The translations under genes were made by a program, and so were the position numbers. DNA of 64,000 nt from contig CAZQUR010000004.1 of the NCBI GenBank assembly GCA_964596535.1, positions 33-64,032 on the forward strand. The letters are read 5' to 3'. This DNA is from an uncultured Desulfobacteraceae bacterium. GTDB lineage: Bacteria; Desulfobacterota; Desulfobacteria; Desulfobacterales; UBA2156. The notes below the pieces were generated by a model. It searched no databases. It had not been told where the DNA came from and saw only the letters and a list, made by a program, of their open reading frames with translations. Positions within the stretch are counted from its first letter, which is position 1; every line of letters starts with the position of its first letter. Positions 1 through 64,000 of the stretch are shown here, piece by piece.

Positions 1-1
1 T

Positions 2-763
2 GTGGAAGAAAAGGATCAGACCGCGGTATTGACGCTGAACCGGCCGGAGGTCATGAACGCCCTCAACTTTGACCTCCTTCATGCCCTGCGGCGTGCCGTC
101 GAAGATCTCCGGATCCGGACGGATATCCGGGTCCTCATCGTCACCGGGGCCGGAAACAAGGCCTTTTGTTCCGGGGCCGACCTGAAGGAACGGGCCACCC
201 TTTCCCCGGAGAAGGTCCGGGAGTATATTTATACCATCCGGGACCTGTTCACCGTCATCGAGTTTTTAAACAAGCCGGTGATCGCCGCCGTCAACGGGCT
301 GGCCCTTGGGGGCGGCACCGAACTTGCCCTGGCATCGGATATCCGCATCGCCTCTGAAAACGCCACCCTTGGACTCACCGAAACCCGGCTGGCCATCATC
401 CCCGGGGCCGGCGGCACCCAGCGCCTTCCCCGGCTGGTGGGAAAGGGCAAAGCCAAGGAGTTGATCTTCACCGGCCGGCGGGTGGGCGCTGAAGAAGCCC
501 TGAACATTCACCTGGTGAACCAGGTCTGCAAGGCGGATGCCCTCATGGACGAATGCATGAAAATGGCGGCCATGATCTGCGAAACCGGTCCCATCGCCAT
601 TGAACAGGCCAAATACGCCATCAACTACGGGCTTGAATCGGATATCCACACCGGATTGGCCCTCGAATCCAACGCCTATTGGGTCACGATCCCCACCGAG
701 GACCGCACCGAAGCCCTGGCCGCCTTTAAGGAAAAACGAAAACCCAATTTCAAAGGAAAATAG
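2..763 (+). CDS. enoyl-CoA hydratase/isomerase (crotonase) family protein; N-terminus at or just beyond window edge
   Basis: ORF 2..763 (GTG at 2). Crotonase motifs VLTLNRPEVMNALN, VTGAGNKAFCSGADLKE, AAVNGLALGGGTELALASDIRIA; C-terminal EALAAFKEKRKP typical of the family. Confidence 0.85.
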   Translation: MEEKDQTAVLTLNRPEVMNALNFDLLHALRRAVEDLRIRTDIRVLIVTGAGNKAFCSGADLKERATLSPEKVREYIYTIRDLFTVIEFLNKPVIAAVNGLALGGGTELALASDIRIASENATLGLTETRLAIIPGAGGTQRLPRLVGKGKAKELIFTGRRVGAEEALNIHLVNQVCKADALMDECMKMAAMICETGPIAIEQAKYAINYGLESDIHTGLALESNAYWVTIPTEDRTEALAAFKEKRKPNFKGK

Positions 764-780
764 AAAGGAGAAAAGAGATC

Positions 781-1947
781 ATGACCGAGTACGATCTGTG
801 GAAGGTCTTTCCGAGGATGCCCCGGAAAGTGTCCCTCGGCGACATCACCGTCCGGGACGGGTTCCAGCACGAGGAGAAATTCATTTCCACCGCCGCCAAG
901 ATCTTTTACATTGAAGAGATGGTCTTCGCCGGTTGCCGGCACCTGGAGGTGACCAACCTGGCCAATCCCCGGATCATGCCCCAGTTCCGGGACGCCGAAG
1001 AGATCCTGACGTACCTTCGGGGGGATGTCTTCCGGAAAAAATGCGAAAAACGGGGAATCAACGTGGATGACGTCTGCTTCACCGCGGTCACCATCCGGGA
1101 GCCGGCGGTGGATCGGGCCATCCGGCTCAAAGAAAAAGGAATCGGCCCCGACCGCCTGTTGATGATGGTCTCCACGGAAGAAGAACACCATTTTGCCAAT
1201 TCCAGCACCACGCTTCCCGAGTACTGGAAGGAAGCCGAACGCTCCATTCAAAAATGCCACGACGCGGGCATGAAGATGTGCGGGACCGTGAGTACCATCT
1301 GGGGGAGCCCCATCGGCGGCGCCACCAAACTGGAAGACGCCGTGGAATTCACCAAGCGGTGGCTGTCCATCGGCGCGGACGACATCGAGCACGCCGACCA
1401 CGACGGGAGCGCCTCGGCACCCGAGGTCTACCGGTATTATTCCATGATCCTGGACGAAATTCCCGACACCCGGCTGCACATCGCCCATTTCCACGAAACC
1501 AAGCGCATGGCCTCGGCCTCCATTTTGGCAACGCTCCAGGCCGGGATCACCCACTTCGAGGCCACCTTCGGAGGGATGGGCGGCCAGCCGTCCAATTTCT
1601 TGGACGACTGCCCCGTGAAAGGCACCGGGGAGTACTATTATGACGATCCCCGTTACGTGGGGTTGGTGACCCTGGAAGATACCCTGGTGCAGATCGATGA
1701 AATGGGAATCGAACACGGCTTCGACGTGGACCGGGTGTTGTGGCTCGGGAAACAGATGGAAAAAACCATCGGCCGGCGACTGCGATCCGAAGCCGTCATC
1801 AACGGCCGGACCCAAAGACAAGGGCACATGGAATACGCCCGGCCCGGCCTCAAGGAGCGAAAGTCCACGTTCGATGAAAGACCGGGGCAAAAAATCCCGA
1901 CGGAATGGCCTGAAAAGGCGGTATTGCCGGAACAACACCGGCCATAG
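781..1947 (+). CDS. HMGL-like (DRE-TIM / pyruvate carboxyltransferase fold) lyase-family protein with C-terminal extension
   Basis: ATG 781 preceded by AGGAG (766-770). Motifs ITVRDGFQHE and IAHFHETKRMASA resemble HMG-CoA lyase family metal sites. At 388 aa it is longer than the canonical lyase at 31900-32811. Confidence 0.7.
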   Translation: MTEYDLWKVFPRMPRKVSLGDITVRDGFQHEEKFISTAAKIFYIEEMVFAGCRHLEVTNLANPRIMPQFRDAEEILTYLRGDVFRKKCEKRGINVDDVCFTAVTIREPAVDRAIRLKEKGIGPDRLLMMVSTEEEHHFANSSTTLPEYWKEAERSIQKCHDAGMKMCGTVSTIWGSPIGGATKLEDAVEFTKRWLSIGADDIEHADHDGSASAPEVYRYYSMILDEIPDTRLHIAHFHETKRMASASILATLQAGITHFEATFGGMGGQPSNFLDDCPVKGTGEYYYDDPRYVGLVTLEDTLVQIDEMGIEHGFDVDRVLWLGKQMEKTIGRRLRSEAVINGRTQRQGHMEYARPGLKERKSTFDERPGQKIPTEWPEKAVLPEQHRP

Positions 1948-2016
1948 CACCACCGCTTTTTCCCGGTGGCATGAAGATATTCCGGTGAACCGCAAACCGC
2001 ACGGCAGGGTCTTCCC

Positions 2017-2052
2017 TTGACAGAGTAAACGTATAAGCTTATACGTTTACTC
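2017..2052 (+). promoter_or_regulatory. putative promoter -35 (TTGACA 2017-2022) overlapping a perfect 30-bp palindrome (2023-2052), candidate GntR operator
   Basis: GAGTAAACGTATAAG|CTTATACGTTTACTC is an exact reverse-complement pair centred on AAGCTT. It ends 1 nt before the AAGGAG RBS (2053-2058) of the GntR gene. Confidence 0.5.
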
Positions 2053-2069
2053 AAGGAGAAGAAGCATCC

Positions 2070-2831
2070 GTGAGCCGGGAAGATACGTCCATCGCCCTTT
2101 ACTACCGTGTGGCCGAAACGGTGAAAGGCCGGATCGCCTCGAACCGGTACGCGCCCGGATCCATCCTGCCTTCGGAAAACGCCCTGGCCCGGGAATTCAA
2201 TGTCAGCAACATCACCCTTCGCAGGGCCATGGCCCTGTTGGTGGAACAGGGGTGGGTCGTCCGGCGCCGGGGGATCGGCACCCTGGCCGCGGACCGCCGG
2301 GACGACCGGATTCCCCTGAAAATCACGGGGAATTTCAACGACTGGGTCGATTCGGCCGTGAACCGGCGCCTGGGACTGACGGTGGAAGTGCTGGGAATCT
2401 CCATGGTCCCCTGTCCCTTCGACGCCGCACGGCAGATGGGCGTGGAAAGCGGCTCCCCTATATGGGAGATGCGGCGCCTTCGAAAACAAAAAGGAAGCCC
2501 CGTTTCTTTATACGTCAATTATGCCCGCCCGGAACAGGTTGGCGGCGTGACCGAAAAAGATACGGTAAAAAAGCCGTTCATCGATGTATTCCAGGAAAAA
2601 ACCGGTTTAAAAATCCATAGAATCGCCCGGCAGGTGGAAGCCGGGGTGGCCGACCTGGACACGGGCGCCCTTCTGGGCGTCGATTTCGGGGCTCCTCTTT
2701 TTTTCGTGACCCATACCTACTTTTCTCTGGAAAACGCTCCCCTTATGGTCACGAAAATGGTCTTCAGGGGGGACCGCTACATTTATTCCGGCGATATTTT
2801 TTTGGATCGCTCAAAACCCAAGACAGGATAA
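2070..2831 (+). CDS. GntR/HutC-family transcriptional regulator (winged-HTH + UTRA-like effector domain)
   Basis: GTG 2070 after AAGGAG. N-terminal motif LPSENALAREFNVSNITLRRAMALLVEQGWVVRRRGIGT is a typical GntR wHTH; the ~170-aa C-terminal domain is HutC-subfamily sized. Confidence 0.85.
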   Translation: MSREDTSIALYYRVAETVKGRIASNRYAPGSILPSENALAREFNVSNITLRRAMALLVEQGWVVRRRGIGTLAADRRDDRIPLKITGNFNDWVDSAVNRRLGLTVEVLGISMVPCPFDAARQMGVESGSPIWEMRRLRKQKGSPVSLYVNYARPEQVGGVTEKDTVKKPFIDVFQEKTGLKIHRIARQVEAGVADLDTGALLGVDFGAPLFFVTHTYFSLENAPLMVTKMVFRGDRYIYSGDIFLDRSKPKTG

Positions 2832-3095
2832 ACCTCAATGTTGCATAAAAAACATGGCGAAGAGTGTTTAATATGATGAATTTTTTACAAAATAAAACGT
2901 TCTATGATATCGGTCCAGATATCACCGCGGGTGAAGTCAAGAATCGCGTTCATTTTCGACATGTTTTTACCCTTCGGGAAAGCCGGAGGACTCCAGATCC
3001 TGCGTTGCAAAGGGTTCGCAGTAGACGACTACGGCTTCACCCTTTGCGCCTTGGCTCTGAAGCCCTCCGACTTTTGCAACGTTGAGGTAAAGCGG

Positions 3096-3293
3096 ATGGC
3101 GTGGATTCACATCCAGGGGATCGAAGGAAAGGTCTATCAACCCGAAACGGATCCGGCGGCGCCCCGTAAACACGATTGCACCGATTGTTTTTCCTGCCAG
3201 ATGTGCGGCGACAGCCGGTGTGCAAAATGCCGTGTGAAGAAAAGCGGAACCCATCGCCCCTTTTGCGATAAATGGGATGAGCCTGCCACCTGA
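3096..3293 (+). CDS. small cysteine-rich hypothetical protein (65 aa)
   Basis: ATG 3096 with GAGG 8 nt upstream, inside longer ORF 2904..3293. Sequence MAWIHIQGIEGKVYQPETDPAAPRKHDCTDCFSCQMCGDSRCAKCRVKK... contains CxxCxxCxxC-x4-CxxC. No family recognised. Confidence 0.4.
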   Translation: MAWIHIQGIEGKVYQPETDPAAPRKHDCTDCFSCQMCGDSRCAKCRVKKSGTHRPFCDKWDEPAT

Positions 3294-3572
3294 AATAATA
3301 TCGTGCCCTCTTCTTTTGCTATTAATCGTGATCTAACCCGCCAAGACACCCGTATTCGGTAACCACCATCCTTAACGAACCAACTTTCATAACGGCTTAA
3401 CTCCGACGTTGAGACGCCTGGAAGCAATAAAATAGTATTCTATAAAATTGGAAAATGTTCTCGATCGGGGATTTTACCTGCGGAAAGCATCCCCAATTTT
3501 CCCTTTCATAACATGTAAAAAACATGTAAGATATTGTCGTGTTGATTTATTGTTGCGAGTGGAGGTTCTGAC

Positions 3573-5177
3573 ATGATCGATTCAATCAATTCAAAGGGAT
3601 GGCGAATCGTCTTCATTGATGACGAAGAAGACATCCGGCAGATCTCCCAGATGACCCTCGAAGACGCCGGATATGAAGTTCACACAGCGCCGGACGGCAA
3701 AACAGGACTGGAGCTGTGCGAAAAGATATCCCCCCAGATCGTAATCACCGATATCCGCATGCCCCGAATGGACGGCATCCAAGTGCTCGAAACGGTCAAA
3801 ATTCGGTTTCCGGATATGGAAGTCATCGTGGCCACCGCTTTTGGGGAAATGAATCTCGCCATTCGCGCCCTGCAACTGGATGCCTCTGACTTCATCACCA
3901 AACCCATCAACGCAGAAGCGCTCCACCTGGCCTTGAAACGCGCCAAAGAACGGTACACCTCGAGAAAACAACTGGTCGATTACACAGTGCTTCTGGAGCG
4001 GGAAAAGGCGGAAACGAGCCAGGAACTGCTCAAGATCGCATCATTTCAAAAAAATCTCATCGAAAGCTCCATCGACGGTATTCTGGGCTGTGACGAAGAG
4101 GATCGGATTGTCACCTATAATCGAAGCATGGAACGATTCCTGGGATATCCAAAAGAAGAGGTGCTGCTGAAGTTTTCCTTAAGCCGTTTTTTCGCCTCCG
4201 GAGGTCCGGAGCAGGTCAAAGACGCCTTGAGAAGCGAACGCTATGGCGGCGAAGGACGCCTCTACTTGTATGAAACCGAAATTTTGGCCAAAGACGGACA
4301 CAGCATTCCGGTGCAGGTCTCGGCAACCGAATTGACCGATCAGGAGGGAAAACCCGCCGGCTTTGTCTTTTTTTTCCGGGATCTCAGGGAAATTCGTAAT
4401 CTGGAGCGGGAAATGGCCGACCAGGCGCGCATTCTGCACCAGGATAAGATGATGTCTTTGGGACGCCTTTCAGCCAGCGTCGTCCATGAAATCAACAATC
4501 CTCTGTCCGGAATCTTGAACTATCTCCGGCTGATGAACCGGATTTTAAAACAAGGGCCCTTATCGGAAGAGCGGCAGAATAAATTTCAACGCTATGTGGA
4601 ACTGATTGAAAAGGAAACGGACCGGTGTTCCCAAATCGTTTCCGGTCTGCTGAGTTTTTCCCGCCGATCCTCTCCCTCTTTCGGAGACGTCCGAATGGAA
4701 GAAGTCCTTCGCCTCTGTATCCTTCTCAGCCAGCATAAACTCGAGTTGAGCAATATCCGGCTTGAAAGTGATATCGAGCTTGATCTGCCGCCCATAAATG
4801 GAGATTTCAATCAGCTACAGCAGTGTGTGATCAATCTCATTTTCAACGCTGTGGATGCCATGCCGGATGGAGGAATTTTAACGCTGAAGAGCTTCCTTAA
4901 CAAGAGCACCCTCAAGGTGATTGTCACTGTTCAAGATACGGGACATGGAATTCCCCCGGAAAATCTTTCCCATATTTTTGAACCCTTTTTTACCACCAAA
5001 AAAGAAGGCTATGGAACCGGACTGGGCCTTTCCACCGTTTACGGGATAATCGAGAGGCACCGGGGAACCATCAATGTTGAAAGTCACGTCGGGAAAGGAA
5101 CGACCTTTGTCATCGAATTCCCGGCTTCTGATTCGAAACCGGAAGATGGAAAAGAGCGCCTTGCCCGCGAAGGTTGA
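3573..5177 (+). CDS. hybrid receiver-PAS-histidine kinase
   Basis: ATG after GGAGG. Receiver motifs: RIVFIDDEEDI, VITDIRMPRMDG, FITKPI. Kinase motifs: H-box SASVVHEINNPLSGI, N-box LIFNAVDAMP, DTGHGIPPE, GYGTGLGLS. Confidence 0.9.
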   Translation: MIDSINSKGWRIVFIDDEEDIRQISQMTLEDAGYEVHTAPDGKTGLELCEKISPQIVITDIRMPRMDGIQVLETVKIRFPDMEVIVATAFGEMNLAIRALQLDASDFITKPINAEALHLALKRAKERYTSRKQLVDYTVLLEREKAETSQELLKIASFQKNLIESSIDGILGCDEEDRIVTYNRSMERFLGYPKEEVLLKFSLSRFFASGGPEQVKDALRSERYGGEGRLYLYETEILAKDGHSIPVQVSATELTDQEGKPAGFVFFFRDLREIRNLEREMADQARILHQDKMMSLGRLSASVVHEINNPLSGILNYLRLMNRILKQGPLSEERQNKFQRYVELIEKETDRCSQIVSGLLSFSRRSSPSFGDVRMEEVLRLCILLSQHKLELSNIRLESDIELDLPPINGDFNQLQQCVINLIFNAVDAMPDGGILTLKSFLNKSTLKVIVTVQDTGHGIPPENLSHIFEPFFTTKKEGYGTGLGLSTVYGIIERHRGTINVESHVGKGTTFVIEFPASDSKPEDGKERLAREG

Positions 5178-5227
5178 GCCTGACGCCAGCATCGCGTTCA
5201 CGCGTCCAAATTCAGGAGACACGCATC

Positions 5228-6967
5228 ATGGGTATGAAGCAACATAGTCCGGGGAACATGGTATCGTCCGAATACTGGTTGGAGATTATGGAGGAATTGA
5301 ACCTTGGCGCTTTCACAGTTGGCGCCAACCGGGAGGTGATCTCCATGAATCATACCGCCCAGGCGCTGCTCGGGCTAAAAAACGCGGAAGTCTCGGGGAG
5401 AAATTGCCGGGAAGTATTTATGGGCGTCCCCTGCCTGGCGAAATGTCCATTTAAAGGCCCTAAAGAACCCGAGACCCGAGAACCCGTTATCCACTTGACA
5501 AACGATGAAGAAGCCACCCTCTGGGTAACACGTATGGCAGCCCCCGTTTTCAGCCCTGACGGCGAGGTGGTGGGATGCATGACCATCCTGCAGGATCACT
5601 CCCCCATTGCGGACCTCATCGACCGTATTCATCACGAGGAACAAAACACAAAAATTATTCTCGACAATCTGGATGTCGGCATATTCACAACAGACTGCGG
5701 AGGACATACCACCTTCTTTAATACCGCAGCCGAAAAAATCGTCGGTTATAGTCGCCGTGAAATATTAGGTGAACATTATAAAGCGATCTTTGACGGCTTA
5801 ACTCCTCAGGAAGTCTGCCTGCTCAAAGATACGATTGCCGACGGCGTGTCTCGCAGCAATCGGCACGGCAAAATGGTCACCCGAGACGGCTCGGTTATTC
5901 CCGTGCGAATCAATTTCATGGCGTTGAAAAACGAGAAAGGAACGATTGTCGGGGGACTGGCCACCTTTCACGATCTTACGCTGGTCCATCAGCTCAAACA
6001 AGCCACGAGGGAACGCTATACATTCTATGATATGATCGGCAAAAGCCCGGCAATGGAAAAAATATTTGAAATGGTCAATGTGGTGGCAAAGACCGATGCC
6101 ACGATTTTAATCGAGGGTTCAACAGGGACCGGGAAGGATCTGCTGGCCCGAGTGATCCATTCCGTCAGCCACAGGGCGAATAAACCCTTCGTCAAAGTGA
6201 ACTGTGCGGCGATTCCGGACAATTTACTCGAATCGGAAATGTTCGGATACGTCAAGGGAGCCTTTACCGGGGCAGACAAAGATAAAATCGGTCGCTTTCA
6301 GGAAGCCGATAACGGAACCATATTCCTGGATGAAATCGGAGATCTTCCGCTTTCATTGCAGGCCAAACTGCTTCGCGTGTTGGAAGATAAAGAATTTTAT
6401 CGATTGGGCAGCCGACATACAGTCAAAGTCAACGTGCGCATTATTTCCGCCTCCAACCGGAATTTGCCCCGGCTTGTTGAAAAAAGGCTTTTCAGGCAGG
6501 ATCTTTTTTATCGATTGAATTTGTTTCACATCGAACTTCCGGAACTGAAGGATCGCAGGGTGGATCTGCCGCTGCTGATCGGCCACATCTTGAGGCGCCT
6601 GAGTTCCGCTAGGGGCATCCAGCTTCCGGAGGTGTCGGAAAAAGTGATGGGGGTCCTTCTGAATTATCATTATCCGGGCAACATCAGGGAACTTGAGAAT
6701 ATCCTGGAACATGCCCTAATCATATGCCAGGAAAATACGATCTGGCCGGAACACTTACCGGAATACCTCCGTTTTCCCTCTTCCATGCGGCAAAGCGTCT
6801 CCACGAAAAATCCGGCAGTGGAGGGGAAGCCCGAGAGCCACGAGCGCAATAAAATTCTTTCCATGCTCGAGCAATACCACGGGATGCGATCTGAAACAGC
6901 CCGGGCTCTGGGAATGGATCGAACCACTTTATGGCGGAAGATTAAAAAATACGGCATCGAAGGATAG
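5228..6967 (+). CDS. sigma-54-dependent transcriptional activator (PAS-PAS-AAA+-Fis HTH)
   Basis: ATG 5228 after AGGAGA (ORF open from 5174). Walker A EGSTGTGKDLLA, GAFTGA motif in GYVKGAFTGADKD, FLDEIGDL, C-terminal HTH ETARALGMDRTTLWRKIKKYGI. Confidence 0.9.
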   Translation: MGMKQHSPGNMVSSEYWLEIMEELNLGAFTVGANREVISMNHTAQALLGLKNAEVSGRNCREVFMGVPCLAKCPFKGPKEPETREPVIHLTNDEEATLWVTRMAAPVFSPDGEVVGCMTILQDHSPIADLIDRIHHEEQNTKIILDNLDVGIFTTDCGGHTTFFNTAAEKIVGYSRREILGEHYKAIFDGLTPQEVCLLKDTIADGVSRSNRHGKMVTRDGSVIPVRINFMALKNEKGTIVGGLATFHDLTLVHQLKQATRERYTFYDMIGKSPAMEKIFEMVNVVAKTDATILIEGSTGTGKDLLARVIHSVSHRANKPFVKVNCAAIPDNLLESEMFGYVKGAFTGADKDKIGRFQEADNGTIFLDEIGDLPLSLQAKLLRVLEDKEFYRLGSRHTVKVNVRIISASNRNLPRLVEKRLFRQDLFYRLNLFHIELPELKDRRVDLPLLIGHILRRLSSARGIQLPEVSEKVMGVLLNYHYPGNIRELENILEHALIICQENTIWPEHLPEYLRFPSSMRQSVSTKNPAVEGKPESHERNKILSMLEQYHGMRSETARALGMDRTTLWRKIKKYGIEG

Positions 6968-7004
6968 GCCATTCCTCCCATAATAAACCACAGGATGTTG
7001 CATT

Positions 7005-7020
7005 GATGTTGCGAAACATC
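7005..7020. promoter_or_regulatory. inverted repeat GATGTT-GCGA-AACATC, candidate activator-binding site
   Basis: Exact 6-bp arms. Preceded by a direct copy of GATGTTGC at 6994-7001. Lies ~180 bp upstream of the sigma-54-type promoter. Confidence 0.3.
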
Positions 7021-7080
7021 GTTTCAATTTATTTTAACTAACTATTTTAATTATAATTTACTCTATCTACACACCTCAAC

Positions 7081-7100
7081 CGTTGCATGGTTTTGCAACG
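7081..7100. promoter_or_regulatory. inverted repeat CGTTGCA-N6-TGCAACG, candidate activator-binding site (UAS)
   Basis: Exact 7-bp arms ~100 bp upstream of the TGGCAC element, a distance typical of bacterial enhancer-binding protein sites. Confidence 0.35.
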
Positions 7101-7186
7101 CTCAAAATCGCCTGAAATAGATTTACTGACCCTCCTTTTCCATTCAACCACCTGTTATCACGGTACATTTTTTCATTTTTTCTTTA

Positions 7187-7201
7187 TGGCACACTCTGTG
7201 C
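7187..7201 (+). promoter_or_regulatory. sigma-54-type promoter (TGGCAC-N5-GTGC)
   Basis: TGGCACACTCTGTGC matches TGGCAC-N5-TTGC with one mismatch. It lies 74 nt upstream of the first gene of the hdr-like operon and 220 nt downstream of a sigma-54 activator gene. Confidence 0.55.
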
Positions 7202-7274
7202 GTTTAAGTGTGCCAAAACAATCCTGATCCTCTCCGAAGTGGGCTGAACCAAACTTGACCAAGCAGAGGTCACT

Positions 7275-7745
7275 TTGAGTCCCAAGCTTGCGGAAAAAAC
7301 GATCATTATCGTTTCTGATGAACTGAATATGCGCATTTTTCTTTGCAATATTTTGGGCAGCTGCGGTTATGCGCCTGTTGATGCCGGGAGCCGTAAGGAG
7401 GGAATGCAAAAAATCAAAACCGAGAAACCGGCGCTCATCATCCTCGATGTCATGATGCCCAAAGAGAGCGGCGTCCAGATGTATCGTGAACTCATGGATG
7501 ACGAAGAGCTGAAATCCATTCCGGTGATTCTCTTGTCGACCATCGATAAAAAAACGTTCTCTTATTACCATAAATTCCGAAGTGCATCCCTGGACAATGA
7601 TTTTTTCAAACCGGGCGCCTATCTGGAAAAACCGTTTGAGGCCAACACCCTCATTTCGCTTGTAAACGGCATGGTCTCATCGGGGGAAGGCCGCATCGCA
7701 GATCCTGTAAGCGAGTCCACTCGAAAAAAGACAGGGTTGTTTTGA
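7275..7745 (+). CDS. single-domain response regulator (CheY-like receiver)
   Basis: TTG 7275 after AGAGG. Motifs IIIVSDELNMR, LIILDVMMPKESG, YLEKPF. No output domain. Confidence 0.8.
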   Translation: MSPKLAEKTIIIVSDELNMRIFLCNILGSCGYAPVDAGSRKEGMQKIKTEKPALIILDVMMPKESGVQMYRELMDDEELKSIPVILLSTIDKKTFSYYHKFRSASLDNDFFKPGAYLEKPFEANTLISLVNGMVSSGEGRIADPVSESTRKKTGLF

Positions 7746-7800
7746 AACGGCATAGGATTTGAATACACTGAACACAAACCGGAAAGAACGGTCTGATGCG

Positions 7801-10089
7801 ATGAATGAAAACATTGATTCCAAATTGTATCAAGAGGTGGCACAATTCGGAGCGATGGATATGGAGATCTGCATGCAGTGCGGCACCTGCAGCGCATCCT
7901 GTCCATTGTCGAGCGGAACGAATCCGTTTCCCCGAAAGATATATCGATATCTCCAACTTGGAATGAGGGACAAGCTCCTCAAGTCGTCCGAACCCTGGCT
8001 GTGCTACTACTGCGGAGAGTGCAACAAGGACTGTCCCAGAGGCGCCGAACCGGCTGAAACCATGATGGCGACGCGACGCTGGTTGACCGCCCAGTACGAC
8101 TGGACAGGACTTGCCAAGAAACTCTATCTCTCCGAAGCATGGGAAATCACCGCGCTGGGTTCTGTTGCGCTTTTCATCATTTTACTTTTCGTTTTCTTCC
8201 ATGGGCCCATCATTACTGATCGCGTTGCAGTCAATACCTTCGCGCCCGTCTTGTGGATTGAAATCGGCGATCTGGTCATGGCCGCAATTTTGTCGACGTT
8301 TCTGCTGTCAAACGCCTTCAGAATGTATCGTTTTATCATGGATGGCACCCAGGTGCCGTTCCGGCTCTATCTCACGCAAGCCAAAGCCTTTGTCCTGCAC
8401 TTTTTAACGCAGAAGCGATGGCGGGAATGCGGAGAAGATCGGAGTCGATGGATCAAGCACCTTCTCCTGGTGACCGGTTATTTGACCATGATGTCCCTGA
8501 TCATCATTTTCATCCGCTGGTTTCAGGTGGATGACGACAGCTGGCATTTTACAAGTCTTTTCGGCTACTATGCCACCGCGGTCCTTTTAATTATTACCGT
8601 AGAGATGTTCGTCAGCCGCCGTAAAAAACAAGAGACGATTCATCGGTACTCCCACCTGTCCGACTGGCTTTTTCTGATCCTGCTGTTTTTCACCACATTG
8701 ACCGGTATCCTGATGCATCTGGTCCGCATCGCCGGATGGCCCATGGGAACCTATGTCATGTATGTGATCCACCTCGCTGTGGCAGTCCCCATGCTGGTCA
8801 TCGAAGTCCCCTTCGGAAAATGGTCTCACCTCTTCTACAGGCCGTTGGCGGTGTTTCTGGCAACCGTCAAGGAGAAGGCGGATAAAGAGTCAAACATCCA
8901 CGTCGAAGATGTAAAAGCCGAGATCGGCGATACCTTCCTGACCTGTCTGCAATGCGGCACCTGCACGAGCGTCTGCCCTGTGAACATGATTTCATCCAAT
9001 AGTCCGCGCCGGATTCTGCGTCAGCTCACAATGGAAACCGGTACAGAGCAGTCCGTCGACCAAGCCGTCTGGAGCTGTGTCACCTGCAACGCCTGCGGGG
9101 CAAGTTGTCCCCGAGGCATACCGATGATCAACGTCATAAAAGCGGTCAGGGAACTCAACGTCGCCGGCGGAATAGTCCCTGAGATTTTCGAGGCGCCGCT
9201 GAACAGCCTGAAAGAAAACGGCAATCCCTGGAACGGACTGCGCGAAAGACGGATGGAATGGGCGGAAGATATCCATATCCCCCCCTTCCGGCCCGAGCAT
9301 GCGTACTGCCTTTTCACGTGCTGTACCACGGCATATGATCCCGCGAATCGCAATGTCGGCAAAGCCCTTCCCCGTCTCCTTGAGTACGCAGGTGTTTCTT
9401 TCGGCACTCTCGGAATCGAAGAAAATTGCTGCGGAGACCAGGCCCACAAGATGGGAGCGCAGGCAATCTTCTCTGATCTGGCCCGGAAAAATACCGAACT
9501 TTTCTTGCGTGCCGACGTCCGAAAGATACTGACCGTTTCACCCCATTGCCTGAACGCCTTTAAAAACCATTACACCGATTTGAGAGGTTTCGTCGGCACC
9601 GAGCACTATTCCGAACTCCTGGACCGGCTCATCGAGGAAGGCCGGTTAAGACCTCTCCTGGAGGTGGCGTCCACCGTCACCTATCATGATCCGTGCTATT
9701 TGGGCCGCCATAACGGCATCTACGAGGCGCCGCGCCGCGTTTTAAAAAGCATTCCGGGCCTGAACCTGATTGAAATGACAAACAATAGAGAATGCAGCCT
9801 GTGCTGCGGAGGCGGCGGCGGCGGGGCGTGGACGGATTGTCCGCCTCGTCATGGCCCCGGTGCAATGAGGATCAAAGAGGCTCTGGAAACCGGCACCGAG
9901 ATGATTGCCACCGCATGCCCCTTTTGCATCCGAATGCTCGATAACGGCATACGGGAACTCGGCGTTGAAAAAGAAATCGCTGTCTGCGACGTGGCCGACT
10001 TGCTGTTACGGTCGGTTGTGGTGAAGGATGAAACTACTGTGATGAGACACATTGATTTGGGCGCAAGCCGGGAGGTCTGTCATGTCTGA
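7801..10089 (+). CDS. fused ferredoxin / multi-span membrane domain / HdrD-like (CCG-domain) Fe-S oxidoreductase
   Basis: ORF open from 7759 (TTG); ATG 7801 preferred. Four 4Fe-4S motifs (CMQCGTCSASCP, CYYCGECNKDCP, CLQCGTCTSVCP, CVTCNACGASCP). Several hydrophobic His-containing segments between them. Two CCG motifs (ENCCGDQ, SLCCGGGGGG). Confidence 0.85.
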   Translation: MNENIDSKLYQEVAQFGAMDMEICMQCGTCSASCPLSSGTNPFPRKIYRYLQLGMRDKLLKSSEPWLCYYCGECNKDCPRGAEPAETMMATRRWLTAQYDWTGLAKKLYLSEAWEITALGSVALFIILLFVFFHGPIITDRVAVNTFAPVLWIEIGDLVMAAILSTFLLSNAFRMYRFIMDGTQVPFRLYLTQAKAFVLHFLTQKRWRECGEDRSRWIKHLLLVTGYLTMMSLIIIFIRWFQVDDDSWHFTSLFGYYATAVLLIITVEMFVSRRKKQETIHRYSHLSDWLFLILLFFTTLTGILMHLVRIAGWPMGTYVMYVIHLAVAVPMLVIEVPFGKWSHLFYRPLAVFLATVKEKADKESNIHVEDVKAEIGDTFLTCLQCGTCTSVCPVNMISSNSPRRILRQLTMETGTEQSVDQAVWSCVTCNACGASCPRGIPMINVIKAVRELNVAGGIVPEIFEAPLNSLKENGNPWNGLRERRMEWAEDIHIPPFRPEHAYCLFTCCTTAYDPANRNVGKALPRLLEYAGVSFGTLGIEENCCGDQAHKMGAQAIFSDLARKNTELFLRADVRKILTVSPHCLNAFKNHYTDLRGFVGTEHYSELLDRLIEEGRLRPLLEVASTVTYHDPCYLGRHNGIYEAPRRVLKSIPGLNLIEMTNNRECSLCCGGGGGGAWTDCPPRHGPGAMRIKEALETGTEMIATACPFCIRMLDNGIRELGVEKEIAVCDVADLLLRSVVVKDETTVMRHIDLGASREVCHV

Positions 10090-13000
10090 GCGCATCGGAT
10101 TTTATATATGCCACTGCGGCATCAATATCGCTTACCGGGTCAGGGTTCAGGAAGTGGCCGAGTATGTGGCGAAATTTCCGAATGTGGCAATCTCAAGGGA
10201 TTACCTTTTCATGTGTTCCGATCCCGGCCAGGAACTCATTGAAAAAGATATCCGGGAGCATCATCTCACCCGCGTTATCGTGGCCTCCTGTTCTCCGCGG
10301 ATGCATGAAAAAACCTTTCGGGCGGCCTGCCAGAGGGCGGGGCTCAACCCTTACCGGACATTTCATATGGTGTGTGTGCGCGAACATGTCTCGTGGGTCA
10401 CCGAAAATGAAGACGAAGCCACCGAAAAGGCCAAAAACCTGGCCAGAGCCGGTCTCTTGCGCGTGGTGCACCAATGCGAATTGACCCCTGCAACATTTTC
10501 GGTATGCACCAATACCCTAATTGTGGGCGGAGGGATCGCCGGCATGCAGGCAGCCCTGGATGTGGCCAAGGCCGGATTCAACGCCTATCTGGTTGAGCGA
10601 CAACCTACAATCGGAGGGCACATGCTCCAATACGACAAGACCTTCCCCACCCTTGACTGCGCGGCGTGTATCGGCACACCCAAAATGGTTTCCGTGGGTC
10701 AGGAGTCCCAGATCCGGTTGCTGACGCATAGCGAAGTGGAAAACGTTAGCGGGTTCATCGGCAACTTCAGGGTCAGCGTTCGGCGAAAAGCCCGTTACGT
10801 CGAAACGAATTGCACCGGATGCGGCGAGTGTGAAAAGGTCTGCCCCATCGATTTTCCCAACCTCTGGGATGTAAACACCAAAACCAGAAAGGCCATTTAC
10901 CGGCCCTTCCCCCAGGCCGTACCGATTACCTACTGCATCGATAAATACGACCGCGCTCCCTGTGTTCAGACCTGCCCGGCCGGAACCAACGCGCAAGGCT
11001 ACGTCGCGCTGATAAAGACGGGTAAATACCGGGAAGCGTTGAGCCTGATCATGGAACGCCTGCCCTTGCCCGGCACCCTGGGTCGCGTGTGCCCGGCACC
11101 GTGTGAAGACGTCTGTCGCAGATCCGAAGTGGATGAGGCCGTCGCCATCCGCGATCTGAAGCGATTTGCGGCCGACCAGGTGGATCTTCTGGAACTGCCG
11201 CTGCCGGATATCCAGGATCGGCCGGAAAAAGTGGCCGTGATCGGATCCGGTCCGGCCGGCCTAACGGTGGCGCATTACTTGCGGCTGAAAGGCTATCAGA
11301 TCACCATTTTTGAAGCGTTGCCGGTGCTGGGAGGCATGCTCCGTGTGGGCATCCCCGACTATCGGCTTCCTCCTGAAATCCTGGATCGCGAAATTCAAAA
11401 CACACTCCGAATGGGAATCCAGGCCCAAACGAATCAGAAGTTCGGGGTCGATTTCAGTCTCGATGACCTGAGAAAGCAGGGTTTCAAAGCCATCTTCTTC
11501 GGAATCGGCGCCCACCACAGTCTGAAGCTGGGTATTAACGGGGAGGAAGAATTCCAGGGCGTGATGGATGCGGTCGATTTTCTCCGGGAAGTCAATCTGG
11601 GCAGTCCTAGGCCTCCCGGCAAACGGGCGGCAATCATCGGCGGAGGCAATGTGGCCGTCGATGCCGCCCGAGCCGCTTTGAGGACCGGCTGTGGAAAGGT
11701 GGATATCGTTTATCGTCGCAGCAGAGAGGAGATGCCCGCCTATCCGGAAGAAATCGAAGGCGCGATCGCCGAGGGCGTGAAAATCCACTTTCTGACAGCC
11801 CCGATCGCGATCCGGGGGGAAAGCGGCAGGGTCGCAGGAGTGGAATGCATCCGAACCGAGTTGGGTCCCCCTGATGACAGCGGGCGACGACGCCCTGTGC
11901 CAGTGGAGGGTTCCGAGTTTGTAATCGAGGCCGATGCGATCATTCCCGCCATCGGGCAGCAACCCGACTTTGACTGGCCTGCCGAAAGACAGATTCTGGA
12001 ACTCACGAAGCGCAAGACCATATCGGTGAATCCGCACACCCTGCAGACCAATTTTCCTGATGTATTCGGAGGCGGCGATGCGGTGAGCGGTCCGGCAACG
12101 GTGATCGAAGCGGTGGCCGCAGGCCGAAAGGCGGCAGAGGCAATCCATTCCTATATCATGGGAGAGGATATGGAAACTTACGCACAAAAAGTCGCCACCC
12201 GGGAACCGATCGGCCAAAACTGGCGAGAATTATTTAAAACCACCCTAAAGAAAGAGAGAGCCCGGCTGCCGCATCTGAATGCATCCGAAAGTGCCGCCTC
12301 CTTTGCGGAGGTGATGTCGGGTTTTGGTGAGATCCAGGCTCGCGAGGAAGCGGCCCGTTGCGTCAATTGCGGCGGATGCTGTGAGTGCAAGCTCTGCGAA
12401 AGCGCATGCGAAGCCAAAGCAATCAATCACTCCATGAAAGATGAGATAGAAGAAATAGAGGTGGGTTCCATCATCGTCGCTACGGGCTTCGATCCCCTTG
12501 ATCCAACACCGATCCGGCAATACGGATACGGTCAGTACGCCAATGTTTTTACCAATCTGGAATTCGAACGCCTGTCGAACGCCACGGGACCCACCAAAGG
12601 AAAACTGCTGAAACGGGATCCGAAGGATCGTTTTAGCTTCACCGAGTCTCCGAAGAGCGTGGCAATCCTCCATTGCATCGGAAGCCGCGATTTAAATTAC
12701 CACGAATACTGTTCGCGCACCTGTTGCATGTATGCGCTTAAATATGCCCACCTCATAAAGGACAAGTGCGGTCATGATACCGAAGTCTATAATTTTTACA
12801 TCGATATGCGATGCTTCGGCAAAGGCTATGAGGAATTCTACAAGCGCGTTCAGAGTGAAGGCGTACGGATGGTTCGCGGTAAAGCCTCCCGGGTGGAAGA
12901 GAAGGACGGTATGCTGATCGTCACCGCAGAGGATACGCTGTCCGACCGGATGCTGAAAATTCCTGTGGAGATGGTGATTCTTTGTACTGCAATGGAAGCG

Positions 13001-13462
13001 CGTCCCGATGCAAACGAAGTGGCGCGCATCTTCGGAATCAGTATTGGAAGTGACGGATTCTTCCAGGAGGAGCATCCCAAACTCGAACCGGTTTCCACTC
13101 CCACCAGCGGCGTTTTTCTCGCCGGGGCCTGCCAGGGGCCTAAAGATATCCCCGACACGGTTGCCCAGGCAAAAGGGGCCGCCGCCGAGGCCCTCGCCCT
13201 TTCCGCCTCCGGAAAGGTATCGGTTTCTCCGATGGTTTCCTCCGTTGATCCTGATATCTGTATCGGCTGTCAGATTTGCATCGACCTGTGCGCATACTCG
13301 GCAATCGAGTTCAATCCCTTGAAAGGAATCAGCGAAGTAAACGAGGCCGTTTGTAAAGGCTGCGGAAGTTGCGCCGGCTACTGCCCGAGCGGCGCCGCGC
13401 AGATTCGTCACTTTACAAGCAAACAGATTTTTGCGGAAATCGACGGGATCTTGGTCGCCTGA
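10082..13462 (+). CDS. hdrA: HdrA-like flavoprotein fused with an internal GltD/NfnB-like NAD(P)H-binding module
   Basis: ATG 10082 overlaps the upstream stop (ATGTCTGA). Motifs GGGIAGMQAALDVA; HdrA signature HCIGSRD-x8-CSRTCCMYALK; CTGCGECEKVCP, CIGCQICIDLC, CKGCGSCAGYCP. GltD-like part at ~10960-12160: GRVCPAPCEDVC, VIGSGPAGLTVAHYL, IIGGGNVAVDAARAA, VFGGGDAVSGPATVIEAVAAGRKAA. Confidence 0.9.
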   Translation: MSERIGFYICHCGINIAYRVRVQEVAEYVAKFPNVAISRDYLFMCSDPGQELIEKDIREHHLTRVIVASCSPRMHEKTFRAACQRAGLNPYRTFHMVCVREHVSWVTENEDEATEKAKNLARAGLLRVVHQCELTPATFSVCTNTLIVGGGIAGMQAALDVAKAGFNAYLVERQPTIGGHMLQYDKTFPTLDCAACIGTPKMVSVGQESQIRLLTHSEVENVSGFIGNFRVSVRRKARYVETNCTGCGECEKVCPIDFPNLWDVNTKTRKAIYRPFPQAVPITYCIDKYDRAPCVQTCPAGTNAQGYVALIKTGKYREALSLIMERLPLPGTLGRVCPAPCEDVCRRSEVDEAVAIRDLKRFAADQVDLLELPLPDIQDRPEKVAVIGSGPAGLTVAHYLRLKGYQITIFEALPVLGGMLRVGIPDYRLPPEILDREIQNTLRMGIQAQTNQKFGVDFSLDDLRKQGFKAIFFGIGAHHSLKLGINGEEEFQGVMDAVDFLREVNLGSPRPPGKRAAIIGGGNVAVDAARAALRTGCGKVDIVYRRSREEMPAYPEEIEGAIAEGVKIHFLTAPIAIRGESGRVAGVECIRTELGPPDDSGRRRPVPVEGSEFVIEADAIIPAIGQQPDFDWPAERQILELTKRKTISVNPHTLQTNFPDVFGGGDAVSGPATVIEAVAAGRKAAEAIHSYIMGEDMETYAQKVATREPIGQNWRELFKTTLKKERARLPHLNASESAASFAEVMSGFGEIQAREEAARCVNCGGCCECKLCESACEAKAINHSMKDEIEEIEVGSIIVATGFDPLDPTPIRQYGYGQYANVFTNLEFERLSNATGPTKGKLLKRDPKDRFSFTESPKSVAILHCIGSRDLNYHEYCSRTCCMYALKYAHLIKDKCGHDTEVYNFYIDMRCFGKGYEEFYKRVQSEGVRMVRGKASRVEEKDGMLIVTAEDTLSDRMLKIPVEMVILCTAMEARPDANEVARIFGISIGSDGFFQEEHPKLEPVSTPTSGVFLAGACQGPKDIPDTVAQAKGAAAEALALSASGKVSVSPMVSSVDPDICIGCQICIDLCAYSAIEFNPLKGISEVNEAVCKGCGSCAGYCPSGAAQIRHFTSKQIFAEIDGILVA

Positions 13463-13540
13463 CCGGCGAAGGCGAGAGATCTTCTTGAATCCTGAAGTAA
13501 AACGAATTCCCTGGAGCATGTAACAGAAAGGAGTTGAAAG

Positions 13541-13963
13541 ATGAGTGAGTTTGAACCGACAATTGTGGCTTTTTTTTGCAACTGGTGCACTTACACAGCC
13601 GCGGACTTAGCCGGCACTTCTCGTCTGAACTATCCCCACAACATTAGAATCATCCGGGTCATGTGCACCGGCATGGTCGATACCCAATATGTCATTAAAG
13701 CGTTTTTGGAAGGAGCGGACGGCGTGCTGGTGAGTGGATGCAATCCCGGGGATTGTCATTACATCAACGGCAATTATAAGGCCCGGAGACGGATCAAGCT
13801 TCTCAAAGAGATTCTACCCCAATTCGGTTTTGATCAAGAACGGCTTCGATTAACCTGGATCGGAGCCAGCGATGGGGTTCACCTGGCTGAGGTCATTCGA
13901 ACCTTTGTATCACAAATCAAAGCCCTGGGACCGAGCCAGACAAAACTTAAAATGGCGATTTAG
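13541..13963 (+). CDS. mvhD: MvhD-like (methyl-viologen-reducing hydrogenase delta subunit family) Fe-S protein
   Basis: ATG after AAAGGAG. Motifs FFCNWCTYTAADLAG, RVMCTGMV, GADGVLVSGCNPGDCHY. Confidence 0.85.
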   Translation: MSEFEPTIVAFFCNWCTYTAADLAGTSRLNYPHNIRIIRVMCTGMVDTQYVIKAFLEGADGVLVSGCNPGDCHYINGNYKARRRIKLLKEILPQFGFDQERLRLTWIGASDGVHLAEVIRTFVSQIKALGPSQTKLKMAI

Positions 13964-14048
13964 AAAATATAGATATCGGATTTGCCAAAATGGTTTTCAC
14001 GCACATAATCCCCATGCCGAATTTAACACCATTTCTCCGGAGGCAGTT

Positions 14049-15191
14049 ATGACCACCATGGCCAAAATCGACCTGAAGGAACAGAATCCTTTGGAAGCCT
14101 TGCAGCAGTTTTTTGCAGGCATTCTCAAACTGAAAGATGTCACGTCTATCCTGGTCCCCCAGCGGCTTCCAGCCCGAAACATGATTATGCCGACCCTGGT
14201 AACCGATGCCGCTCTCCTGGAAGGCGTTGATCCCCTTGCCCCGGCTTTCCCGATGAATGCCGCAAGAATCGCCTCCCGATTGACCCGGAAACCGATGGGT
14301 TCGAAAGTGGCGGCGGTGTTGCGCCCCTGCGAGATCCGGGCGTTCATCGAGCTGGTCAAACTGAATCAGGCTAAAAGGGAGGAGATTTTTCTCATCAGCA
14401 CGGATTGCCTGGGTGCATTTCCGAACAAAGAATACTTCATGTTTGCAGACCGGAATGGAGGAGAAGGAACCCTTGACTTTTATAAAACCATGCTGGGGGG
14501 AAACACCGGTGAAATGGAAGGGTATCCGCTGGCTCCGGCCTGCAAGGCATGCGAACATCCGATTTCCGAAAACGCGGATATTCAAATCGGTTTTTACGGC
14601 ATCAAGCCCGGCGAATCAATTCTGATCAAGTCTCAATCCGAAGCAGGAGATCGTATTTTACAGCAGATGAATCTCTCCACAACCACGGAACCAGCCGGCC
14701 GCCGGACCGCCATCGACACCCTCATCTCCCAGCGCATCCGTTACCGAGACGAAATGTTCGTCAAGACTCATGAGGCCATTGATAGCCTGGACAAGATGGA
14801 AACGTATTTCTCCAATTGCGTCAATTGCTACAACTGCCGGGTGGCTTGCCCGGTCTGTTATTGCAGGGAATGCGTCTTTGTCACAGACGTGTTCAACCAT
14901 GAACCTTCCCAGTATCTTCATTGGGCCGCCCGAAAAGGGATGATCAAAATGCCAACGGATACTCTCTTTTATCATCTCACTCGGCTGGCCCATATGAGTA
15001 CGGCGTGCGTGGGCTGCGGCCAATGTTCCAACGCCTGCCCCAATGACATCCCTGTCATGGAGATCTTCCGCACGGTGGCCCAACACACCCAGCAGGCCTT
15101 TGACTATGAAGCCGGGAAGCACCTCGAGGAAAAACCGCCTTTATCCGTTTTTCATGAAGATGAGTTTCAAGAAGTTGTGGGTATTTCATAA
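14049..15191 (+). CDS. FrhB/FdhB-family flavin-binding Fe-S protein with C-terminal 2x[4Fe-4S]
   Basis: ATG 14049 after GGAGG (ORF open from 13872). Motifs LRPCEIRAFIELV, ISTDCLGAF, CKACEHPISENADIQIGFYG (FrhB_FdhB_C-like); CVNCYNCRVACPVC and CVGCGQCSNACPND. Confidence 0.65.
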   Translation: MTTMAKIDLKEQNPLEALQQFFAGILKLKDVTSILVPQRLPARNMIMPTLVTDAALLEGVDPLAPAFPMNAARIASRLTRKPMGSKVAAVLRPCEIRAFIELVKLNQAKREEIFLISTDCLGAFPNKEYFMFADRNGGEGTLDFYKTMLGGNTGEMEGYPLAPACKACEHPISENADIQIGFYGIKPGESILIKSQSEAGDRILQQMNLSTTTEPAGRRTAIDTLISQRIRYRDEMFVKTHEAIDSLDKMETYFSNCVNCYNCRVACPVCYCRECVFVTDVFNHEPSQYLHWAARKGMIKMPTDTLFYHLTRLAHMSTACVGCGQCSNACPNDIPVMEIFRTVAQHTQQAFDYEAGKHLEEKPPLSVFHEDEFQEVVGIS

Positions 15192-15217
15192 AGCCAAAAC
15201 ACAAGGGAGATGCAACG

Positions 15218-16537
15218 ATGCCGCAAGAAGCCATTCAATTAACCCGGGAAAGACAAAGTCCCTTCATGGACAAAGTGGAAGCGCTCCTTCCGGAAGGAGG
15301 AAATCTCAATCTATGTCTGACCTGCGGGGCTTGCGTCTCAGGATGTCCGGCAAGCGGCCTGGAAGAAATGGACCCCCGGAAATTTTTGCGCATGGCTGCG
15401 TTGGGTTTGGATGACGAAATCCTGAAAACGGATTGGGTCTGGATGTGTTCCATGTGCCAGCGCTGCATCTATGTCTGTCCGATGAAGATCGACATCCCCC
15501 AGTTAGTCTATCAGGCCCGGGCGTCCTGGCCCAGAGAAACCCGCCCCAAAGGAATTCTGGGCTCCTGCGATATGGCGTTGAAAAACGATAGCTGCAGCGC
15601 CATGGGCGCATCGCCGGAGGACTTTGACTTTGTTGTCAACGACTTGCTGGAGGAATACCGGGAGGCCCAGCCCGAATTCGCCGAAATGGCGGCGCCCATC
15701 GATAAGGAAGGAGCCGAATTTTTCCTGAATCAGAATTCCCGGGAACCGGTAACCGAACCCGACGAATTGATCCCTCTTTGGAAAATTCTCCATGTCGTCG
15801 GGGCGGATTGGACCTATGGTTCCAAAGGATGGGGCGGTGAAAACTATTGCATGTTCCTGGCAGACGACTCGTCTTGGGAGCACATTGTCCGAACAGCGGC
15901 AAATCAGGCGGACGCTTTGAGGTGTAAAGTCTTTCTCAATACGGAGTGAGGGCACGTCACCTTCTCGGTCCTGGCAGGACTGAAAAAATTCAAGGTTCCG
16001 CATAATTTTATCGTCAAGAATATCTATGAATACTACGCCAAATGGATCCGCGAGGGAAAGCTGAAGGTCAACTCGGATTGGAACAAGGATCTGAAGATAA
16101 AATTTACGGTGCAGGATCCCTGCCAAATCGTCCGTAAAAGCTATGGAGATCCCATCGCCGAAGACCTTCGACTCGTGGTGAAATCCATCGTGGGAGAAGA
16201 AAATTTTATCGAAATGGAACCGAATCGATCCAACAATTACTGCTGCGGCGGCGGCGGCGGATTCCTTCAATCGGGATATAAGGACGCCCGTCTCGAGTAC
16301 GGGCGCATTAAGGACCGCCAAATCCAGGAAACCGGTGCGACATATTGCATTGCGGCGTGTCACAATTGTCACGCCCAGATTCACGAACTCAGCGAGCACT
16401 ATGGAGGAGGGTATCACGTAGTTCACCTGTGGACGCTCATTTGTCTTTCCCTGGGGATTTTGGGACCCAATGAACGGGAGTATCTTGGAGAAGACCTCAA
16501 GGAAGTCCTGGTCTTCCACCCGGAATCCGCTCATTAG
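15218..16537 (+). CDS. HdrC/HdrB-like fusion (4Fe-4S + CCG domains) with in-frame UGA read as selenocysteine at codon 244
   Basis: ORFs 15218..15949 and 16109..16537 share one frame. The only stop between them is TGA 15947-15949, and 15950-16108 is open and protein-like. Motifs CLTCGACVSGCP, CSMCQRCIYVCP, NTE-U-GH, DPCQIV...NYCCGGGGG...CIAACHNCH. Confidence 0.7.
15959..15996 (+). ncRNA. candidate bacterial SECIS stem-loop (mRNA element)
   Basis: Starts 10 nt after the UGA. Lower stem ACCUU(15959-63)/AAGGU(15992-96); upper stem GGUCCU(15967-72)/AGGACU(15976-81); G-rich apical loop GGC. Folded by eye only. Confidence 0.45.
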
Positions 16538-16617
16538 AAAGGGACAGCCGCACACCAGCATGCTCTGTGAGACAGAATATCGGAATAAGCCATACGTATT
16601 GAGTGAAAGGACGCACC

Positions 16618-19600
16618 ATGAACAGAAAAATCGGCACGGCATTAGTGGTCGGGGCCGGAATTGGCGGTATGCGGACCGCCATGGATCTGGCGGAATTCGG
16701 ATATGGAGTGACCCTGATCGACCGGGCTCCCCACCTGGGAGGCATTCTGAGCCAGCTCGATTATCAGTTTCCCACCGATCGTTGCGGCATGTGCAAAATG
16801 CTCCCGCTCATCGATCGGGACGTTTCGTCCCAATATTGCCTGCGGAAGGGTTTTACCCATGAAAATATCCACGTCTTTCTTTCCACCGAACTCATTTCCG
16901 TGGAAGGGGAGCCGGGGCGTTTCGGTGTCACTCTCAAACGAAAACAGAACTGGGTGGACCCCGCCCTCTGCGTTGGTTGCGGTCTTTGCACAGAAGTGTG
17001 CCCGGTGGAAGTTCCGGACACTTTCAACGCCGGACTGTCCAAAAGAAAAGCCATCTACCTTCCTGTTCCCCATGAGATACCGAACCCGTATATCATCGAC
17101 ATTGCCGCATGCAACCGGTGCGGAGAATGTGTGAAGGCCTGCCCGACCCATGCCATACGATTATCGGAACAGGAACGTAAAAAATTCCGTATCCTGGTGG
17201 TAGATGATGAGCTGATCGTCCGGGATTCGCTCAAGGAACTCCTTGAAAATGAAGGTTTTTTCGTCAACATGGCGGCCTCCGGAGCAGAAGCGCTGGATCG
17301 TTTGTCCGAAGCGCCATATCATCTGATGCTCACCGATATCAAGATGCCGGAGATGGACGGTGTTGAGCTTTTACAAAAAGTGCGGGAAACTTTTCCGGAT
17401 ACGACCGTGATCATGATGACGGCGTATGCAACCGTTGAAACCGCTGTGGAAGCGATGAAAATCGGAGCCGTCGACTATCTCATCAAACCATTTGAACCCG
17501 AAACCCTCATTCCCATGATTCTTAAAAAATACGAAGATTTTGAAACCGCCGGCGCCAGCCGGATAGAGGTGGGTGCGATCGTTCTCAGCGGCGGCACGGC
17601 CTACTTCGATCCCCGGAGCGGGAAAAACACCCTAGGTTACGGGATTTATCCGAATGTGATGACGAACATCGAATTCGAGAGAATTCTCAGCGGCTGCGGA
17701 CCCACCCAGGGCCGGCTCATCCGATTCGACGGCAAGCCGATCCGAAAAGCTGCATGGCTCCAGTGCATCGGCTCCCGGGACATCCAAATCGACGCCGACT
17801 TCTGCTCCAATGTCTGCTGCATGTTCGCCATCAAGGAAGCCCTGGTCGCCCAGAGACGGGCCGATGGGGATTTCGAAGCATCCATACTTTACATGGACAT
17901 GCGGACTTTCGGCAAATCTTTTCAGCGGTACCGGGACACTGCAGAGCAGGAGCACGGCGTTCGTTTTATCCGGGGACGCGTGCATTCCGTCACCCAGGAT
18001 CGCGGAACCGGAGACCTCTTGATCCGTTATGCGGATCCAGGCGGTCAAATGGTTGAAGTCGCCCAGGATGCGGTGATCCTTTCCGTCGGCCAGAGGCCGG
18101 CCACCGGATCGCAGGCGCTGGCGGACCTGCTTGGAATCCAGCTTAATCCATGGGGCTTCCATGAAAATCCTCCCTTCTCCGTCACTCGAACCTCCCGGGA
18201 AGGAATCTTTGTGGGGGGTTCGTTTTCCGGTCTTAAGGACATTTCGGATTCGGTGATCCACGCCTCTGCCGCAGCTCTCTCCGCTTCCCGAATTCTGCAT
18301 GCCTCAGGAGGCAGCTTGACACCTCAACCGTCGCCAAGCGTCGAACTCCGGGATGTAACCCGGGAATCCCCATCCCTTCTCATGACCCTTTGCACCTGCA
18401 ACGGCGCCATCCTTGACGAAACCGTCAAAGCGGCCCTAAAGACGCATTTTACATCCGATCCGGATGTGGCTCAAGTGGAGTATGCGGAACAAATCTGCAC
18501 CACTGAAGGATGGACGGGATTGTCTAAGCTCGCAAAAACTCGCCGGCCGAACCGGATTCTCATCGGAGCCTGTCTTTTCAACGGATACACCGGAAAACTG
18601 AGGGAACTGAGCATGGAAACAGGGCTCTCTTCCGCCTTAATGGAAATGGTCGATATCGGGTCTCCGGTATTTTGCGTCAAAGATGCTCCGAAAGAAAAGT
18701 ATGAGGCGACCCTGGAACGGATCCTCAAAATCGGCATCACCAGACTCAAAAATGTCGATCCCGCCCCCAAGGCGCCCACCCGTATCCAGCAGAGGGCGCT
18801 GGTGGTAGGCGGCGGCATCGCGGGCATGAGCGCAGCCCTTGCCGTCGCCGATCATGGTTATCCCGTGGATATTGTGGAACAGGACACCCAGCTCGGTGGA
18901 AATCTTTCCTGGATCAAGAAAACCATCGAAGGCCACGATACCCAGTCGCTGCTGGAAGAAACGCTTTCCCGTGTGGAAAAGCATCCGAATATCCGCGTGC
19001 ATACCGAATCCCATGTCTTGGAGGCCTTCGGACAGGCGGGACATTTTATGACGAATATTCAAAACGGCGCAAAGGAAATCAAAACCATCACGCACGGCGT
19101 TGCGATCTTGGCCACGGGTGGCATTGAAGCCCGGACCCAATCTTATGGCTACGGTACATCCGAAACCATCGTGACGCAGAAGGAGTTGGAACTCAATCTT
19201 CACGAAAACCGGATAGACGCTGCGAAGTTAAAATCAGTGGTGATGATTCAATGCGTCGACTCGAGGGAAGAACCCCGCAACTATTGCAGCCGCATCTGCT
19301 GTGTGTCGGCGCTGAAAAATGCGCTTTATTTGAAGGAAAAGAACCCGACTTGTAAAATCACCATTCTCTATCGGGATCTGATGACCTATGGATTCTCTGA
19401 AACATATTATACCCGGGCTCGACGCGCCGATATCCTCTTTATGCAGTATGATCTGGAAAACAAACCCGCCGTCGTCCAGATGGATGACGACCTCCTGGTC
19501 AAAGCGCATGAACCGATTCTCGATCGCCAAATTCAAATAGGGGCGGATCTGGTCGTTCTGGCGACCGGCATTGTGCCGACACTCCCGGTGACTCTCGCTC

Positions 19601-20034
19601 AGGTTTTCGGAGCCTCAATCGATCCGGATGGCTTTTTCCTGGAAGCGGAATCGAAATGGCGGCCGGTGGATTCCCTCAAAGACGGGGTCTTTGCCTGCGG
19701 TATCGCTCATTCGCCCCGTTCCATCACCGAATCCATCGCAACGGCGGAGGCGGCCGCCCAGCGCTCCCTTCGGATCCTGAATCAGGAAAGCATCCCGACG
19801 AGCAGGGTGACCGCCATCGTCCGTCACAGCCTCTGTAGCCTCTGCGAGCGATGTATCGAAGCCTGCCCATACGGCGCCAGGACATTCAATTTGGATCAAA
19901 CCCAGGTGCAGGTCAATTCCCTGATGTGCCAGGGTTGCGGGACGTGTGTTTCGACTTGTCCGAACGGCGCTTCGGTGTTGGAGGGATTCCGAAAACAACA
20001 GATGTTCGATGTCATCGATGCGGCGCTCATATGA
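16618..20034 (+). CDS. tandem HdrA-like flavoprotein with an embedded CheY-type receiver domain
   Basis: ATG 16618 after AAGGA. Module 1: VVGAGIGGMRTAMDLA, CVGCGLCTEVCP, CNRCGECVKACP. Receiver at 17182-17545: RILVVDDELIVRD, LMLTDIKMPEMDG, MMTAYA, DYLIKPF. Then CIGSRD-x8-CSNVCCMFAIK. Module 2 from ~18787: VVGGGIAGMSAALAVA, CVDSRE-x6-CSRICCVSALK, CSLCERCIEACP, CQGCGTCVSTCP. Confidence 0.9.
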   Translation: MNRKIGTALVVGAGIGGMRTAMDLAEFGYGVTLIDRAPHLGGILSQLDYQFPTDRCGMCKMLPLIDRDVSSQYCLRKGFTHENIHVFLSTELISVEGEPGRFGVTLKRKQNWVDPALCVGCGLCTEVCPVEVPDTFNAGLSKRKAIYLPVPHEIPNPYIIDIAACNRCGECVKACPTHAIRLSEQERKKFRILVVDDELIVRDSLKELLENEGFFVNMAASGAEALDRLSEAPYHLMLTDIKMPEMDGVELLQKVRETFPDTTVIMMTAYATVETAVEAMKIGAVDYLIKPFEPETLIPMILKKYEDFETAGASRIEVGAIVLSGGTAYFDPRSGKNTLGYGIYPNVMTNIEFERILSGCGPTQGRLIRFDGKPIRKAAWLQCIGSRDIQIDADFCSNVCCMFAIKEALVAQRRADGDFEASILYMDMRTFGKSFQRYRDTAEQEHGVRFIRGRVHSVTQDRGTGDLLIRYADPGGQMVEVAQDAVILSVGQRPATGSQALADLLGIQLNPWGFHENPPFSVTRTSREGIFVGGSFSGLKDISDSVIHASAAALSASRILHASGGSLTPQPSPSVELRDVTRESPSLLMTLCTCNGAILDETVKAALKTHFTSDPDVAQVEYAEQICTTEGWTGLSKLAKTRRPNRILIGACLFNGYTGKLRELSMETGLSSALMEMVDIGSPVFCVKDAPKEKYEATLERILKIGITRLKNVDPAPKAPTRIQQRALVVGGGIAGMSAALAVADHGYPVDIVEQDTQLGGNLSWIKKTIEGHDTQSLLEETLSRVEKHPNIRVHTESHVLEAFGQAGHFMTNIQNGAKEIKTITHGVAILATGGIEARTQSYGYGTSETIVTQKELELNLHENRIDAAKLKSVVMIQCVDSREEPRNYCSRICCVSALKNALYLKEKNPTCKITILYRDLMTYGFSETYYTRARRADILFMQYDLENKPAVVQMDDDLLVKAHEPILDRQIQIGADLVVLATGIVPTLPVTLAQVFGASIDPDGFFLEAESKWRPVDSLKDGVFACGIAHSPRSITESIATAEAAAQRSLRILNQESIPTSRVTAIVRHSLCSLCERCIEACPYGARTFNLDQTQVQVNSLMCQGCGTCVSTCPNGASVLEGFRKQQMFDVIDAALI

Positions 20035-20269
20035 AAGAAGGCCCGGCATGATCCGGATCGCAAGCCCTTCGATTCTTGGGGAGACGGCCTTTCCATCCTC
20101 AACGGACCCGTCAGAAGATCCTCAGGAATGGGAAGATCGCGGATTCGATTCGGAACCTCTACGGCGTTTCTTTCCGTACTTTCGGCAATGACGCTGCCCC
20201 CCGTGATATGCGGCGTCTGATCTTTTCTTCGGGGTCATTCCCCTGAAAACAAAAACCGGGGATGTGAAA

Positions 20270-22588
20270 ATGTTGACATGGCTGAAAAACATCCGTCACA
20301 GACTCGCGGCAAAACTGATCGTCATGATGGGAATAATTCTTGTCGGCAGCTTCAGCGTCTGGGCTCATTATAATCTCAACTTTCAGAAAACCAAATTGAT
20401 GGCTTACACCATAGAAAGCACGGACCGCCTTACCAATACCATCAAACTCGGCGCCCATTATTCCATGATGTCCAACAGCCGTGAAGATATCAATCAGATT
20501 ATCAAAAACATTTCAACGCAACCCGAATTCGAGCAAATCCGCATCTACAACAAGGTCGGGCAAATTAAATTTTCCAACAATTCCTCAGAGATCAACCAAA
20601 CCACCAACATCCGGAATGAGGCCTGCATCATTTGCCATCAGACGGATCCGCCGAGAACTCAGGTCGGTCTTTCCGAAAGAATACGGGTGCTCGATTCAGA
20701 CAAGGGCTATCGCATCCTCGGAATCATCAGCCCCATCTATAACGAGCCCGCTTGTGCTAGTACCGATTGTCACTTTCATCCGGAGGAAAAAAAGATTTTG
20801 GGCGCTCTGGATGTCGTGATTTCCCTGGAAGCACTCGATCAAGAAATTGTCCGGGCTGAAAAGAACTTCGTCGTCTTTTCGGTAGTCGTCTTCACCGTGA
20901 CGTCCACCATAATTTTTCTCTTTGTTCTAAAGTTCGTCAACCAACCCATTAAAAAGATGATCAACGGCGCCAGGCGAGTCGCAAAAGGGGAATATTCCAG
21001 AGCCATTGAGATCGAACAAATCGATGAAATGAGTGAACTTGCCAACGCCTTTAATCATATGTGCAAAGAAATCCTCAAGCACGAAACCGAACTGAAAGCA
21101 AAGCAACGGGAATATCAAAATCTTTTCGAGTCGGTTCCATGTTTGATCACGGTGCAGGATCGGAATTTTACGCTCCTGAATTACAACCGTCAATTTTCCG
21201 ACATGTTCAACCCCACTCCCGGGGACTATTGTTTTCGTGCGTACAAGGGGCGCAACCAAAAATGCGATCCCTGCCCGGTGGAGGAGACATTCACCGATGG
21301 ACAATCGCACCACACCGAAGAAAGCGGCCCGGGAAAGGACGGAACCGTTCGATCCTGGATCGTCAGGACCTCCCCGATCGTTAACGAGAATGGCGAAATC
21401 GTCGCGGCCATGGAGATTTCCCTGGATATTACCGAGAGAAAAAAGCTCGAGTTCGATCTCTTAAAATCCGAAGAAAAGTACCACGCCATCTTCAACAACA
21501 TCCCGAACCCGGTTTTTGTATTGGACGCGGACAATTACGAAATCCTCGATAGCAATAAAAGCGTGAATACCGTTTATGGCTATGAAACGCATGAACTGCA
21601 GAATCTCCCCTTCTTAATTCTCTTTCCGGAAAAAGAAAGGATACATTATTCCTTCAAGCTGGCGGCGTCCCACATCCTCGATCGTGTCAAACAGATCCAT
21701 AAAAATGGAAAGGTCCTGTATGTCAACATTCGCATCTCCCCCTCCGAGATTTTAGAGAAAAAGGTGCTGCTGGTGACGACCAGCGATATCACCAAGCGTC
21801 TTGAAACCGAGCAGCAACTCATACAGGCAGGAAAAATGGCCACTCTCGGAGAAATGGCAACCGGCATCGCCCATGAACTCAACCAGCCCTTATCGGTCAT
21901 CAAGACCGTGAGCAGTTTTTTCATCGACAAGCTCCGGAGGAAAGAACCCATCGAGGAAAAAACCCTTTCTACCATGCTGACCAAGGTGGACAGCAATGTG
22001 GACCGAGCCACCCGGATCATCAATCACATGCGACAGTTCGCAAGAAAATCCGAAGTGGAGTTGGAAAGGATTCGGATCAACGATGTCATCCAAAACGCGT
22101 TGGAAATTTTCAGCCAGCAGTTGAAGGTCAAAGGCATCGAAATCGTACAACGGCTCGATCCCCAATTGCCTTCCATCCTGGCAGATCCCGGAAGGCTTGA
22201 ACAAGTGATCATCAATTTATTGGTCAATGCGCGGGACGCCATTGAAGAAAAATGGAACAGCACAGGTCGCCGGCAGGAAAAAGAGAGTATCGAACTGATC
22301 ACGCGGTACGAAAAAGAGCAAGCGGTCCTGGAAATCATAGACAGCGGGATGGGAATCCCTGAGGCCTTTTTGGAAAAGATCTTCGAACCCTTTTTTACCA
22401 CCAAGGAAGTGGGAAAAGGCACGGGTCTCGGCCTGTCCATCAGTTACGGGATCGTCGCGGAGTGCGGCGGCAAAATCGAGGCAAAAAACGTGAACGGCAA
22501 CGGCGCCTGCTTTATCCTGCGGTTTCCTGTTACAAAGGTCGAAAAATCGGATCCGCGTTTCAAGTATCTTCCACGTGTCGGCGGATAA
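20270..22588 (+). CDS. sensor histidine kinase: periplasmic domain with c-type-heme-like motifs, HAMP, two PAS, HisKA/HATPase
   Basis: ATG 20270 (GTG 20264 also in frame). TM-flanked ~180-aa domain with CIICH (20624-20638) and CASTDCH (20753-20773). H-box [38 protein letters not shown]. Confidence 0.9.
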
Positions 22589-22600
22589 AGGGCTTTATCG

Positions 22601-23746
22601 GTGGCTCAAACAGAAAAAAGCCAAACCATTTTACTCGTCGACGATGAAGAGGATATCCGGGACGTCCTGAACCTGGCCCTTTCCAGTTCCGGATACGATG
22701 TCCTAACCGCGAAGAACGGCGTCGAGGCCCTCCAGATTTTTACACAAACGCATCCACCCATCGTGTTGACGGATATCAAGATGCCCGGGATCATCGACGG
22801 TATCGAGCTGCTTCGGCGCATCAAAAATGAGAATCCGGATACCGAGGTCGTCATGATCACGGGTCATGGTGATATGGATCTGGCCATCCAAAGCTTGAAA
22901 AACGAGGCCACCGATTTCATCACCAAGCCCATTAACGTGGAAGCCCTCAAGGCGTCTTTGCAGCGGGTGGAAGAAAAAATCCTCATGAAGAGAAAGCTTC
23001 TGGAATACACCCAAAAGTTGGAAGCTTTGGTCCTGGAAAAGACGGAACTTCGGGATCGACTATCCTCCTTGGGCCTGATGATCGGCTCCATCTCCCACGC
23101 GATGAAAGGTCTGTTGACGAACCTGGATGCCGGTCTTTACCTTCTTGATTCTGGGATTTCCAAAAACCGTACGGAGCGGTTGAAGGAGGGGGTGGAAACG
23201 GTCCGGCAGACCGCCGGGCGCATTAAAAAACTGGTTCTGGATATCCTTTTTTATGCCAAAGAAAGGGAACTCAAAATCCGGTCCACGGCTATCGAACCCT
23301 TTGCGAATGAAGTGGCGGACATCATCGAAAACAAGATCAAGGAAAAACCAATTGAACTGGTCCGCAGTTTTAAGGCCGCCCCAAAGTCGTGGATGATCGA
23401 CCCCGATTTTCTCCGCACGGCCCTGATCAACGTCCTCGAAAATGCCGTAGATGCCTGTTGTGAGGACCCGGAAAAACCTTCCCATGAAATCCGATTTACC
23501 GTTGAGGAAAAAGACGGAGAACTCCTCTTCAATATTCTCGACGACGGGCCGGGTATGGACAGCGGCACCCTGGAAAAGGCGTTCAATTTATTTTTCTCCA
23601 CAAAAGGCCCCAAAGGGACGGGCTTCGGTCTTTTCATTACGGATAACATCATCAAACAGCACGGGGGTCGGATTCAGGCCCATTCTTCAAAAGGGAAAGG
23701 CACCCAGCTCTGCATCCGGATTCCTTTTCCGGAATCGAATCCCTGA
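22601..23746 (+). CDS. hybrid receiver-histidine kinase
   Basis: GTG 22601. Receiver ILLVDDEEDIRD, VLTDIKMPG, FITKPI. Kinase IGSISHAMKGLL, NVLENAVDA, DDGPGMD, GTGFGLF. Confidence 0.85.
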   Translation: MAQTEKSQTILLVDDEEDIRDVLNLALSSSGYDVLTAKNGVEALQIFTQTHPPIVLTDIKMPGIIDGIELLRRIKNENPDTEVVMITGHGDMDLAIQSLKNEATDFITKPINVEALKASLQRVEEKILMKRKLLEYTQKLEALVLEKTELRDRLSSLGLMIGSISHAMKGLLTNLDAGLYLLDSGISKNRTERLKEGVETVRQTAGRIKKLVLDILFYAKERELKIRSTAIEPFANEVADIIENKIKEKPIELVRSFKAAPKSWMIDPDFLRTALINVLENAVDACCEDPEKPSHEIRFTVEEKDGELLFNILDDGPGMDSGTLEKAFNLFFSTKGPKGTGFGLFITDNIIKQHGGRIQAHSSKGKGTQLCIRIPFPESNP

Positions 23747-23757
23747 ACCAAAATTCG

Positions 23758-24114
23758 TCAACCCTTGGAAGAATGCAGCTTTTTATGTTCGCAGGCGGCA
23801 TTCATCTTGATGAGCAGTTCTTCAAACGTCACCGGTTTGATGAGATAGTCAAAGGCCCCGTATTTCATTCCTTCGATGCTCGCCTCGAGAGACGCATGAC
23901 CGGTGAGCATGATCACCTGGACATCGAAACGGATCTTTTTGATCTCTTTAAGGGCCTCGATCCCGTCCATGCCGCCGGGCAGCTTGACGTCCAGAACGAC
24001 GATGTCACAGGCGTTTTGCTTCAAGAACGCCAAACCTTCTTCTGCGCTGGTCACACCCGTTGCCTTCAGCTTGCGGCGGCACAATCGGTTGACGATCGTT
24101 TCAAGAAAGTCCAC
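23758..24114 (-). CDS. single-domain response regulator; true start probably upstream of the first canonical start codon
   Basis: Motifs VVLDVKLPGGMDG, IMLTGHAS, DYLIKPV. The frame stays open upstream of GTG 24114 and encodes ...FFRVLIVDDE, the conserved receiver N-terminus (compare paralogue 31183-31617, MGTFSVLIVDDEIDF). Confidence 0.75.
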   Translation of the reverse strand: MDFLETIVNRLCRRKLKATGVTSAEEGLAFLKQNACDIVVLDVKLPGGMDGIEALKEIKKIRFDVQVIMLTGHASLEASIEGMKYGAFDYLIKPVTFEELLIKMNAACEHKKLHSSKG

Positions 24115-24172
24115 TTCGTCATCGACGATCAGTACGCGAAAAAAATTTATCGGATGTTCTCCCTTCCGGCGA

Positions 24173-25834
24173 TTAGCGCTTTTCGGGCATGGTTACCGGC
24201 AGTCGTACCGTGAAGGTGGTTCCTTTCCCTTCCCGGCTTTCAACACGGATCTGCCCCCCCATCTTCTCAAGAATAGTATGGCTGATGGAAAGACCCAGGC
24301 CGGTGCCCTTTCCTCCCGGTTTGGTCGTATAAAAAGGGTCGAAAATATTGCTCAACTGGGATTTTGGAATCCCCGGCCCGTCGTCCCGGACATCGACTTC
24401 AATGAATTCTCCGACCCGCCGGGTGATCAGTTCAATATTCCCGTCCTTTCCAATGGCATCAATGGCGTTGTCGATGAGATTCAAGAAGACTTGCTGGAGC
24501 TGGGATGGATCACCGGCGATGACCGGCAAGTCGGATTCCAGATTGCGGTGAACTTCGATGTTATTGATCCGGGCGTGGTTTTGCAACAGTTCCATGGTCT
24601 GGGTGAGAACCGCGTTGATGTTGACCTCGCCCAAATGGGGTTCCATCCGTCGTGCAAACCCGAGCACGTTGTGAACGATCTTTCGTACCCGCTCCACGTG
24701 TTCTTCGATTTTTTCGATGGATTTTTGATATTCTCTCAGATTTTCGCTCTTCTGAAATTCTTCTTCGGAGAGCAGGTCCCGCATCCAACTCGCCTTTTCA
24801 CCGATAACGGCAATCGGATTGTTGACTTCATGGGCGATCCCCGCCGCCATTTTTCCCAGCGCCGCCAGCTTATCCGTTTGCAACAGGTGAGCACTGAGTT
24901 CATCCATCTTGATGTGGGCATCTTCAATTTTTCTGACCGTGAAAGTGGTAATGACATAGGTGACAAGTACGATCAAAACCAGGCCGGCCGAAATGATGAG
25001 AATCCCGAGGTTTCGCGTCACCAGCAGGGAATCCATTTCTTCATCGATTTCCTGGGTGATGATCAGGAGCCAATCCGTATTCTTGACCCTGCTTCCGGCC
25101 ATGAGCAATTTTCTTCCCTGGGGGTCGATATGCTCGATGACGGACGTCTGCCCGCCGAAACGGTTCGTGTCGATGCCGGACTCCCAGAGTACTTCCCCGT
25201 AAAAGCGCGGCCGTGTCTGATAGATTCCGGCCCGGTTCACGATAAAGGCGTCCCAGGTCTTCCCCACTTTGGCACCGCGGACAAGGTTCCTCAGCGCATC
25301 CGGATCGATGGTGGCCCTGAGAATCCAGGAGTCTGCATTCTCTGAATGGCGTACTGCGATGACGAAATGCGGCAACCTGCGGAACCCCATGAACAAATCG
25401 CTGATATAAACGCCCTTGGCCATCACCTCATCGAACCAGGCTTGTTCACTGTATATCCGGCCCTTCAAATCGTACGGTCCGACATAGGCCTGGTGAAGCC
25501 CGTCGGTATCGATCACTCCCAGGTCAAGGAACGCACCGACCCGGCGGTTCATCCGCTTCAGCAGTTCGGCTAAAAATGTTTCCTGGAGGACGGCCTTGTA
25601 CGACTGGGTATCCACAAGGGTAGCGAGCATGGCAACCCGCTTCTTCAGAAAAAGATCCACCATCTCCGCCTGTGCTTCCGCCCGGTAACGAATCTGCTCC
25701 TCCACTTTCTGCCGATACATCTTGGCAAACTGGACATAGAGCGTCCCTCCTAAAATGAGCAAAGGAATGAAAGCCACCAGCACCGTCAGGAGGATCAATC
25801 GGAATCGAAGCCTTTTGAAAATCTTTTGTTTCAT
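24173..25834 (-). CDS. membrane sensor histidine kinase with large extracytoplasmic domain
   Basis: N-terminal TM (LILLTVLVAFIPLLILGG), ~260-aa extracytoplasmic region, second TM. H-box [40 protein letters not shown]. Confidence 0.9.
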   Translation of the reverse strand: MKQKIFKRLRFRLILLTVLVAFIPLLILGGTLYVQFAKMYRQKVEEQIRYRAEAQAEMVDLFLKKRVAMLATLVDTQSYKAVLQETFLAELLKRMNRRVGAFLDLGVIDTDGLHQAYVGPYDLKGRIYSEQAWFDEVMAKGVYISDLFMGFRRLPHFVIAVRHSENADSWILRATIDPDALRNLVRGAKVGKTWDAFIVNRAGIYQTRPRFYGEVLWESGIDTNRFGGQTSVIEHIDPQGRKLLMAGSRVKNTDWLLIITQEIDEEMDSLLVTRNLGILIISAGLVLIVLVTYVITTFTVRKIEDAHIKMDELSAHLLQTDKLAALGKMAAGIAHEVNNPIAVIGEKASWMRDLLSEEEFQKSENLREYQKSIEKIEEHVERVRKIVHNVLGFARRMEPHLGEVNINAVLTQTMELLQNHARINNIEVHRNLESDLPVIAGDPSQLQQVFLNLIDNAIDAIGKDGNIELITRRVGEFIEVDVRDDGPGIPKSQLSNIFDPFYTTKPGGKGTGLGLSISHTILEKMGGQIRVESREGKGTTFTVRLPVTMPEKR

Positions 25835-26228
25835 GCGGTCCCTCTTCCGATTAAAACGTGTATCCGTTCCATGAAGTTACCGTTCTTTTTTTCCCGATCC
25901 GGTCATCCGGAACGGTATCCGCATCCAGGGGGAGGTACCCGGTGGACGATTCAGGGCCCACCTCCCGGACTTCAATCGTGCCTTTCACCCGACGATCCTT
26001 CCCGAGAATCAGCAATTGATGCCCCGATTGAACCCCTTGAGCGGATCCCAAACTGAAAATCACCTTCTAAGGCGTTTTTCGTTTCGCCAGTGTGTAAATG
26101 GGGCCGATACCTTCGGACCGAAGCACCGCGTCTTCCCCGGCCGTCTGCCGCATCACGCAGTAAAGGCAGATCAACGAAACCGAAAAAAGCATCAGCCGGA
26201 TCCTCAAGGGTTCAAGTCCGAAGTATCG

Positions 26229-28919
26229 TCAAGAAGTATCAGAGACCGGTTCAGAGGCGGTATCGGGATCCTCCAGCCAGCAAAGGTCCAGCTTCAGATC
26301 GTCCGGCTCGGCGCAGGTGGACAAAATCGTATGAATATCCGTTTTCAGTTTTGACCGGTAGTGCTCCACATGGTTCGCATTGGCCATGATCATGTCGAGC
26401 TGCCGGGTATGCAGCGTCAGGTATCCCAATGCCTCCAATCGCTTGAGAATGAAGGGCATGTCCTCGTTTTTCATCCTGGCGCTGAGGTGATCCTCCTTGA
26501 TGGCAACACGGAATCCGAGATCCTCCAGTATTTCGGCGATGAAATGCACCCGCATAATCCGTCGGTCAAAATCGGCCGCGCCTCCTTTGAATTGAAAGCT
26601 GATGTAGTTTTCCGACGCACGCTCGCCGACCAGGGTCTCCAGAGTCGAAAAATGGAATCCCAGGCGCGAGGTGAGACTGCAGAAGTTTTTTGAAATCATG
26701 AAATAGTTCCGTTCTGCGTATTTGGACCGCACCCCGGTGGCCAGAGAGGGATCGACGGTGGCCCGAAACATGACGGACATCATGCCTTTCCCATCGGGGG
26801 CGGGCGGTCCCTCCCAGGGAATGGCGGTAAATCCCCGCCACAGGGCCCGCATGGGGATCGAGACGATGTTTTCCAGCTTGACATATTTGCCTTTGATCTC
26901 CCGGTCGAACCCGTCATCCAGGTTCAAGATCCACCAATGCATGGGGACATTGTAATAAAGCTGTTTGCTGGAACGTTCGCTGAAATCGTGATCCCTGCCG
27001 AAGCGGAATATCTCCTGAACCGATTTTTCATGGATGAAGCGGGTGATATCATGAAATGTTTTGCAGTGTTCCGGATGAAATTCCGGTGCGTCGGGATCCA
27101 GAAGGTTCAACGGTACGATGTGGGCACTGACGGCCTTGAGGAGATTGTGGACCGGGCTGTTTTCCATCAGGTTTTTCCGGGATTGCTTGTGACCCAACAA
27201 TTTTTCGATTTTTCCGCGATACAGCACCCGGCCGGTGGCGTCCACCGTGGCGAATTCCCCCCGGCGCAACAGCGTTGAGGCCTCCGGGATCCCGAAGAGC
27301 GCCGGAACCTGGAACTCCCGGGCCACATTGGCAAGATGGCCGGCAAAGCCCCCCTTCTCCGAGACCACAGCGGCAGCCCGGCTCAGAAGAGGCGCCCACC
27401 GGGGAAGCGCCTGTTTCACCATCAAGATCGCACCCTCGGGGAAAGCCAGAAGGTCGCCTTCTTTTTCCACGGTGAATACTTCTCCGGAGGCGGCTCCCGG
27501 ACTCGCCGTCACTCCCCCCCGAACAACTACCGCGGCATCCGGAACGGCGGGCATGGATGGGGCAGGGGATATTTCCATTTCGTCAGCCACCTTCAGGGGG
27601 CGACACTGAAGTACATAGATAATGCCGGCGGCATCCACCCCCCATTCCACATCCTGGGGCGTCCCGTAGTACCTTTCCAACCGAATGGCGGTTTGAGCCA
27701 GGGTCTTGACGGTTTCATGGGATATTGCCGGAAGATCCCGGGTGTCCCCTGTAAGGTCCGTCCGGCACACGCCTTCTTCCGGATAACAGACAAACTTGCG
27801 TTCTTTTCTTTTAATTTCTTCGGCCACCACTTGTAAGGAGGTGCCGCGGGCCACGCGGTACTCGTCGCAGGCATCACTCCCGTCCACCACCGATTTGGGC
27901 AATCCCCAGGCCGCATTGATAATGACGGTATCGTCGCGAACGTTCACCGGACTGCGCGAATAGGTGACCCCTCCGGCCACGGCGTCCACCATCACCAGGC
28001 ACCCCACGCACATGGGGATGTCTTCGTCCCGGTAGCCCCGATTCAGCCGGTAGGTGACAGCCGGAAGGCTGTATTTGCTTGCAATCACGTCCCTGTAGGC
28101 ATCAAAAAAACCCTCTTTGCTGATGTTGAGTTCCGAACGGTATTGGCCCGCGAAGGAGCTTTCGGCCAGATCCTCCCCTACGGCGCTGCTGCGCAGTGCA
28201 ACGGTGATTGTTTTCCCCGCCCTTTCTTCCAGAAGCATCCAGGCCTCTTTCACCGCATTTTCTACATCCCCGGGGATTGGTGAACGAAGGATCAATTGTT
28301 GGATTTCGATACTCAAATTATACAGTCTTTCAAAATCTTCCGCATCCGCATCTGTGGATTGGATTCGGCGATCGATCTCTGCCTGAAGGTCGTTTTCCTC
28401 GATGAATCGTTGATATGCCGCCGCGGTGAGGGTAAAGCCGTCCGGAACGTTCATCTTCAGGCGTTTCCCGATCTCTCCCAGGTTGGCCATTTTGCTGCCC
28501 ACCACATCGACCATATCCTTGTCGATGTCTTCCATGAAAATCAGCAGCCGCTTGTCCGGCAGGGCTTTCTTTTCGGATAGAAGCGCTTCGATCTTTTTTT
28601 CGATTTCGTCAAAGCGTTGGAATAAAAGGGTGTACTTCTCCGGCGCCAGCCGGTTGATTTTGCGTACCATGCGGTAGACGTTCACCCCCACCGAGGTGCA
28701 GCGGGACCGGATGAAGGCCATGCCGAAGGGCTCCCGGCCGGAAAGAGCCCTTTCCATGTCCGCCATCATCTCAAGGGCGCGATTATTGGCGCTCAACAGC
28801 AGTTTAAAATTGTGATACCGCTCTTTGAAATCAAGGCGCAGTTTCTCGACGTCCTCGGGCGTAAGGGACCGGGACCTTCTTTTCAATTTATGACGGATTG
28901 TTTTCAGCAAACGCATCAT
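26229..28919 (-). CDS. PEP synthase/PPDK-family phosphotransferase-like protein (ATP-grasp + phosphohistidine swivel domain, non-canonical C-terminus)
   Basis: Motifs VGSKMANLGEIGK and VALRSSAVGEDLAESSFAGQYRS (PPDK_N-like); swivel-domain EKGGFAGHLANVAREFQVPALFG. I do not recognise the last ~330 aa as a PEP-binding TIM barrel. Confidence 0.8.
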   Translation of the reverse strand: MMRLLKTIRHKLKRRSRSLTPEDVEKLRLDFKERYHNFKLLLSANNRALEMMADMERALSGREPFGMAFIRSRCTSVGVNVYRMVRKINRLAPEKYTLLFQRFDEIEKKIEALLSEKKALPDKRLLIFMEDIDKDMVDVVGSKMANLGEIGKRLKMNVPDGFTLTAAAYQRFIEENDLQAEIDRRIQSTDADAEDFERLYNLSIEIQQLILRSPIPGDVENAVKEAWMLLEERAGKTITVALRSSAVGEDLAESSFAGQYRSELNISKEGFFDAYRDVIASKYSLPAVTYRLNRGYRDEDIPMCVGCLVMVDAVAGGVTYSRSPVNVRDDTVIINAAWGLPKSVVDGSDACDEYRVARGTSLQVVAEEIKRKERKFVCYPEEGVCRTDLTGDTRDLPAISHETVKTLAQTAIRLERYYGTPQDVEWGVDAAGIIYVLQCRPLKVADEMEISPAPSMPAVPDAAVVVRGGVTASPGAASGEVFTVEKEGDLLAFPEGAILMVKQALPRWAPLLSRAAAVVSEKGGFAGHLANVAREFQVPALFGIPEASTLLRRGEFATVDATGRVLYRGKIEKLLGHKQSRKNLMENSPVHNLLKAVSAHIVPLNLLDPDAPEFHPEHCKTFHDITRFIHEKSVQEIFRFGRDHDFSERSSKQLYYNVPMHWWILNLDDGFDREIKGKYVKLENIVSIPMRALWRGFTAIPWEGPPAPDGKGMMSVMFRATVDPSLATGVRSKYAERNYFMISKNFCSLTSRLGFHFSTLETLVGERASENYISFQFKGGAADFDRRIMRVHFIAEILEDLGFRVAIKEDHLSARMKNEDMPFILKRLEALGYLTLHTRQLDMIMANANHVEHYRSKLKTDIHTILSTCAEPDDLKLDLCWLEDPDTASEPVSDTS

Positions 28920-28925
28920 TTAATG

Positions 28926-28964
28926 CAAAGGGCCGAACGCGCTCCCGGTGCATTCGGCCCTTTG
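28926..28964. other. strong hairpin (12-bp perfect stem, 15-nt loop) between two minus-strand genes
   Basis: CAAAGGGCCGAA (28926-37) pairs with TTCGGCCCTTTG (28953-64). On the minus strand it ends 6 nt before the ATG at 28919. There is no U-tract in that orientation. Confidence 0.4.
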
Positions 28965-29146
28965 TCCATTTCCATGCATTTTTTCCGGGTACGAAATCCG
29001 GCCCGCGCCCGATACAAGTAATGAAATAATGAATTCGGCGGAGCAAACGTACTCTTTTCCCCCGGATTTTTGCCGGTGAGCACCCGTCACCGGCATTGCC
29101 TCGGATGCCGCCATTCAGGGATCTCCCTTGCGGCAATGGCGCCGGA

Positions 29147-29833
29147 TCAGTGTTCCAGTTTCATTCCCCACCCTTCGAACATGAACATGATGGCAAATCC
29201 ATACCAAAGGGTGTATACCACGTAAAAAACGAGAGAAAAGATAACAATCCAGATTTTCTCTCCGATCTGCTTTGGCTCAACTTTGTAGTAATTATAGGCC
29301 GTTTCCACGGCTTTGGTCTTTATCAGGTCCACCACCTTGGCCGCCTTGAATTTCTCCTGAGCGGTCAGTGCCTTGTCTGCGGCGGAAAGGACGTTCCACC
29401 AGTGGTACAGAACCGCCCTTTCGTCCGTCCCGTATTTGGCTGCAATGGACTGACCGTCGTTGGCGTACATCTTGTCCGCATCCGAAAGGCAGTTTTCTAG
29501 GATCTCGGCCAGGTCCCCCTTCACCGTAACCGTTGTACCGGAGACCTGTGCCGTTGCACCCGCCTCGGTGAAAAGGGATACCGCCTGTTGGGCCATTTCT
29601 TCGTTTTTCAGCGAAAGAGCCGCCTCCAGGACGGTCCCTTTCATTTTTGCCGATTCTTCTTTTGCATACGGGACATAGTACGCCGATCCTTTGGAAATGG
29701 TATTGTACAGATCATCCAAATACACCATCCCGTTTTTACCGTCGAATATGGGAGAAAAGAAAATGATCAGGACAATGAAAAAAGCCGCCAAAAGACCGAG
29801 GCCCAGGGTGAATTCCCCTTTTTTTGCGATCAT
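29147..29833 (-). CDS. hypothetical membrane protein (1 N-terminal + 2 C-terminal TM segments, ~170-aa soluble middle)
   Basis: Start ATG 29833 overlaps the stop of the TSUP gene (ATGA). The longer ORF to 30352 overlaps that gene and has an Arg/Gly/His-rich shadow-like N-terminus. No family recognised. Confidence 0.6.
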   Translation of the reverse strand: MIAKKGEFTLGLGLLAAFFIVLIIFFSPIFDGKNGMVYLDDLYNTISKGSAYYVPYAKEESAKMKGTVLEAALSLKNEEMAQQAVSLFTEAGATAQVSGTTVTVKGDLAEILENCLSDADKMYANDGQSIAAKYGTDERAVLYHWWNVLSAADKALTAQEKFKAAKVVDLIKTKAVETAYNYYKVEPKQIGEKIWIVIFSLVFYVVYTLWYGFAIMFMFEGWGMKLEH

Positions 29834-31128
29834 GTGTGCACCTCCCCTTTCAGCTTGCGGATGTTGGTGAGAAACGTACCGATGACCCAGACCGAGAATC
29901 CGCCGATAACGATGAAAAAGGCCCAGATGCCGATGGTGTTCAGGATGTCTCCGGCCCTCTTGGATAGCGGTATCACATCCATGGCCGCCAGTTTCGACGG
30001 CAGCGCAAAGAGCCGGTTCACCGCCCCGGCCATGACCGCCATGGCGTAAAAGCCCCGGATGGTGATGCCGGGGACCACCTTGGTGGCCATGGCGCCGATC
30101 TGAATCCCCAGAAGCGACCCGAGTAACATCCCCATGGCAAGGGTATAAAAGATGAACCCGTAAATGGCGTACTGGCTGATGGCGGCGTACCCCGCCGTAA
30201 ATACGATCTGGAAGATGTCGGTGCCCACGGTGGTCATGGATGACACGCCCAGGACGTACACGAAGATGGGGAAGGTTAAAAACCCTCCGCCGACGCCCAT
30301 GATTCCGGCGGCCAATCCCACCAGGGCGCCGCTGGCCACTAGAAACAGCCACGAGATGTTGCGGCCGCCGGGTACCAGTTCCTGGTCGAATTTCACCATG
30401 GGCGGGAGTTTCACGGCCTGCAGCTTCCTGGGAAGGTTCCCCATCTCCGCCCCTTCTTCCTTTTTCCCGTGCGCCGTTGTCCCCTTGGGCGCCGTCTTCT
30501 TCAACGCGGCTTGCGACTTTAAAAAGTCGGTCAGGGCATAGATTCCAAGAAAAGTGAGCATCAGGGAATAAATCACGGTGATGAAGGCGTCGGAAAGGAT
30601 GGGATTGATTTCATACAAGGTCCGGTTAAGAATCCCTCCCAGAGTCGCACCGATGATGGCGCCGATTAAAAAGACCGCGGCCAGCGCCACCGAAACGTTT
30701 CCCAGTTTCCGGTGAATCACGCTCCCCATAATGGCCTTGGCAAAGATGTGAAACAGATCCGTCCCTACGGCCAGAATCCCTTTGATTCCCGCACTCATTA
30801 ACGCCGGCGCGATGATGAATCCGCCTCCGGCACCGATGCACCCGGTGATCAGCCCCGCCCCCATGCCGATGGCGATGGAAACAAGAAAGATCCCGGTGCT
30901 GTAAAAAGCGGGGCTGTAAGCTTTTTTCCCGCCCAAAAGATCGGGGAGCGCACCCACGATTTCATCGGCAAAGACGATTCCTCCCAAAAGAACCGGCGTC
31001 GTCAGCAGAGCCAGGGCAAGAAGGCGTTTCCGGCTGTTCAGGATGGTGGTGGATATGTTCAGCTCCCAGCGGGCATGCGCCTGGGCCCCCATCATGAAGA
31101 ATTGGCCTAAACGTCTTAAGCAGTTCAT
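29830..31128 (-). CDS. TSUP (TauE/SafE, DUF81) family anion permease, long form with central hydrophilic loop
   Basis: Duplicated motifs GAGGGFIIAPALM and GVGGGFLTFPIFV. Multiple TM segments. Lys-rich loop KKTAPKGTTAHGKKEEGAE between the halves. Confidence 0.8.
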   Translation of the reverse strand: MNCLRRLGQFFMMGAQAHARWELNISTTILNSRKRLLALALLTTPVLLGGIVFADEIVGALPDLLGGKKAYSPAFYSTGIFLVSIAIGMGAGLITGCIGAGGGFIIAPALMSAGIKGILAVGTDLFHIFAKAIMGSVIHRKLGNVSVALAAVFLIGAIIGATLGGILNRTLYEINPILSDAFITVIYSLMLTFLGIYALTDFLKSQAALKKTAPKGTTAHGKKEEGAEMGNLPRKLQAVKLPPMVKFDQELVPGGRNISWLFLVASGALVGLAAGIMGVGGGFLTFPIFVYVLGVSSMTTVGTDIFQIVFTAGYAAISQYAIYGFIFYTLAMGMLLGSLLGIQIGAMATKVVPGITIRGFYAMAVMAGAVNRLFALPSKLAAMDVIPLSKRAGDILNTIGIWAFFIVIGGFSVWVIGTFLTNIRKLKGEVHT

Positions 31129-31182
31129 GAATTATTGCTCCTTTTGATGATGTCTTTCTTCAACAGAATCGAGAACCGTCAA

Positions 31183-31617
31183 TCAGCGTTCACCAGCATC
31201 CGACTTTTCCATCACCTCCTTCAGACTTTGAATTTTCTTTTCCTGTATCTTTTTCTTTTCATTGGCATCCTGAAGCTTATAAAGGAGTTCATCGATATTG
31301 ATGGGCTTCATGAGATAGTCGAAAGCGCCCAGTTCCAGTCCCTCCCGGGCCACGGCGAGGGAGGCATGGCCGGTGAGGAGGACCACTTCCACCAGGGGAA
31401 AATTGTTCTTGATAGCGCGCAGGGTTTCAATTCCGTCCATACCGGGCATACGGACGTCCAGCACCACAACATCGGCATTGTTTTGAGACAAATGCTCCAA
31501 CGCTTTTGCACCACTGGAAACACCGGAGGCCTCCACGTCCCGGCGGCGCATCCGCTTGACCAGGGTTTCCATGAAATCGATTTCGTCATCGACGATCAAA
31601 ACGCTGAACGTGCCCAT
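31183..31617 (-). CDS. single-domain response regulator
   Basis: Motifs VLIVDDEIDF, VVLDVRMPGMDG, LLTGHAS, DYLMKPI. Paralogue of 23758-24114. Confidence 0.85.
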   Translation of the reverse strand: MGTFSVLIVDDEIDFMETLVKRMRRRDVEASGVSSGAKALEHLSQNNADVVVLDVRMPGMDGIETLRAIKNNFPLVEVVLLTGHASLAVAREGLELGAFDYLMKPINIDELLYKLQDANEKKKIQEKKIQSLKEVMEKSDAGER

Positions 31618-31899
31618 CCGCCCGATCTCCCTTCCGGCATGCCCCGCCTTCGGTTTCGGGGCCGTTGCCGCCGATCATAAAATAAAAAACAAAAAGATTA
31701 TTTAATACCTGCCTTTCGAAAGGGATTCAAGAACAATTTATTTCATATGAAATCACAAGAAAATTAGAGCACATGATTCGGACTCAAAGCGATTTGCTCG
31801 AAAAGGCCTTTTTACCGGAAGGCGAAGATAAAAAGAGGCATCATGGACGGCAAATCAGGGGCAGTCGCCCTCTTCAAGGAATGGTGAGCCGAGTCGGCC

Positions 31900-32811
31900 T
31901 CAGCGGGTTTGGATACGTCTCACCGCCCCGCTTTTCATGACCTGGCCCGGAAGGGGATGACCCACGATGGACTCCAGGCGCCGGGCCGCCGTGATGAGGG
32001 CTTCCAGGTCGATGCCGGTTTCAATCCCCATCCCTTCCAGCATGAAGACCGCGTCTTCGGTGGGGATGTTGCCGGCGGCCCGGGGAACGTAGGGGCACCC
32101 CCCGAGGCCGCCCAGGGCCGTGTCAAAGACGGTGACACCCGACAGGAGCGCGGCGAGGAGATTGGCCATGGCGGTCCCCCGGTTGTTGTGAAAGTGCAGG
32201 ATCAACTCGGTTTTAAAAACCCGTTCCTGGAATTGCTTCACCCGTTTTTCCACATGGACGGGAGTTGCCATACCCACCGTATCGGCGAGGATCACGGCAT
32301 CGGCGCCTTTTTTGACCAACGCGTCGGTGATCTTAAACACATCTTTTTCCGGGACGTCTCCCTGAAACGGGCATCCAAAAGACACGGCCACGGCGCCGGT
32401 GACCGGTACATGATATTGCCGTGCCGCCCGGAAGATGACATCGAGGTTTTTCAACGCGGCATCGATGCCGCACTTCATGTTGGCGCGGCTGTGGGCGTCC
32501 GTGGCGGAAACCACCGTGATCAGCCGCCGGGCCCCCGCCGAAAGGGCCCGCCGGGCCCCCTTTTCATTGAAGACCATGGCCGAAAGGAGGGTGTTTTTTC
32601 CGGACACCCGGGTCAGCACCTGGTCGGCATCCTGAAATTGGGGCAAGGCCTTGACGCTGGCAAAGGAGGTGGCCTCCACTTCCTGGACACCGGCGCCCAT
32701 GAGGGCTTCGATGATTTCAACCTTTTCCGCCAAGGGGATACGGCGTTTCAGGGACTGGAAGCCGTCCCTGGGGCCGACTTCCCGGATCTTGACGGAACCC
32801 GGTAATTTCAC
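31900..32811 (-). CDS. hydroxymethylglutaryl-CoA lyase
   Basis: 303 aa. Motifs IREVGPRDGFQS and ILHFHNNRGTAMANLLAAL are typical of the HMG-CoA lyase family. Confidence 0.85.
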   Translation of the reverse strand: MKLPGSVKIREVGPRDGFQSLKRRIPLAEKVEIIEALMGAGVQEVEATSFASVKALPQFQDADQVLTRVSGKNTLLSAMVFNEKGARRALSAGARRLITVVSATDAHSRANMKCGIDAALKNLDVIFRAARQYHVPVTGAVAVSFGCPFQGDVPEKDVFKITDALVKKGADAVILADTVGMATPVHVEKRVKQFQERVFKTELILHFHNNRGTAMANLLAALLSGVTVFDTALGGLGGCPYVPRAAGNIPTEDAVFMLEGMGIETGIDLEALITAARRLESIVGHPLPGQVMKSGAVRRIQTR

Positions 32812-32881
32812 GGCGCCGCGGCTCCGCTTCCATCCCGGCCCGTCTTCTTGGTGTTTGGAAGAAAATCGGATGCGCCGGGGG

Positions 32882-33379
32882 TCATTCCTTTTCCTTGGCC
32901 TTGGCGATATGCCCCATGAGGCCGCCGTCTTGAATGATGCGCTGCATAAAGGGCGGAATCGGTTTGGAGGAGAAAACTGCGCCCGTGGTCAGGTTCGTGA
33001 TTCTGCCCGATGACAGATCCGCTTCCACCGTGTCTCCTTCGGATACGCCCGCGACGGCGTCGCTGCTTTCCAGGATGGGCAGGCCCATGTTGAAGGCGTT
33101 GCGGTAGAAAATCCGGGCAAAACTTGCGGCGATGACGCAGGGGATGCCCCGGGCCTTGATGGCGATGGGGGCGTGTTCCCGGGAGGAACCGCATCCGAAA
33201 TTGGTTCCCGCCACGATGATGTCTCCGGGCCCGGCGTCAAAGACGAATCGGGAGTCTTCATCTTCCATGCAATGGGCCGCCAGTGCCTCCGGATCCGACT
33301 CATTGAGATACCGTGCGGGGATGATGGCGTCCGTGTCCACGTTGGCGCCGAACTTCCATGCTCTGCCCTGAAACCGCAT
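32882..33379 (-). CDS. 3-isopropylmalate/homoaconitate-type dehydratase small subunit (LeuD-like)
   Basis: 165 aa. Motifs GANVDTDAIIPARYL, NFGCGSSREHAPIAIK. Confidence 0.85.
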   Translation of the reverse strand: MRFQGRAWKFGANVDTDAIIPARYLNESDPEALAAHCMEDEDSRFVFDAGPGDIIVAGTNFGCGSSREHAPIAIKARGIPCVIAASFARIFYRNAFNMGLPILESSDAVAGVSEGDTVEADLSSGRITNLTTGAVFSSKPIPPFMQRIIQDGGLMGHIAKAKEKE

Positions 33380-33390
33380 CGACTATCCTC

Positions 33391-34662
33391 CTAATATTGA
33401 ACGCCAAGATCGTCCGGACCGGCGAGCCGCCCGAGTACCGCGGAGGCCGCGGCCACGGCCGGGTTGGAAAGATAGACTTCGCTTTTCCTGTGCCCCATGC
33501 GTCCCACGAAATTTCGGTTGGTGGTGGCCACCGCCCGTTCCCCCTCGGCCAAAATCCCCATGTATCCACCCAGGCAGGGGCCGCAGGTGGGGGGACTGAT
33601 GACCGCCCCGGCATCGAGAAAAACATCGAAAAGACCCTCTGCCAGGGCCTGTTTATAAATAGCGGGGGTGGCCGGGATGATGATAAGGCGCACACCCGGG
33701 GCCGCCTTTTGTCCCTTTAAGACTTTCGCCGCCGTCATTAAATCGGAAAGCCTGCCGTTGGTGCAGGAACCGATCACCGCCTGATCGATGGGGACCTCTC
33801 CCACCGCGCGGATCCCCCGAACATTTTCGGGAAGGTGCGGGAAGGCCACCTGGGGCTCGATGCCCGACACGTCGATCTCCACGATGTCTTTGTACGATGC
33901 GTCCGGATCGCTTTCATAAAAACGGTAGGACCGCTTGGCCCGTTGATGCACATACGCTTCAACAACGCCGTCGGGAATGAAAATGCCGTTTTTCGCCCCC
34001 GCCTCGATGGCCATGTTGGCCATGGTGAACCGTTCGTCCATGGACAGGGTGTCGACGGTTTCCCCGGTGAATTCCATGGCCTGATAGAGGGCGCCGTCCA
34101 CGCCGATCCTGCCGATGGTATACAGGATCAGATCCTTGCCGTCCACCCAGGGCCGGCGGCTTCCGGAATAGACGAATTTCACCGTTTCCGGAACCCTGAA
34201 CCACAGCCGGCCGGTGGCCATGACAGCGGCAAGGTCCGTGCTCCCGACGCCTGTGGCGAACGCGCCCAAGGCACCATAGGTGCAGGTGTGGCTGTCCGCG
34301 CCGATGACGAGATCCCCCGGCAGGACGATCCCCTGTTCCGGAAGCAACGCGTGTTCGATGCCGGCATTCCCGCCCTCGAAATAATGCGTCAAATCCTGTT
34401 CCCGGGCGAACCCGCGCATGAACGCACACTGCTGGGCGGACTTGATGTCCTTGTTGGGGGCGAAATGATCCGCCACCAGGACCACCCGGTTTTTATCAAA
34501 AACATTCTCCCGCCCGGTTTTGCGGAACTGTTCGATGGCAATGGGCGCGGTAATGTCGTTTCCCAGGGCCGTATCCACCCGGGCGTCGATGAGATCCCCG
34601 GGACGGACCGCCTCTTTTCCGGCATGGGCGGCCAATATTTTTTCAGTGATGGTCATCCCCAT
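33391..34662 (-). CDS. 3-isopropylmalate/homoaconitate-type dehydratase large subunit (LeuC-like aconitase-family)
   Basis: 423 aa. Motifs MTITEKILAAHAG, GADSHTCTYGALGAFATGVGSTD, GSCTNGRLSDL, CGPCLGG (Fe-S ligands). Confidence 0.9.
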   Translation of the reverse strand: MGMTITEKILAAHAGKEAVRPGDLIDARVDTALGNDITAPIAIEQFRKTGRENVFDKNRVVLVADHFAPNKDIKSAQQCAFMRGFAREQDLTHYFEGGNAGIEHALLPEQGIVLPGDLVIGADSHTCTYGALGAFATGVGSTDLAAVMATGRLWFRVPETVKFVYSGSRRPWVDGKDLILYTIGRIGVDGALYQAMEFTGETVDTLSMDERFTMANMAIEAGAKNGIFIPDGVVEAYVHQRAKRSYRFYESDPDASYKDIVEIDVSGIEPQVAFPHLPENVRGIRAVGEVPIDQAVIGSCTNGRLSDLMTAAKVLKGQKAAPGVRLIIIPATPAIYKQALAEGLFDVFLDAGAVISPPTCGPCLGGYMGILAEGERAVATTNRNFVGRMGHRKSEVYLSNPAVAAASAVLGRLAGPDDLGVQY

Positions 34663-34865
34663 CGCAGGTGATTCCTTTCCCCGATCCGATTGACGTATAA
34701 ATGTATATTGACATACTTTTAATTGTTGTCAAGGGCCTCTTGAACGCACAAAAAGCCGGAACCCCGCTATCTTTTCCCCGTCCATGGCGGGTGTCCATTG
34801 ACAAGGGACGCCGGTTTTTATATCCCTTTATACACCTTTTCACCCGAAACAAAAGGAGACGCTTC

Positions 34866-35621
34866 ATGGCCGATGCTCCCCTGGTATTCGAGGCCCTGGA
34901 CCGGGAGGACAGAGCCCGGTTCATTCTGGACATCTTTCACCGGATCCTCATCCATTACGCCCTGTGGTTCACGGAAATCCGGCACCAGATGGGGCCGGAC
35001 AAGGCCTTGGAGATGCTGGGGGCGGCCTGGGATCGGGGCTATCCGATCCAGATGCGCCGTCTTTCCAAACTCCTTCATTTCAACCTTGAAAACAACCTCC
35101 CCGAAGCCCTTCTGAACATGCCCTTGGAGGCGCAAAAGGCCCTCCTGGAAGGGGTCGCCGCCAACTGGCTGGCCAATGACGGGGTATGGTTCCAGGCCGT
35201 GGAGTTTTCCAGCGGCATGGTGGATGCCAAGCGGTGCAACGACGCCTGCTGGGGGCATTTCTCCCCCTTCGAAGCCTGGTCCATCAAGCGCTTTGCATCC
35301 ATTCCGGAAAATGCGGGGCTGGAAGGACTCAAAACCGCATTGACCTATCGCATCTACGCCTTGATCAACCGGTATTCCGTCATCGATGAGGGTCCCGATG
35401 CCTTTCTTTTCCAAATGAACGACTGCCGGGTGCAATCCGCCCGAAAGCGCAAAGGGCTGGACGATTACCCCTGCAAGTCCGGCGGCATGGTGGAATATAC
35501 CTATTTCGCCAAGGCCATGGATCCGCGCATTCACGTGGAGTGCATCGGGTGTCCCCCGGATCCCCACCCCGATGAATGGTTCTGCTGCTGGCGCTTTTCG
35601 ATCCCCGACGCGGCTTCTTGA
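34866..35621 (+). CDS. hypothetical protein with Cys-rich C-terminus
   Basis: ATG 34866 after AAGGAG (ORF open from 34701). C-terminal CRVQ...CKSGG...ECIGCPPDPHPDEWFCCWRF. Family not recognised with confidence. Confidence 0.6.
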   Translation: MADAPLVFEALDREDRARFILDIFHRILIHYALWFTEIRHQMGPDKALEMLGAAWDRGYPIQMRRLSKLLHFNLENNLPEALLNMPLEAQKALLEGVAANWLANDGVWFQAVEFSSGMVDAKRCNDACWGHFSPFEAWSIKRFASIPENAGLEGLKTALTYRIYALINRYSVIDEGPDAFLFQMNDCRVQSARKRKGLDDYPCKSGGMVEYTYFAKAMDPRIHVECIGCPPDPHPDEWFCCWRFSIPDAAS

Positions 35622-35643
35622 AACCGGGGATGCAAGAGATTCC

Positions 35644-36687
35644 ATGAAAGCCCTGATTCTACGACAAGTCACCGATATGGCCCAAAATACCGCACCCCTG
35701 GATCTTGTGGAACGCCTGGTTCCGGTGCCGGGCGAAAACGAAATCCGGATCAACGTCACCGTGTGCGGCGTCTGCCACACGGAACTGGACGAGATCGAGG
35801 GCCGGACACCGCCGAGTGTTTTTCCCATGATTCCGGGGCACCAGGTGGTGGGCAGGGTGGCGGAAAGGGGTCCCGGGGCACATCGGTTCCGCATCGGGGA
35901 CCGGGTGGGGGTGGCCTGGATTTTTTCCGCCTGCGGCGCCTGCGGCCACTGCATCAACGGGGAGGAAAACCTGTGCCCGGATTTTCAAGCCACGGGAAGG
36001 GACGCGCCCGGCGGCTATGCCGAGTCCATGACCGCCAAAGAAGACTTTGTATTTCAAATCCCTCCTGTTTTCTCGGACGCCGAGGCCGCGCCCATGTTGT
36101 GCGCCGGGGCCATCGGCATGCGGTCCCTGCGCCTTTCCGGGATCCGAAACGGTCAACGGCTGGGATTGACCGGTTTCGGAGCGTCCGCCCACCTCGTGAT
36201 TCAAACGGTGCGGCACGGGTATCCCGGCACACGGATCTACGTCTTCGCCCGAAGCGCGGCCGAGCGGGAATTCGCGCTGACACTCGGGGCGGTCTGGGCG
36301 GGGGATACCACCGAAACACCGCCGGAAAAGCTGGACGCCGTCATCGACACCACGCCGGCCTGGAAACCGGTGGTGGAAGCGCTGAAACACCTCAAGCCGG
36401 GCGGCCGGCTGATCATCAATGCCATCCGCAAGGAAGACGCCGATAAAAAAGAACTCCTCCGCCTCGATTATCCCGAACACCTGTGGCTGGAAAAAGAGAT
36501 CAAGAGTGTGGCCAATGTGGCCCGAAAAGACGTGAGCGATTTCCTGCGTGCAGCCGCGGAAATCCCCATCAAGCCGCACATCCGGGAGTTCCCCCTGGAA
36601 AAGGCCAATGAGGCGCTGATGGAACTGAAAAAAAGAAAAGCCCGGGGGGCCAAAGTCCTGCGGATCCGTCACCCGGACCAAGAGTAG
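35644..36687 (+). CDS. zinc-dependent alcohol dehydrogenase (MDR family)
   Basis: ATG 35644. Motifs CGVCHTELDE, GHQVVGRV; structural-Zn motif CGACGHCINGEENLC; Rossmann LGLTGFGASAHL. Confidence 0.9.
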   Translation: MKALILRQVTDMAQNTAPLDLVERLVPVPGENEIRINVTVCGVCHTELDEIEGRTPPSVFPMIPGHQVVGRVAERGPGAHRFRIGDRVGVAWIFSACGACGHCINGEENLCPDFQATGRDAPGGYAESMTAKEDFVFQIPPVFSDAEAAPMLCAGAIGMRSLRLSGIRNGQRLGLTGFGASAHLVIQTVRHGYPGTRIYVFARSAAEREFALTLGAVWAGDTTETPPEKLDAVIDTTPAWKPVVEALKHLKPGGRLIINAIRKEDADKKELLRLDYPEHLWLEKEIKSVANVARKDVSDFLRAAAEIPIKPHIREFPLEKANEALMELKKRKARGAKVLRIRHPDQE

Positions 36688-36721
36688 CAGACCCTTTCAA
36701 ACTCTTTCGGTGCGTGATCCG

Positions 36722-36894
36722 CTAGGTAACGGGCCTGCACCCTTTTTTCACCAGAAGCGCCGTCACCGCTTCCATGGCTTCTTCCACGGAAAGGTGCTCC
36801 ATGTTGAGGACCAGGTCGTAATTCAGCGGGTCGGCCACATCCGCGTTAAGGGAAGTGCGCGTCCCAAAATCCGCCCCCACGACGCCGCCGGTCC
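36722..36894 (-). pseudogene. 3' remnant resembling the C-terminus of a cytidylate-kinase-like family protein
   Basis: Frame encodes ...TSLNADVADPLNYDLVLNMEHLSVEEAMEAVTALLVKKG*, recalled C-terminal pattern (dP.lYDLviNt..ls.eea). The upstream part of this frame runs into the gdhA coding region. No credible N-terminal domain. Confidence 0.3.
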
Positions 36895-38250
36895 TTACAC
36901 CAACCCCTGGTCCATCATGGCCTCCACCACTTTCACGAAACCGGCGATGTTCGCCCCCCGGACATAATTTCCGGGCGTGCCGTAGGCCGCGGCGGCGTCC
37001 AGGCACGTGCGGTGGATACTGCGCATGATCATCTGCAGGCGCTGGTCCACCTCCTCGCGGGTCCAGGAAATCCGCATGCTGTTCTGGGTCATTTCCAGCC
37101 CGGAAACCGAAACCCCGCCGGCATTGGCCGCTTTCCCCGGGCCGTACAGGATATGGCTGTCCAGGAAAAGATCCACGCCCTGGGGGACGGTGGGCATGTT
37201 GGCCCCTTCGCACACCACCTCCACGCCGTTTTGCACCAGGTTCCGGGCGTCTTTTTCGTTGATTTCATTCTGCGTGGCGCTGGGGAATGCGCAGTGGGCC
37301 TTGTGGTTCCAAAGGGGATTATCGTCGAGGGCGGGGTCCACGGGGGTGTAAACGGCCTTGGGATACGCATCGGCATATTCCTTGATCCGGCCGCGCTTGA
37401 CGTTTTTCAGGCGTTTCACAAAGGAAAGCTTTTCCCGGTCGATCCCCTCTTCATCGAAAATATACCCGGAAGAATCGGAGAGGGTGACGGGGAGGGCATC
37501 GAAATCCAGCAGTTTTTCGACCGTGAACTGGGCCACGTTCCCGGATCCGGAGACCAAACAGATTTTGCCCTCCAGGGTTTTGTTTTGCGTTGCCAGCATT
37601 TCCGAGGCGAAATAGACGCTCCCGTAACCGGTGGCCTCGGGCCGGATGAGGCTCCCGCCCCAGTTGAGATTCTTCCCGGTCAAAACCCCCGTGAATTCAT
37701 TGGTCAATTTTTTGTACATCCCGAACAGATACCCGATTTCCCGTGCCCCCACGCCGATGTCCCCGGCCGGAACATCCGTGTTGGGCCCGATGTGCCGGAA
37801 AAGCTCGCACATGAAGCTCTGGCAGAAACGCATCACCTCGGTGTCGGATTTCCCCTTGGGATCGAAGTCGGAGCCCCCTTTCCCGCCGCCCATGGGAAGG
37901 GTGGTCAGGGCGTTCTTGAAGACCTGTTCGAAGGCAAGGAATTTGAGGATCCCCAGGTTCACGGAAGGATGAAACCGGAGCCCCCCTTTGTAAGGTCCGA
38001 TGGCGTTGTTCATCTCCACCCGGAATCCGCGATTCACATAAACCTCTCCCCGATCATCCATCCAGGGGACCCGGAACAGGATCACGCGGTCCGGCTCCAC
38101 CAGCCGCTCCAGGATCTTGGCCTTCCGGTATTCAGGGAATCGATCCAACACCGGCATGATGGATTCCACCACCTCCCCCACCGCCTGATGGAATTCCCGT
38201 TCATTGGGATCCTTGTCTTTCACCACCTTCAAAACGTCTTCTTTCATCAT
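36895..38250 (-). CDS. gdhA: NADP-specific glutamate dehydrogenase
   Basis: 451 aa. Hallmark KGGLRFHPSVNLGILKFLAFEQVFKNALTTLPMGGGKGGSDFDPKGKS and a C-terminal Rossmann domain. Confidence 0.95.
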   Translation of the reverse strand: MMKEDVLKVVKDKDPNEREFHQAVGEVVESIMPVLDRFPEYRKAKILERLVEPDRVILFRVPWMDDRGEVYVNRGFRVEMNNAIGPYKGGLRFHPSVNLGILKFLAFEQVFKNALTTLPMGGGKGGSDFDPKGKSDTEVMRFCQSFMCELFRHIGPNTDVPAGDIGVGAREIGYLFGMYKKLTNEFTGVLTGKNLNWGGSLIRPEATGYGSVYFASEMLATQNKTLEGKICLVSGSGNVAQFTVEKLLDFDALPVTLSDSSGYIFDEEGIDREKLSFVKRLKNVKRGRIKEYADAYPKAVYTPVDPALDDNPLWNHKAHCAFPSATQNEINEKDARNLVQNGVEVVCEGANMPTVPQGVDLFLDSHILYGPGKAANAGGVSVSGLEMTQNSMRISWTREEVDQRLQMIMRSIHRTCLDAAAAYGTPGNYVRGANIAGFVKVVEAMMDQGLV

Positions 38251-38409
38251 CCCTCCTTTTTCATCCTCTCCACATCCCGAATGACGGAGTCCCTTTCCCC
38301 TGATTGCAGTTCATTCTTGACACTTGTCTTGACTTTTGACAAAGTATTCCAAAGGTTATTAATGTACCCGTTACGACAAATGAAAACAAGCGTAAAGGAG
38401 TTTCTCCGA

Positions 38410-38985
38410 ATGGAAAAAGCGCTGAGACGGATCCCCCGGGCCGTCGGGGTCATGATTCTCTTTTTCATGACAACCGGAACGGCTTTCGGGGCGGAAAGCC
38501 CGTTATATCTGAAAAACAACATTCACGCCCAGCAGGGAAGGCGCGACATCAAGGCCAGTTATGCCAACTGGACCGATCCGGGGGCCGGACATATCATCAT
38601 TCCCGTCAACACTCCGGTGATCTTTGAAAGAGGCGGGCATATCCGGCGGTCCGTTTTCACCATCGTGTTACCGGAATCGGGGAAAAAGATTCTCTTCGAA
38701 TTCGACAAAAAACGCATGGCCATGGAACCGGAAGCATACTGGAAGTTGATCGCTTCCCCGGACAAGGTGGACCTGACCCTCTTTTCCAAGATTGATCAAA
38801 GGGGAATTCAGGAGGGAAAGGCGTATCCCGGGATGACGAAAGACGGCGTCCGGATCGCATTGGGATATCCCGCCGCCCACCAGACGCCCTCGCTCACGGA
38901 AAACCGATGGGTCTACTGGACCAATCGCTTCCGAAGCGTTGCGGTGACATTCGGCCCCGACAACAAAGTGACCGCCGTTCGGTAA
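38410..38985 (+). CDS. exported hypothetical protein (signal peptide; BamE/SmpA-like C-terminal fold suspected)
   Basis: ATG 38410 after AAAGGAG. The rest of ORF 37012..38985 is antisense shadow of gdhA. Signal-like MEKALRRIPRAVGVMILFFMTTGTAFGAESP. C-terminal GMTKDGVRIALGYP...WVYW. Confidence 0.6.
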   Translation: MEKALRRIPRAVGVMILFFMTTGTAFGAESPLYLKNNIHAQQGRRDIKASYANWTDPGAGHIIIPVNTPVIFERGGHIRRSVFTIVLPESGKKILFEFDKKRMAMEPEAYWKLIASPDKVDLTLFSKIDQRGIQEGKAYPGMTKDGVRIALGYPAAHQTPSLTENRWVYWTNRFRSVAVTFGPDNKVTAVR

Positions 38986-39039
38986 GGATTCTTTCATTCA
39001 ATCACCTTTCCCTTGCCCATTCGATCAAAGGCATCGGTC

Positions 39040-39777
39040 ATGCAATCGTGCGCTTCCCGTAAAATCGCCTTGATCACCGGAGGAAGCCGGGGTATCGGTG
39101 CCGCCGTTTCCTGCGCGCTCGCCCGGGACGGATTCGACATCTGGCTGAATTACCGCAACAACCACGATGCCGCCGCTGGGGTCGCCCATGCGGTGGAAAC
39201 GATTGGAAGCGCCTGCCGCCTTGTTCCCTTCGACGTGACCGATCCGGAAAAGATCGAAGCACTGCTGGGAACGCTCCTGGAGACCCAAACCCCCTATGCT
39301 CTGGTCAACAATGCCGGCTTCAGCCGGGACGCCCTCATGGTCTGGATGACCCGATCGGAATGGAAAACCGTACTGTCCGTTTCCCTAAACGGCTTTTTCC
39401 ACGTCACCAAGCCGGTGCTCCACGCCATGCTCCGGAAACGGGAAGGACGGATCATCAACATCGTTTCCACCTCAGGCGAAAGCGGCATGCCCGGACAGGT
39501 CAATTACAGCGCCGCCAAAGCCGGGCTCATCGGCGCCACCAAGGCCCTGGCCAAGGAAGTGGGCAAGCGGAATGTACTGGTCAATGCGGTGTCTCCCGGA
39601 TTCATTCAGACGGAAATGACCGAAAAACTTCCGGGGGACAAGATTCTCCCCACGATTCCCTTGGGACGGTTCGGGACCCCCCAAGAAGTCGCCGCCGTGG
39701 TTTCTTTTCTGTGTTCGGAAAAGGCCGCTTATATCACAGGCCAGGTGATCGGCGTGAACGGGGGCATCTATATATAA
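39040..39777 (+). CDS. 3-oxoacyl-ACP reductase (SDR, FabG-type ketoreductase)
   Basis: Motifs IALITGGSRGIGAAV, LVNNAGF, NYSAAKAGLIGATKALA. Confidence 0.9.
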   Translation: MQSCASRKIALITGGSRGIGAAVSCALARDGFDIWLNYRNNHDAAAGVAHAVETIGSACRLVPFDVTDPEKIEALLGTLLETQTPYALVNNAGFSRDALMVWMTRSEWKTVLSVSLNGFFHVTKPVLHAMLRKREGRIINIVSTSGESGMPGQVNYSAAKAGLIGATKALAKEVGKRNVLVNAVSPGFIQTEMTEKLPGDKILPTIPLGRFGTPQEVAAVVSFLCSEKAAYITGQVIGVNGGIYI

Positions 39778-39813
39778 CCCATCGGGCTTGCACGGCCCGG
39801 TAGTAAGGGACCC

Positions 39814-41034
39814 ATGCATCGCGTCGCCATCACCGGTATCGGGATCGTTTCCTGCCTGGGCAATGACATCCGCTCCGTTTCCACGGCGCTCCGGGAAGGA
39901 AAATCAGGGGTTGTCGTGGATCCCCGGCGTATACAACTGGGATTTCGAAGTCCCCTCACCGGAACCATTGCGAATTTTGAGTTAACGTCTCCCCTTCACC
40001 GGAAATATCGAAAAACCATGCCCGATTTTTCCGTGTGGGCGTACGGAGGCGTGCTGGAAGCCCTCCGGATGGCGGGTCTTTATCCCGGGGCAATCCAAAA
40101 CGAAGAAACCGGCCTGATATTCGGCTGCGATTCCAGTTGCGGGGCGGCTGTCCAGCAGGTGGACCTGCTGAAAAAACATCGGGAAACCAAATCCATCGGA
40201 AGCGGTTGGATCTTTCGTTCCATGACCTCCAATGTCACCATGAACCTGAACACCATCCTGAAAACCCGGGGCGCGTGCTGGACCGTCAGCGCCGCCTGTT
40301 CCAGCGGCGGGCATGCCGTGGGACAGGCCGCCGATCTCATCGCTTCGGGAAGACAGGAGCGGGTCATTTGCGGGGGTGCCCAGGAAATCAATTGGGAAAC
40401 GGTGTGCAGCTTTGACGGATTGGGGGCCTTTTCCACGCGGATCCAGGATCCGGAAACCGCATCCCGGCCATTTGACCGGGACCGGGACGGATTGGTTCCC
40501 GGCGGTGGCGCCGCCGCCCTGGTGCTGGAACGGATGGACAGGGCCCAAGGCCGGAATGCGCCGATTCTGGGGGAAATCCTTTCCTATGCTTTTTCTTCAG
40601 ACGGCGCGTTTCTCTACGTGCCCAGCCGGGACGGCCTGAAACGGGCCATGCAACAGGCCTTGAAACGCGCCCGCATGACGCCTTCGGATATCGGCTACAT
40701 CTGCGCCCACGCCACGTCCACCCAGGAAGGGGACGCCGCCGAAGCGGAAAACATTTATGCGGTCTTTTCGGATCGCTGCCCGCCCGTTTCGTCCACCAAG
40801 TCCATGACCGGCCATGAACTGTGGATGTCGGGCGCCTCCCAGGTCGTATACTCCACGCTGATGGCCCGAGACAATTTCATCGCGGCGAACATGAATTTCA
40901 CGGCCCCGGACGAACACACGAAGAAATTGAACATCGTCACGGAAACGCAACACAAAGGGCCCGAAACCGTCATGTGCAACTCCGCCGGGTTCGGGGGGAC
41001 CAATTCCTGCCTGATTTTGGGGTTTGCGCGATGA
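39814..41034 (+). CDS. beta-ketoacyl-ACP synthase (KS 1, Cys-His-His type)
   Basis: Motifs TVSAACSSGGHAVG, CAHATSTQEGD, MTGHELWMSGA. Confidence 0.9.
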   Translation: MHRVAITGIGIVSCLGNDIRSVSTALREGKSGVVVDPRRIQLGFRSPLTGTIANFELTSPLHRKYRKTMPDFSVWAYGGVLEALRMAGLYPGAIQNEETGLIFGCDSSCGAAVQQVDLLKKHRETKSIGSGWIFRSMTSNVTMNLNTILKTRGACWTVSAACSSGGHAVGQAADLIASGRQERVICGGAQEINWETVCSFDGLGAFSTRIQDPETASRPFDRDRDGLVPGGGAAALVLERMDRAQGRNAPILGEILSYAFSSDGAFLYVPSRDGLKRAMQQALKRARMTPSDIGYICAHATSTQEGDAAEAENIYAVFSDRCPPVSSTKSMTGHELWMSGASQVVYSTLMARDNFIAANMNFTAPDEHTKKLNIVTETQHKGPETVMCNSAGFGGTNSCLILGFAR

Positions 41035-42521
41035 AATTCGACTATGCCGTCATCGGCGCCGGCGCATCGGGCATGAGCGCCGCCGTCATACTGGCCAAGC
41101 ATGGATACTCGGTGGCCCTCATCGAAGCGGCCCACACCGTCGGGCCCCTGTTGCGGGGTTTTGAACGGAAAGGGATCTATTACGATACGGGATTCCACTA
41201 CACCGGCGGCCTCCACAAAGGCGGGGTGCTGGATATTTTCTTTCGGTATCTCGGGATCATGGAACATATCGAACCGGTACCCTTTGATCCGGAGGGCTTC
41301 GATCTGATCCGCTTTTTTGCACCCGATAGGGATTTCCTTTTTCCATACGGCTATGACCGCATCCGCGATCGGCTTTTGAAGGCCTTTCCCAAAGAACGCG
41401 CCGCCGTTGACGCCTATCTCGGCGCGGTCAGGGAAAGCTTTCAATCCAGGCCCTATCTCAATTTGGAAAAGGAATTTTCTCCTCTCCAGGAATTGCACAG
41501 CGTCCACGGCCCGAGCCTGAACGACGTCCTGGACCGCTTGAGCCCCGATGCGGCTCTCAAACACATCCTTTCGGCCCACTGTTATCTGCACGGTGCCGCG
41601 CCCGGCGATGTTACGTTTACCCAGCACGCGGCGGTGGTCGGATCCTACTACGAATCCGTTCACGGGCTCCGGGGGGGCGGCGCCAGCCTCGTTCACGCAT
41701 ATGAAAAGACCCTTTTCGACCACGGCGTCACCGTATTCTGCGGGAGGCGCGTTTCCGGAATCGATCTTTCCTTTCAGGGAAAGCCCGAGAGTGTCCGCCT
41801 GGCAAACGGAGAACACATCTCCTGCAGGGCCTGTATCGTTTCCATCCACCCCCGACGAATGCTTGAGCTGTTACCCTCCGAACGTTTCAGACCCTCTTAT
41901 GTCCGCCGCCTGGAAGGCCTGGACGAAACCTCTTCGGCTTTTATTCTTTATGGAAAAAGCCGGTCTTTACATCAGCGGCTGAACGGAAAAAACATTTTCT
42001 CTTTTTTTTCGTCCGCAGAAAACGGCTTCCGGGAAAAAGGGCCTTTGCATCGGCGCCCCCTCTTCATTTCATCGGCCGTACCGAAAAACAGCGCGTCCAC
42101 CGAACCGGGATTTATCGCCATCTGCCCCGCCACGCTGGGTCAGGCCGGGGCATGGTTGCATTCCTGCCCGGGGAAACGCCCCGGAGGATACCGCATCTTT
42201 AAAGCCCGTGTGATGGAGATGCTCAAAGATCGGGTTCGGGAAAGCTGCCCGGATATATCGGAGGACATTGAAATCGTGGAAGGCGCAACCCCACTGACAC
42301 TGCGGGATTTTTCCCACAGCCCCGCCGGGAGCCTTTACGGCGCGAAACATCGGGTGGGCCAATACAATCCCGTGTCCCTCACCCGCATCGACGGGCTTTA
42401 TCTTGCGGGGCAAGCCGTGGTGGCACCGGGCGTTCTCGGGGCCGTCATATCGGCTTTTCTGGCCTGCGGGAACATCCTGGGGCATGACCGCCTCCGGAAG
42501 GAATTGAACGCATGCCGGTAA
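41031..42521 (+). CDS. FAD/NAD(P)-dependent oxidoreductase, phytoene-desaturase (CrtI)-like family
   Basis: ATG 41031 overlaps the KS stop (ATGA). N-terminal dinucleotide fold YAVIGAGASGMSAAVILAKHG; ~500 aa, as in amine-oxidase/CrtI-type enzymes. Confidence 0.75.
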   Translation: MKFDYAVIGAGASGMSAAVILAKHGYSVALIEAAHTVGPLLRGFERKGIYYDTGFHYTGGLHKGGVLDIFFRYLGIMEHIEPVPFDPEGFDLIRFFAPDRDFLFPYGYDRIRDRLLKAFPKERAAVDAYLGAVRESFQSRPYLNLEKEFSPLQELHSVHGPSLNDVLDRLSPDAALKHILSAHCYLHGAAPGDVTFTQHAAVVGSYYESVHGLRGGGASLVHAYEKTLFDHGVTVFCGRRVSGIDLSFQGKPESVRLANGEHISCRACIVSIHPRRMLELLPSERFRPSYVRRLEGLDETSSAFILYGKSRSLHQRLNGKNIFSFFSSAENGFREKGPLHRRPLFISSAVPKNSASTEPGFIAICPATLGQAGAWLHSCPGKRPGGYRIFKARVMEMLKDRVRESCPDISEDIEIVEGATPLTLRDFSHSPAGSLYGAKHRVGQYNPVSLTRIDGLYLAGQAVVAPGVLGAVISAFLACGNILGHDRLRKELNACR

Positions 42522-43750
42522 ATCGCGTCGTTGTCACCGGAATGGGCGCCGTTTCACCGTTGGGCCGGGGCGCGGATGCACTTTTTCGGGGTTTGTCCCA
42601 AGGAAGAAGCGGGATCCGGTTTCAACCCGAGACCGCCGCCGTCCAGGGACTCCGGAGCCATGTGGCGGGTCGTGTCATGGATGTGGATCCCAAGGAGGTG
42701 CCGCGGAAATATCGCCGATCCATGTCGGCCGGATCCCTTTTTGCCGCCGTAGGGGCCCGGGAAGCCCTCATCCAGGGAAACCTCCCGGAGAACCTGCGGA
42801 CCCGCGAAGATTTCGGGATCGCCATCGGCTCCACAGTGGGGAGTGTCGGAACCCTGGAAGAATTTTTCAGGGAATATTTCTCCGATTTCTGCCTGGAACG
42901 GATGCGCTCCACCCTGTTTTTCAAGATCATGAACCATTCTCCGGCCTCCAACGTGACGCAGATCCTGGGCATCCGGGGGCGCACCCTGGCGCCGGCGGCC
43001 GCTTGTTCCACCGGATGCCAAACGGTGGGAATCGGTTTCGAAACAATCGCTTCGGGAAAACAACGCTTCATGCTCTGCGGCGGAACCGATGAATTTCACC
43101 CCCTTTTCACCGCCACCTTTGATATCATGAACGCGGCGTCCACCCGTTACAACGAACATCCCCACCGAACCCCCCGTCCCTTTGATCGGGACCGGGACGG
43201 CGTGGTGTGCGCCGAAGGCTGCGGGATTCTCCTTTTGGAATCTCTGGAGTCGGCACTGGAGCGGGGCGCACCGATTTTAGCGGAAATTGCAGGGTTCGCC
43301 ACCCTCTCGGACCCATCCCACATCGCCCACCCGGATGCCGCCTCCATTGTCTCTTGCATGCGGGCCTGTCTCGAAAATGCGGGCTTGAAACCGAAAGCGA
43401 TTGATTATATTAACGCCCATGCCACGGCCACCACGGAAGGGGATGCCGCCGAGTGCGCGGCCATCCGCAAACTCTTTGGCGGCGCCACGGCCGTGAGCAG
43501 CCTCAAGGGGCACCTGGGTCACACCATGGCGGCCAGCGGGACCCTGGAACTGATGGCGTGCATCTTCATGATGCAGCAAAATCGGATGGTCCCCACGTTG
43601 AACCTCGATCACGTGGATCCGGCCTGCGGAGGAATCCGGCATGTCCGCCGCGTTGAAGAAAAATCCTTGCAGTGGATTTTAAAAAACAATTTTGCCCTTG
43701 GGGGCGTCAACTCTTCGGTGCTGCTGCGGAGATTCAACCGTGACGGATAA
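42512..43750 (+). CDS. beta-ketoacyl-ACP synthase (KS 2)
   Basis: Motifs APAAACSTGCQTVG, NAHATATTEGD, GHLGHTMAASG. Overlaps the upstream gene by 10 nt. Confidence 0.9.
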   Translation: MPVNRVVVTGMGAVSPLGRGADALFRGLSQGRSGIRFQPETAAVQGLRSHVAGRVMDVDPKEVPRKYRRSMSAGSLFAAVGAREALIQGNLPENLRTREDFGIAIGSTVGSVGTLEEFFREYFSDFCLERMRSTLFFKIMNHSPASNVTQILGIRGRTLAPAAACSTGCQTVGIGFETIASGKQRFMLCGGTDEFHPLFTATFDIMNAASTRYNEHPHRTPRPFDRDRDGVVCAEGCGILLLESLESALERGAPILAEIAGFATLSDPSHIAHPDAASIVSCMRACLENAGLKPKAIDYINAHATATTEGDAAECAAIRKLFGGATAVSSLKGHLGHTMAASGTLELMACIFMMQQNRMVPTLNLDHVDPACGGIRHVRRVEEKSLQWILKNNFALGGVNSSVLLRRFNRDG

Positions 43751-44003
43751 GGAAATCATCGAAAAAATAAACACGGCGTTGGCCGGGGAATTCGAGCTGG
43801 ACGAGGCGTCCATGGTGCCTGAGGCGCATCTTTTCGACGACCTGGAACTCGACAGCCTGGACCTGGTGGACATGGTGATTGTCCTGGAGCAAACCTTTGG
43901 ATTTAAAATCCGGGAAGAAGAAGAAATCCGCAGCATCCGGACCCTGGGAGATATTCACGCCTTTGTCATCCGCAAGCGACACCAGAGACTTCAAAGTTCC
44001 TAA
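43740..44003 (+). CDS. acyl carrier protein (ACP 1)
   Basis: GTG 43740 overlapping the KS stop. Phosphopantetheine site DLELDSLDLVDMV. 87 aa. Confidence 0.8.
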   Translation: MTDKEIIEKINTALAGEFELDEASMVPEAHLFDDLELDSLDLVDMVIVLEQTFGFKIREEEEIRSIRTLGDIHAFVIRKRHQRLQSS

Positions 44004-44810
44004 ATGGCTTTCCGCAAAAACCCTGAAAAAAAGGATCATCCGCCGAAAACGGTCCCCGGATCCATGTGGGCCTGTTTTCTGATGACCCTGACGGTCTATC
44101 CTCTGCTCAGCTTGTGGACACTGGGCGGCATGGCTGTATTCCCCGCGGCCTTTTTGCTCTTCAAGTTCGGCACCCGGTGGTCCACCGAACGGATCGTTCG
44201 TTTTTTCATCTGGATCTACGGAAGGGGATGGATCGCCCTGGTTTTTCCCTTTGTCCGGTTCTCGCGGAAGGGCCTTGAAAAAGCCGCATCGATGCAGCCG
44301 GTAATCCTGGTGGTGAACCATTTAAGCTTTTTCGACACCTACTGCATGGCGCTTCTGCCTTTTTACAATCTGGCCCTTGCCATCCGGAGTTGGCCCTTTC
44401 GCATGTATTGGTACGCGCCGTTCATGCGCATGGCCAATTATTTGGACGTGGAAACATCGGGATGGGATGACGCCTCTTTGCAGGCCAAAAAGATCCTCGA
44501 GCGGGGCGGAAACGTTTTGTTTTTTCCGGAAGGCCACCGGAGCCGGAACGGGGCGTTGGGTCGATTCTACTCGGGCGCCTTTCTCCTGGCCGTGGAAACG
44601 GGACGCCCCGTCATTCCCCTGGTGATTTCCGGGACGGATGTCCTTCTGCCCCCGGGTCGCCGGAGGCTGCATCCCGCCCGAATCCGGCTGGAAGCCCTTC
44701 CTCCGGTGGAGCCGAGGCGTTTTTCAGGACCCACCGCCCACATCCAACTGAAAAAAGTCGTGCGGGAAGCCATTGGACGGCGCCTCGAGGAGATACGAAT
44801 GGAGAGATGA
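44004..44810 (+). CDS. lysophospholipid/1-acyl-glycerol-3-phosphate acyltransferase-family protein (PlsC-like)
   Basis: HX4D motif NHLSFFD and FPEGHRSRNG. N-terminal TM segments. Confidence 0.85.
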   Translation: MAFRKNPEKKDHPPKTVPGSMWACFLMTLTVYPLLSLWTLGGMAVFPAAFLLFKFGTRWSTERIVRFFIWIYGRGWIALVFPFVRFSRKGLEKAASMQPVILVVNHLSFFDTYCMALLPFYNLALAIRSWPFRMYWYAPFMRMANYLDVETSGWDDASLQAKKILERGGNVLFFPEGHRSRNGALGRFYSGAFLLAVETGRPVIPLVISGTDVLLPPGRRRLHPARIRLEALPPVEPRRFSGPTAHIQLKKVVREAIGRRLEEIRMER

Positions 44811-45262
44811 AAACATCCCTACGCCTTCCCGTGTCCACAGAAATCCTGATTCCGCATGCACCCCCCATGCGCTGGGTGGAACATCTTTTGCGGTTCGACG
44901 GGGAAAAAGGAGAGGCGGCGTCCCACCGTCTTTCCGAAAACCCCCTTTTTTCCGATACCGCGGTCCTCCCCCTTTTTGTCATGGCCGAACTGATCGCCCA
45001 GGCCTACGCCGCCATGAAGGGATACCAGGATCTTTCGGCGGGACTCCCCGTCCGAAAAGGCTTCCTGGTGGGAATCCGCAGGATCCGGATATTCGAATTC
45101 GTTTACGGGACCCGGACCTTTCTGATTCGGGTCCGGCCCACCGGAGCCCTGGGGGGGTTTTATATGGCGGAAGGGGAGGTGACGCTGGATGGCAGGTGTG
45201 TGGCCGCGGGGAGCGTCAAGGTATGGATCCCCGGCGAAGCACAGGAAGCGCCGTTTCAATGA
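44807..45262 (+). CDS. hotdog-fold beta-hydroxyacyl-ACP dehydratase-like protein (DH 1)
   Basis: ATGA overlap. Motifs IPHAPPMRWVEHLL and FVMAELIAQAYAA are typical of the small dehydratases found in aryl-polyene-type clusters. Confidence 0.7.
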   Translation: MKTSLRLPVSTEILIPHAPPMRWVEHLLRFDGEKGEAASHRLSENPLFSDTAVLPLFVMAELIAQAYAAMKGYQDLSAGLPVRKGFLVGIRRIRIFEFVYGTRTFLIRVRPTGALGGFYMAEGEVTLDGRCVAAGSVKVWIPGEAQEAPFQ

Positions 45263-45891
45263 AACGCATTCCCGCCGTGTTTTTTATCCTTTGCTGCCTG
45301 TTTTCAACGGGAGTCGCAACCGTTTCGCCATCCGATGGGCCCGAAGAAGAAGCGCTGGAACAAATCCGGCAGTCCATGGAAGACATCCATTCCCTGGCCG
45401 GGGATTTCATCGAGGAAAAACGCTTGGTGATGCTCAAGGCCCCTGTCCTCCTTAAGGGGCGTTTTTACTACGTCAAGCCGGATCGGCTCCGATGGGAATA
45501 TTTTTCCCCGGAAGCCCAGGGGTTTGCCCTTTCCAAGGACCGGGGCATTCGATGGCAAAAGAATCCGAACCAAAGGATCCCCTTCGATCTGAATGCCGCA
45601 CCGGCCCTTCAAGGGTTTGTGGATCAGATCTTTTCCTGGATCCAGGGGGATGTGGAAAAAATTCAGAACCGCTATCGTGTTTCCGTATCCTCGGAAGATG
45701 CCGTATCCGTCCTGCTGACGCCGCGCATACCGGCGGAAAAAGCGGTCCTGGATCGGATCCTCATCCGGTTCTCCCAAGATTTACGGTATGTCCGGAGCGT
45801 CCATATCCATGAAAAAAACGGAGACACCTCCCGGATCCGTTTCACACAAGTCCGGATCAACCCCCCCGTGGATTCCAAACTTTTTCCATGA
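45259..45891 (+). CDS. LolA-like outer-membrane lipoprotein carrier family protein
   Basis: ATG 45259 (ATGA overlap). Signal peptide MKRIPAVFFILCCLFSTGVA. Motifs FxQ/EKRL...LKGRFYYVKPDRLRWEY typical of the LolA fold. Confidence 0.75.
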   Translation: MKRIPAVFFILCCLFSTGVATVSPSDGPEEEALEQIRQSMEDIHSLAGDFIEEKRLVMLKAPVLLKGRFYYVKPDRLRWEYFSPEAQGFALSKDRGIRWQKNPNQRIPFDLNAAPALQGFVDQIFSWIQGDVEKIQNRYRVSVSSEDAVSVLLTPRIPAEKAVLDRILIRFSQDLRYVRSVHIHEKNGDTSRIRFTQVRINPPVDSKLFP

Positions 45892-48287
45892 AACCTTTTT
45901 TTACCATTTTTTCAAGAAGTTATATTTTCTTTTCGCCGCGGCGAAAAATCCTTTACGCCGGGACGCTTTTTATCGTTTTCCTCTTTATCATGTTGTCCCA
46001 CAAGATCCAGGTGACCGAAAATATCGCTTCTTTGCTTCCGGATAACCGATCCGAAGCAACCCGGCTCCTTTCCCTTTTGGAGCACATGCCTTTTTCCCGA
46101 AAGATCGCCATCACCCTCAGCGCCGGTCCCGGGACGGAAACGGAACGTCTTTTGGATGCCGGCCGGGAATTGTCCCGGAGCCTGGGACCCCCCTATTTCA
46201 CCCGCGTGGTCTCGGGCCCCGGGGGCCTGGCGGACGGCGCTTTTTTCACCTGGGTCCTTGAATCGCTACCCAATCTTATCACGGAATCGGATCTCCAGCG
46301 GATCGATGCGGCCCTCACCCCGTCATCCATCCGTTTGCGCCTCGAAGCCCTTTTCCAAAGACTCCTCTTTCCCACGGGAATCGCGGAAAAGGCGCTTCTC
46401 AGAGAGGATCCCCTGAATCTGGCCGCTTTCGGGCTGGAAAAATTTCAATCCATGAATCCCTTTCCCGGCACCCGGATCGTCCGAAACCAATTCCTGAGTG
46501 CGGACGGGCAGAGCACCCTCATCCTGGCCGACACGCCTGTCGAGGCCACCGATTATCAAGAAGGAAAGCGTCTGTGCCAGACCCTGGAAGAACGAATCGC
46601 CCGGCATGTCCCCCCGGATATCCGGGCCCGTTATATCAGCGCACATCGGTATACCGTCGCCAACGCCGACGTCATCCAAAAGGACGTGTGGCGGGTCATC
46701 GGACTTTCCACGGTATGCCTCCTTGTCATTTTCCTCGTTTTTTTGCGCCATTGGCGGGCCGGATTCGTATTTCTGGTCCCGGTATCCTCCCTGGGAGCGG
46801 CGGCATGCGCCGTATACCTGGTTTTCCCGGAGGTCTCCGCCGTCACCCTCGGCTTCGGTGCCGTCCTCCTGGGAATCTCCGTGGATTTCGCGATCCATGT
46901 CTATTTCGCTTTGTCCTCGGAAAATCAGAGCCCCGGCGCCGTTCTCGACGAAATCGCCAGGCCCCTTCTTTTTTCCGCATTGACGACGCTTTCGGCCTTT
47001 GCGGTCCTGTGGTTTTCGATCCTCCCGGGGCAACGCCAGACGGCCGTCTTTTCCATGGCAGGTCTTGTCTGGGCCGTGGCCGTTTCCCTGTGGGTGCTCC
47101 CGCATCTCCTCCCGTCTTCCGGACAAAAATCAAAGGCCGGCCCGTGGTGGTACGCACCTCGCCGCGCCAAAGCTCGGTGGGGGGTTTTCCTTTGGGCCGC
47201 TGCCATGGTTTCGGGCGTTTTTGCAATCCGAGACCTTCAGTTTGACGGGGATCTGGGTGCGCTCAACCGCGTTCCGGATTCCGTTTTGACAGCCGAAGAA
47301 AAAACGCAAAGGACCTGGGGGGACTTTCGCCGCACGGCCATGATTCTTTGCCGGGCACCCACCCTGGAAACGGCGCTGGCGCAAAATCATCGCCTCTTTT
47401 CTTTGCTGGAAACGGAAACGGTGCCCCAACACCCGGTGAGCATCGCCCCCGTATTCCCTCCTGTGCAGCGGCAAGAGATGCATCGAAAAGCCTGGGAAGC
47501 CTACTGGCGCCATGGAAGGGGCGCCCGGCACCTGGCAACCTTGAACAGGGAGGCGGCCCGGATCGGGTTTTCGCCCGGGGCATTTCAACCCTTCTTGGAT
47601 CGGCTGCGCCGGAAAGCCCCCCCCATTACCCTGGAAAGCTTTTCGAAAAACGGGTTGGCGCCGATGCTGGAGCCCTTTTTAAGCCGGACCGAAACCGGCT
47701 TTTCCGTGGCCACCCTGGTCCCGGACACGCCGGCGGCCGCAACCGCCTTTAAGAACTTAAAAGACAAGTTGCCGGGAGTGCGCTTTGTCTCCCAGAGCCG
47801 GTTTCGAGAAACCGTCAGCGAGGCCGTAACATCCGATTTCATGAACTTTCTGATCCGGGCCGCCGGAGTGTGCCTCTTCCTGACGGCCCTGTTGTTCCGG
47901 CGGATCACCCTGTTGATCCCGGCCGTGATCCCTGCGGTCTCGGGGGTGGTGGTCATGTTGGGAGGCATGGCGGCGCTGGGCCTGCCGTTCAACCTTTCCA
48001 ACATTGCGGCATCCATCCTGGTCATCGGGCTGAGCATCGACTACGGGATTTTCATGGTCTGCCGGCTCGCCGGGGAATACCGGCACCAAACACAACGGGC
48101 GGTCTTTGTCTCCGGCCTGACCACCCTCTCCGGATTCGCCGCCCTGGCCGCGGCAGATCATCCGGCCCTGTCCTCCATCGGCATCACCGTGATTCTGGGC
48201 ATCGGGGCCGCCCTCCCCGCGGCGCTCTGGGTGGTTCCTTCCTTTTATCGAATGGGTATCGGGGGAACGGATCATGCATCCGCTTGA
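45888..48287 (+). CDS. MMPL/RND-superfamily exporter
   Basis: 799 aa. Two bundles of ~6 hydrophobic helices separated by large soluble loops. ATGA overlap with the LolA-like gene. Confidence 0.8.
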   Translation: MKPFFTIFSRSYIFFSPRRKILYAGTLFIVFLFIMLSHKIQVTENIASLLPDNRSEATRLLSLLEHMPFSRKIAITLSAGPGTETERLLDAGRELSRSLGPPYFTRVVSGPGGLADGAFFTWVLESLPNLITESDLQRIDAALTPSSIRLRLEALFQRLLFPTGIAEKALLREDPLNLAAFGLEKFQSMNPFPGTRIVRNQFLSADGQSTLILADTPVEATDYQEGKRLCQTLEERIARHVPPDIRARYISAHRYTVANADVIQKDVWRVIGLSTVCLLVIFLVFLRHWRAGFVFLVPVSSLGAAACAVYLVFPEVSAVTLGFGAVLLGISVDFAIHVYFALSSENQSPGAVLDEIARPLLFSALTTLSAFAVLWFSILPGQRQTAVFSMAGLVWAVAVSLWVLPHLLPSSGQKSKAGPWWYAPRRAKARWGVFLWAAAMVSGVFAIRDLQFDGDLGALNRVPDSVLTAEEKTQRTWGDFRRTAMILCRAPTLETALAQNHRLFSLLETETVPQHPVSIAPVFPPVQRQEMHRKAWEAYWRHGRGARHLATLNREAARIGFSPGAFQPFLDRLRRKAPPITLESFSKNGLAPMLEPFLSRTETGFSVATLVPDTPAAATAFKNLKDKLPGVRFVSQSRFRETVSEAVTSDFMNFLIRAAGVCLFLTALLFRRITLLIPAVIPAVSGVVVMLGGMAALGLPFNLSNIAASILVIGLSIDYGIFMVCRLAGEYRHQTQRAVFVSGLTTLSGFAALAAADHPALSSIGITVILGIGAALPAALWVVPSFYRMGIGGTDHASA

Positions 48288-48732
48288 AGAAGCCATCGCC
48301 GCCTGCCGGGAGATCCTTCGTGTGGAACCCGGCGTATTTGTATCGGCGCGGTTTTGTTTTGACAGCCGGTTCATCGGATTTTCCGGACATTTTCCGGGAT
48401 ACCCCCTCCTGCCGGCCTCTGTCCAAATCGCCGGTGCCGCCCGCCTCATCCGGGACACGATGGGCCTGGAAGGAATCGATGGGATTCTCGAAAAAGCGAA
48501 ATTTCTCATGGAAATCCATCCCGGCAAGACGATCCGCATGGACTGCACCCGGATTCCGGAAACCGGGGAGGAACGATGGAAGGTGGATATTCGCGTCCAG
48601 GAGGCGCCGGCGGCTGCGTTTCAATTGATTTTTCAGGCGCCCCCGGAGGACTTCCGGAAGAAAAAGGGTGCGGCAAATCCCGAACCCACGGAGAGCCAGG
48701 ATGAACAAACCCTATTTTCCGAAGGCGGATGA
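48274..48732 (+). CDS. hotdog-fold (FabA/FabZ-like) dehydratase (DH 2)
   Basis: Motif FIGFSGHFPGYPLLPASVQIA (His-Phe-Pro...Pro-Gly-type dehydratase motif). Confidence 0.7.
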   Translation: MHPLEEAIAACREILRVEPGVFVSARFCFDSRFIGFSGHFPGYPLLPASVQIAGAARLIRDTMGLEGIDGILEKAKFLMEIHPGKTIRMDCTRIPETGEERWKVDIRVQEAPAAAFQLIFQAPPEDFRKKKGAANPEPTESQDEQTLFSEGG

Positions 48733-49159
48733 AACCGTGGCGCCCTTGCGCCACTCGGTGCCCCGCCGGGTTCGGTTCGAGGAGGTGGATGCACTGGGCA
48801 TCGTGTGGCACGGCCGGTATGCCAGTTATTTCGAAGACGCCCGTGCCGCCCTGGGGAAAAAATTCGGCATCGGATACCTGGATTTTTATGCCCGTAAAAT
48901 CATGACCCCCATCAAGGTGTTCCACGTGGACTATCACTTTCCCTTGACCTTTGACGAACCCTTTACCATCGAGGCGGTGCTGCACTGGACCGAGGCCGCC
49001 CGCCTCAACTTCGAATACATGATCCGAAACCATGAAGAAAAGATCACCACGACGGGATACACGGTACAGTTGATGCTGGACCCCGACGCGGAAATTCTCA
49101 TGCTCCCGCCGTTGTTTTACAGGGAATTTTTGGATCGATGGAAACAGAGAAAAAAATAA
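48701..49159 (+). CDS. 4HBT/YbgC-type acyl-CoA/acyl-ACP thioesterase
   Basis: ATG 48701. Motif RVRFEEVDALGIVWHGRYASYFEDAR typical of hotdog thioesterases. Confidence 0.75.
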   Translation: MNKPYFPKADETVAPLRHSVPRRVRFEEVDALGIVWHGRYASYFEDARAALGKKFGIGYLDFYARKIMTPIKVFHVDYHFPLTFDEPFTIEAVLHWTEAARLNFEYMIRNHEEKITTTGYTVQLMLDPDAEILMLPPLFYREFLDRWKQRKK

Positions 49160-50292
49160 GCCCGGCCGTTTGGGTGACCCAGGTTTCGGCCGTGACCGCC
49201 CTGGGAAGCACCCTGGATGCCACCTGGCAGGGACTTATCAAAGGGGAGACCGCCATCCGGGAGGTGAAACGCTTCCCCACGACGCCGTATGCCTCCCGCA
49301 TTGCAGCCTGTATCGACGGGCTGAATCCCGGTGAATCCGGATCCCGGATAGAATCCCTCATCGACAATACCCTGGACGCACTCACCGGCATTCCAAAAGA
49401 CGCGTTGTTGATTCTCGCCACCACCAAAGGACCCCTTGACCTTCTGGAAGAAAAAGGCTTTCGATCCGCCACCGGAACCGAACCGTTTCTGATACCGGAT
49501 CTCGTGGAATCGGTTTCCCGCAAATTGGGGATTTCCACCCCGGGCGTCAACATCAGCGCCGCCTGCGCTTCATCCACCCTGGCGCTCATTCTCGGAGGGA
49601 TGCGGATCGCATCGGAAAAGGCGGATGCGGTCCTGGTGGTTTGTGCCGACCTGGTTACGGAATTCGTCTTTTCCGGATTTTCGGCCCTTCAGATCCTTTC
49701 CGCGCACCCGTGTGCCCCCTTTGACCGGAAACGAAAGGGCCTTTCCCTGGGAGAAGGGGCCGCCGCCGTGCTGCTGATGTCGCCCCGCCGGGCCCGATCC
49801 CAGGGAATTTCTCCCCTGGCCGTGCTCCGCGGCGGGGGCATCTCCGGAGATGCCGCACACATCGTCTCCCCGGACAGGAGCGGAAGCGGCCTTGCACGGG
49901 CCGTAAAGCAGGCCCTGTCCGCGGCAGGAATCGGCCCGGAGGGAATCGCCGCCATTAACGCCCACGGTACAGGAACCGTACAAAACGACCGGATGGAACT
50001 GGCCGCGTTTCATTCGGTTTTCAAAGACCGTCCGATTCTAATTCACTCTGTCAAGGGGGCCCTGGGACACACCCTGGGGGCAGCGGGGGGCATTGAGCTG
50101 GCCGTGTCCGTAAAGGCGTTTCAGGAACAAAAGATTCCCTCCACGGTGGGATGCACGGATCCCGAACCCTCGGGAAAAGGACGGATTTTTTCGATCCCGG
50201 CGCCGCTTCCCAAAGGATGCATTTTGTCCACCAATTCGGGCTTCGGAGGCGTCAACGCCGCCGTCATTATCGAAAGCGGAGAGACCCCATGA
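49138..50292 (+). CDS. beta-ketoacyl-ACP synthase (KS 3)
   Basis: Motifs NISAACASSTLALILG, NAHGTGTVQND, GALGHTLGAAG. Confidence 0.9.
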   Translation: METEKKISPAVWVTQVSAVTALGSTLDATWQGLIKGETAIREVKRFPTTPYASRIAACIDGLNPGESGSRIESLIDNTLDALTGIPKDALLILATTKGPLDLLEEKGFRSATGTEPFLIPDLVESVSRKLGISTPGVNISAACASSTLALILGGMRIASEKADAVLVVCADLVTEFVFSGFSALQILSAHPCAPFDRKRKGLSLGEGAAAVLLMSPRRARSQGISPLAVLRGGGISGDAAHIVSPDRSGSGLARAVKQALSAAGIGPEGIAAINAHGTGTVQNDRMELAAFHSVFKDRPILIHSVKGALGHTLGAAGGIELAVSVKAFQEQKIPSTVGCTDPEPSGKGRIFSIPAPLPKGCILSTNSGFGGVNAAVIIESGETP

Positions 50293-51053
50293 ACTTTGTT
50301 GTCACCGGCCTGGGGTGGATGACCGCCGTCGCCTGGGGGACGGGGAAAACCGCAGCGGCCTTTCAGCCCGTGTCCGGGTCTTTTTCGGATGCCTCGGCGC
50401 GGTTTCGCCCCGCCCCCCCTTATCCGCGGTTCAACCGCATGGACGCCGTCTCCAAGGCCGCCTTCACCACCGTTGTTCTGGCCGCAAAAGACGCCGGTAT
50501 GGACTCTTCCGAAAGGAAAAAATCCGTGGGGATCATCGCCGCCACCCGCTTCGGCTGTCTGGAAACGGACAGCGCCTACTTTCAGGGACTTTCGTCCCGG
50601 GAAGGCGCCGGCGCCCGTCCCCACCGGTTTGCCTATACGCTCCCCTCCGCATGCATCGGGGACGCCGCCATCCATCTCGGGTTCACGGGACCGGGGTTCG
50701 TGGTCCAGGAAAAAAACGCCCTTTCCCTCAACAGCCTGCGGTTTTCTTTGGATATCCTCCACCGGAAAGAAGCCGTATCCATGGTGGTGGGGGCCTACGA
50801 CACCGGAGTTTTGGCTCCCCCTGCATTCGAGGAAAAGACGCCGGCCTATGCGGTTTTTTGGGTGATTGAAAGCGCGGCTGTCCGGAAAAAAGGCTACGGA
50901 AAAATCGAGGTCCAGGAAAACGACCACGTCTATTTCCGGGAAAAACGCGTGTATGATCTGTCCGGGATTCTCGACCGGATCCGTGTGGCGCCAAAAGGGA
51001 GCGGCACCTCCCCGCTTCCGCCACTTTCCTTTACCCAGGAGCCGATGAAATGA
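50289..51053 (+). CDS. KS-related protein lacking the catalytic triad (chain-length-factor-like 1)
   Basis: ATG 50289 (ATGA overlap; ORF open from 50151). KS-N-like sequence of 254 aa without the AAC(S/A)S, HGTGT or GHxxGAAG motifs. Confidence 0.65.
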   Translation: MNFVVTGLGWMTAVAWGTGKTAAAFQPVSGSFSDASARFRPAPPYPRFNRMDAVSKAAFTTVVLAAKDAGMDSSERKKSVGIIAATRFGCLETDSAYFQGLSSREGAGARPHRFAYTLPSACIGDAAIHLGFTGPGFVVQEKNALSLNSLRFSLDILHRKEAVSMVVGAYDTGVLAPPAFEEKTPAYAVFWVIESAAVRKKGYGKIEVQENDHVYFREKRVYDLSGILDRIRVAPKGSGTSPLPPLSFTQEPMK

Positions 51054-52318
51054 AGATGCAACTGGTCTATCCCTACTGGCCCAAGCTCAACCGGCAGACC
51101 GAATTTCACCTGCCGCCCCATGGTCCCGTGGTCTTTGCCGCCCAGGTGCCGGAGTGGGTGACCCTCGAGTTTGTCGATGAAAACGTGGACCCCATGATCT
51201 TTGACGAAACGGTCGATCTGGCGGCCCTTTCCGTGATGCTCACATGTCAATTGCCCAGGGCCTTTGAAATCGCCGACCAATACCGGCGAATGCAGATCCC
51301 TGTCATTATGGGAGGCATCGCCGTGAGTTTGCACGCCGGTGAAGCCGCCGGCCATGCCGACGCTGTCTTTCTTGGAGAAGCGGAAGGCCGATTCGAAAAC
51401 GTTTTGGAGGATTTTCGAAACGGTCGGCTTAAAAGGCGTTACGATTATCTGCATGATCCCCCCGATATCCGCCGGGTAGGCCCCGCGCGACGGGAAATTT
51501 TGAACCGGGATCGTTATGTGTACCGGGGGGTGCGGATGCTGGACTTGGTGCACGCCTCCAGAGGATGCCGGTTCCACTGCTTTCCCTGCTGCGTGGGATT
51601 TTTGGGCGGCCGGAGGTTCCGTCCCCGGCCCATCGACACGGTCATCGCGGAAATGGCATCCATTCCCAACAACCGGCTGTTTCTCGTCGACAACTCCCTT
51701 GCCCAGGACCGGGAGTGGCTCATGGAACTTTTTTCGGCCATGGTGCCGTTGAAAAAAAAGTGGGTCTCCCACCCCATCCTGGACGACGATTCGGTCCTCG
51801 AGCTGGCCGCCCGGGCCGGCTGCTGGTATGTTTATCAGGCCGTCTTTGATACTTCCGAAGTGATCCGAAATCGGATCCAGCGCCTCAAAGACCACGGCAT
51901 CGGCGTGGAAGGGACTATCCTTTTGGGCACGGACGACCAGAACGAAGACGCCATTTACCGGCTCGTCGATTTTCTCTTGGAAATCGATCTCGACATGGCG
52001 GAATTCACGATCCTCACGCCCTTTCCGCATACGCCCATTCGGGCCAAGTTTCAAAAACAAGGACGGATTCTCAGCGACGACTGGATCGAATACACATGTG
52101 ACCGGGTGGTTTTTCAACCCAAAAACATGTCGGTGGAAACCCTTGAACGGATGTACCACTATGCCTGGGACACCTTTTATGAAAAGGCCCCTTGCCAGTG
52201 GAAGATGGGAGAACTCTTTCAAAAAGTCATCCGCAAAGAAATGGCCGACGGCACCTATCGCCGATTCGAGGAAAAGGTGCCCCGAACGCCCCGTTTTTTA
52301 AGAAATCAGGAATCGTAA
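51050..52318 (+). CDS. B12-binding-domain radical SAM enzyme 1
   Basis: ATGA overlap. N-terminal Rossmann-like B12-type domain, then CxxxCxxC in HASRGCRFHCFPCCVG. Confidence 0.85.
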   Translation: MKMQLVYPYWPKLNRQTEFHLPPHGPVVFAAQVPEWVTLEFVDENVDPMIFDETVDLAALSVMLTCQLPRAFEIADQYRRMQIPVIMGGIAVSLHAGEAAGHADAVFLGEAEGRFENVLEDFRNGRLKRRYDYLHDPPDIRRVGPARREILNRDRYVYRGVRMLDLVHASRGCRFHCFPCCVGFLGGRRFRPRPIDTVIAEMASIPNNRLFLVDNSLAQDREWLMELFSAMVPLKKKWVSHPILDDDSVLELAARAGCWYVYQAVFDTSEVIRNRIQRLKDHGIGVEGTILLGTDDQNEDAIYRLVDFLLEIDLDMAEFTILTPFPHTPIRAKFQKQGRILSDDWIEYTCDRVVFQPKNMSVETLERMYHYAWDTFYEKAPCQWKMGELFQKVIRKEMADGTYRRFEEKVPRTPRFLRNQES

Positions 52319-52347
52319 ATTCCCTTTTGTAACAGACGTGATCCTTC

Positions 52348-53796
52348 ATGGTGAAAGCAAACGCGAAGAAAATCCTGCTGGTGCATCCCTTGGGGTATGC
52401 CGCCCACTCGGCGGGAAAAGACATTTCCCGGATCGCCAACATCATGCCGCCCTTGGGACTGGCAAGCCTGGCAGCCTATTTGGCGCAAAAGGGGGTGCAA
52501 AGCCGCCTCGTCGACTGCTTTGCCCGACCCGGTGCCGGCCGACGGATCCGGGATTTTCTGATCAGCGAAAAACCGGCGGGGATCGGGATCTCCTGTACCA
52601 CGTCCGGGTTTCTGGACGGCATACGCATCGCCCGGATGGCCAAGGCGACCCTTCCCGGCATAAAAACCGTCTTCGGGGGCCCCCATGTCTCCGCCCTCAA
52701 AGAAAAAACCCTGGCGGAGTGTCCCGAGGTCGATTTCATCGTGACGGGGGAAGGGGAGGAGAGCCTTGCCGAGATCATCGAGAACGGATATGAAGGATCC
52801 CGGGAGATACGGGGGATCGCCTTTCGGGAAACCCCGGAAGCAATCCGGTGGACCGGCCCCCGGACCGGCCTGGACCTGGATACGCTCCCCTTTCCGGCCT
52901 ATGAAAAGCTCGACGGGTTTCCCGAGGGTTATCGACTTCCCATCTTCAATTATCCCCGATCCCCCCATACGAGCTGCATCTCCAGCCGGGGGTGTCCTTA
53001 CGGGTGCAGCTACTGCGACCGTTCCGTCTTCGGATCCGGTTTCCGGTTCAACAGCGCCGAATATCTTTATGCCCACTTGAGGTATCTGAAAGACCGGTTC
53101 GGCATCCGGCATGTGAATTTTTACGATGACCTGTTCACCTTCCACCGCCGGCGGGTGAAAAAATTCACCCGGATGATGATCGACCGCCCGTTGAACATGA
53201 CCTTCAACTGCGCCGTGCGCGCCGAACACATCGATTCCGATCTGTTGAGACAGATGCGGGCCGCAGGGTGCTGGATGATCAGCCTGGGAATTGAAACCGG
53301 GGATCCCGCCTTGTTATCCCGGCACCGCCGCCATGCGGACTCGGCGTGCATCGCCGAGGCCGTGCACCGGATCAAGGCCGCCGGCATCCGGGCCAAGGGG
53401 CTTCTGATGATGGGGCTTCCCGGGGAGACGGAAGAAAGCATCCAGATGAGCATGGATTTTGTCTTTTCGCTCCCCCTCGATGATTTCAACCTCACCAAGT
53501 TCACCCCCTTTCCCGGCGCTCCCTTGTATGACCGGATCCGCGAACAGGGACGTTTTGAAGAAGACTGGGAAAAGATGGATTGCATGCATTTTGTCTTCAT
53601 CCCCAAGGGAATGACCCGGGAGGTCCTGGAAAAACGATTTCAGACTTTTTATAAAAGACATTTCCTGCGCCCCCGCACCCTCACGGGATACGCGGGCATG
53701 CTGTGGCACTCTCCGGAAAGCTGGGCGCGCTTTATCCGGCACCTGCCCGATTTCATCCGGTTTGCAAAGACAAACGAACGCCTGGGAGGATCCTGA
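52348..53796 (+). CDS. B12-binding-domain radical SAM enzyme 2
   Basis: N-terminus KKILLVHPLG...PPLGLASLAAYLAQKG (B12-type domain). CxxxCxxC in SSRGCPYGCSYCD. Confidence 0.85.
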   Translation: MVKANAKKILLVHPLGYAAHSAGKDISRIANIMPPLGLASLAAYLAQKGVQSRLVDCFARPGAGRRIRDFLISEKPAGIGISCTTSGFLDGIRIARMAKATLPGIKTVFGGPHVSALKEKTLAECPEVDFIVTGEGEESLAEIIENGYEGSREIRGIAFRETPEAIRWTGPRTGLDLDTLPFPAYEKLDGFPEGYRLPIFNYPRSPHTSCISSRGCPYGCSYCDRSVFGSGFRFNSAEYLYAHLRYLKDRFGIRHVNFYDDLFTFHRRRVKKFTRMMIDRPLNMTFNCAVRAEHIDSDLLRQMRAAGCWMISLGIETGDPALLSRHRRHADSACIAEAVHRIKAAGIRAKGLLMMGLPGETEESIQMSMDFVFSLPLDDFNLTKFTPFPGAPLYDRIREQGRFEEDWEKMDCMHFVFIPKGMTREVLEKRFQTFYKRHFLRPRTLTGYAGMLWHSPESWARFIRHLPDFIRFAKTNERLGGS

Positions 53797-54964
53797 TATT
53801 TTTCCGGAAAAGACGAAAATCCTGGCCGTGATTCCGGTCTACAACCACGCCCGCACCGTAGCCGGTGTGGCCCGGAAAACACGCGCGGTCATCCCCCGGG
53901 TGCTGGTGGTGGACGACGGCAGCACCGACGCGGGGGCCGCGGTCCTTTCCGAGGTCGATGTCCCCGTCCTCCGACACCCCGAAAACCGCGGAAAGGGCGC
54001 CGCGATTTTGACGGCGGCACGCCGGGCACGGGACATGGGCATGACCCACATGATCACCCTGGACGCCGACGGACAGCACGATCCCGCCGATATCCCTGCC
54101 TTCCTTGACGCCATTCAAAAGGATCCCGAATCCATATTCGTGGGGAACCGGCGGATCTTCCCCGCCGGAACCCCTTTCTTGTCCCGGTTCGGAAAGCATT
54201 TCTCCAATTTCTGGTTCCGCGTGCAGACCGGCCGGAAGGTCAAAGATACCCAGTGCGGCTTCCGGGCATATCCGCTCTTTCTCTTCGAGGCGTTATCGCT
54301 CACCCAGAGCCGATACGCCTTCGAAGTGGAAATCCTTGTCAAGGCGGCTTGGGCGGGCATCCCCCTGAAGGATCTTGATATATCCGTGTTCTACCCGTCC
54401 AAAAGTCAGCGGGTCTCCCATTTCCGGCCCATCATGGACAATCTGCGCATCTCTATTTTGAACACCCGGTTGACTTTCCGCTCCTTTATACCGTGGCCCC
54501 ATCGACAAATCCTCAAGCCGGAAGACCCGCGGTTGCGAATCACCCCCCTGCACCCCATCCGGTCTTTAAGAATCCTTTTGAAACAGAATTTAACCCCTGG
54601 AAAAGCCGCCCTCTCCAGCGCCATGGGCGTCTTTTTGGGAACCCTTCCGGCCATCGGCTTTCATACCCTGTCGATCCTTGCCGCCTCCGGGTATTTCCGG
54701 TTGAACCGCCTGGCGGCCTTGGCCGCCGGCCAGCTTTGCATGCCCCCTTTTGTCCCGGCCCTTTGCATTGAAGCGGGGTATTACCTGCGCCACGGCCGGT
54801 TCCTAACCGAAATCTCCACGGAAACCCTGGGATACCAGGGATGGGAACGCCTCCTCGAATGGGGCATCGGATCCCTGGTGGTGGCGCCGATTTTATCCAC
54901 CGTCGTCGGCGGGGTGACGTATTTCGCCGCCCTGGGGATCACGGGCCGCTTTCATGAAAAATGA
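53762..54964 (+). CDS. family-2 glycosyltransferase with C-terminal multi-TM (DUF2062-like) domain
   Basis: Motifs LAVIPVYNHARTV, VVDDGSTDAG, TLDADGQHD. Hydrophobic C-terminal third. Start uncertain (TTG 53762 overlaps the upstream gene by 35 nt). Confidence 0.8.
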   Translation: MQRQTNAWEDPDIFPEKTKILAVIPVYNHARTVAGVARKTRAVIPRVLVVDDGSTDAGAAVLSEVDVPVLRHPENRGKGAAILTAARRARDMGMTHMITLDADGQHDPADIPAFLDAIQKDPESIFVGNRRIFPAGTPFLSRFGKHFSNFWFRVQTGRKVKDTQCGFRAYPLFLFEALSLTQSRYAFEVEILVKAAWAGIPLKDLDISVFYPSKSQRVSHFRPIMDNLRISILNTRLTFRSFIPWPHRQILKPEDPRLRITPLHPIRSLRILLKQNLTPGKAALSSAMGVFLGTLPAIGFHTLSILAASGYFRLNRLAALAAGQLCMPPFVPALCIEAGYYLRHGRFLTEISTETLGYQGWERLLEWGIGSLVVAPILSTVVGGVTYFAALGITGRFHEK

Positions 54965-55886
54965 TGCCCGCACCCGTTCCGCCCGTCGATTGAAACGCTG
55001 GACATCCCGGAGCATTGGTTCACGGTTTCAGCATCGGATCTTTTACGCCCTGATTCGGGCGGGGGGCATCCATCTGGCCTACCCCCTCCTTTACGCCGTC
55101 GTCTTTTATTATATGACGTGCAGGCCGTCGATCCGGCAAAAGACGGCCTTTTACCTGGAAAAACGCTTTCCGCAAAAAAGCGCGGCAGAACGCTTTGCGG
55201 ACAGCTGTCGGATCAGCATAACTCTGGGAAAGGTCCTCATCGAACGGGCCAAAGCCGGTATCCGGGGGCCGGAGACCCTTACGCTTTCTTTTCCCGCCAA
55301 AGCGCGCCTCTTCCGCCTCCTGGAAGAAAACCGGGGACTCATCCTGATGAACGCCCACGTGGGGGGGTGGCAGGTGATTCTGCCGGCGTTGCCCTCTCTG
55401 GGACGCCCCGTGAAAATGCTCATCGAACGGGATGCACAGGATGTGGATCTGCATTATTACGAACACGCCCGTCGCCCCCGGCCGTTCACCGCCATCGACC
55501 CCAGAGGATTCCTGGGGGGGAGTCTCGAAATGATAGGCGCCCTGGAACGGGGGGAAATCCTGTGCGTGATGGGGGACCGGGTATTCGGCAGCGATAAAAA
55601 CGTCGTCCATGTCCCCTTTTTAGGCAAAAGGGCGGTTTTCCCCTTCAGTGCCTTTAAAATCGCGTCCGTTTCGGGTGCCCCCGTCGCGGTCTTTTTTTCC
55701 CACAGGATCGGGCGGGACCGCTACGGCATCGAGATCCCGGACGTGATCCGGGTCCCCGCCGGCCTCGGGCGATCCCCCCATGCCTTTGAGCCGTATGTTC
55801 ATCGTTTCGTGGCCGCCCTGGGCGCCTATACCCGGGAGCATCCCTATCAATTTTTCAACTTCTATGATATGTGGGCGAAATCTTAG
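54954..55886 (+). CDS. LpxL/HtrB-like lipid acyltransferase (LPLAT superfamily)
   Basis: N-terminal TM, then MNAHVGGWQV (H-x4-type acyltransferase motif). 310 aa. Confidence 0.7.
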   Translation: MKNDARTRSARRLKRWTSRSIGSRFQHRIFYALIRAGGIHLAYPLLYAVVFYYMTCRPSIRQKTAFYLEKRFPQKSAAERFADSCRISITLGKVLIERAKAGIRGPETLTLSFPAKARLFRLLEENRGLILMNAHVGGWQVILPALPSLGRPVKMLIERDAQDVDLHYYEHARRPRPFTAIDPRGFLGGSLEMIGALERGEILCVMGDRVFGSDKNVVHVPFLGKRAVFPFSAFKIASVSGAPVAVFFSHRIGRDRYGIEIPDVIRVPAGLGRSPHAFEPYVHRFVAALGAYTREHPYQFFNFYDMWAKS

Positions 55887-55905
55887 AACCTTGCATCCGA
55901 TACCC

Positions 55906-56160
55906 ATGGATATCAAAACCAAACTCAAAACCATCATCGTTGAAGAATTGAATTTCGAGGACTTGACACCCGCCGAGATTCCCAACGACATCCCCCTTTT
56001 CGGTGACGGTCTGGGGCTCGATTCCCTCGATGCCGTGGAACTTGTGGTGCAGATCCAAAAGTACTTCGGCGTGCAAATCAAAAACATGGAGGAAGGCCGC
56101 ACAGCCTTTCAGTCCGTCAACGCCCTTGCGGCATTCATCGCGGAGCGACTCCCGGAATGA
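55906..56160 (+). CDS. acyl carrier protein (ACP 2)
   Basis: ATG 55906. Phosphopantetheine site GLGLDSLDAVELV. 84 aa. Confidence 0.85.
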   Translation: MDIKTKLKTIIVEELNFEDLTPAEIPNDIPLFGDGLGLDSLDAVELVVQIQKYFGVQIKNMEEGRTAFQSVNALAAFIAERLPE

Positions 56161-57359
56161 ATGCCCCGGTGCCTGTGGCCGTTACCGGTATGGGGTGTAT
56201 CTGCGCCGCGGGAAAAGATTTTCCCGCCTGCGTGCAAACCCTTTTCTCCAAAGATCCGGATCCGAAACCACCGTCCCGCTTCACCGCCCGGCACCCGGAA
56301 ACCCATCCGGTTTTCGAGATCGAGGCATCGACCCTCACCGATCTTCACTCCAAGGAAGATCTTTCCGTCACCGCCGCCCTCGCCGTCGCCGCCGCCCGGC
56401 AGGCTCTGGAAGACGCCGGATGGGATCCGGAAGCCTTGAGCCGGGTGCGCACAGGGGTGTGCATGGGCACCACCGTGGGATGCACCCTGAACGACGAGGC
56501 GTTTTACCGCACCTATCGCTCCGGGACGCTGCCGGACCTGTTTCCCGTCCGGCGCTTCCTTTCGAGCAACCCGGCGGAAGCCGTCGCAAGAACCTTCGAT
56601 CTTTCCGGACCCTGCCTCACCCTTTCCAATGCCTGCTGCTCCGGCGCGGATGCCATCGGCATCGCCATGTCATGGATCCGCCGGGGGATTTGCGACGTGG
56701 CGATTGCCGGAGGCGCCGACGAATTGTCCCGAGTGACCTACAACGGGTTCATCGCGCTGATGATTACCGATACCCGTCCCTGCCGGCCGTTTGACCGGGA
56801 TCGAAACGGATTGAACCTGGGGGAAGGCGCCGCCGTGATGATCCTGGAACCGGAAGCCTCCCGGCGGGTTCGGAAACGGGCGCCCCGGGCCTTTGTCCTG
56901 GGGTATGGATCGGCCGCCGACGGGTACCATCTGACGGCGCCGGACCCCGACGGCGCCGGACTCCGGCGCGCCGCGGGCCATGCCTTGTCCGCGGATGGAA
57001 AGACCCTTTCCCGTATCGCTTTCGTGGCGGCCCACGGGACCGGAACAAAAGACAATGACGCCGTCGAAGCCCGCGTCCTCGACGCCCTGCTCCCGGGAAT
57101 CCCCTTCTTTTCCACCAAGGGGCACACCGGTCACACGCTGGGGGCCGCCGGGGCGATCCAGGCCGTACTGGCGGCCGCCTGCCTCAATAGAAGAACGATT
57201 CCCGGAAGCGCCGGTTTTTCCACCCCCGATCCCCAACTCCCGGCACACCCCACGCGTTATCCCCGGACGATCCGCGGCGATCTGGCCCTTTCCGAGTCCC
57301 TCGGATTCGGGGGCGCCAACGCGGTGTTGCTCCTGGAACGCGGAGAGGATTCCTCTTGA
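56157..57359 (+). CDS. beta-ketoacyl-ACP synthase (KS 4)
   Basis: ATGA overlap. Motifs LSNACCSGADAIG, AAHGTGTKDND, GHTGHTLGAAG. Confidence 0.9.
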   Translation: MNAPVPVAVTGMGCICAAGKDFPACVQTLFSKDPDPKPPSRFTARHPETHPVFEIEASTLTDLHSKEDLSVTAALAVAAARQALEDAGWDPEALSRVRTGVCMGTTVGCTLNDEAFYRTYRSGTLPDLFPVRRFLSSNPAEAVARTFDLSGPCLTLSNACCSGADAIGIAMSWIRRGICDVAIAGGADELSRVTYNGFIALMITDTRPCRPFDRDRNGLNLGEGAAVMILEPEASRRVRKRAPRAFVLGYGSAADGYHLTAPDPDGAGLRRAAGHALSADGKTLSRIAFVAAHGTGTKDNDAVEARVLDALLPGIPFFSTKGHTGHTLGAAGAIQAVLAAACLNRRTIPGSAGFSTPDPQLPAHPTRYPRTIRGDLALSESLGFGGANAVLLLERGEDSS

Positions 57360-58468
57360 AAGCCATCATCCGGGGAATCGGTGTTGTGGGGGGATTCGGC
57401 ACCGGGATTTCGACCCTGGAAAAGATCCTTGTGGATCATGGACCCTACATCGAATCCTTTGCCGTTCCGGACTGTCAGCCTTTGGGCGGAGAACCTTACG
57501 TCCCCGTCAATACCCGGAATTTGAAAGAACGGTTGCCCGCGCGATCCCTCAGGCGAATGGATCATCTTTCCCGGATGGCCCTTCTTGCCGCCGCCCTGGC
57601 CCTGGAAGACGCGGCGGATCCCGGGGAAAACGCCGACACCGGTGTCGTGGTGGCCAGCGGATACGGCGCCGTCCGTACCACATTTGCATTTTTGGATACG
57701 GTCCTGGAAGCAGGGGATGCCGGTGCCTCTCCCACCCTTTTTTCCAACTCGGTGCTCAACGCCCCCGCCGCGTACATCTCCATGCATCTGGGGGCGAGGG
57801 GCCCCAATCTCACGGTGAGCCGATTTGAAATGTCCTTTTCGGATGCCCTTTCCATTGCCGTGCAATGGCTGGAAGAAGGGCGCGCCCCTTCGGTCCTGGT
57901 GGGAGGGGTGGATGAATGGTGTCCGGTTTTGGGCCACTGCCATCATCGTTTTTCTAAATCCCGGGACGCGGCGGCCTTTTTGAGCCCTTTCGGCGCCGGC
58001 CGGGAGCGTGTCCGGATCGCCGAAGGGTCGGTTTTTTTCCTGTTGTCCCCGGAAAAGGAACCCGCATCGGGATACGGTGTCGTGGAATCCGTTGAAAGCG
58101 GACGTTTGCCCCGGGACACACCGACCTTCCCGAAAAACGCCGTGATTCTCACCGGGATCGACAGCCACCGGGATTCGGCCCGGCAGCCCCTTCCCGAGGA
58201 TCGCAGGGTCGTGGACTACACCGGCTATTACGGGACATTGCCTGTGGGGACGGGATTTGATATGGCCATTGCAAGCGTGATCGTGCGGCGGGGACGCCTC
58301 TTTTCTGCACCGGATTCCACCGGAAGCGAAACGGTCGTCGATGGGTTCCAAACCGAAAAAACGCCGAAAATCCGAAGGGCGTGCTGCTTGAACATCACCC
58401 CCTCCGGCGCCTACGGCCTCATCACCCTCGCCTCAGGCCCGGATTTTTCGGAAAACAGCAAATTTTAA
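57356..58468 (+). CDS. KS-related protein with active-site Cys replaced (chain-length-factor-like 2)
   Basis: Overlaps the KS 4 stop. TVSRFEMSFSDALSIA stands where a KS has xxAC(S/A)S. Confidence 0.7.
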   Translation: MKAIIRGIGVVGGFGTGISTLEKILVDHGPYIESFAVPDCQPLGGEPYVPVNTRNLKERLPARSLRRMDHLSRMALLAAALALEDAADPGENADTGVVVASGYGAVRTTFAFLDTVLEAGDAGASPTLFSNSVLNAPAAYISMHLGARGPNLTVSRFEMSFSDALSIAVQWLEEGRAPSVLVGGVDEWCPVLGHCHHRFSKSRDAAAFLSPFGAGRERVRIAEGSVFFLLSPEKEPASGYGVVESVESGRLPRDTPTFPKNAVILTGIDSHRDSARQPLPEDRRVVDYTGYYGTLPVGTGFDMAIASVIVRRGRLFSAPDSTGSETVVDGFQTEKTPKIRRACCLNITPSGAYGLITLASGPDFSENSKF

Positions 58469-58505
58469 GGATCACCTTTTAAGCAGGAAACGTTAGGATC
58501 AAAAT

Positions 58506-59282
58506 ATGGGTTTCAGCATCAGCGGTTACGTGGGCAGGCAGACGCTTCGCTCCGGAAATCACCTGCTCGAACTGGCGGCGTTCGGATACCGCATCGCCGG
58601 TGGTTTTTTCAGGCAAAGGCCCGGAGACAAAAAGGCGTTCCGGCGATGCCTCCTCGAAGAAGTCTTTTTTTCCTGTATTGAAGCCTTGAGAATCGTAGTC
58701 CCGGCCGCCCTTCTGATCGGCGCCGCCTTGATGCTTTATCTGAGTCGGGTATCGGAACAGTTTTTCCTGGGAAAAGCGATCCTCTTTGTGATCGTCCGGG
58801 AGGTCGGTCCCGCCCTCACCGCCCTGTTGGTCATCCTCCGCTCTTCCCCGACGCTGACCGGCGAAATCCTTTGCATGCGCGTCTGCGAGGCGGGCGGCAA
58901 TCCCTCCGCTCCGAGCCCAGTCGACTGGCAAACGGTCTGCAGCCCCCGGATTTTCGGCCTGATCCTTTCCCTCCTGTTGCTCTTTATCGTCTTTGACGTG
59001 GTCGCCATTTTCGGAGGATTCGCCGCCGTGTGGATCGGATCCGATATTCTGCTGGGCGACCTTCCGGCCCAAATCGGAAAAGCCCTGGTCCTCACCGATA
59101 TCGCGGTCCCCGCAGCGAAGGCGTTTTTTTTCGGTACGCTCATCGGCGTGACCAGCCTGTTCTACGGGTTCAAACGCCAGCCCGAAATGTTCGCCGTTCC
59201 CCGTGCCGCCTCCCGGGCAGCCATGGAAAGTTTCTTCTACTGCCTGGTGGCCAACATCGGCATCTCGGCAGCCTTTTATTGA
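58506..59282 (+). CDS. mlaE: MlaE-family ABC transporter permease
   Basis: Motif REVGPALTALLVILRSSPTLTGEI matches the MlaE/YrbE signature region. ~5 TM segments. Confidence 0.75.
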   Translation: MGFSISGYVGRQTLRSGNHLLELAAFGYRIAGGFFRQRPGDKKAFRRCLLEEVFFSCIEALRIVVPAALLIGAALMLYLSRVSEQFFLGKAILFVIVREVGPALTALLVILRSSPTLTGEILCMRVCEAGGNPSAPSPVDWQTVCSPRIFGLILSLLLLFIVFDVVAIFGGFAAVWIGSDILLGDLPAQIGKALVLTDIAVPAAKAFFFGTLIGVTSLFYGFKRQPEMFAVPRAASRAAMESFFYCLVANIGISAAFY

Positions 59283-59308
59283 TTCGCTTTTAAGGGCAAC
59301 GGAGAGTT

Positions 59309-60349
59309 ATGGAGCCTGAATTCACCGATAAAGAAAAGGCCGCCGGCGCCTTCATCGTCCTGGTGTGTATCGTCCTGATCGCCCTCGTGGCCGTCATCGG
59401 AAAAGGCAAGCACTGGTTCAAGCGCTCGGTGATTTACCACACCACCTTCAATGAAGGATACAACCTGAAGGTGGGGGCACCGGTAAAACTCCTCAAGGCC
59501 GACATCGGAAAAGTGGAAGAGATCGCACCAGTGGAAAACCAGGTGAAGGTCACCCTTGCCGTGCTGGAGGATTTTGTTCCACGGATCCGGCAGGATGTGA
59601 CGGTCACGGTGGAAAGTCCCACCCTCATCGGGTCCGAATACGTCTCCATCCAGCCCGGGACTCCGGGTGCCCCCGTTCTTCCCGAAGGAAGCCTTCTCCC
59701 CTCAAAAGAAAAAAAGTCGATATCGGACATTTTGGAAGAATTTCAAGTGGAAAAAACCGTCAAACAATTCATCCGGGCGGTTCAGGATCTTTCCGGCGCC
59801 GCGGAACTGCTCCGGGATCCTGAGGGACCCCTTTTTTCCGCCCTGGAGAATCTGAACCGAACCACCGGCCACCTGGAGCGGATCGTCGCCGATCTGGACG
59901 CCGGGAAAGGAACCGTCGGCAGGCTCCTGAGGTCCGACGCCCTGTATGACGCCATGACCGCGAACATGGAAACGCTTGGGGAAACGCTTGAAAAGATCCG
60001 CCAGGCCTCCGAAGCGGCACCGGATGCCATGGCCCGACTCAAGGACAACCTGTCGACCTTGAAAAGGGTGCAACTGGAACTCTTCGAACGCATTCAAAGC
60101 GTCCGGTCGCTCATGAACGCCGTGCAGGGAAATTTGAAACAGATGAAAACCATCCTTTCCAACCTGGAAAAAGGGAGCCGGGACATCCCGGAAATCACCC
60201 GGACGGCCAAGGATGGCATCCGGGAAATCCGGGAAGGCGTGGAACGCATGGACCGGGTCATCCACTCCATCCAGGAGAATGTCTTGATCCGTTCCAACCT
60301 CCCGCCGCCGGTGGAAGGCAAGAGCCTTGACGCGGATCTGAGACAATGA
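59309..60349 (+). CDS. mlaD: MlaD/MCE-domain protein with long C-terminal coiled-coil-like extension
   Basis: N-terminal TM AAGAFIVLVCIVLIALVAVIG. MCE domain GYNLKVGAPVKLLKADIGKVEEI...TLIGSEYVSIQPG. Confidence 0.8.
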   Translation: MEPEFTDKEKAAGAFIVLVCIVLIALVAVIGKGKHWFKRSVIYHTTFNEGYNLKVGAPVKLLKADIGKVEEIAPVENQVKVTLAVLEDFVPRIRQDVTVTVESPTLIGSEYVSIQPGTPGAPVLPEGSLLPSKEKKSISDILEEFQVEKTVKQFIRAVQDLSGAAELLRDPEGPLFSALENLNRTTGHLERIVADLDAGKGTVGRLLRSDALYDAMTANMETLGETLEKIRQASEAAPDAMARLKDNLSTLKRVQLELFERIQSVRSLMNAVQGNLKQMKTILSNLEKGSRDIPEITRTAKDGIREIREGVERMDRVIHSIQENVLIRSNLPPPVEGKSLDADLRQ

Positions 60350-60386
60350 GATATGTGCCCGTAATCAATATAAGGAGGAATGCATT

Positions 60387-61175
60387 ATGGATTGGGGAAT
60401 GAAAAACCGGCTGTCCCGGCTCATCCGGGAAGACGGCCGCTGCATGTTTTTACCCATCGACCACGGTTACTTTCAAGGGCCCACCCGGAAGCTGGAACGG
60501 CCCGGAGAAACCATCGCCCCGCTGATCCCTTACGCGGACGGCCTCTTCGTGACCCGGGGGGTGCTCCGGGCCTGCGTGGATCCGGACAACGCCCCCCCCG
60601 TGATCCTTCGGGTCTCCGGTGGCACCAGCATCATCGGGAAGGATCTTTCCCATGAATCGTTGGTGACCTCCATCGAGGACGCCATCCGGCTCAATGTGTC
60701 GGCCGTGGGAATGTCCATCTTCGTGGGGAGCGACTACGAGTACGACTCCCTGGTCAACCTGGGCACCCTCGTGGACGATTGCGAAACCTACGGCATTCCC
60801 GTCATGGCCGTCACCGCCGTGGGGAAGGAACTCGAAAAACGCGATGCCCGGTATCTGTCCCTGTGCTGCCGCATCGCTGCGGAGTTCGGCGCCAAAGTGG
60901 TCAAGACCTACTGGTGTGAAAACTTCGAAAAGGTCACCCAGGGATGCCCGGTACCCGTGGTCATGGCCGGCGGGCCCAAATGCGAAACTGAACAGGAGGT
61001 CTTTTCCTTCGTCCACGACGGGATGGAAAAGGGCGCCATCGGTGTGAACCTGGGCCGCAATATTTGGCAGCATGCCCACCCCGTGGCCATAATGAAAGCC
61101 CTGCGGGCCATCATCCATGAAAAAGCCTCGGTGAAAGACGCCCAGGAAATCTATGATCAGGAAAAAGAGGCCTGA
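60387..61175 (+). CDS. class I aldolase of the DhnA/FbaB/LsrF family
   Basis: ATG after AGGAGG. Motifs CMFLPIDHGYFQGP, GAKVVKTYW (Schiff-base Lys region), VVMAGGPK. Confidence 0.8.
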   Translation: MDWGMKNRLSRLIREDGRCMFLPIDHGYFQGPTRKLERPGETIAPLIPYADGLFVTRGVLRACVDPDNAPPVILRVSGGTSIIGKDLSHESLVTSIEDAIRLNVSAVGMSIFVGSDYEYDSLVNLGTLVDDCETYGIPVMAVTAVGKELEKRDARYLSLCCRIAAEFGAKVVKTYWCENFEKVTQGCPVPVVMAGGPKCETEQEVFSFVHDGMEKGAIGVNLGRNIWQHAHPVAIMKALRAIIHEKASVKDAQEIYDQEKEA

Positions 61176-61181
61176 TCGGGT

Positions 61182-63290
61182 ATGCCCGCCCGTTTCGAAG
61201 AAACCGAAGTCCGCAAGCTTGCGAAAAGAATCACCGGCCACCCGGAGGTCCTCGCCGCCCTGATTCACGCCTCCCGTCTGATCGGATGCGATCCCGGACT
61301 CGTCCTTCACGGCGGAGGAAACACGTCGGCCAAGGTGACGACGACCGATATTTTCGGAGAAACGGAAAACCGCCTCTATGTCAAGGGCAGCGGGATTCAC
61401 ATGGCCGACATCGGACCGGAAGGCTTTTCCGTCCTCCGGCTGGATCCCATCCGGCGGCTGAAGGCGATTCCGGATCTTTCCGACGACGCCCTCGAAAATT
61501 ACCTTTTTTCCCAGCGTGTCGTCGCCGGATGCCCCGGCCCTTCCGTGGAGATGTTACTGCATGCCTTTTTGCCGCATCGGTATGTCTTCCACTGCCATGC
61601 CGATGCGGTGTTGATCCTCGCGCACCAAAAAGAGGCAAAAAGGCTGATCCGCAACGTACTGGGAGAAAAGGCGGCGGTGCTGCCCTACCGGCATCCCGGC
61701 TATCCGCTGGCCCGGGCCGTCGCCGCGGCCCATGAGAAGGCGCCCGCCGTCGACACCCTGGTGGTGCTGGATCACGGCATCTTCACTTTCGGCGACGACG
61801 CCGGACAGGCCTACGCGCGGATGCGCACCTGCGTGAATCAAGCCGAAGCCTTGATCCAAAAGGCCTTGAAACGCGCCCTCCCAACATCGGCGGCGCGTTC
61901 GAGAAAGCGACGCACGCCCCAAATTTCCGATACCGCCCGGGTAGCCCAGGTCATCCGGGGGGTGTGCGCCCGCCGCACCCCTGACGGTTCCACATTGCGA
62001 CGCCTGGTGGTCTTACGGCAGGGTCTGTCGATTATGGACGCCTCCCTTTCCCGGGAGGCAAAAAAAATATGTGAAAGCGGGGTCCTGACGCCGGATCATG
62101 CCATCCGCACACGAAACCGGATGGTATATCTCGATGCGGTACCGGAAGAAGACGAGGCCCTGAAAAAGGCCGTGAAAAAGGCCGTGCATCAATTCCGCGC
62201 CGTCTATATGCGCTATCTTTATGGAAAAGGACTTTCGGGCCCGGAAGAAACGCCCCCGGAAAAAGCGGATCCGGTTCTCTTCCTGGTGGCCGGTCTCGGC
62301 CTTTTCGCCGCCGGCGAAACCCCTGCGTCGGCCGACATCGCCGCCGACATCGGCGAGCGCACCGTGATTGCCAAGCGCCGCGCCATGGCCATGGGCGCGT
62401 ACCGCCCCATCTCCCCCGCCCACGTGCGGGACATGGAACGATGGCCCTTGCAGGCGAAAAAAATAAAACCCCCGGCGACGGCGGCGTTGGCCGGGCAGGT
62501 GGCCCTGGTCACCGGCGGGGGCGGCGCCATCGGGCACGGCATCGCCCGGTGCCTCCTTTCGGCCGGTGCAGCGGTGGTCCTCGCGGACAAAGACATTCCC
62601 CGGCTGGAACGCGGCAAGGATCTATTGACCCGGGAATTCGGCCCCGAACGCCTTGACTCGATGACCTTCGATGTCACCGATTTCAAGGCCGTGCAGAAAG
62701 GATTCGATACGATCAGCACCCGGTTCGGCGGCGTCGACCTGGTGGTCCCCAACGCCGGAATCGCCCATGTGGCCAGGATCGAAGACCTGGATCCGGAGGT
62801 CCTCGACCGGACCATCGCCGTCAACTTGAAAGGCACCTTCCACACCATCAAGGCGGCCGTCCCCGTTTTCCGGCGCCAGAATACCGGAGGGAACATCGTG
62901 GTCATCAGTTCGAAGAATGTCTTCGATCCGGGGGCGGCGTTTTCCGCCTACAGCGCCTCCAAGGCGGCCGCCCACCAACTGGCCAAGATCGCCGCCATGG
63001 AGCTTTCCGAACTGGGGGTCCGGGTGAACATGATCAACCCGGATGCCGTTTTCGGGGATCAAAAGACGGCATCCGGGCTGTGGGAGGCGGTGGGGCCGGA
63101 GCGGATGCGCGCCAGGGGATTGAGCCCCGAAGGGCTTAAAACCTACTACCGGCAGCGAAGCCTCCTCAAAACGGAGGTCCTGGCGGAACATGTGGGAAAC
63201 GCCGTGGTCTTTTTCGCCTCCGAAAAAACCCCCACCACCGGCGCCTCACTCCCCGTGGACGGGGGCATCCCGGCGGCCTTCCCCCGGTGA
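61182..63290 (+). CDS. bifunctional class II aldolase/adducin-domain + short-chain dehydrogenase protein
   Basis: 702 aa. N-terminal aldolase_II-like half. C-terminal SDR with ALVTGGGGAIGHGIA, NAGIA, YSASKAAAHQLAK. Confidence 0.8.
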   Translation: MPARFEETEVRKLAKRITGHPEVLAALIHASRLIGCDPGLVLHGGGNTSAKVTTTDIFGETENRLYVKGSGIHMADIGPEGFSVLRLDPIRRLKAIPDLSDDALENYLFSQRVVAGCPGPSVEMLLHAFLPHRYVFHCHADAVLILAHQKEAKRLIRNVLGEKAAVLPYRHPGYPLARAVAAAHEKAPAVDTLVVLDHGIFTFGDDAGQAYARMRTCVNQAEALIQKALKRALPTSAARSRKRRTPQISDTARVAQVIRGVCARRTPDGSTLRRLVVLRQGLSIMDASLSREAKKICESGVLTPDHAIRTRNRMVYLDAVPEEDEALKKAVKKAVHQFRAVYMRYLYGKGLSGPEETPPEKADPVLFLVAGLGLFAAGETPASADIAADIGERTVIAKRRAMAMGAYRPISPAHVRDMERWPLQAKKIKPPATAALAGQVALVTGGGGAIGHGIARCLLSAGAAVVLADKDIPRLERGKDLLTREFGPERLDSMTFDVTDFKAVQKGFDTISTRFGGVDLVVPNAGIAHVARIEDLDPEVLDRTIAVNLKGTFHTIKAAVPVFRRQNTGGNIVVISSKNVFDPGAAFSAYSASKAAAHQLAKIAAMELSELGVRVNMINPDAVFGDQKTASGLWEAVGPERMRARGLSPEGLKTYYRQRSLLKTEVLAEHVGNAVVFFASEKTPTTGASLPVDGGIPAAFPR

Positions 63291-63392
63291 CGGCCTCCGG
63301 GTTCCAGGGACTTTCCGTTGCCTCTGCACCTTCCGGCCCTTTTCGTTTCCGGCGTATTCTAAATATGATGGCTTCGTAAAAAAACCATTTTT

Positions 63393-63413
63393 CCCCTCCC
63401 CTGGCGGGAGGGG
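63393..63413. repeat. G/C-tract hairpin CCCCTCCC-CTGGC-GGGAGGGG (REP-like intergenic element)
   Basis: Exact 8-bp stem, followed by a further GGGGAGGGGG tract (63419-63428). Confidence 0.5.
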
Positions 63414-63472
63414 ATTAAGGGGAGGGGGATACAACCCATAGAAAATACATCCTATTTTAACCCTCACCCCAA

Positions 63473-63494
63473 CCCTCTCCCTCAAGGGAGAGGG
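63473..63494. repeat. G/C-tract hairpin CCCTCTCCC-TCAA-GGGAGAGGG (REP-like intergenic element)
   Basis: Exact 9-bp stem with tetraloop. Ends 16 nt before ATG 63511. Confidence 0.5.
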
Positions 63495-63510
63495 AGATCG
63501 GGAGGAAATC

Positions 63511-63894
63511 ATGAAACTGTTACACGCGGCCCTGGTTTGTGAAACCCGGGAAAAGAGCGACCGGTTTTACAACGGCCTTTTGGGACTCGAAGAGATGGGT
63601 ACCAAGACGGTTTCCGCCGATTTGATGCACCGGCTTTTCGGGGTGAACACCCCTTATACCCTGGTCCTTTACGGCAATGCGGATTTCTGTCTGGAGATTT
63701 TTATCGGCCCGGGACCGGCCCCGAGGCCCGCGGGGGTGGAACATCTCTGCCTGGAAGTGGAAAACCCGGCCTCTTTTTTGGAGAAGTGCGCCCAATCCAA
63801 TGTATCCATCCTGCGGATTCCCAAGCCCGACGGCACGGACCTGGTCTTCATCACGGACTTCGACGGCAACCGGTTCGAAATCAAGGGGAAATAA
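63511..63894 (+). CDS. VOC (glyoxalase/bleomycin-resistance/dioxygenase fold) family protein
   Basis: 127 aa. Motifs HAALVCE...SDRFYNGLLGL, HLCLEVEN, DFDGNRFEIK. Confidence 0.75.
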   Translation: MKLLHAALVCETREKSDRFYNGLLGLEEMGTKTVSADLMHRLFGVNTPYTLVLYGNADFCLEIFIGPGPAPRPAGVEHLCLEVENPASFLEKCAQSNVSILRIPKPDGTDLVFITDFDGNRFEIKGK

Positions 63895-64000
63895 TCCCCC
63901 TTTTACACCCGGCCCCCGCTCCATCGGAGCTTGTTTTTCAACAGGTCGTAATAATGCCTGCCCGGCAGGGCGATCATGGCAACGGGATAGCGCGCTTTTT

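Follow-up and report, generated by a model that had tools for sequence, protein, structure and literature searches.

Seven genes, G1 to G7, at positions 7275-20034 of the window (the whole 64-kb stretch of DNA analyzed here) form a genuine operon, as judged from its sequence, that is predicted to encode a very large enzyme with flavins and iron-sulfur clusters, of a type common in sulfate-reducer-type bacteria and biochemically uncharacterized. On balance, we favor the reading that the window holds the membrane-anchored form of a redox system widespread in Desulfobacterota. The most likely function of this system is flavin-based electron bifurcation linked to NAD(P)H, with ferredoxin and menaquinone as acceptors and two-component signaling as the gate. 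Its apparent novelty is a QmoC::HdrD membrane fusion protein that stands in place of soluble HdrCB in one clade.

A seven-gene operon

All seven genes lie on the + strand, as do all further genes and gene parts given below, and searches with Pfam and NCBIfam bore out the domain content first read from them, including the joining of a membrane HdrD-type module to soluble bifurcation-type modules. The short gaps and single overlapping junction described in the original prediction were found as well: the intergenic spacings from G1 to G7 are 55, -8, 78, 85, 26, and 80 nt, and ATGTCTGA at 10082-10089 is the exact overlap of G2 and G3. A comparison of synteny, which the original prediction had proposed, revealed the same gene order in 80 of 80 fetched loci from different species, a recurrence well beyond what chance would give. 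Reading of the sequence upstream of G1 identified a sigma-54-type promoter, TGGCACactctGTGC (GG-N10-GC; 7187-7202, + strand), ~85 nt ahead of the gene and enclosed by an inverted repeat at 7184-7218. It departs from the strict consensus (TGGCAC-N5-TTGC-like) at two positions. In 21 of 23 orthologous loci, a sigma-54 motif with the GG/GC core precedes G1 by 46 to 216 nt, at a background frequency of 0.1 per 410 nt.

The seven genes might be neighbors and not one unit, with G1 and the receiver in G7 acting as ordinary signaling parts with transcriptional roles and G2 as an independent EMO-like quinone reductase for another flavoprotein. The optional occurrence of G2 and G6 across lineages would fit such a view, and ETF is the usual partner of EMO and EtfD. 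We consider it very improbable, given the single conserved sigma-54 promoter upstream of G1, the absence of any terminator-like site from the + strand gaps of the operon, and the 8-nt overlap of G2 and G3. Moreover, the G2 relatives that were checked elsewhere were all encoded in an operon of this type, etfAB was found neither in the window nor in the syntenic loci, and the G7 receiver is embedded in a catalytic fold with no DNA-binding output domain.

A membrane fusion protein in place of soluble HdrCB

G2 (7801-10089) is a fusion of a QmoC-like half and an EtfD/EMO-type HdrD half, as indicated by the qmoC model, a match to the EtfD structure, and the Cys and His residues, which are conserved in 18 orthologs. 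Its start was set at 7801 and not at a possible TTG at 7759 because the orthologs are 762 amino acids long; ~120 full-length relatives share at least 67% identity. The QmoC-like half (7801-8853) comprises a ferredoxin domain with two [4Fe-4S] clusters and six predicted transmembrane helices, in which His residues close to either membrane face are invariant. The qmoC model aligned with amino acids 6-351 over model positions 2-358 of 360 (E 5e-71), at a score of 240 bits against a curated cutoff of 300. The HdrD half (8872-10086) carries two [4Fe-4S] clusters and two CCG, or non-cubane-cluster, domains. EtfD structure 9OJN matched amino acids 399-741 (E 4e-57) with most cluster ligands mapped, including the closing His, and M. 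smegmatis EtfD is the nearest match of the CCG half.

Like EMO/EtfD, G2 combines in one chain an HdrC-like dicluster and two CCG domains with a predicted NarI-like heme-b membrane domain. It differs from them by an extra N-terminal QmoC-type ferredoxin domain, by a CC pair where EtfD has CT, and by six transmembrane helices instead of five, so that both of its ends are predicted to be cytoplasmic. Furthermore, EMO and EtfD have EtfAB as their partner, whereas the gene neighbors of G2 are HdrL and HdrA. QmoABC likewise pairs a QmoC-like subunit, with an iron-sulfur and a heme-b membrane domain, with HdrA-like flavoproteins, but G2 has an added HdrD module, and the flavoprotein partners here are HdrL and a tandem receiver-containing HdrA, not QmoA and QmoB. 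These flavoproteins match HdrA models best, and apr genes (aprBA) were not found in the 64-kb window.

In EtfD and EMO, the clusters form a wire from the flavoprotein to heme b and menaquinone. In EtfD, H583 closes cluster D2 and renders it noncatalytic. H582 of G2 aligns with EtfD H583 and is invariant in the 18 orthologs. Compared with an HdrB-type site (two complete CX31-39CCX35-36CXXC motifs with a bridging Cys but without a closing His), domain 2 of G2 is complete, whereas domain 1 deviates, with S580 replacing the first Cys of CXXC and H582 present. This first domain has kept the CC pair C543/C544, which is missing from EtfD, so G2 might still form a catalytic Hdr-like non-cubane cluster. 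Taken as a whole, G2 probably delivers electrons to the quinone pool.

Loci without G2 carry hdrC (190 amino acids) and hdrB (~290 amino acids) after G7, both with full CX..CCG..CXXC motifs. Of the 31 loci with sequence on both sides, 12 had G2 only, 17 had hdrCB only, 2 had neither, and none had both. Since this exclusivity stems from a single evolutionary event, a Fisher p of 6e-7 cannot be taken as independent support for the two being functionally equivalent: the G2-carrying loci, including the window and Desulfobacterium sp. N47, form a single clade, in which G2 sits before hdrL. Canonical soluble hdrC-hdrB come after the core in most lineages. In the window, neither hdrC nor hdrB was found in the 235-nt gap between G7 and the downstream sensor kinase gene HK2.

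HdrL, MvhD, and an FdhB-like subunit

G3 (10082-13462) encodes HdrL, an HdrA interrupted by an NfnB-like FAD/NAD(P)H module, as supported by matches to 8rvu_a and 4ylf_B and by Pfam and NCBIfam. Amino acids 4-288 correspond to HdrA 13-298 and amino acids 766-1123 to HdrA 301-652 (8rvu_a, E 3e-204), and the insert (10946-12376) separates the two cluster motifs of the ferredoxin domain that is itself inserted in HdrA. It had been called GltD-like; the insert is real, but it is closer to NfnB (T. maritima, 4ylf_B, E 4e-88) than to GltD (6s6s_G, E 3e-58). It represents a full NfnB-type module, with a Fer4_20 dicluster and FAD and NAD(P)H domains. In contrast to NfnAB, the locus has no NfnA, and the module is not a separate subunit but is spliced into HdrA. 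Four classes of bifurcating flavoproteins are known, and HdrA and NfnB each represent one of them (PMC5861303).

G4 (13541-13963) is an MvhD-type [2Fe-2S] electron-transfer protein (PF02662, E 4e-54), with further matches to VhuD and to the C-terminal part of HdrA2. G5 (14049-15191), identified by PF04432 and dicluster domains, is an FdhB/FrhB-like iron-sulfur protein and probably a flavoprotein. It has 3785 homologs, with ~67% identity across the order, and a relative is encoded in 568 species genomes. Two entry points for pyridine nucleotides or flavin had been predicted for the operon. This is supported for the NfnB-like insert, which has NAD(P)-binding signatures, but no sign was seen that G5, the second of them, binds pyridine nucleotides.

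G5 is collinear with FdhB of the methanogen Fdh-MvhD-Hdr complexes 9t1s_M, 8rvu_E, and 7bkb_E (E 1e-29 to 1e-24). The methanogen FdhAB-MvhD-HdrABC and MvhAGD-HdrABC complexes (5ODC, 7BKB, and 8RVU) also share with the window system the HdrA fold with all cluster-binding Cys and an MvhD, and the FdhB-MvhD-HdrA wiring is probably common to both. The window system differs in having no hydrogenase, FdhA, or CoM-S-S-CoB, a membrane module replacing HdrBC, and two HdrA genes, one with the NfnB insert and one a tandem with a receiver insert. The proteins of the region that were scanned included no Flx NADH-dehydrogenase subunits and neither of the [NiFe] hydrogenase subunits MvhA and MvhG.

By this resemblance, the electron donor could be formate or H2. 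G5 would then dock the catalytic subunit of a formate dehydrogenase, or of a hydrogenase, whose gene lies elsewhere, similar to the situation in methanogen FdhAB-MvhD-HdrABC, and the NfnB-like module would serve as an acceptor that makes NADPH. Apart from the collinearity of G5 with FdhB of these supercomplexes, this would be in line with other hdrA/hdrL loci of Desulfobacterium autotrophicum, in which fdhB is followed by fdhA (PMC2702500), and the authors of the Syntrophobacter fumaroxidans study left the possibility open (PMC5947623). We nevertheless regard it as unlikely: no fdhA or hydrogenase gene was found in the window or, beside G5, in any of the 80 syntenic loci, and an arrangement so tightly conserved in the absence of fdhA suggests that G5 does not need FdhA.

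A selenoprotein and the possibility of a disulfide substrate

G6 (15218-16537) is a soluble HdrC/HdrB, HdrD-like selenoprotein, recognized from profile matches to TmcB (E 2e-50), HmcF (E 7e-49), and DsrK (E 7e-33) and from read-through of an in-frame TGA at 15947-15949, on both sides of which the reading frame is continuous. The TGA and the LNTE-U-GH motif are kept in every G6 ortholog examined. A SECIS hairpin at 15965-15983 is also conserved: its GGC loop is invariant, and a U-A pair is replaced by G-C in a compensatory change. By these sequence signatures, the Sec codon is genuine. Sec is typical of a redox-active nucleophile.

Thus equipped with a Sec-containing DsrK/TmcB-like protein, the operon arguably still serves a thiol or disulfide substrate. 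The membrane variant might then have remained a reductase of DsrC or DsrC-trisulfide, with the CCG domains of G2, G6, or both as catalytic sites. The QmoC-like heme domain would exchange electrons with menaquinol, as in DsrMK, HmeCD, and HdrDE, and through the complex, sulfite reduction would be connected with NAD(P)H/ferredoxin as well as with the quinone pool. The kinship of G6 with TmcB, HmcF, and DsrK, its conserved Sec, and the retention of CCG in both G2 domains point in this direction. HdrDE is built like EMO overall, and the soluble relative is sulfate induced and was proposed to reduce DsrC (PMC5947623). Against this stand the EtfD-type His in G2, which closes the proximal cluster, the S580 in place of a CXXC Cys, and the absence of dsrC and dsr genes from the window. 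G6 occurs on and off in both G2 and hdrCB forms, in 20 of 68 loci, and its absence from the other 48, many G2-type loci among them, implies that it is not an obligatory acceptor site. We therefore view disulfide reduction by the membrane form as possible but doubtful.

Relationship to known systems

The HdrL-MvhD-FdhB-like-HdrA core is conserved across Desulfobacterales and Syntrophobacterales, and clusters of the HdrABC/HdrL type have been named and detected by proteomics. In S. fumaroxidans, "HdrABC/HdrL" (Sfum_0819-0824) was abundant only with sulfate present and was proposed to reduce DsrC, with H2 or formate left open by the authors (PMC5947623). Locus VIII of D. autotrophicum HRM2 has the order hdrL-mvhD-fdhB-hdrD2-hdrA4-hdrCB (PMC2702500). 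The window shares with both the same core in the same order, i.e., HdrL, MvhD, an FdhB-like iron-sulfur protein, an optional HdrD, and a large HdrA. Common to HdrABC/HdrL and the window are an HdrL with an NfnB-type module, MvhD and the FdhB-like protein encoded directly after hdrL, and a separate HdrA (G7), and the Syntrophobacterales and Desulfobacterales loci are direct homologs, with 58 to 95% identity. The window differs by lacking soluble hdrC and hdrB and having the QmoC::HdrD fusion upstream of hdrL instead.

The original prediction held the arrangement to be unlike those known. This is correct with respect to Flx-Hdr, Qmo, Dsr, and Mvh-Hdr, but the HdrL-MvhD-FdhB-like-(HdrD)-HdrA core had already been named (PMC2702500, PMC5947623) and is widespread. 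A biochemically characterized complex with the G1-G7 order, which had been put forward as a possible refutation, was not encountered in the literature searched, in which neither form had been purified or assayed. Neither the receiver in HdrA nor control by sigma-54 nor the Sec/SECIS of the HdrD ortholog was discussed in the HdrABC/HdrL papers searched, and no other relevant paper was found.

Proposed electron flow

In the bifurcation mechanism that we favor, the NfnB-like flavin of HdrL would oxidize NAD(P)H, although another donor could be used, and electron pairs would be split at the HdrA-type flavins, in bifurcation or confurcation. The low-potential electron would be delivered to ferredoxin. 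The high-potential electron would pass through the cubane and non-cubane clusters of G2 to one or more b-type hemes and on to menaquinone, and in the soluble form, it would reach a disulfide such as DsrC via HdrCB. MvhD and the FdhB-like G5 might act as intersubunit wires, comparable to methanogen FdhB-MvhD-HdrA. FixABCX, which reduces ferredoxin or flavodoxin and quinone with NADH, provides an analogy only. It is a bifurcating system associated with the membrane and has quinone as its high-potential acceptor; it is ETF based, consists of unrelated families, and has no homology with the window system.

A receiver within HdrA and putative two-component control

G7 (16618-20034) aligns to HdrA 5odc_A in four stretches. 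The tandem HdrA and the receiver read from it were confirmed, but the receiver (17185-17532) is not appended. It is inserted within the first HdrA half, where it immediately follows the mobile ferredoxin domain that HdrA carries as an insert. This half lacks the N-terminal domain and the C-terminal ferredoxin and aligns to HdrA as one piece when the receiver is removed. The second half has both of these domains and lacks the inserted ferredoxin domain. The receiver was inside HdrA in 61 of 61 loci. G7 has 2978 homologs, the best 120 of which are all full length with PF00072, and D196, D197, D240, T268, and K290 are 100% conserved among 120 cluster representatives. With its phospho-acceptor residues intact, the catalytic subunit carries a built-in putative phosphorylation switch. 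In the mechanism that we favor, receiver phosphorylation would switch or tune the low-potential branch in response to the kinases, one of which might have a periplasmic heme-c-type sensor.

G1 (7275-7745) is a stand-alone DivK/DVU0259-like receiver protein (PF00072, E 1e-13; NF045717, E 3e-21, below the NCBIfam cutoff), which lies ahead of HdrL in at least 20 of the 36 loci with coverage of that region. Three sensor kinases and a sigma-54-dependent activator flank the operon. A hybrid kinase with REC-PAS-HisKA-HATPase domains by Pfam (3573-5177) is a candidate upstream regulator, found upstream in many orthologous loci. The activator (5228-6967) has two PAS domains, an AAA+ sigma-54 interaction domain (PF00158, E 9e-72), and a Fis-type HTH, and it is syntenic in orthologous loci L001-L005, L009, L020, L026, L040, L045, and L084. 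HK2 (20270-22588) is located downstream of G7, as it is in 31 of the 40 loci that extend to this side. By Pfam, it encodes a membrane sensor kinase with a periplasmic domain, HAMP, two PAS domains, HisKA, and HATPase. The periplasmic domain contains CIICH at 20624-20638, a weak match to the PF21563 heme-c sensor was obtained, and 28 of 37 HK2 orthologs have CXXCH. HK3 (22601-23746), a REC-histidine kinase hybrid by Pfam, accompanies HK2 in most loci.

A seven-gene variant of a known operon type

Open reading frame listing and translation placed seven genes in the same orientation at positions 7275-20034, bearing out the original prediction of this gene set, and its domain calls match those of Pfam and NCBIfam. 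G1 encodes a stand-alone receiver. G2 (762 amino acids from an ATG at 7801) combines two N-terminal CX2CX2CX3C motifs and six predicted transmembrane helices with a second dicluster domain and a pair of CCG domains. It is followed by G3, an HdrA split by a pyridine-nucleotide oxidoreductase module; G4, an MvhD; G5, an FrhB/FdhB-like protein; G6, an HdrC/HdrB-like protein with TGA read-through at 15947-15949; and G7, composed of two HdrA-like halves and a receiver domain. Successive genes are spaced by 55, -8, 78, 85, 26, and 80 nt, with an exact ATGTCTGA overlap at the G2/G3 junction, and a Shine-Dalgarno-like purine run lies ahead of every start. Scans for sigma-70-like promoters and terminator-like elements gave matches at chance level and no plus-strand match inside any gap. 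No RNA runs containing the window were found, its matches being four microbial-mat DNA metagenomes only, so that co-transcription of G1 to G7 is still something we infer.

The view that membrane HdrD and bifurcation-type modules are joined here in an order unlike known Hdr systems was only partly right: the arrangement is common, and its core has already been named in the literature. G5 has 3785 homologs at E<1e-10, with ~67% identity across Desulfobacterales, and a scan of one genome per species detected a relative in 568 genomes. The order HdrL-MvhD-FdhB-like-(HdrD)-HdrA::REC, in which HdrL corresponds to G3, was found in 80/80 fetched loci; a receiver gene usually precedes this set, and two kinase genes usually follow it. 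Represented among these loci are Desulfobacterium sp. N47, Desulfonema magnum, D. limicola, and metagenome-assembled genomes (MAGs) of Syntrophobacterales and Desulfatiglandales; the nearest relatives of the window operon are in two Desulfobacterales MAGs (65-95% protein identity). HdrL was described as an HdrA/glutamate-synthase fusion followed by mvhD, and locus VIII of D. autotrophicum comprises hdrL, hdrA4, fdhB, hdrD2, hdrC, and hdrB together with regulators (PMC2702500). Biochemical tests of an HdrL-type cluster were not found in the literature searched. The window operon is a variant of this known, biochemically uncharacterized system.

HdrA-type proteins with inserted modules

In alignments to solved HdrA structures, G3 residues 4-288 correspond to HdrA 13-298 and residues 766-1123 to HdrA 301-652. 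The break at HdrA 298/301 places an insert of ~475 amino acids between the two cluster motifs of the inserted ferredoxin domain of HdrA. This insert had been called GltD-like; it is indeed a pyridine-nucleotide module, but it resembles NfnB (4ylf_B, E 4e-88) more closely than GltD (E 3e-58). Two orthologous loci, L047 of Desulfonema magnum (6443-9268) and L042 (2565-8077), carry ~1.5-3 kb of extra sequence between HdrL and MvhD or within HdrL, which is absent from the window and may represent further HdrL module insertions.

In G7, residues 8-184 align with HdrA 146-312 and residues 316-507 with HdrA 319-510, and the receiver (residues 190-305) is placed at HdrA position ~313-318; minus the receiver, this first half gives a single unbroken match to HdrA models. 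In the second half, residues 583-741 align with HdrA 2-160 and residues 959-1134 with HdrA 469-647. The alignments of G3 and G7 thus locate the extra module of both proteins at the same inserted ferredoxin domain. Reading G7 as a QmoA-QmoB fusion is unsupported, both halves matching HdrA-type models only. G5 aligns collinearly with FdhB subunits from methanogen Fdh-MvhD-Hdr complexes.

The receiver insert of G7 was present in 61/61 loci. Among 120 cluster representatives, its D-D-D-T-K residues are 100% conserved, and its overall conservation equals that of the catalytic parts. Database labels of G7 homologs read only "response regulator" or "FAD-dependent oxidoreductase," and no papers on a receiver domain in HdrA were found in the literature searched. 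Universal conservation of a receiver within HdrA points to a way of controlling electron bifurcation not described in this literature.

A membrane subunit in place of soluble HdrCB

The N-terminal half of G2 gives an end-to-end match to the qmoC model (E 5e-71), with a score under the curated cutoff. The C-terminal half is closest to Mycobacterium smegmatis EtfD (9OJN, E 4e-57, versus 1e-14 for HdrC and 5e-5 for HdrB). We considered that the HdrD part might be the operon's own soluble hdrC and hdrB (hdrCB) joined to a membrane domain. This was ruled out: the part is far nearer to EtfD, and hdrC and hdrB queries from sister loci gave no match to it. In EtfD and in EMO of S. aciditrophicus, HdrC-like cubane and HdrB-like non-cubane clusters form a wire, not a catalytic site, by which a cytoplasmic flavoprotein is linked to haem b and (methyl)menaquinone (PMC13083937; bioRxiv 10.64898/2026.08.18.745454).

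Residue mapping pairs G2 C508 with EtfD C503, C543 and C544 with C538 and T539, S580 with C581, H582 with H583, C583 with C584, and C632, C668, C669, C706, and C709 with C637, C672, C673, C709, and C712. The His that closes cluster D2 of EtfD does not vary among 18 G2 orthologs. From the six predicted helices, both soluble arms of G2 are predicted to be cytoplasmic. Near each membrane face there are invariant His residues, H220, H281, and H343 at one and H249, H306, and H324 at the other, a placement that fits predicted b-type haems. As judged from these comparisons, G2 is a hybrid of QmoC and EMO/HdrDE.

Loci without G2 carry a 190-amino-acid hdrC and a ~290-amino-acid hdrB directly behind G7, both with canonical CCG motifs. 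Among the 31 loci with coverage on both sides, 12 have G2 and no hdrCB, 17 have hdrCB and no G2, two have neither, and none has both. When sequences of the HdrL C-part, MvhD, and the FdhB-like protein were concatenated for a neighbour-joining tree, all G2 loci fell into a single clade, which points to one replacement event, since kept across many species; for the same reason the Fisher test on this pattern (p 6e-7), which ignores kinship, is not independent evidence. A 1.1-Mb contig carries a more distant relative of G2, likewise within this operon. The predicted replacement of hdrCB by G2 is a non-orthologous displacement. One further locus, L010 (3115-6235), belongs to the G2 clade by HdrL identity (83%) but lacks hdrCB, and its resemblance to G2 is only weak and partial (42%); it may hold a degraded or divergent membrane subunit or reflect an assembly problem.

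An optional selenoprotein

The nearest matches of G6 are TmcB, HmcF, and DsrK. In every ortholog recovered, the TGA lies inside the motif LNTE-U-GH, with the frame open on both sides, and 19 nt past the U of UGA begins a hairpin of 8 bp whose GGC loop is invariant. Across 21 distinct sequences, hairpin pair 26:30 reads U-A in 15 cases and G-C in 5; this compensatory change converts Leu to Arg on one side and is synonymous on the other; pair 21:35 alternates between G-U and A-U. We regard the predicted selenocysteine of G6 as genuine. G6 occurs in 20/68 loci, scattered across both the G2 and the hdrCB clades.

Promoter and sensor kinases

Upstream of G1, TGGCACactctGTGC at 7187-7202 contains the GG-N10-GC core of sigma-54 promoters. 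This motif recurs 46-216 nt upstream of G1 in 21/23 orthologous loci (expected, 0.1 per 410 nt). The strict sigma-54 consensus gave no match with one mismatch allowed, and the promoter is called solely from the core and its conservation. It lies within a 12-nt inverted repeat at 7184-7218 (TTATGGCACACT / AGTGTGCCAAAA, 11-nt spacer), so that TGGCAC is also present on the opposite strand; the repeat may act as an operator or fold into a 5' leader hairpin. Directly upstream of the operon is a PAS/sigma-54 activator gene, preceded by a REC-PAS kinase gene.

The sensor kinase HK2 (20270-22588) is encoded downstream in 31/40 loci. Between two transmembrane helices it has a periplasmic domain with the haem-c motif CIICH at 20624-20638, and CASTDCH at 20753-20773; the domain weakly matches the haem-c sensor of Geobacter class 40H chemoreceptors (PF21563). 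CXXCH was found in 28/37 HK2 orthologs.

Proposed mechanism

For complete-oxidising sulfate reducers and syntrophs, the routes of electrons among NAD(P)H, ferredoxin, the quinone pool, and DsrC have long been a gap in understanding, and the many HdrA/HdrL paralogs have been on record since 2009 without assigned roles. We tentatively propose, as a possibility rather than a probability, that the operon encodes an HdrA-class bifurcating complex wired to the menaquinone pool via the QmoC/EMO hybrid subunit, with its low-potential branch switched by phosphorylation of the receiver inside the bifurcating subunit, under control of a periplasmic haem-c redox sensor kinase. Two known classes of bifurcating flavoprotein are represented, one by HdrA and the other by NfnB (PMC5861303). 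In the simplest model, NAD(P)H would enter at the NfnB-like flavin of HdrL, and the HdrA flavins would split electron pairs, the low-potential electron going to ferredoxin. MvhD and the FdhB-like protein would bridge subunits, as in methanogen complexes, and G6, where present, would serve as a thiol/disulfide outlet. Lying at the hinge of HdrA's mobile inserted ferredoxin domain, the receiver may gate the ferredoxin branch. If so, two-component control would act directly on catalysis of an energy-conserving enzyme, not merely on transcription.

The high-potential electron would exit via the terminal module: the soluble form would pass it through HdrCB to a disulfide, the window form through G2 to menaquinone. 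According to the main rival explanation, the acceptor is still a disulfide (DsrC). In S. fumaroxidans, "HdrABC/HdrL" (Sfum_0819-0824) reached high abundance only with sulfate, and its proposed roles are electron confurcation and DsrC reduction (PMC5947623). The CC pair lost in EtfD is kept in G2. The two natural operon forms have a common core and only their terminal modules differ, soluble HdrCB in one and membrane QmoC::HdrD in the other, which makes for a natural comparison that could assign the high-potential acceptor. This pair and the receiver embedded in HdrA make the system valuable, and cultured or enriched hosts of both forms (Desulfobacterium sp. N47; Desulfonema, Syntrophobacter) render the hypothesis directly testable.

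Other features of the window

By eye from the translation, an enoyl-CoA hydratase-like ORF (2-763), an HMG-CoA-lyase-like ORF (781-1947), and a GntR-type regulator (2070-2831) open the window and bear no relation to the operon. On the minus strand, 26229-28919 encodes an 896-amino-acid protein in which a PPDK N-terminal ATP-grasp domain is combined with a PEP-utilising mobile domain, whereas a C-terminal PEP/pyruvate domain is not obvious. Its neighbour is a dCache sensor kinase (24173-25834, minus strand). Co-oriented genes at ~37000-55900 form a biosynthetic cluster resembling aryl-polyene or unusual-lipid clusters, with three beta-ketoacyl synthase genes and genes for a short-chain reductase, an FAD amine-oxidase-like protein, a LolA-like protein, an MMPL/RND-type transporter, and two B12-binding proteins, one of them radical SAM.

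Follow-up and report, generated by a model that had tools for sequence, protein, structure and literature searches.

An in-frame UGA in an HdrD-like Fe-S oxidoreductase gene of an uncultured Desulfobacteraceae bacterium is probably a selenocysteine codon

Introduction

The GlpC/HdrD selenoprotein family has been known since 2004 and was reportedly described in that year by Kryukov and Gladyshev, probably the study that the review PMC13188914 cites for it. The "Fe-S oxidoreductase (GlpC)" is listed as a bacterial selenoprotein family (PMC1794560), and its selenocysteine (Sec) motif has been tabulated as "UGH" (PMC13188914). In Desulfobacterium autotrophicum the hdrD4 gene contains Sec, and HdrL, a fusion of HdrA with GltD, was defined in the same organism (PMC2702500).

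Several better characterized proteins share parts of this architecture. Methanogen HdrBC (PDB IDs: 5ODC, 8RVV, and 7BKB) combines an HdrC-type di-cluster domain with a C-terminal CCG domain carrying five cysteine residues. EtfD from Mycobacterium smegmatis (PDB ID: 9OJN) spans the membrane with five helices and carries a heme b as well as a linear [3Fe-4S] cluster bound by four cysteine residues, and His-583 of its motif Cys-581-x-His-583-Cys-584 ligates a noncubane [4Fe-4S] cluster (PMC13083937). TmcB, HmcF, and DsrK are the cytoplasmic HdrD-like subunits of membrane complexes in sulfate reducers.

In this study, a related locus was analyzed in a 64,000-nucleotide stretch of DNA (the window) from an uncultured Desulfobacteraceae bacterium of a microbial mat (contig CAZQUR010000004.1). 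The initial annotation of the window had read two open reading frames (ORFs) as one gene joined by a Sec codon.

Results

Two open reading frames form a single gene

The features that define the gene are the following.

15204 to 15209, forward strand: Shine-Dalgarno sequence AGGGAG, 8 nt 5' of the ATG at 15218, read directly from the sequence
15218 to 16537, forward strand: complete gene for an HdrD-like (HdrC+HdrB fusion) Fe-S oxidoreductase, probably a selenoprotein; 439 codons with stop codon TAG at 16535-16537, assigned from frame, domains, and homologues
15947 to 15949, forward strand: in-frame UGA, probable Sec codon for residue 244 in the motif LNTE-U-GH, assigned from Cys in homologues, TGA in at least 120 genomes, and the published "UGH" motif

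The ORF from ATG 15218 to TGA 15947-15949 (243 codons) and the ORF from GTG 16109 to TAG 16535-16537 lie in the same frame (16109 - 15218 = 891 = 3 x 297), and the TGA is the single stop between them, as originally noted. The read-through product comprises 439 amino acids. The linker at 15950-16108 consists of 53 codons without a stop and reads GHVTFSVLAGLKKF...KIKFT. Its initial description as ordinary protein is upheld by protein-level conservation and codon periodicity in more than 100 orthologues. It does not supply the first cysteine of the C-terminal CCG motif, as had been claimed; that residue, Cys-302, is encoded at 16121-16123, five codons into the second ORF.

In the orthologue alignment, the entropy of third codon positions (H3) greatly exceeds H1 and H2 at codons +15 to +40 after the UGA, i.e. 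the codon periodicity continues. At codons +6 to +14 the third-position entropy collapses, and synonymous sites are frozen where the hairpin described below lies. Both flanks of the TGA are under purifying selection, and the gene has no other lesions. Among orthologues, the distance from the TGA to the next in-frame start codon varies from 3 to 89 codons. Elsewhere in the window TGA is an ordinary stop and the commonest one, closing 19 of the 33 confident genes, and a recoding of the genome that would free TGA from its stop function was rejected on this ground.

Were the TGA to end translation, two subunits would be made from the locus: a 243-residue HdrC-like ferredoxin and an HdrB-like CCG protein initiated separately at GTG 16109, comparable with the products of methanogen hdrC and hdrB. 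This would agree with the output of the gene caller, with HdrC and HdrB of methanogens being separate polypeptides, and with the frequent use of TGA as a stop in the window. Nonetheless, it is very improbable. More than 100 orthologues conserve the 53 linker codons as protein, in frame and with codon periodicity, and the central part of single-chain Cys homologues is homologous to them. No motif comparable to the Shine-Dalgarno sequence of the ATG can be read before GTG 16109, and the position of the first start codon shifts among orthologues. The break would also split a strand from a helix inside one predicted domain, and the covarying hairpin found only in TGA forms would be left without a role.

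The TGA column is cysteine in homologues and recurs in other genomes

Homology searches found 2452 proteins, of which the best 120 were analyzed; these are full-length (412-532 residues, mostly about 435) with 93-100% query coverage. As an alignment of homologues had been suggested for deciding whether Cys or Sec occupies the UGA column, residue 244 was compared: it is Cys in 120/120 of these best full-length homologues, which are 56-78% identical. The surrounding motif LNTE[C/U]GH is invariant, including Gly-245 and His-246.

A scan of genomes for [FY]LNTE-TGA-GHxT gave at least 120 contigs or species-level genomes from Desulfobacterales and Desulfobulbales, compared with a chance expectation, by our own estimate, of about one match in 596 Gb. 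All of the matches listed are orthologues with about 195 open codons past the TGA, and they include the cultured species Desulfoluna spongiiphila, D. limicola, Desulfoprunum benzoelyticum, Desulfocicer vacuolatum, and Desulfobacter latus. These observations confirm that the two ORFs are one gene and that the TGA coincides far beyond chance. Sec and Cys paralogues with a nearly identical peptide also stand in tandem within the same genome (L124 and L125). Desulfonema magnum has a Cys homologue with 67-70% identity to the window protein, and this homologue adjoins etfBA.

Among the other TGA-joined ORF pairs in the window no second selenoprotein candidate stood out, the list consisting mostly of spurious GC-rich open frames.

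A covarying hairpin follows the UGA

One further element lies within the linker.

15965 to 15983, forward strand: bacterial SECIS hairpin of 8 bp; 5' arm 15965-15972 UCGGUCCU, loop GGC 15973-15975, 3' arm 15976-15983 AGGACUGA

Across 119 aligned orthologues this hairpin is 97.9% paired, compared with 19-45% in slid controls, and none of 500 shuffled alignments reached the observed percentage paired or covariation score. Compensatory changes occur at four of the eight pairs in these sequences, for example at alignment columns 32-36 (GC 58, UA 51, GU 7), 25-43 (UA 95, GC 12), and 27-41 (AU 95, GU 17, UA 5, GC 2). Loop column 33 is G in 119/119, and column 34 has G in at least 90% of the sequences and U in the rest. 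The consensus is CAGUCC-N-GGN-N-GGACUG.

Published models of the bacterial SECIS (bSECISearch; PMC13188914, Fig. 2) specify an apical loop of 3-9 nt, an upper stem of 4-16 bp, a G at the first or second loop position (mostly with G or U after it), a spacing of 16-37 nt, and a minimum free energy of -7.5 kcal/mol or lower. With a 3-nt loop, an 8-bp stem, the loop G, a spacer of 23 nt from the UGA to the loop (15950-15972), and -9.5 kcal/mol for the 19-nt hairpin alone, the element falls within all of these limits, so that a fold check proposed at the outset has returned a SECIS-like structure with covariation. The mean energy is -10.3 kcal/mol in 125 Sec forms, whereas it ranges from -1.3 to -4.7 in four Cys forms. 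The hairpin is absent from these four Cys-form genes, which include tandem paralogues encoding a nearly identical peptide in the same genome.

The stem-loop had initially been drawn from 15959 to 15996. Its core at 15965-15983 with the GGC loop is conserved; the outer stem (15959-15963/15992-15996) is not and was rejected, being 60.8% paired in the 119 orthologues; more than 80% of them lack pairing at two of its five positions. Rfam searches returned no relevant family, either for the whole window at gathering scores or for 15900-16100 at E ≤ 10, an absence that is uninformative.

The Cys in all of the best homologues and the covarying hairpin confined to the TGA forms support the selenocysteine interpretation of the initial annotation. 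Selenium is predicted to be inserted at the UGA. The probability that 15218-16537 is one HdrD-like selenoprotein gene of the family named below, with UGA 15947-15949 decoded as Sec via the downstream SECIS, is put at about 0.93.

Neither selA, selB, selD, nor tRNA-Sec, nor indeed any tRNA, is present in the 64-kb window, and this would be compatible with a UGA that is read through by near-cognate or Cys insertion, giving a full-length Cys or Trp protein in a cell that has lost the Sec machinery or is starved of selenium. Such decoding is highly unlikely, as the SECIS is intact at its -9.5 kcal/mol and fits the consensus of the 125 Sec forms, and the identical sequence is retained in three independent assemblies. 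Related Desulfobacterales possess the full selABCD set and dozens of selenoproteins (PMC2702500), and a lineage without Sec machinery would be expected to fix TGT or TGC, as the Cys paralogues did. A pseudogene or a sequencing or assembly error at the stop codon, the generic reading of any interrupted ORF with nothing specific in its favor, can practically be dismissed because the identical TGA occurs in three independent assemblies and in the same column of at least 120 genomes, with no other lesions and with purifying selection flanking it on both sides.

Domain architecture and the position of residue 244

The residues relevant to cluster binding are encoded as follows.

15314 to 15478, forward strand: two ferredoxin-type CX2CX2CX3C motifs (Cys-33, -36, -39, -43 and Cys-77, -80, -83, -87), predicted to bind two cubane [4Fe-4S] clusters as in HdrC
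15848 to 15850, forward strand: invariant Cys-211 codon (GENYC), Cys in 120/120, aligning with the CC of ENCCGD in the in-window paralogue
15953 to 15955, forward strand: invariant His-246 codon of U-G-H, marked by conservation, the coordination in EtfD, and a structural match
16121 to 16369, forward strand: complete C-terminal CCG motif: Cys-302, 39 residues, Cys-342-Cys-343-GGGGG, 37 residues, Cys-381-His-Asn-Cys-384

Pfam places Fer4_8/Fer4_17 at residues 30-91 and CCG at residues 297-388, with Fer4_8 (2.4e-10) and CCG (3e-12) each above the gathering score. Residues 8-118 match the HdrC chains 8rvv_C and 5odc_C (E = 2e-16), and residues 280-416 match the C-terminal CCG domain of HdrB (HdrB residues 141-270). 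In the best 120 of the 2452 homologues all eight ferredoxin-type cysteine residues are invariant and the five of the C-terminal CCG motif are each at least 99% conserved. Judged from the sequence motif, Cys-302, Cys-342, Cys-343, Cys-381, and Cys-384 are the predicted five ligands of a noncubane [4Fe-4S] cluster.

Of two CCG motifs of the form C-X31-39-CC-X35-36-CxxC, only the C-terminal one is complete. The N-terminal CCG-like domain keeps two of five ligands, Cys-211 and U244, with Cys-211 as the sole cysteine left at its "CC" position; Cys-211 is the likely partner of Sec-244. The invariant Cys-117 and the near-invariant Cys-236 could be further ligands, which would alter the picture of U244.

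Aligning the N-terminal CCG-like region with the C-terminal CCG domain in hhalign gave no significant alignment, and U244 was therefore placed by predicted secondary-structure topology. In the AF2 model of a 78% identical Cys homologue (P0001, pLDDT 86.7), strand 238-241, Cys-244, and helix 245-257 mirror strand 376-379, Cys-381, and helix 382-395. The model suggests that U244, at the strand-to-helix junction, occupies the topological place of the first cysteine in a canonical CxxC.

A structure search gave EtfD (9ojn) as the best match (E = 7e-10, TMq 0.67), and HdrB chains align over about 300 columns. When the PDB was searched by sequence with the protein, its family profile, or its C-terminal 250 residues, no match was obtained for the N-terminal CCG-like region, and EtfD was hit in the ferredoxin part alone. 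As no EtfD sequence match covers that region, U244 is a putative counterpart of EtfD Cys-581. His-246 may likewise correspond to His-583, the noncubane ligand in C581-x-H583-C584.

Gene neighborhood and relation to known systems

The gene lies among genes for related electron-transfer proteins.

7861 to 10089, forward strand: in-window paralogue with a QmoC-like membrane domain and an HdrD-like domain ("HdrF" type); qmoC 5e-71 at residues 20-365, C-terminal half TfrB/HdrC/HdrB-like
10082 to 13462, forward strand: "HdrL"-type fusion of HdrA and a GltD-like NAD(P)H-binding module (HdrA2 4e-231; PRK12771 2.6e-155)
13541 to 13963, forward strand: MvhD/FlpD-type electron-transfer subunit, uninterrupted ORF (PF02662, E = 4e-54; gene call)
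14049 to 15191, forward strand: FrhB/FdhB-like Fe-S flavoprotein subunit directly upstream (FrhB_FdhB_C, Fer4; 380-residue gene call)
16618 to 20034, forward strand: HdrA-like flavoprotein with an inserted response-regulator receiver domain, directly downstream (HdrA2 6e-197; Response_reg at residues 197-306; gene call)

In this cluster hdrD is the sole interrupted (Sec) gene; the HdrA/HdrL and MvhD ORFs are uninterrupted, and the hydrogenase subunits frhG and frhA are not adjacent. An HdrA/HdrL-like neighbor is present at 30 of the 58 Sec-form loci with enough downstream flank.

The sequence and context features of the GlpC/HdrD selenoprotein family are present here: the Sec/Cys pair, the UGH motif, the 4Fe-4S dicluster plus CCG, and hdrA and frhD/mvhD neighbors. 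The window protein has in common with that family the Fer4 and CCG architecture, a U-G-H Sec with Cys homologues, a SECIS inside the coding sequence, clustering with hdrA and mvhD (frhD family), and an origin in sulfate-reducing and syntrophic Desulfobacterota. No essential difference is apparent, and membership in this previously published family is well supported by the sequence. Selenoprotein versions of Hdr-type Fe-S oxidoreductases, mentioned in the initial annotation, are indeed documented (PMC13188914, PMC1794560, and PMC2702500).

HdrD4 and the hdrL-mvhD-fdhB-hdrD/hdrA loci of D. autotrophicum HRM2 (PMC2702500) likewise encode a soluble Sec-containing HdrC+HdrB fusion ("HdrD"), with HdrL, MvhD, and an FdhB/FrhB-like gene adjoining as in the window. 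The likeness to HdrD4 is one of architecture and context, and the window organism is uncultured.

Unlike methanogen HdrBC, with which it has both the di-cluster and the five-Cys CCG domain in common, the window protein is a single chain with a degenerate N-terminal CCG domain. With two of five ligands this domain would be unable to hold the second noncubane cluster of HdrBC, and since no CoM/CoB metabolism is expected in the window bacterium, its substrate should differ from that of HdrBC.

EtfD and the window protein both show [C/U]-x-H after the N-terminal CCG strand, and the fold of the soluble part matches, but the window protein has Cys or Sec at only two of the four linear-cluster positions. 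Pfam and NCBIfam detect no membrane domain in its 439 residues, which begin directly with the HdrC-like domain.

Overall domain order and type of organism also resemble TmcB, HmcF, and DsrK, the best-scoring named NCBIfam models (1.6e-50, 7e-49, and 7e-33). Their equivalog cut-offs of 735, 750, and 400 bits are far above the 172, 167, and 114 bits obtained, and no tmc, hmc, or dsrMJOP genes are found near the locus.

The N-terminal CCG domain of the in-window paralogue is nearly canonical (ENCCGD ... SPHC), at 26% identity to the Sec protein. NTE-U-GH had been set opposite its "SPHC", which holds only approximately; BLASTP puts U244 about 14 residues upstream, and in an alignment anchored by hand on the shared His the U faces Ser, not Cys.

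Discussion

The hairpin inside the coding sequence would recruit SelB-GTP-Sec-tRNA(Sec) to a ribosome paused at the UGA. The resulting protein would be soluble and would join a di-[4Fe-4S] domain of the HdrC type to a CCG module of the HdrB type. The C-terminal domain of this module would hold a noncubane [4Fe-4S] cluster on five cysteine residues. Electrons may reach the Sec protein from the HdrA/HdrL-MvhD module. Since U244 appears to take the place of the first cysteine of CxxC and His-246 follows two residues on, the Sec would adjoin the catalytic cluster, by the predicted topology and the analogy to EtfD. Sec-244 and Cys-211 could then form a redox-active selenenylsulfide/selenolate, by which a (hetero)disulfide or trisulfide substrate would be attacked or resolved; another option is direct ligation of iron by Sec-244. 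A catalytic role of U244 is suggested by a predicted model of a Cys homologue together with the putative equivalence to EtfD residues.

A more comprehensive scheme is put forward tentatively, as rather less likely than not. It supposes that all that is left of the second noncubane site of HdrB is a Cys-211/Sec-244 pair beside the remaining noncubane cluster, with His-246 ligating like EtfD His-583. Disulfide or trisulfide reduction would then proceed via a cluster-coupled selenenylsulfide, resembling ferredoxin:thioredoxin reductase on an Hdr scaffold, or the Sec would be a direct selenolate Fe-S ligand, and the tandem Sec and Cys paralogues (L124 and L125) would be selenium-dependent isoenzymes.

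The locus introduces no new biological principle, as the family, the Sec motif, and the operon context are already published. With Sec placed where a degenerate CCG domain would have its first Cys, and a putative His ligand two residues on, the locus offers a testable mechanistic hypothesis for a family whose function was still open in a 2026 review. The alignment of 119 covarying sequences could seed an RNA model for a SECIS class without an Rfam entry.

For annotation the consequence is direct. As foreseen for automated pipelines, public assemblies of the window organism carry the gene in split or truncated form, with gene calls of 243 + 142 residues in three Logan assemblies. The combination of [FY]LNTE-TGA-GHxT with the hairpin CAGUCC-N-GGN-N-GGACUG provides a rule by which split annotations can be repaired. 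Gene calls split the TGA-interrupted gene at two further loci as well.

Reading frame of the gene

With a probability of roughly 0.93, 15218-16537 encodes a single Sec-containing HdrD-like protein. Translation of 15098-16600 gave one frame from ATG 15218 to TAG 16535-16537, with the TGA at 15947-15949 as its sole interruption. The mechanical ORF list divides this frame in two:

15218-15949, ORF 1: 243 aa
16109-16537, ORF 2: 142 aa, GTG start, same frame as ORF 1

The initial annotation had joined these ORFs across the one stop between them and had described the 53-codon linker as stop-free; the translation and the ORF list agree on the former and the translation on the latter, and the linker also contains no ATG, GTG or TTG. 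It had further placed the first cysteine of the C-terminal CCG motif in the linker, but C302 (codon 16121-16123) lies within ORF 2. A Shine-Dalgarno sequence, AGGGAG, is located 8 nt 5' of ATG 15218, and inspection of the sequence 5' of GTG 16109 revealed no similar motif. The identical gene, TGA included, is present in three independent public assemblies, where the gene calls cut it into products of 243 and 142 aa, the kind of split that had been anticipated from automated annotators. Global recoding of TGA was ruled out, because TGA is the commonest ordinary stop in the window and terminates 19 of its 33 genes.

Homologues with Cys or Sec at residue 244

With U read as C, the 439-aa product matched the Pfam families Fer4_8/Fer4_17 (residues 30-91) and CCG (297-388). 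A search of 5.8 billion proteins (E <= 1e-10) returned 2452 homologues, the best 120 of which are full-length single chains of 412-532 aa, mostly about 435 aa, with 56-78% identity and 93-100% query coverage. Homologues had been named as the test of whether Cys or Sec belongs in the TGA column, and in a MAFFT alignment it is Cys in all of these 120, within an invariant LNTE-C-GH.

The DNA pattern [FY]LNTE-TGA-GHxT was then scanned against GTDB (one genome per species, 596 Gb) and found at no fewer than 120 loci, compared with about one match expected by chance according to our own estimate. All matches listed belong to Desulfobacterales, Desulfobulbales or unclassified "Deltaproteobacteria", and the cultured carriers among them include Desulfoluna spongiiphila AA1 (two copies), Desulfoluna limicola, Desulfoprunum benzoelyticum, Desulfopila sp. 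IMCC35006, Desulfocicer vacuolatum and Desulfobacter latus. At every listed locus the translations on both sides of the TGA are orthologous to the window protein, and about 195 open codons follow it wherever the contig is long enough. These Sec forms (TGA at the residue-244 column) are the closest relatives of the window protein, with a median identity of 78% versus 67% for the Cys forms (Cys codon at that column). At the genome level, the closest orthologue has 82% DNA identity; the window derives from a microbial-mat metagenome organism.

Across 106 Sec-form genes, codon periodicity persists 3' of the TGA (third-position entropy 1-2 bits versus 0-1 bit at positions 1 and 2), and the first in-frame start codon lies anywhere from 3 to 89 codons away. 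A conserved re-initiation site is therefore absent, and selection acts on the linker as protein-coding sequence.

A covarying SECIS hairpin

Folding of the region near the UGA, suggested in the initial annotation as a check, yielded an 8-bp hairpin, UCGGUCCU-GGC-AGGACUGA, at 15965-15983 (-9.5 kcal/mol for the hairpin alone). The bacterial SECIS model, as set out in a 2026 review (PMC13188914), has a loop of 3-9 nt, a stem of 4-16 bp, G in the first two loop positions, a UGA-loop spacing of 16-37 nt and an MFE <= -7.5 kcal/mol. The window hairpin fits this model in all respects, with a spacing of 23 nt. Rfam holds no model for the element.

When 119 distinct orthologous segments were aligned without gaps, 97.9% of the cells of the 8-bp stem were standard pairs, and only 19-45% paired when the 3' partners were slid by one to three columns as a control. 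None of 500 column shuffles matched the observed percentage paired, the count of pairs or cells changed on both sides, or the covariation score. Compensatory double changes occur in four of the eight stem pairs. To close the loop, 58 sequences use G-C, 51 U-A and 7 G-U, and at the base of the stem 95 have U-A and 12 G-C; columns 27 and 41 pair as A-U in 95 sequences, as G-U in 17, as U-A in 5 and as G-C in 2. When the loop-closing pair switches, the encoded residue changes from Leu (CUG) to Arg (CGG) and the following codon changes synonymously, so that pairing is kept at a cost to the peptide. Over codons +6 to +14, third-position entropy drops to 0-0.8 bits, the loop position excepted. Loop base 1 is G in all 119 sequences; base 2 is G in 90% or more of them and U in the rest.

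As a control, the equivalent 19 nt of four Cys-form genes were folded and gave -1.3 to -4.7 kcal/mol, whereas the hairpin in 125 Sec forms averages -10.3 kcal/mol (sd 1.0, worst -6.6). Two of these four controls are tandem paralogues adjoining a Sec form of the same genome and encode nearly the same peptide (SVRAGIKKF versus SVRAGLKKF). The stem-loop originally drawn at 15959-15996 stands in its inner part, 15965-15983, which is conserved and covarying; its outer stem (15959-15963/15992-15996) was rejected as part of the conserved element, since its pairing reaches only 60.8% and two of its pairs are open in over 80% of the sequences. The selenoprotein interpretation as a whole is supported by the Sec/Cys column, the orthologous TGA genes and the covarying SECIS.

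Genomic context

The gene lies in the following cluster, preceded by a PAS/sigma-54 activator:

7275-7745: response regulator
7861-10089 (+): QmoC-HdrD fusion ("HdrF" type), QmoC-like membrane domain (NCBIfam qmoC, 5e-71) and HdrD-like module
10082-13462 (+): HdrL (HdrA plus GltD-like), uninterrupted ORF
13541-13963 (+): MvhD, uninterrupted ORF
14049-15191 (+): FrhB/FdhB-like
15218-16537 (+): HdrD-like, predicted Sec protein, the only TGA-interrupted gene of the operon
16618-20034 (+): HdrA with inserted receiver domain, about 1140 aa
20270-22588 and 22601-23746: two histidine-kinase genes, after the HdrA-receiver gene

The HdrL and MvhD families are often selenoproteins in related bacteria. 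Among the Sec-form loci whose flanks are long enough, roughly half have HdrA/HdrL-like neighbours. The QmoC-HdrD fusion, the in-window paralogue cited in the initial annotation, matches the 'HdrF' type described for Desulfobacterium autotrophicum, and its N-terminal CCG domain retains CCG and S-P-H-C. The HdrA-like protein carries a complete receiver domain (residues 197-306 of the 1143-aa ORF) that separates its N-terminal ferredoxin/FAD part from the HdrA core; this insertion and the downstream histidine kinases suggest phosphorylation-controlled electron flow in the Hdr module.

Relation to a published selenoprotein family

Both the family and its Sec site are known from earlier publications. 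A 2006 tabulation of 25 bacterial selenoprotein families includes "Fe-S oxidoreductase (GlpC)" (PMC1794560), and in the 2026 review a "Fe-S oxidoreductase-like protein", PTHR43551, with the Sec motif "UGH", is placed with the bioinformatically found selenoproteins, in a passage that goes on to the biological roles of these proteins (PMC13188914). In the Desulfobacterium autotrophicum HRM2 genome, a Sec-containing hdrD4 is annotated, HdrL-MvhD-FdhB-HdrD/HdrA loci are described, and a complete selABCD set and tRNA-Sec are present (PMC2702500). The statement in the initial annotation that Hdr-type selenoproteins occur in deltaproteobacteria is borne out by hdrD4 (PMC2702500) and the GlpC family listings. 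The window gene shares its motif, architecture and SECIS type, as well as operon context and taxonomy, with the published GlpC/HdrD family and therefore belongs to it; the present analysis adds an annotation fix, strong covariation evidence for SECIS elements of this class and a hypothesis on the structure of the Sec site. No selA, selB, selD or tRNA-Sec gene was found within the 64-kb window. The organism would be capable of Sec decoding, judging from the intact, consensus-conforming SECIS and from its relatives.

Protein identity and placement of Sec244

HdrC chains from solved heterodisulfide reductase structures match residues 8-118 (E down to 2e-16), and the C-terminal CCG domain of HdrB matches residues 280-416. 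Among the 120 homologues, eight invariant cysteines account for two cubane clusters; a single noncubane [4Fe-4S] cluster is assigned to C302, C342, C343, C381 and C384, each with 99% conservation or more; C117 is invariant and C236 97% conserved. In the N-terminal CCG-like region, the canonical ligand positions are held only by C211 and the Sec/Cys244 column.

An AlphaFold2 model of P0001, a Cys homologue 78% identical to the window protein (pLDDT 86.7, pTM 0.88), forms one folded unit across the Sec site. Strand 238-241, residue 244 and helix 245-257 mirror strand 376-379, C381 and helix 382-395, so that, judged by topology, U244 corresponds to the leading Cys of the CxxC element. The top Foldseek match in the PDB was Mycobacterium smegmatis EtfD (9ojn, E = 7e-10, TMq 0.67), followed by HdrB chains with about 300 aligned columns.

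EtfD itself was rejected as the identity of the protein, because no membrane domain was detected and, of the four D1-cluster ligands, it has only two. Canonical HdrB/HdrD was rejected because one CCG motif is degenerate, and TmcB, HmcF and DsrK, the best named NCBIfam models, because all scored far under their equivalog cut-offs.

The N-terminal CCG domain of EtfD binds a linear [3Fe-4S] cluster on Cys503, Cys538, Cys581 and Cys584, and His583 (C581-x-H583-C584) supplies the remaining ligand to the noncubane cluster of the other CCG domain (PMC13083937). This C-x-H pattern is matched by the invariant U/C244-G-H246 of the window family and also fitted by S-P-H-C of the in-window paralogue. By analogy, His246 may ligate the noncubane cluster, Sec244 and Cys211 would lie directly beside it, and the pair could work in redox chemistry as a selenenylsulfide or be a residual metal ligand.

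Paralogues and other loci

Tandem Sec/Cys pairs occur in Ca. Magnetomoraceae gMMP-15 and an ENA metagenome contig (L124, Sec form 3924-5250 and Cys form 5701-7023; L125, Cys form 8001-9320 and Sec form 9822-11140). No other Cys forms are as close to the Sec clade as the Cys copies of these pairs (76-78% identical), in which the hairpin has been lost (-1.3 and -2.8 versus -10.6 and -9.6 kcal/mol). Like Vhu/Vhc of Methanococcus, the tandem copies may be selenium-dependent isoenzymes. In Desulfonema magnum (CP061800.1, 3687-9308), a Cys form 67-70% identical to the window protein lies just 3' of DAO-etfB-etfA, a position beside etfBA that fits the EtfD-like fold. Some of the Cys forms, at least, may thus be linked to ETF, whereas the Sec clade is often linked to HdrA/MvhD.

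Long spurious ORFs are common in the window (GC 56%). The 480-aa ORF 23903-25345 (+) has no Pfam match and is probably the shadow of a real dCache histidine-kinase gene at 24173-25834 (-). A large lipid or polyketide-like biosynthetic cluster at 39013-58468 (+) contains at least six beta-ketoacyl synthase-like genes, paired, with a short-chain dehydrogenase/ketoreductase (KR-type), an amine-oxidase-type flavoprotein, two acyltransferases, LolA-like and MMPL transporter genes, a GT2/DUF2062 glycosyltransferase, and a B12-binding radical SAM gene adjoining a B12-binding-domain gene; it resembles aryl-polyene-type or other specialised membrane-lipid clusters.

Follow-up and report, generated by a model that had tools for sequence, protein, structure and literature searches.

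The window (the whole 64,000-nucleotide stretch of DNA that was analysed) encodes an HdrA-type flavoprotein with a CheY-type receiver (REC) domain embedded in it. We refer to this protein as REC-HdrAA. On balance, its sequence and genomic setting lead us to favour a role in control. Hence, phosphorylation may gate, via the receiver, an electron-transfer complex of the Hdr/BamE type, of which REC-HdrAA would be the core flavoprotein. An earlier note on this DNA had described a CheY-type receiver within a tandem HdrA-like flavoprotein. This is confirmed by Pfam, alignment to HdrA 5ODC, comparison with receiver-less proteins and database homologues. The motifs listed there were all found: VVDDE (aa 194), TDIKMP containing D240, the predicted phospho-acceptor (codon 17335-17337), MMTAYA (T268) and LIKPF (K290), as well as the cluster motifs CIGSRD (383) and CSNVCC (396). 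Two 4Fe-4S motifs ahead of the receiver are also present. The gene and the domains of its product are as follows.

16618-20034, plus strand: REC-HdrAA, fused-dimer HdrA-type flavoprotein with embedded receiver, 1138 aa (uninterrupted translation; Pfam and NCBIfam domain matches)
16618-16932, plus strand: module 1, initial stretch of the thioredoxin-reductase-like FAD domain, aa 1-105 (matches HdrA 5ODC_A from residue 146)
16933-17175, plus strand: inserted ferredoxin domain, aa 106-186, two [4Fe-4S] motifs (aligns to 5ODC_A up to residue 312)
17176-17547, plus strand: receiver domain and short linkers, aa 187-310 (Pfam Response_reg, clean insertion, model fold)
17563-18297, plus strand: module 1, remainder of the FAD domain, aa 316-560 (aligns to 5ODC_A 319-510)
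18364-18792, plus strand: module 2 HdrA N-terminal-type domain, aa 583-725 (aligns to 5ODC_A 2-160)
18793-19797, plus strand: module 2 FAD domain, aa 726-1060, no inserted ferredoxin domain (Pfam, 5ODC alignment, motifs, invariant residues)
19798-20034, plus strand: C-terminal ferredoxin domain with 2x[4Fe-4S], aa 1061-1138 (alignment with 5ODC_A 469-647, C-terminal part; Fer4_10 and Fer4_7 matches)

Translation of 16618-20034 meets no stop codon. The ATG at 16618 agrees with the N-termini of homologues; the mechanical open reading frame begins at GTG 16603, five codons upstream. In each half of the protein there is a thioredoxin-reductase-like FAD domain that carries GxGxxG as well as the [4Fe-4S] motif CxGSRD...C...CC, and each half aligns to 5ODC. 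The four HdrA domains are split across the halves and are not all found in each. Half 1 consists of the FAD and inserted ferredoxin domains. Half 2 consists of the N-terminal, FAD and C-terminal ferredoxin domains. The modules had been described earlier as complete, which the 5ODC alignment contradicts: module 1 has neither the HdrA N-terminal domain nor the C-terminal ferredoxin domain, and module 2 has no inserted ferredoxin domain. Similarly, module 2 had been placed from ~18787, yet its HdrA N-terminal domain already starts at aa 583 (nt 18364). Judged by alignment, the two modules complement each other as halves of one fused HdrA dimer, an arrangement also seen in BamE, and are not two full HdrA units. 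In module 1, the first part of the FAD domain contains GxGxxG and an invariant C56-G-M-C59 pair. The inserted ferredoxin domain has CxxCxxCxxxC motifs at C118/121/124/128 and C165/168/171/175, with all eight cysteines invariant, and the remainder of the FAD domain carries the cluster motif C383..C396..C400-C401 plus K406. In module 2, residues C592, C594, C627 and C652 of the N-terminal-type domain are invariant, and the FAD domain carries CVDSRE (879), CSRICC (890) and K900.

The receiver is located between the inserted ferredoxin domain and the remainder of the first thioredoxin-reductase-like FAD domain. The insertion is clean; aa 8-184 equate to residues 146-312 of 5ODC and aa 316-507 to residues 319-510. 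Relative to receiver-less tandem HdrAs, which align across the gap, the insert is ~125 aa. Scans with Response_reg, FAD and ferredoxin profiles matched the flavin and iron-sulfur parts and placed the receiver above threshold. Briefly, Pfam Response_reg (PF00072) covers aa 192-301 (nt 17191-17520; E=4e-32; 111.1 bits against a cut-off of 30.2; profile positions 1-110 of 111). As predicted by an alignment-based AF2 model, aa 191-309 form a regular (beta-alpha)5 fold of five strands alternating with five helices (pLDDT ~84). The motif set is complete: an acidic pair after beta1, the phospho-Asp at the end of beta3, Thr at the end of beta4, an aromatic switch in beta5 and Lys-Pro after beta5. Residues D196, D197, E198, D240, T268, K290 and P291 are invariant in 120/120 proteins, as is Y287, and the DDDTYK residues are kept in 84/84 loci. 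A degenerate receiver was rejected for the REC-HdrAA family on these grounds. Conservation of the receiver (0.845 among the 120 proteins) is above that of most HdrA parts. Receivers usually act on their output through the alpha4-beta5-alpha5 face. In REC-HdrAA, no other 12-mer is as conserved as the beta4-alpha4 segment MMTAYATVETAV, and helix alpha4 shows 96% conservation.

The best 120 homologues in the database are full-length, 61-85% identical, and match PF00072 in 120/120 cases. Their only labels are "response regulator" or "FAD-dependent oxidoreductase". The fusion is not rare and is already in public databases under generic names. A pattern scan identified relatives in at least 589 species-representative genomes; the best 80 were checked and all have the receiver. 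Similarly, the receiver occupies the identical site in all of 84 loci examined (80 from species-representative genomes, all Desulfobacterota-type). Our survey of this domain order (best 120 proteins, 84 loci) therefore describes a recurrent fusion and not a one-off. Carriers include symbionts, partners of alkane-oxidising archaea and cultured strains. In a neighbour-joining tree of the HdrA parts, receiver-containing proteins tentatively group together, with one receiver-less protein (P0133) nested inside.

The best sequence and fold match for all non-receiver parts is methanogen HdrA, from MvhAGD-HdrABC (5ODC), Elp-Hdr (8RVY) and Fdh-Hdr-Fmd (7BKB). The sequence match has E=4e-115, and Foldseek against the PDB (E=3.5e-42) re-finds only HdrA. 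Features in common are the FAD fold, the ferredoxin domains and the cluster motif CxGxRD...C...CC. However, methanogen HdrA is a homodimer of ~650-aa chains with four domains each, whereas REC-HdrAA is one fused chain with the domains divided and a receiver added. Scores for the NCBIfam equivalog profiles HdrA and HdrA2 were 656 bits (cut-off 1100) and 550 bits (cut-off 1400), far below the limit in both cases. By this measure, REC-HdrAA is a relative of HdrA and not an equivalog.

A fused HdrA dimer also occurs as BamE, a subunit of class II benzoyl-CoA reductase from Geobacter metallireducens, described by cryo-EM (bioRxiv 10.64898/2026.04.10.717634). Like REC-HdrAA, BamE is a single chain of ~1000 aa with two thioredoxin-reductase-like FAD domains, permuted complementary HdrA accessory domains and an inserted ferredoxin domain in the first half. 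Equivalence by arithmetic, not by alignment, pairs the N-terminal CxxC of BamE (C59/C62) with C56/C59, and the first-half Lys after the CC motif (K280) with K406 (281 once the 125-aa insert is subtracted). In the second half, the same arithmetic, again not an alignment, sets K900 against Gln768 of BamE. Both proteins are accompanied by an MvhD-type adaptor and an HdrBC/HdrD-type CCG subunit. In contrast, BamE has no receiver, and the partners of REC-HdrAA are HdrL and an FrhB-like protein. We found no genes for BamB/BamC (tungsten AOR-type), BamGHI or NuoEFG/HydABC-type proteins in the cluster, in the parts of the window that were scanned or in the related loci that were inspected. Since BamBC and BamGHI are absent there, membership of the class II benzoyl-CoA reductases was rejected.

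Response regulators with enzymatic outputs (CheB, PleD/WspR, RpfG and RssB-type adaptors) also have a canonical DD-D-T-K receiver with an aromatic switch, genetic linkage to a histidine kinase and an output that does not bind DNA. They differ in that the output of REC-HdrAA is a flavin/iron-sulfur redox enzyme, and in that its receiver is internal to the catalytic domain and not N-terminal. The earlier note was aware of no characterised example. Consistent with this, a full-text literature search found no published receiver-HdrA fusion and no receiver inside a redox catalytic domain. In Desulfobacterium autotrophicum HRM2, hdr locus VIII places hdrL beside hdrA4, mvhD, an FdhB-type gene, hdrC/hdrB and regulators labelled as response regulator, histidine kinase and CheY-like regulator (Strittmatter et al. 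2009, PMC2702500). Gene content as described matches the cluster here, the likeness of HdrA4 being by description alone. The main text of that paper makes no mention of a receiver inside HdrA4.

Genes around REC-HdrAA are listed below.

7275-7745, plus strand: stand-alone receiver heading the hdr cluster, start codon uncertain (Pfam Response_reg E=1e-13)
7759-10089, plus strand: HdrD-like protein, two ferredoxin-type cluster motifs and two CCG domains (Pfam)
10052-13462, plus strand: HdrL-type subunit, HdrA with an NfnB/GltD-like NAD(P)H module inside the inserted-ferredoxin domain (Pfam, PDB alignment)
13541-13963, plus strand: MvhD-type [2Fe-2S] adaptor (PF02662 FlpD E=4e-54)
13872-15191, plus strand: FrhB/FdhB-like iron-sulfur flavoprotein (Pfam)
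15218-16537, plus strand: selenocysteine-containing HdrD-like (HdrC+CCG) protein, 439 aa (in-frame UGA 15947-15949)
20264-22588, plus strand: membrane histidine kinase with the order TM, periplasmic c-haem sensor, TM, HAMP, PAS, PAS, HisKA, HATPase (Pfam)
22601-23746, plus strand: soluble REC-(HisKA-like)-HATPase hybrid kinase (Pfam)

Conservation of the upstream genes was assessed in the 53 loci with enough upstream sequence; for kinases, n=52. Orthologues of HdrL were present in 48/53 loci, and those of MvhD and the FrhB-like protein in 51/53 each. The stand-alone receiver occurs in 36/53 loci, and in none of the four that lack the receiver in HdrA. The HdrD-like gene at 7759 was found in only 13/53. 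REC-HdrAA is associated in the genome with MvhD and HdrB/HdrC-type CCG subunits. In the PDB alignment, HdrL resembles HdrA over aa 10-298 and 774-1133, and NfnB/GltD-like proteins over aa 300-780. Orthologues of the FrhB-like protein are 376-383 aa; the true start of this gene is probably ~60 codons downstream of 13872. For the HdrD-like gene at 15218, the TGA recurs with conserved flanks in orthologues from 9 related loci. A scan of 7000-24500 for promoters and terminators gave sites not above chance and, between the REC-HdrAA gene and the kinase, no plus-strand terminator. The strict sigma-54 promoter consensus was not matched, and a relaxed pattern was not above chance overall. One perfect match to the relaxed pattern is at 7188-7201, ahead of the cluster.

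The earlier note also pointed to flanking kinases and receivers, and Pfam shows these to be real. It named four neighbouring kinases as candidate phosphodonors. Two of these, at 20264 and 22601, are consistently linked to REC-HdrAA; the others are not. For the dCache kinase at 24173 no orthologue was found in related loci, and for the kinase at 3573 there was one in only about a quarter. The kinase at 20264 has TM segments at ~14-36 and ~201-226 and matches PF21563 Mcp40H-20_sensor (28.3 bits against a cut-off of 27). Its CxxCH is kept in 42/42 orthologues. The hybrid kinase at 22601 has a weak HisKA match with the H-box SISHAMKG, and an orthologue in 30/52 loci. The nearest receiver-less relatives of REC-HdrAA sit within the same HdrL-MvhD-FrhB-like-HdrA-HdrD cluster. 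An orthologue of the kinase at 20264 lies within 10 kb in 38/52 loci with the receiver compared to 0/4 without (Fisher one-sided p=0.008, with only four receiver-less loci and shared ancestry uncorrected). The receiver-less loci have no kinase or receiver gene within 7-10 kb (0/4). No kinase is nearby in 14/52 receiver-containing loci, including that of cultured Desulfonema magnum. Beside the cluster, a PAS-sigma-54 activator is found in 19/52 loci and another REC-PAS kinase in 13/52. The neighbouring sigma-54 activator has PAS in place of REC, and no receiver of the conserved cluster carries a fused DNA-binding domain. Hence, the flavoprotein is the sole non-kinase output attached to a receiver.

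The proposal that electron flow is gated by phosphorylation gains comparative support from the co-conserved kinase, and from the absence of signalling genes in receiver-less clusters. We infer the phosphorylation, the responsible kinase, the effect on electron transfer and the substrates of the complex. REC-HdrAA would be the core flavoprotein of a soluble, BamE-like, probably electron-bifurcating complex. Its partners would be HdrL for NAD(P)H input, MvhD, the FrhB-like subunit and HdrC/HdrB-type CCG proteins. Homology, and K406 at the position expected for the Lys by a bifurcating FAD, suggest flavin-based electron bifurcation by REC-HdrAA. A canonical receiver was presumably inserted once, in one Desulfobacterota lineage, between the end of the inserted ferredoxin domain, the likely exit for low-potential electrons, and the resumption of the first FAD domain. 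The corresponding ferredoxin domain of BamE and HdrA is the low-potential branch or exit, and the complexes work by large domain movements (bioRxiv 10.64898/2026.04.10.717634). The receiver would be a working phospho-acceptor, with D240 phosphorylated by a co-inherited two-component module. The membrane kinase, with its periplasmic c-haem sensor and two PAS domains, could act directly or via the soluble REC-kinase hybrid. Phosphorylation would alter the alpha4-beta5-alpha5 face, and this may reposition or lock the adjoining ferredoxin domain, or may drive receiver-receiver association of protomers. Either effect would act, at the level of the protein, as an on/off switch for electron flow through the complex. 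We are more hesitant about the fully specified version, which is possible though somewhat short of probable. Here, the c-haem sensor kinase phosphorylates the receiver in the bifurcating half of an Hdr/BamE-type flavoprotein and so gates bifurcation at the protein level.

Signalling might also run in the opposite direction, which we consider rather unlikely. The flavin/Fe-S enzyme would then be the sensor, and its redox or turnover state would alter gain or loss of phosphate by the receiver. The domain could so act as a redox-dependent phosphate sink or branch point, tuning the relay of kinase, REC-kinase and stand-alone receiver and thereby other targets. The conserved phospho-site and kinase linkage fit this equally well. 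Three receivers and two kinases in one cluster are typical of branched relays with sinks, and the PAS-sigma-54 activator and REC-PAS kinase adjoin the cluster in some loci. However, the cluster is linked to no transcription factor that contains a receiver, which leaves the enzyme as the only evident output downstream of the relay. The kinase at 20264 has its own sensors (periplasmic c-haem and two PAS domains), making an additional sensor unnecessary. Furthermore, conservation peaks on the output face of the receiver, as expected if the receiver drives something.

Less likely again, the receiver could serve for structure or docking without ever being phosphorylated, as a spacer or as an interface that holds a partner subunit near the ferredoxin domain. 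Receiver folds are frequently reused as interaction modules, and some carriers have no nearby kinase. A divergent branch (P0132 and P0139) keeps a receiver-like insert that has lost the acidic pair and Thr and, in P0132, the Lys. Hence, the domain can persist when its phospho-chemistry is incomplete, which suggests that part of its role is structural. Conversely, invariance of the six catalytic and switch residues throughout the 120 proteins and 84 loci, at 52-100% identity to the query, is difficult to account for if phospho-chemistry plays no part. The insertion is also accompanied by kinase and receiver genes, which are missing from receiver-less clusters. Finally, an assembly or frameshift artefact, with the receiver truly a separate gene, was rejected as having next to no chance of being correct: we found no point in its favour, the architecture is uninterrupted in 120 independent database proteins and 84 loci of different genomes, closed chromosomes CP061800 and CP070746 among them, and a receiver flanked by the two halves of a single FAD domain cannot be a separate gene.

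Gating of electron flow by phosphorylation is the reading that we prefer. Anaerobes use flavin-based electron bifurcation as a central means of energy coupling. To our knowledge, how bifurcating enzymes are switched on, off or into reverse is largely unknown, and their regulation is discussed mostly as gene expression or thermodynamics. The intact phospho-site, the position at the low-potential exit and a kinase resembling a periplasmic redox sensor make REC-HdrAA a concrete case for fast post-translational control of bifurcation. If correct, this would be the first control of an electron-bifurcating enzyme by Asp phosphorylation, and would widen the output repertoire of response regulators to iron-sulfur flavoenzymes. 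It would also connect energy coupling in the cytoplasm, with no transcriptional step, to the redox state outside it. The REC-HdrAA family occurs widely among sulfate reducers of marine and subsurface settings and among relatives of these bacteria. Since cultured strains are among the carriers, the hypothesis is open to standard biochemistry. In these organisms, a signalling pathway may switch an enzyme of energy metabolism directly rather than genes.

The REC-HdrAA gene (16618-20034, + strand) translates to 1138 aa with no internal stop. The mechanical start is a GTG located five codons upstream of an ATG, and the ATG is the start shared with homologues. The earlier note had described a CheY-type receiver within this protein, and every motif it named lies where it was placed; D240, the predicted phospho-acceptor, is encoded at 17335-17337. 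Using Pfam, Response_reg was matched over its full length at aa 192-301 (E=4e-32; 111 bits, cut-off 30). Hence, a complete receiver sits inside the ORF. The other families named by the note were also matched: Pyr_redox_2 in three stretches and Fer4 in four. In NCBIfam, the top models were HdrA2 and HdrA, in four stretches each, with many receiver families ranking next. Scores on HdrA2 and HdrA were far below the equivalog cut-offs. By this measure, REC-HdrAA is related to methanogen HdrA but is not its equivalog.

We aligned the protein to solved structures. Residues 8-184 and 316-507 correspond to residues 146-312 and 319-510, respectively, of Methanothermococcus HdrA (5ODC chain A). Hence, aa 185-315, comprising the receiver and its linkers, form a clean insertion. 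It lies between the end of the inserted ferredoxin domain and the point at which the thioredoxin-reductase-like FAD domain resumes. Further along, the HdrA N-terminal domain (5ODC 2-160) has its counterpart at aa 583-741, and the C-terminal part of 5ODC, including the C-terminal ferredoxin domain, at aa 959-1134. Because the HdrA domains are divided between them in this alignment, the two halves are complementary:

First half: FAD domain, inserted ferredoxin domain and receiver
Second half: N-terminal domain, FAD domain without insert and C-terminal ferredoxin domain

The protein had been called a tandem HdrA with a complete second module. Two HdrA-type halves are indeed present but the second is incomplete; its FAD domain lacks the inserted ferredoxin domain. 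An AlphaFold2 model built with 120 homologues (pLDDT 77, pTM 0.77) has a regular (beta-alpha)5 fold at aa 191-309. The structures closest to this model are HdrA chains.

Homologues were sought in a collection of 5.8 billion proteins. The best 120 matches are 1130-1159 aa long and align over the full query (61-85% identity); PF00072 is present in every one (120/120). Database names include 'response regulator', 'FAD-dependent oxidoreductase' and 'heterodisulfide reductase subunit A'. With the same architecture in all 120 and an uninterrupted ORF, the receiver is not a separate gene. The domain order also recurs more widely. When one genome per species was scanned for the family patterns, at least 599 stretches matched, of which at least 589 encode relatives. 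The best 80 of these are full-length (identity 52-74%); their sources are Desulfobacterales, Desulfatiglandales and Syntrophobacteria-type genomes. Among the 80 carriers are the Olavius symbionts Delta 3 and Delta 4, Desulfobacterium sp. N47 and two cultured bacteria, Desulfospira joergensenii DSM 10085 and Desulfatirhabdium butyrativorans. Cultured Desulfonema magnum also has a receiver-containing HdrA. In a 50%-identity representative library, seven full-length receiver-containing clusters ranked top (43-51% identity). Next came many tandem HdrAs of ~1000-1030 aa that have no receiver and align straight over the gap. A rough neighbour-joining tree based on the HdrA parts places the receiver-containing proteins together, which tentatively suggests that the receiver entered HdrA in a single insertion event.

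Among the 120 proteins, D196, D197, E198, D240, G248, T268, A269, K290, P291 and F292 are invariant. Consensus identity of the receiver is 0.845, exceeded among regions of REC-HdrAA only by the first Rossmann segment. The six key positions read D-D-D-T-Y-K in all 84 fetched loci; the active site shows no sign of degeneration. Across 127 sequences with identities as low as 43%, conservation in 12-residue windows peaks, for the whole protein, at aa 266-277 (MMTAYATVETAV). This window covers the beta4-alpha4 segment of the receiver, and helix alpha4 is 96% conserved in the same set. Receivers usually exert their output, and dimerise, through the alpha4-beta5-alpha5 face. Judged by sequence and predicted fold, the insert is a receiver on every count. 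We conclude that the embedded receiver is real, widespread, ancient within the lineage and strongly constrained.

The representative search also returned unusual members. P0132 (1155 aa) and P0139 (a 503-aa fragment) form a divergent branch in which a receiver-like domain occupies the same insertion point. Here, the acidic pair is gone, Gly or Ala stands in place of the Thr, and P0132 also has His for Lys. The position of the phospho-Asp is retained. This branch looks like a pseudo-receiver lineage. A further protein, P0147 (1217 aa), is built differently: three receiver domains at the N-terminus precede an HdrA-type module. Apparently, receiver-HdrA fusions arose more than once.

Among the enzyme genes of an hdr cluster, REC-HdrAA comes last, and signalling genes lie on either side:

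7275-7745 (+): stand-alone receiver
7759-10089 (+): HdrD-like protein
10052-13462 (+): HdrL-type HdrA with NfnB/GltD-like NAD(P)H module
13541-13963 (+): MvhD
13872-15191 (+): FrhB-like protein
15218-16537 (+): HdrC+CCG protein
20264-22588 (+): HAMP-PAS-PAS histidine kinase, downstream of REC-HdrAA
22601-23746 (+): REC-HATPase hybrid, after the histidine kinase

Upstream of the cluster are a REC-PAS kinase and a PAS-sigma-54 activator, the latter without a receiver. The neighbouring kinases and receivers claimed by the earlier note are present, among them the histidine kinase, the hybrid, the stand-alone receiver and the REC-PAS kinase. Linkage was counted in related loci with sufficient flanking sequence (53 or 52). 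Orthologues of HdrL (48/53), MvhD (51/53) and the FrhB-like protein (51/53) are nearly always nearby. The stand-alone receiver was found in 36/53 loci, the histidine kinase in 38/52 and the REC-kinase hybrid in 30/52.

Several features of the cluster are recorded here. In the HdrL-type subunit, the NfnB/GltD-like NAD(P)H-oxidoreductase module (~aa 300-773) is lodged within the inserted-ferredoxin domain, only ~15-20 residues before the equivalent of the receiver insertion site. This part of the HdrA surface seems able to accommodate and recruit additional domains. The FrhB-like ORF begins ~90 nt before mvhD ends and, compared with its orthologues (376-383 aa), has ~60 extra codons; its true start is probably further downstream. 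At 15218-16537, an 'HdrC-like' ORF and a short CCG ORF are one frame broken only by a TGA at 15947-15949. Read-through yields a 439-aa HdrD-like protein (...CKVFLNTE-U-GHVTF...). Since the in-frame TGA and its flanks are conserved in nine related loci, the codon very probably encodes selenocysteine. A hairpin lies 3' of the UGA; its stability is not exceptional (z=-1.28). A perfect GGCAC-N6-TGC, resembling a sigma-54 -24/-12 element, occurs at 7188-7201 (+), between the PAS-sigma-54 activator gene (end 6967) and the stand-alone receiver heading the cluster. A one-mismatch version precedes the histidine kinase (20184-20197); over the whole window, such matches are no more frequent than expected by chance. 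An unrelated cluster at 39013-48287 (+) encodes a short-chain dehydrogenase, two beta-ketoacyl synthases, an amine-oxidase-type flavoprotein and an MMPL-family transporter, and looks like lipid or polyene-type biosynthesis.

The closest receiver-less relatives (P0271, P0272, P0296 and P0273) are 50-54% identical to REC-HdrAA outside the receiver. They share the arrangement HdrL-MvhD-FrhB-like-tandem HdrA-HdrC/CCG, except that neither an HdrL nor an MvhD orthologue lies within reach on the short contig bearing P0273. Using gene tables, and tblastn with the window's proteins, no kinase, REC-kinase or stand-alone receiver was found within 7-10 kb at these four loci. Kinase linkage is thus 0/4, versus 38/52 for receiver-containing loci (Fisher one-sided p=0.008, from a small sample and with no phylogenetic correction). 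Even in this small sample, receiver insertion and acquisition of signalling genes go together.

The linked histidine kinase has two transmembrane segments flanking a 165-aa predicted outside domain (aa 37-200). This matches PF21563, a Geobacter-type c-haem PAS-like sensor family, at 28.3 bits, barely above the cut-off of 27. A CxxCH motif occurs in the domain in 42/42 orthologues and CxxxxCH in 36/42. The periplasmic domain is probably a redox or small-ligand sensor.

The best-supported reading, which we infer from these comparisons, is that phosphorylation of D240 by the cluster's own two-component module gates electron flow. Phosphorylation would change the conserved output face of the receiver. 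As a result, the neighbouring ferredoxin domain (the low-potential branch) would shift or become more or less mobile, or protomers would associate differently; in either case, electron flow through the complex would be gated. REC-HdrAA would then work like response regulators with enzymatic output. A purely structural receiver is possible and carries less weight; P0132 and P0139 keep the insert despite a degenerate active site, so the domain can survive as a pseudo-receiver and may have a partly structural role. The reverse direction, with the redox state of the enzyme modulating the phosphorelay, is also a possibility of lower weight, but no receiver of the hdr cluster is joined to a DNA-binding domain, leaving the flavoprotein as the sole non-kinase output and favouring signalling from kinase to enzyme.

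REC-HdrAA combines known kinds, namely a receiver joined to an enzyme and a fused HdrA. BamE, of class II benzoyl-CoA reductase, is a 'fused HdrA dimer with domain permutation', in which bifurcation takes place at the first FAD and low-potential electrons leave through the inserted ferredoxin domain (bioRxiv 10.64898/2026.04.10.717634). The fused-dimer architecture is common to both proteins, but benzoyl-CoA reductase partners are absent around REC-HdrAA in the scanned parts of the window. In Desulfobacterium autotrophicum, hdr locus VIII contains hdrL/hdrA4, hdrBC, fdhB, a response regulator, a histidine kinase and a CheY-like regulator (PMC2702500). Judged by gene content, this looks like the same cluster; an internal receiver in HdrA4 goes unmentioned in the main text of that paper. 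We found no description of an HdrA-receiver fusion in the searchable full-text literature, which leaves out most subscription journals, and such absence is not proof. The fusion is already in databases under generic automatic names and, as far as we found, has not been analysed before.

Receiver-containing members occur in 'Desulfobacteraceae bacterium Eth-SRB2' (P0308) and in the Delta 3 and Delta 4 symbionts of Olavius gutless worms (L033 and L057). The family thus extends to syntrophic and symbiotic sulfate reducers, and expression data may be available for these. We consider REC-HdrAA to be of moderately high interest because it is a directly testable case for post-translational control of an electron-bifurcating-type enzyme.
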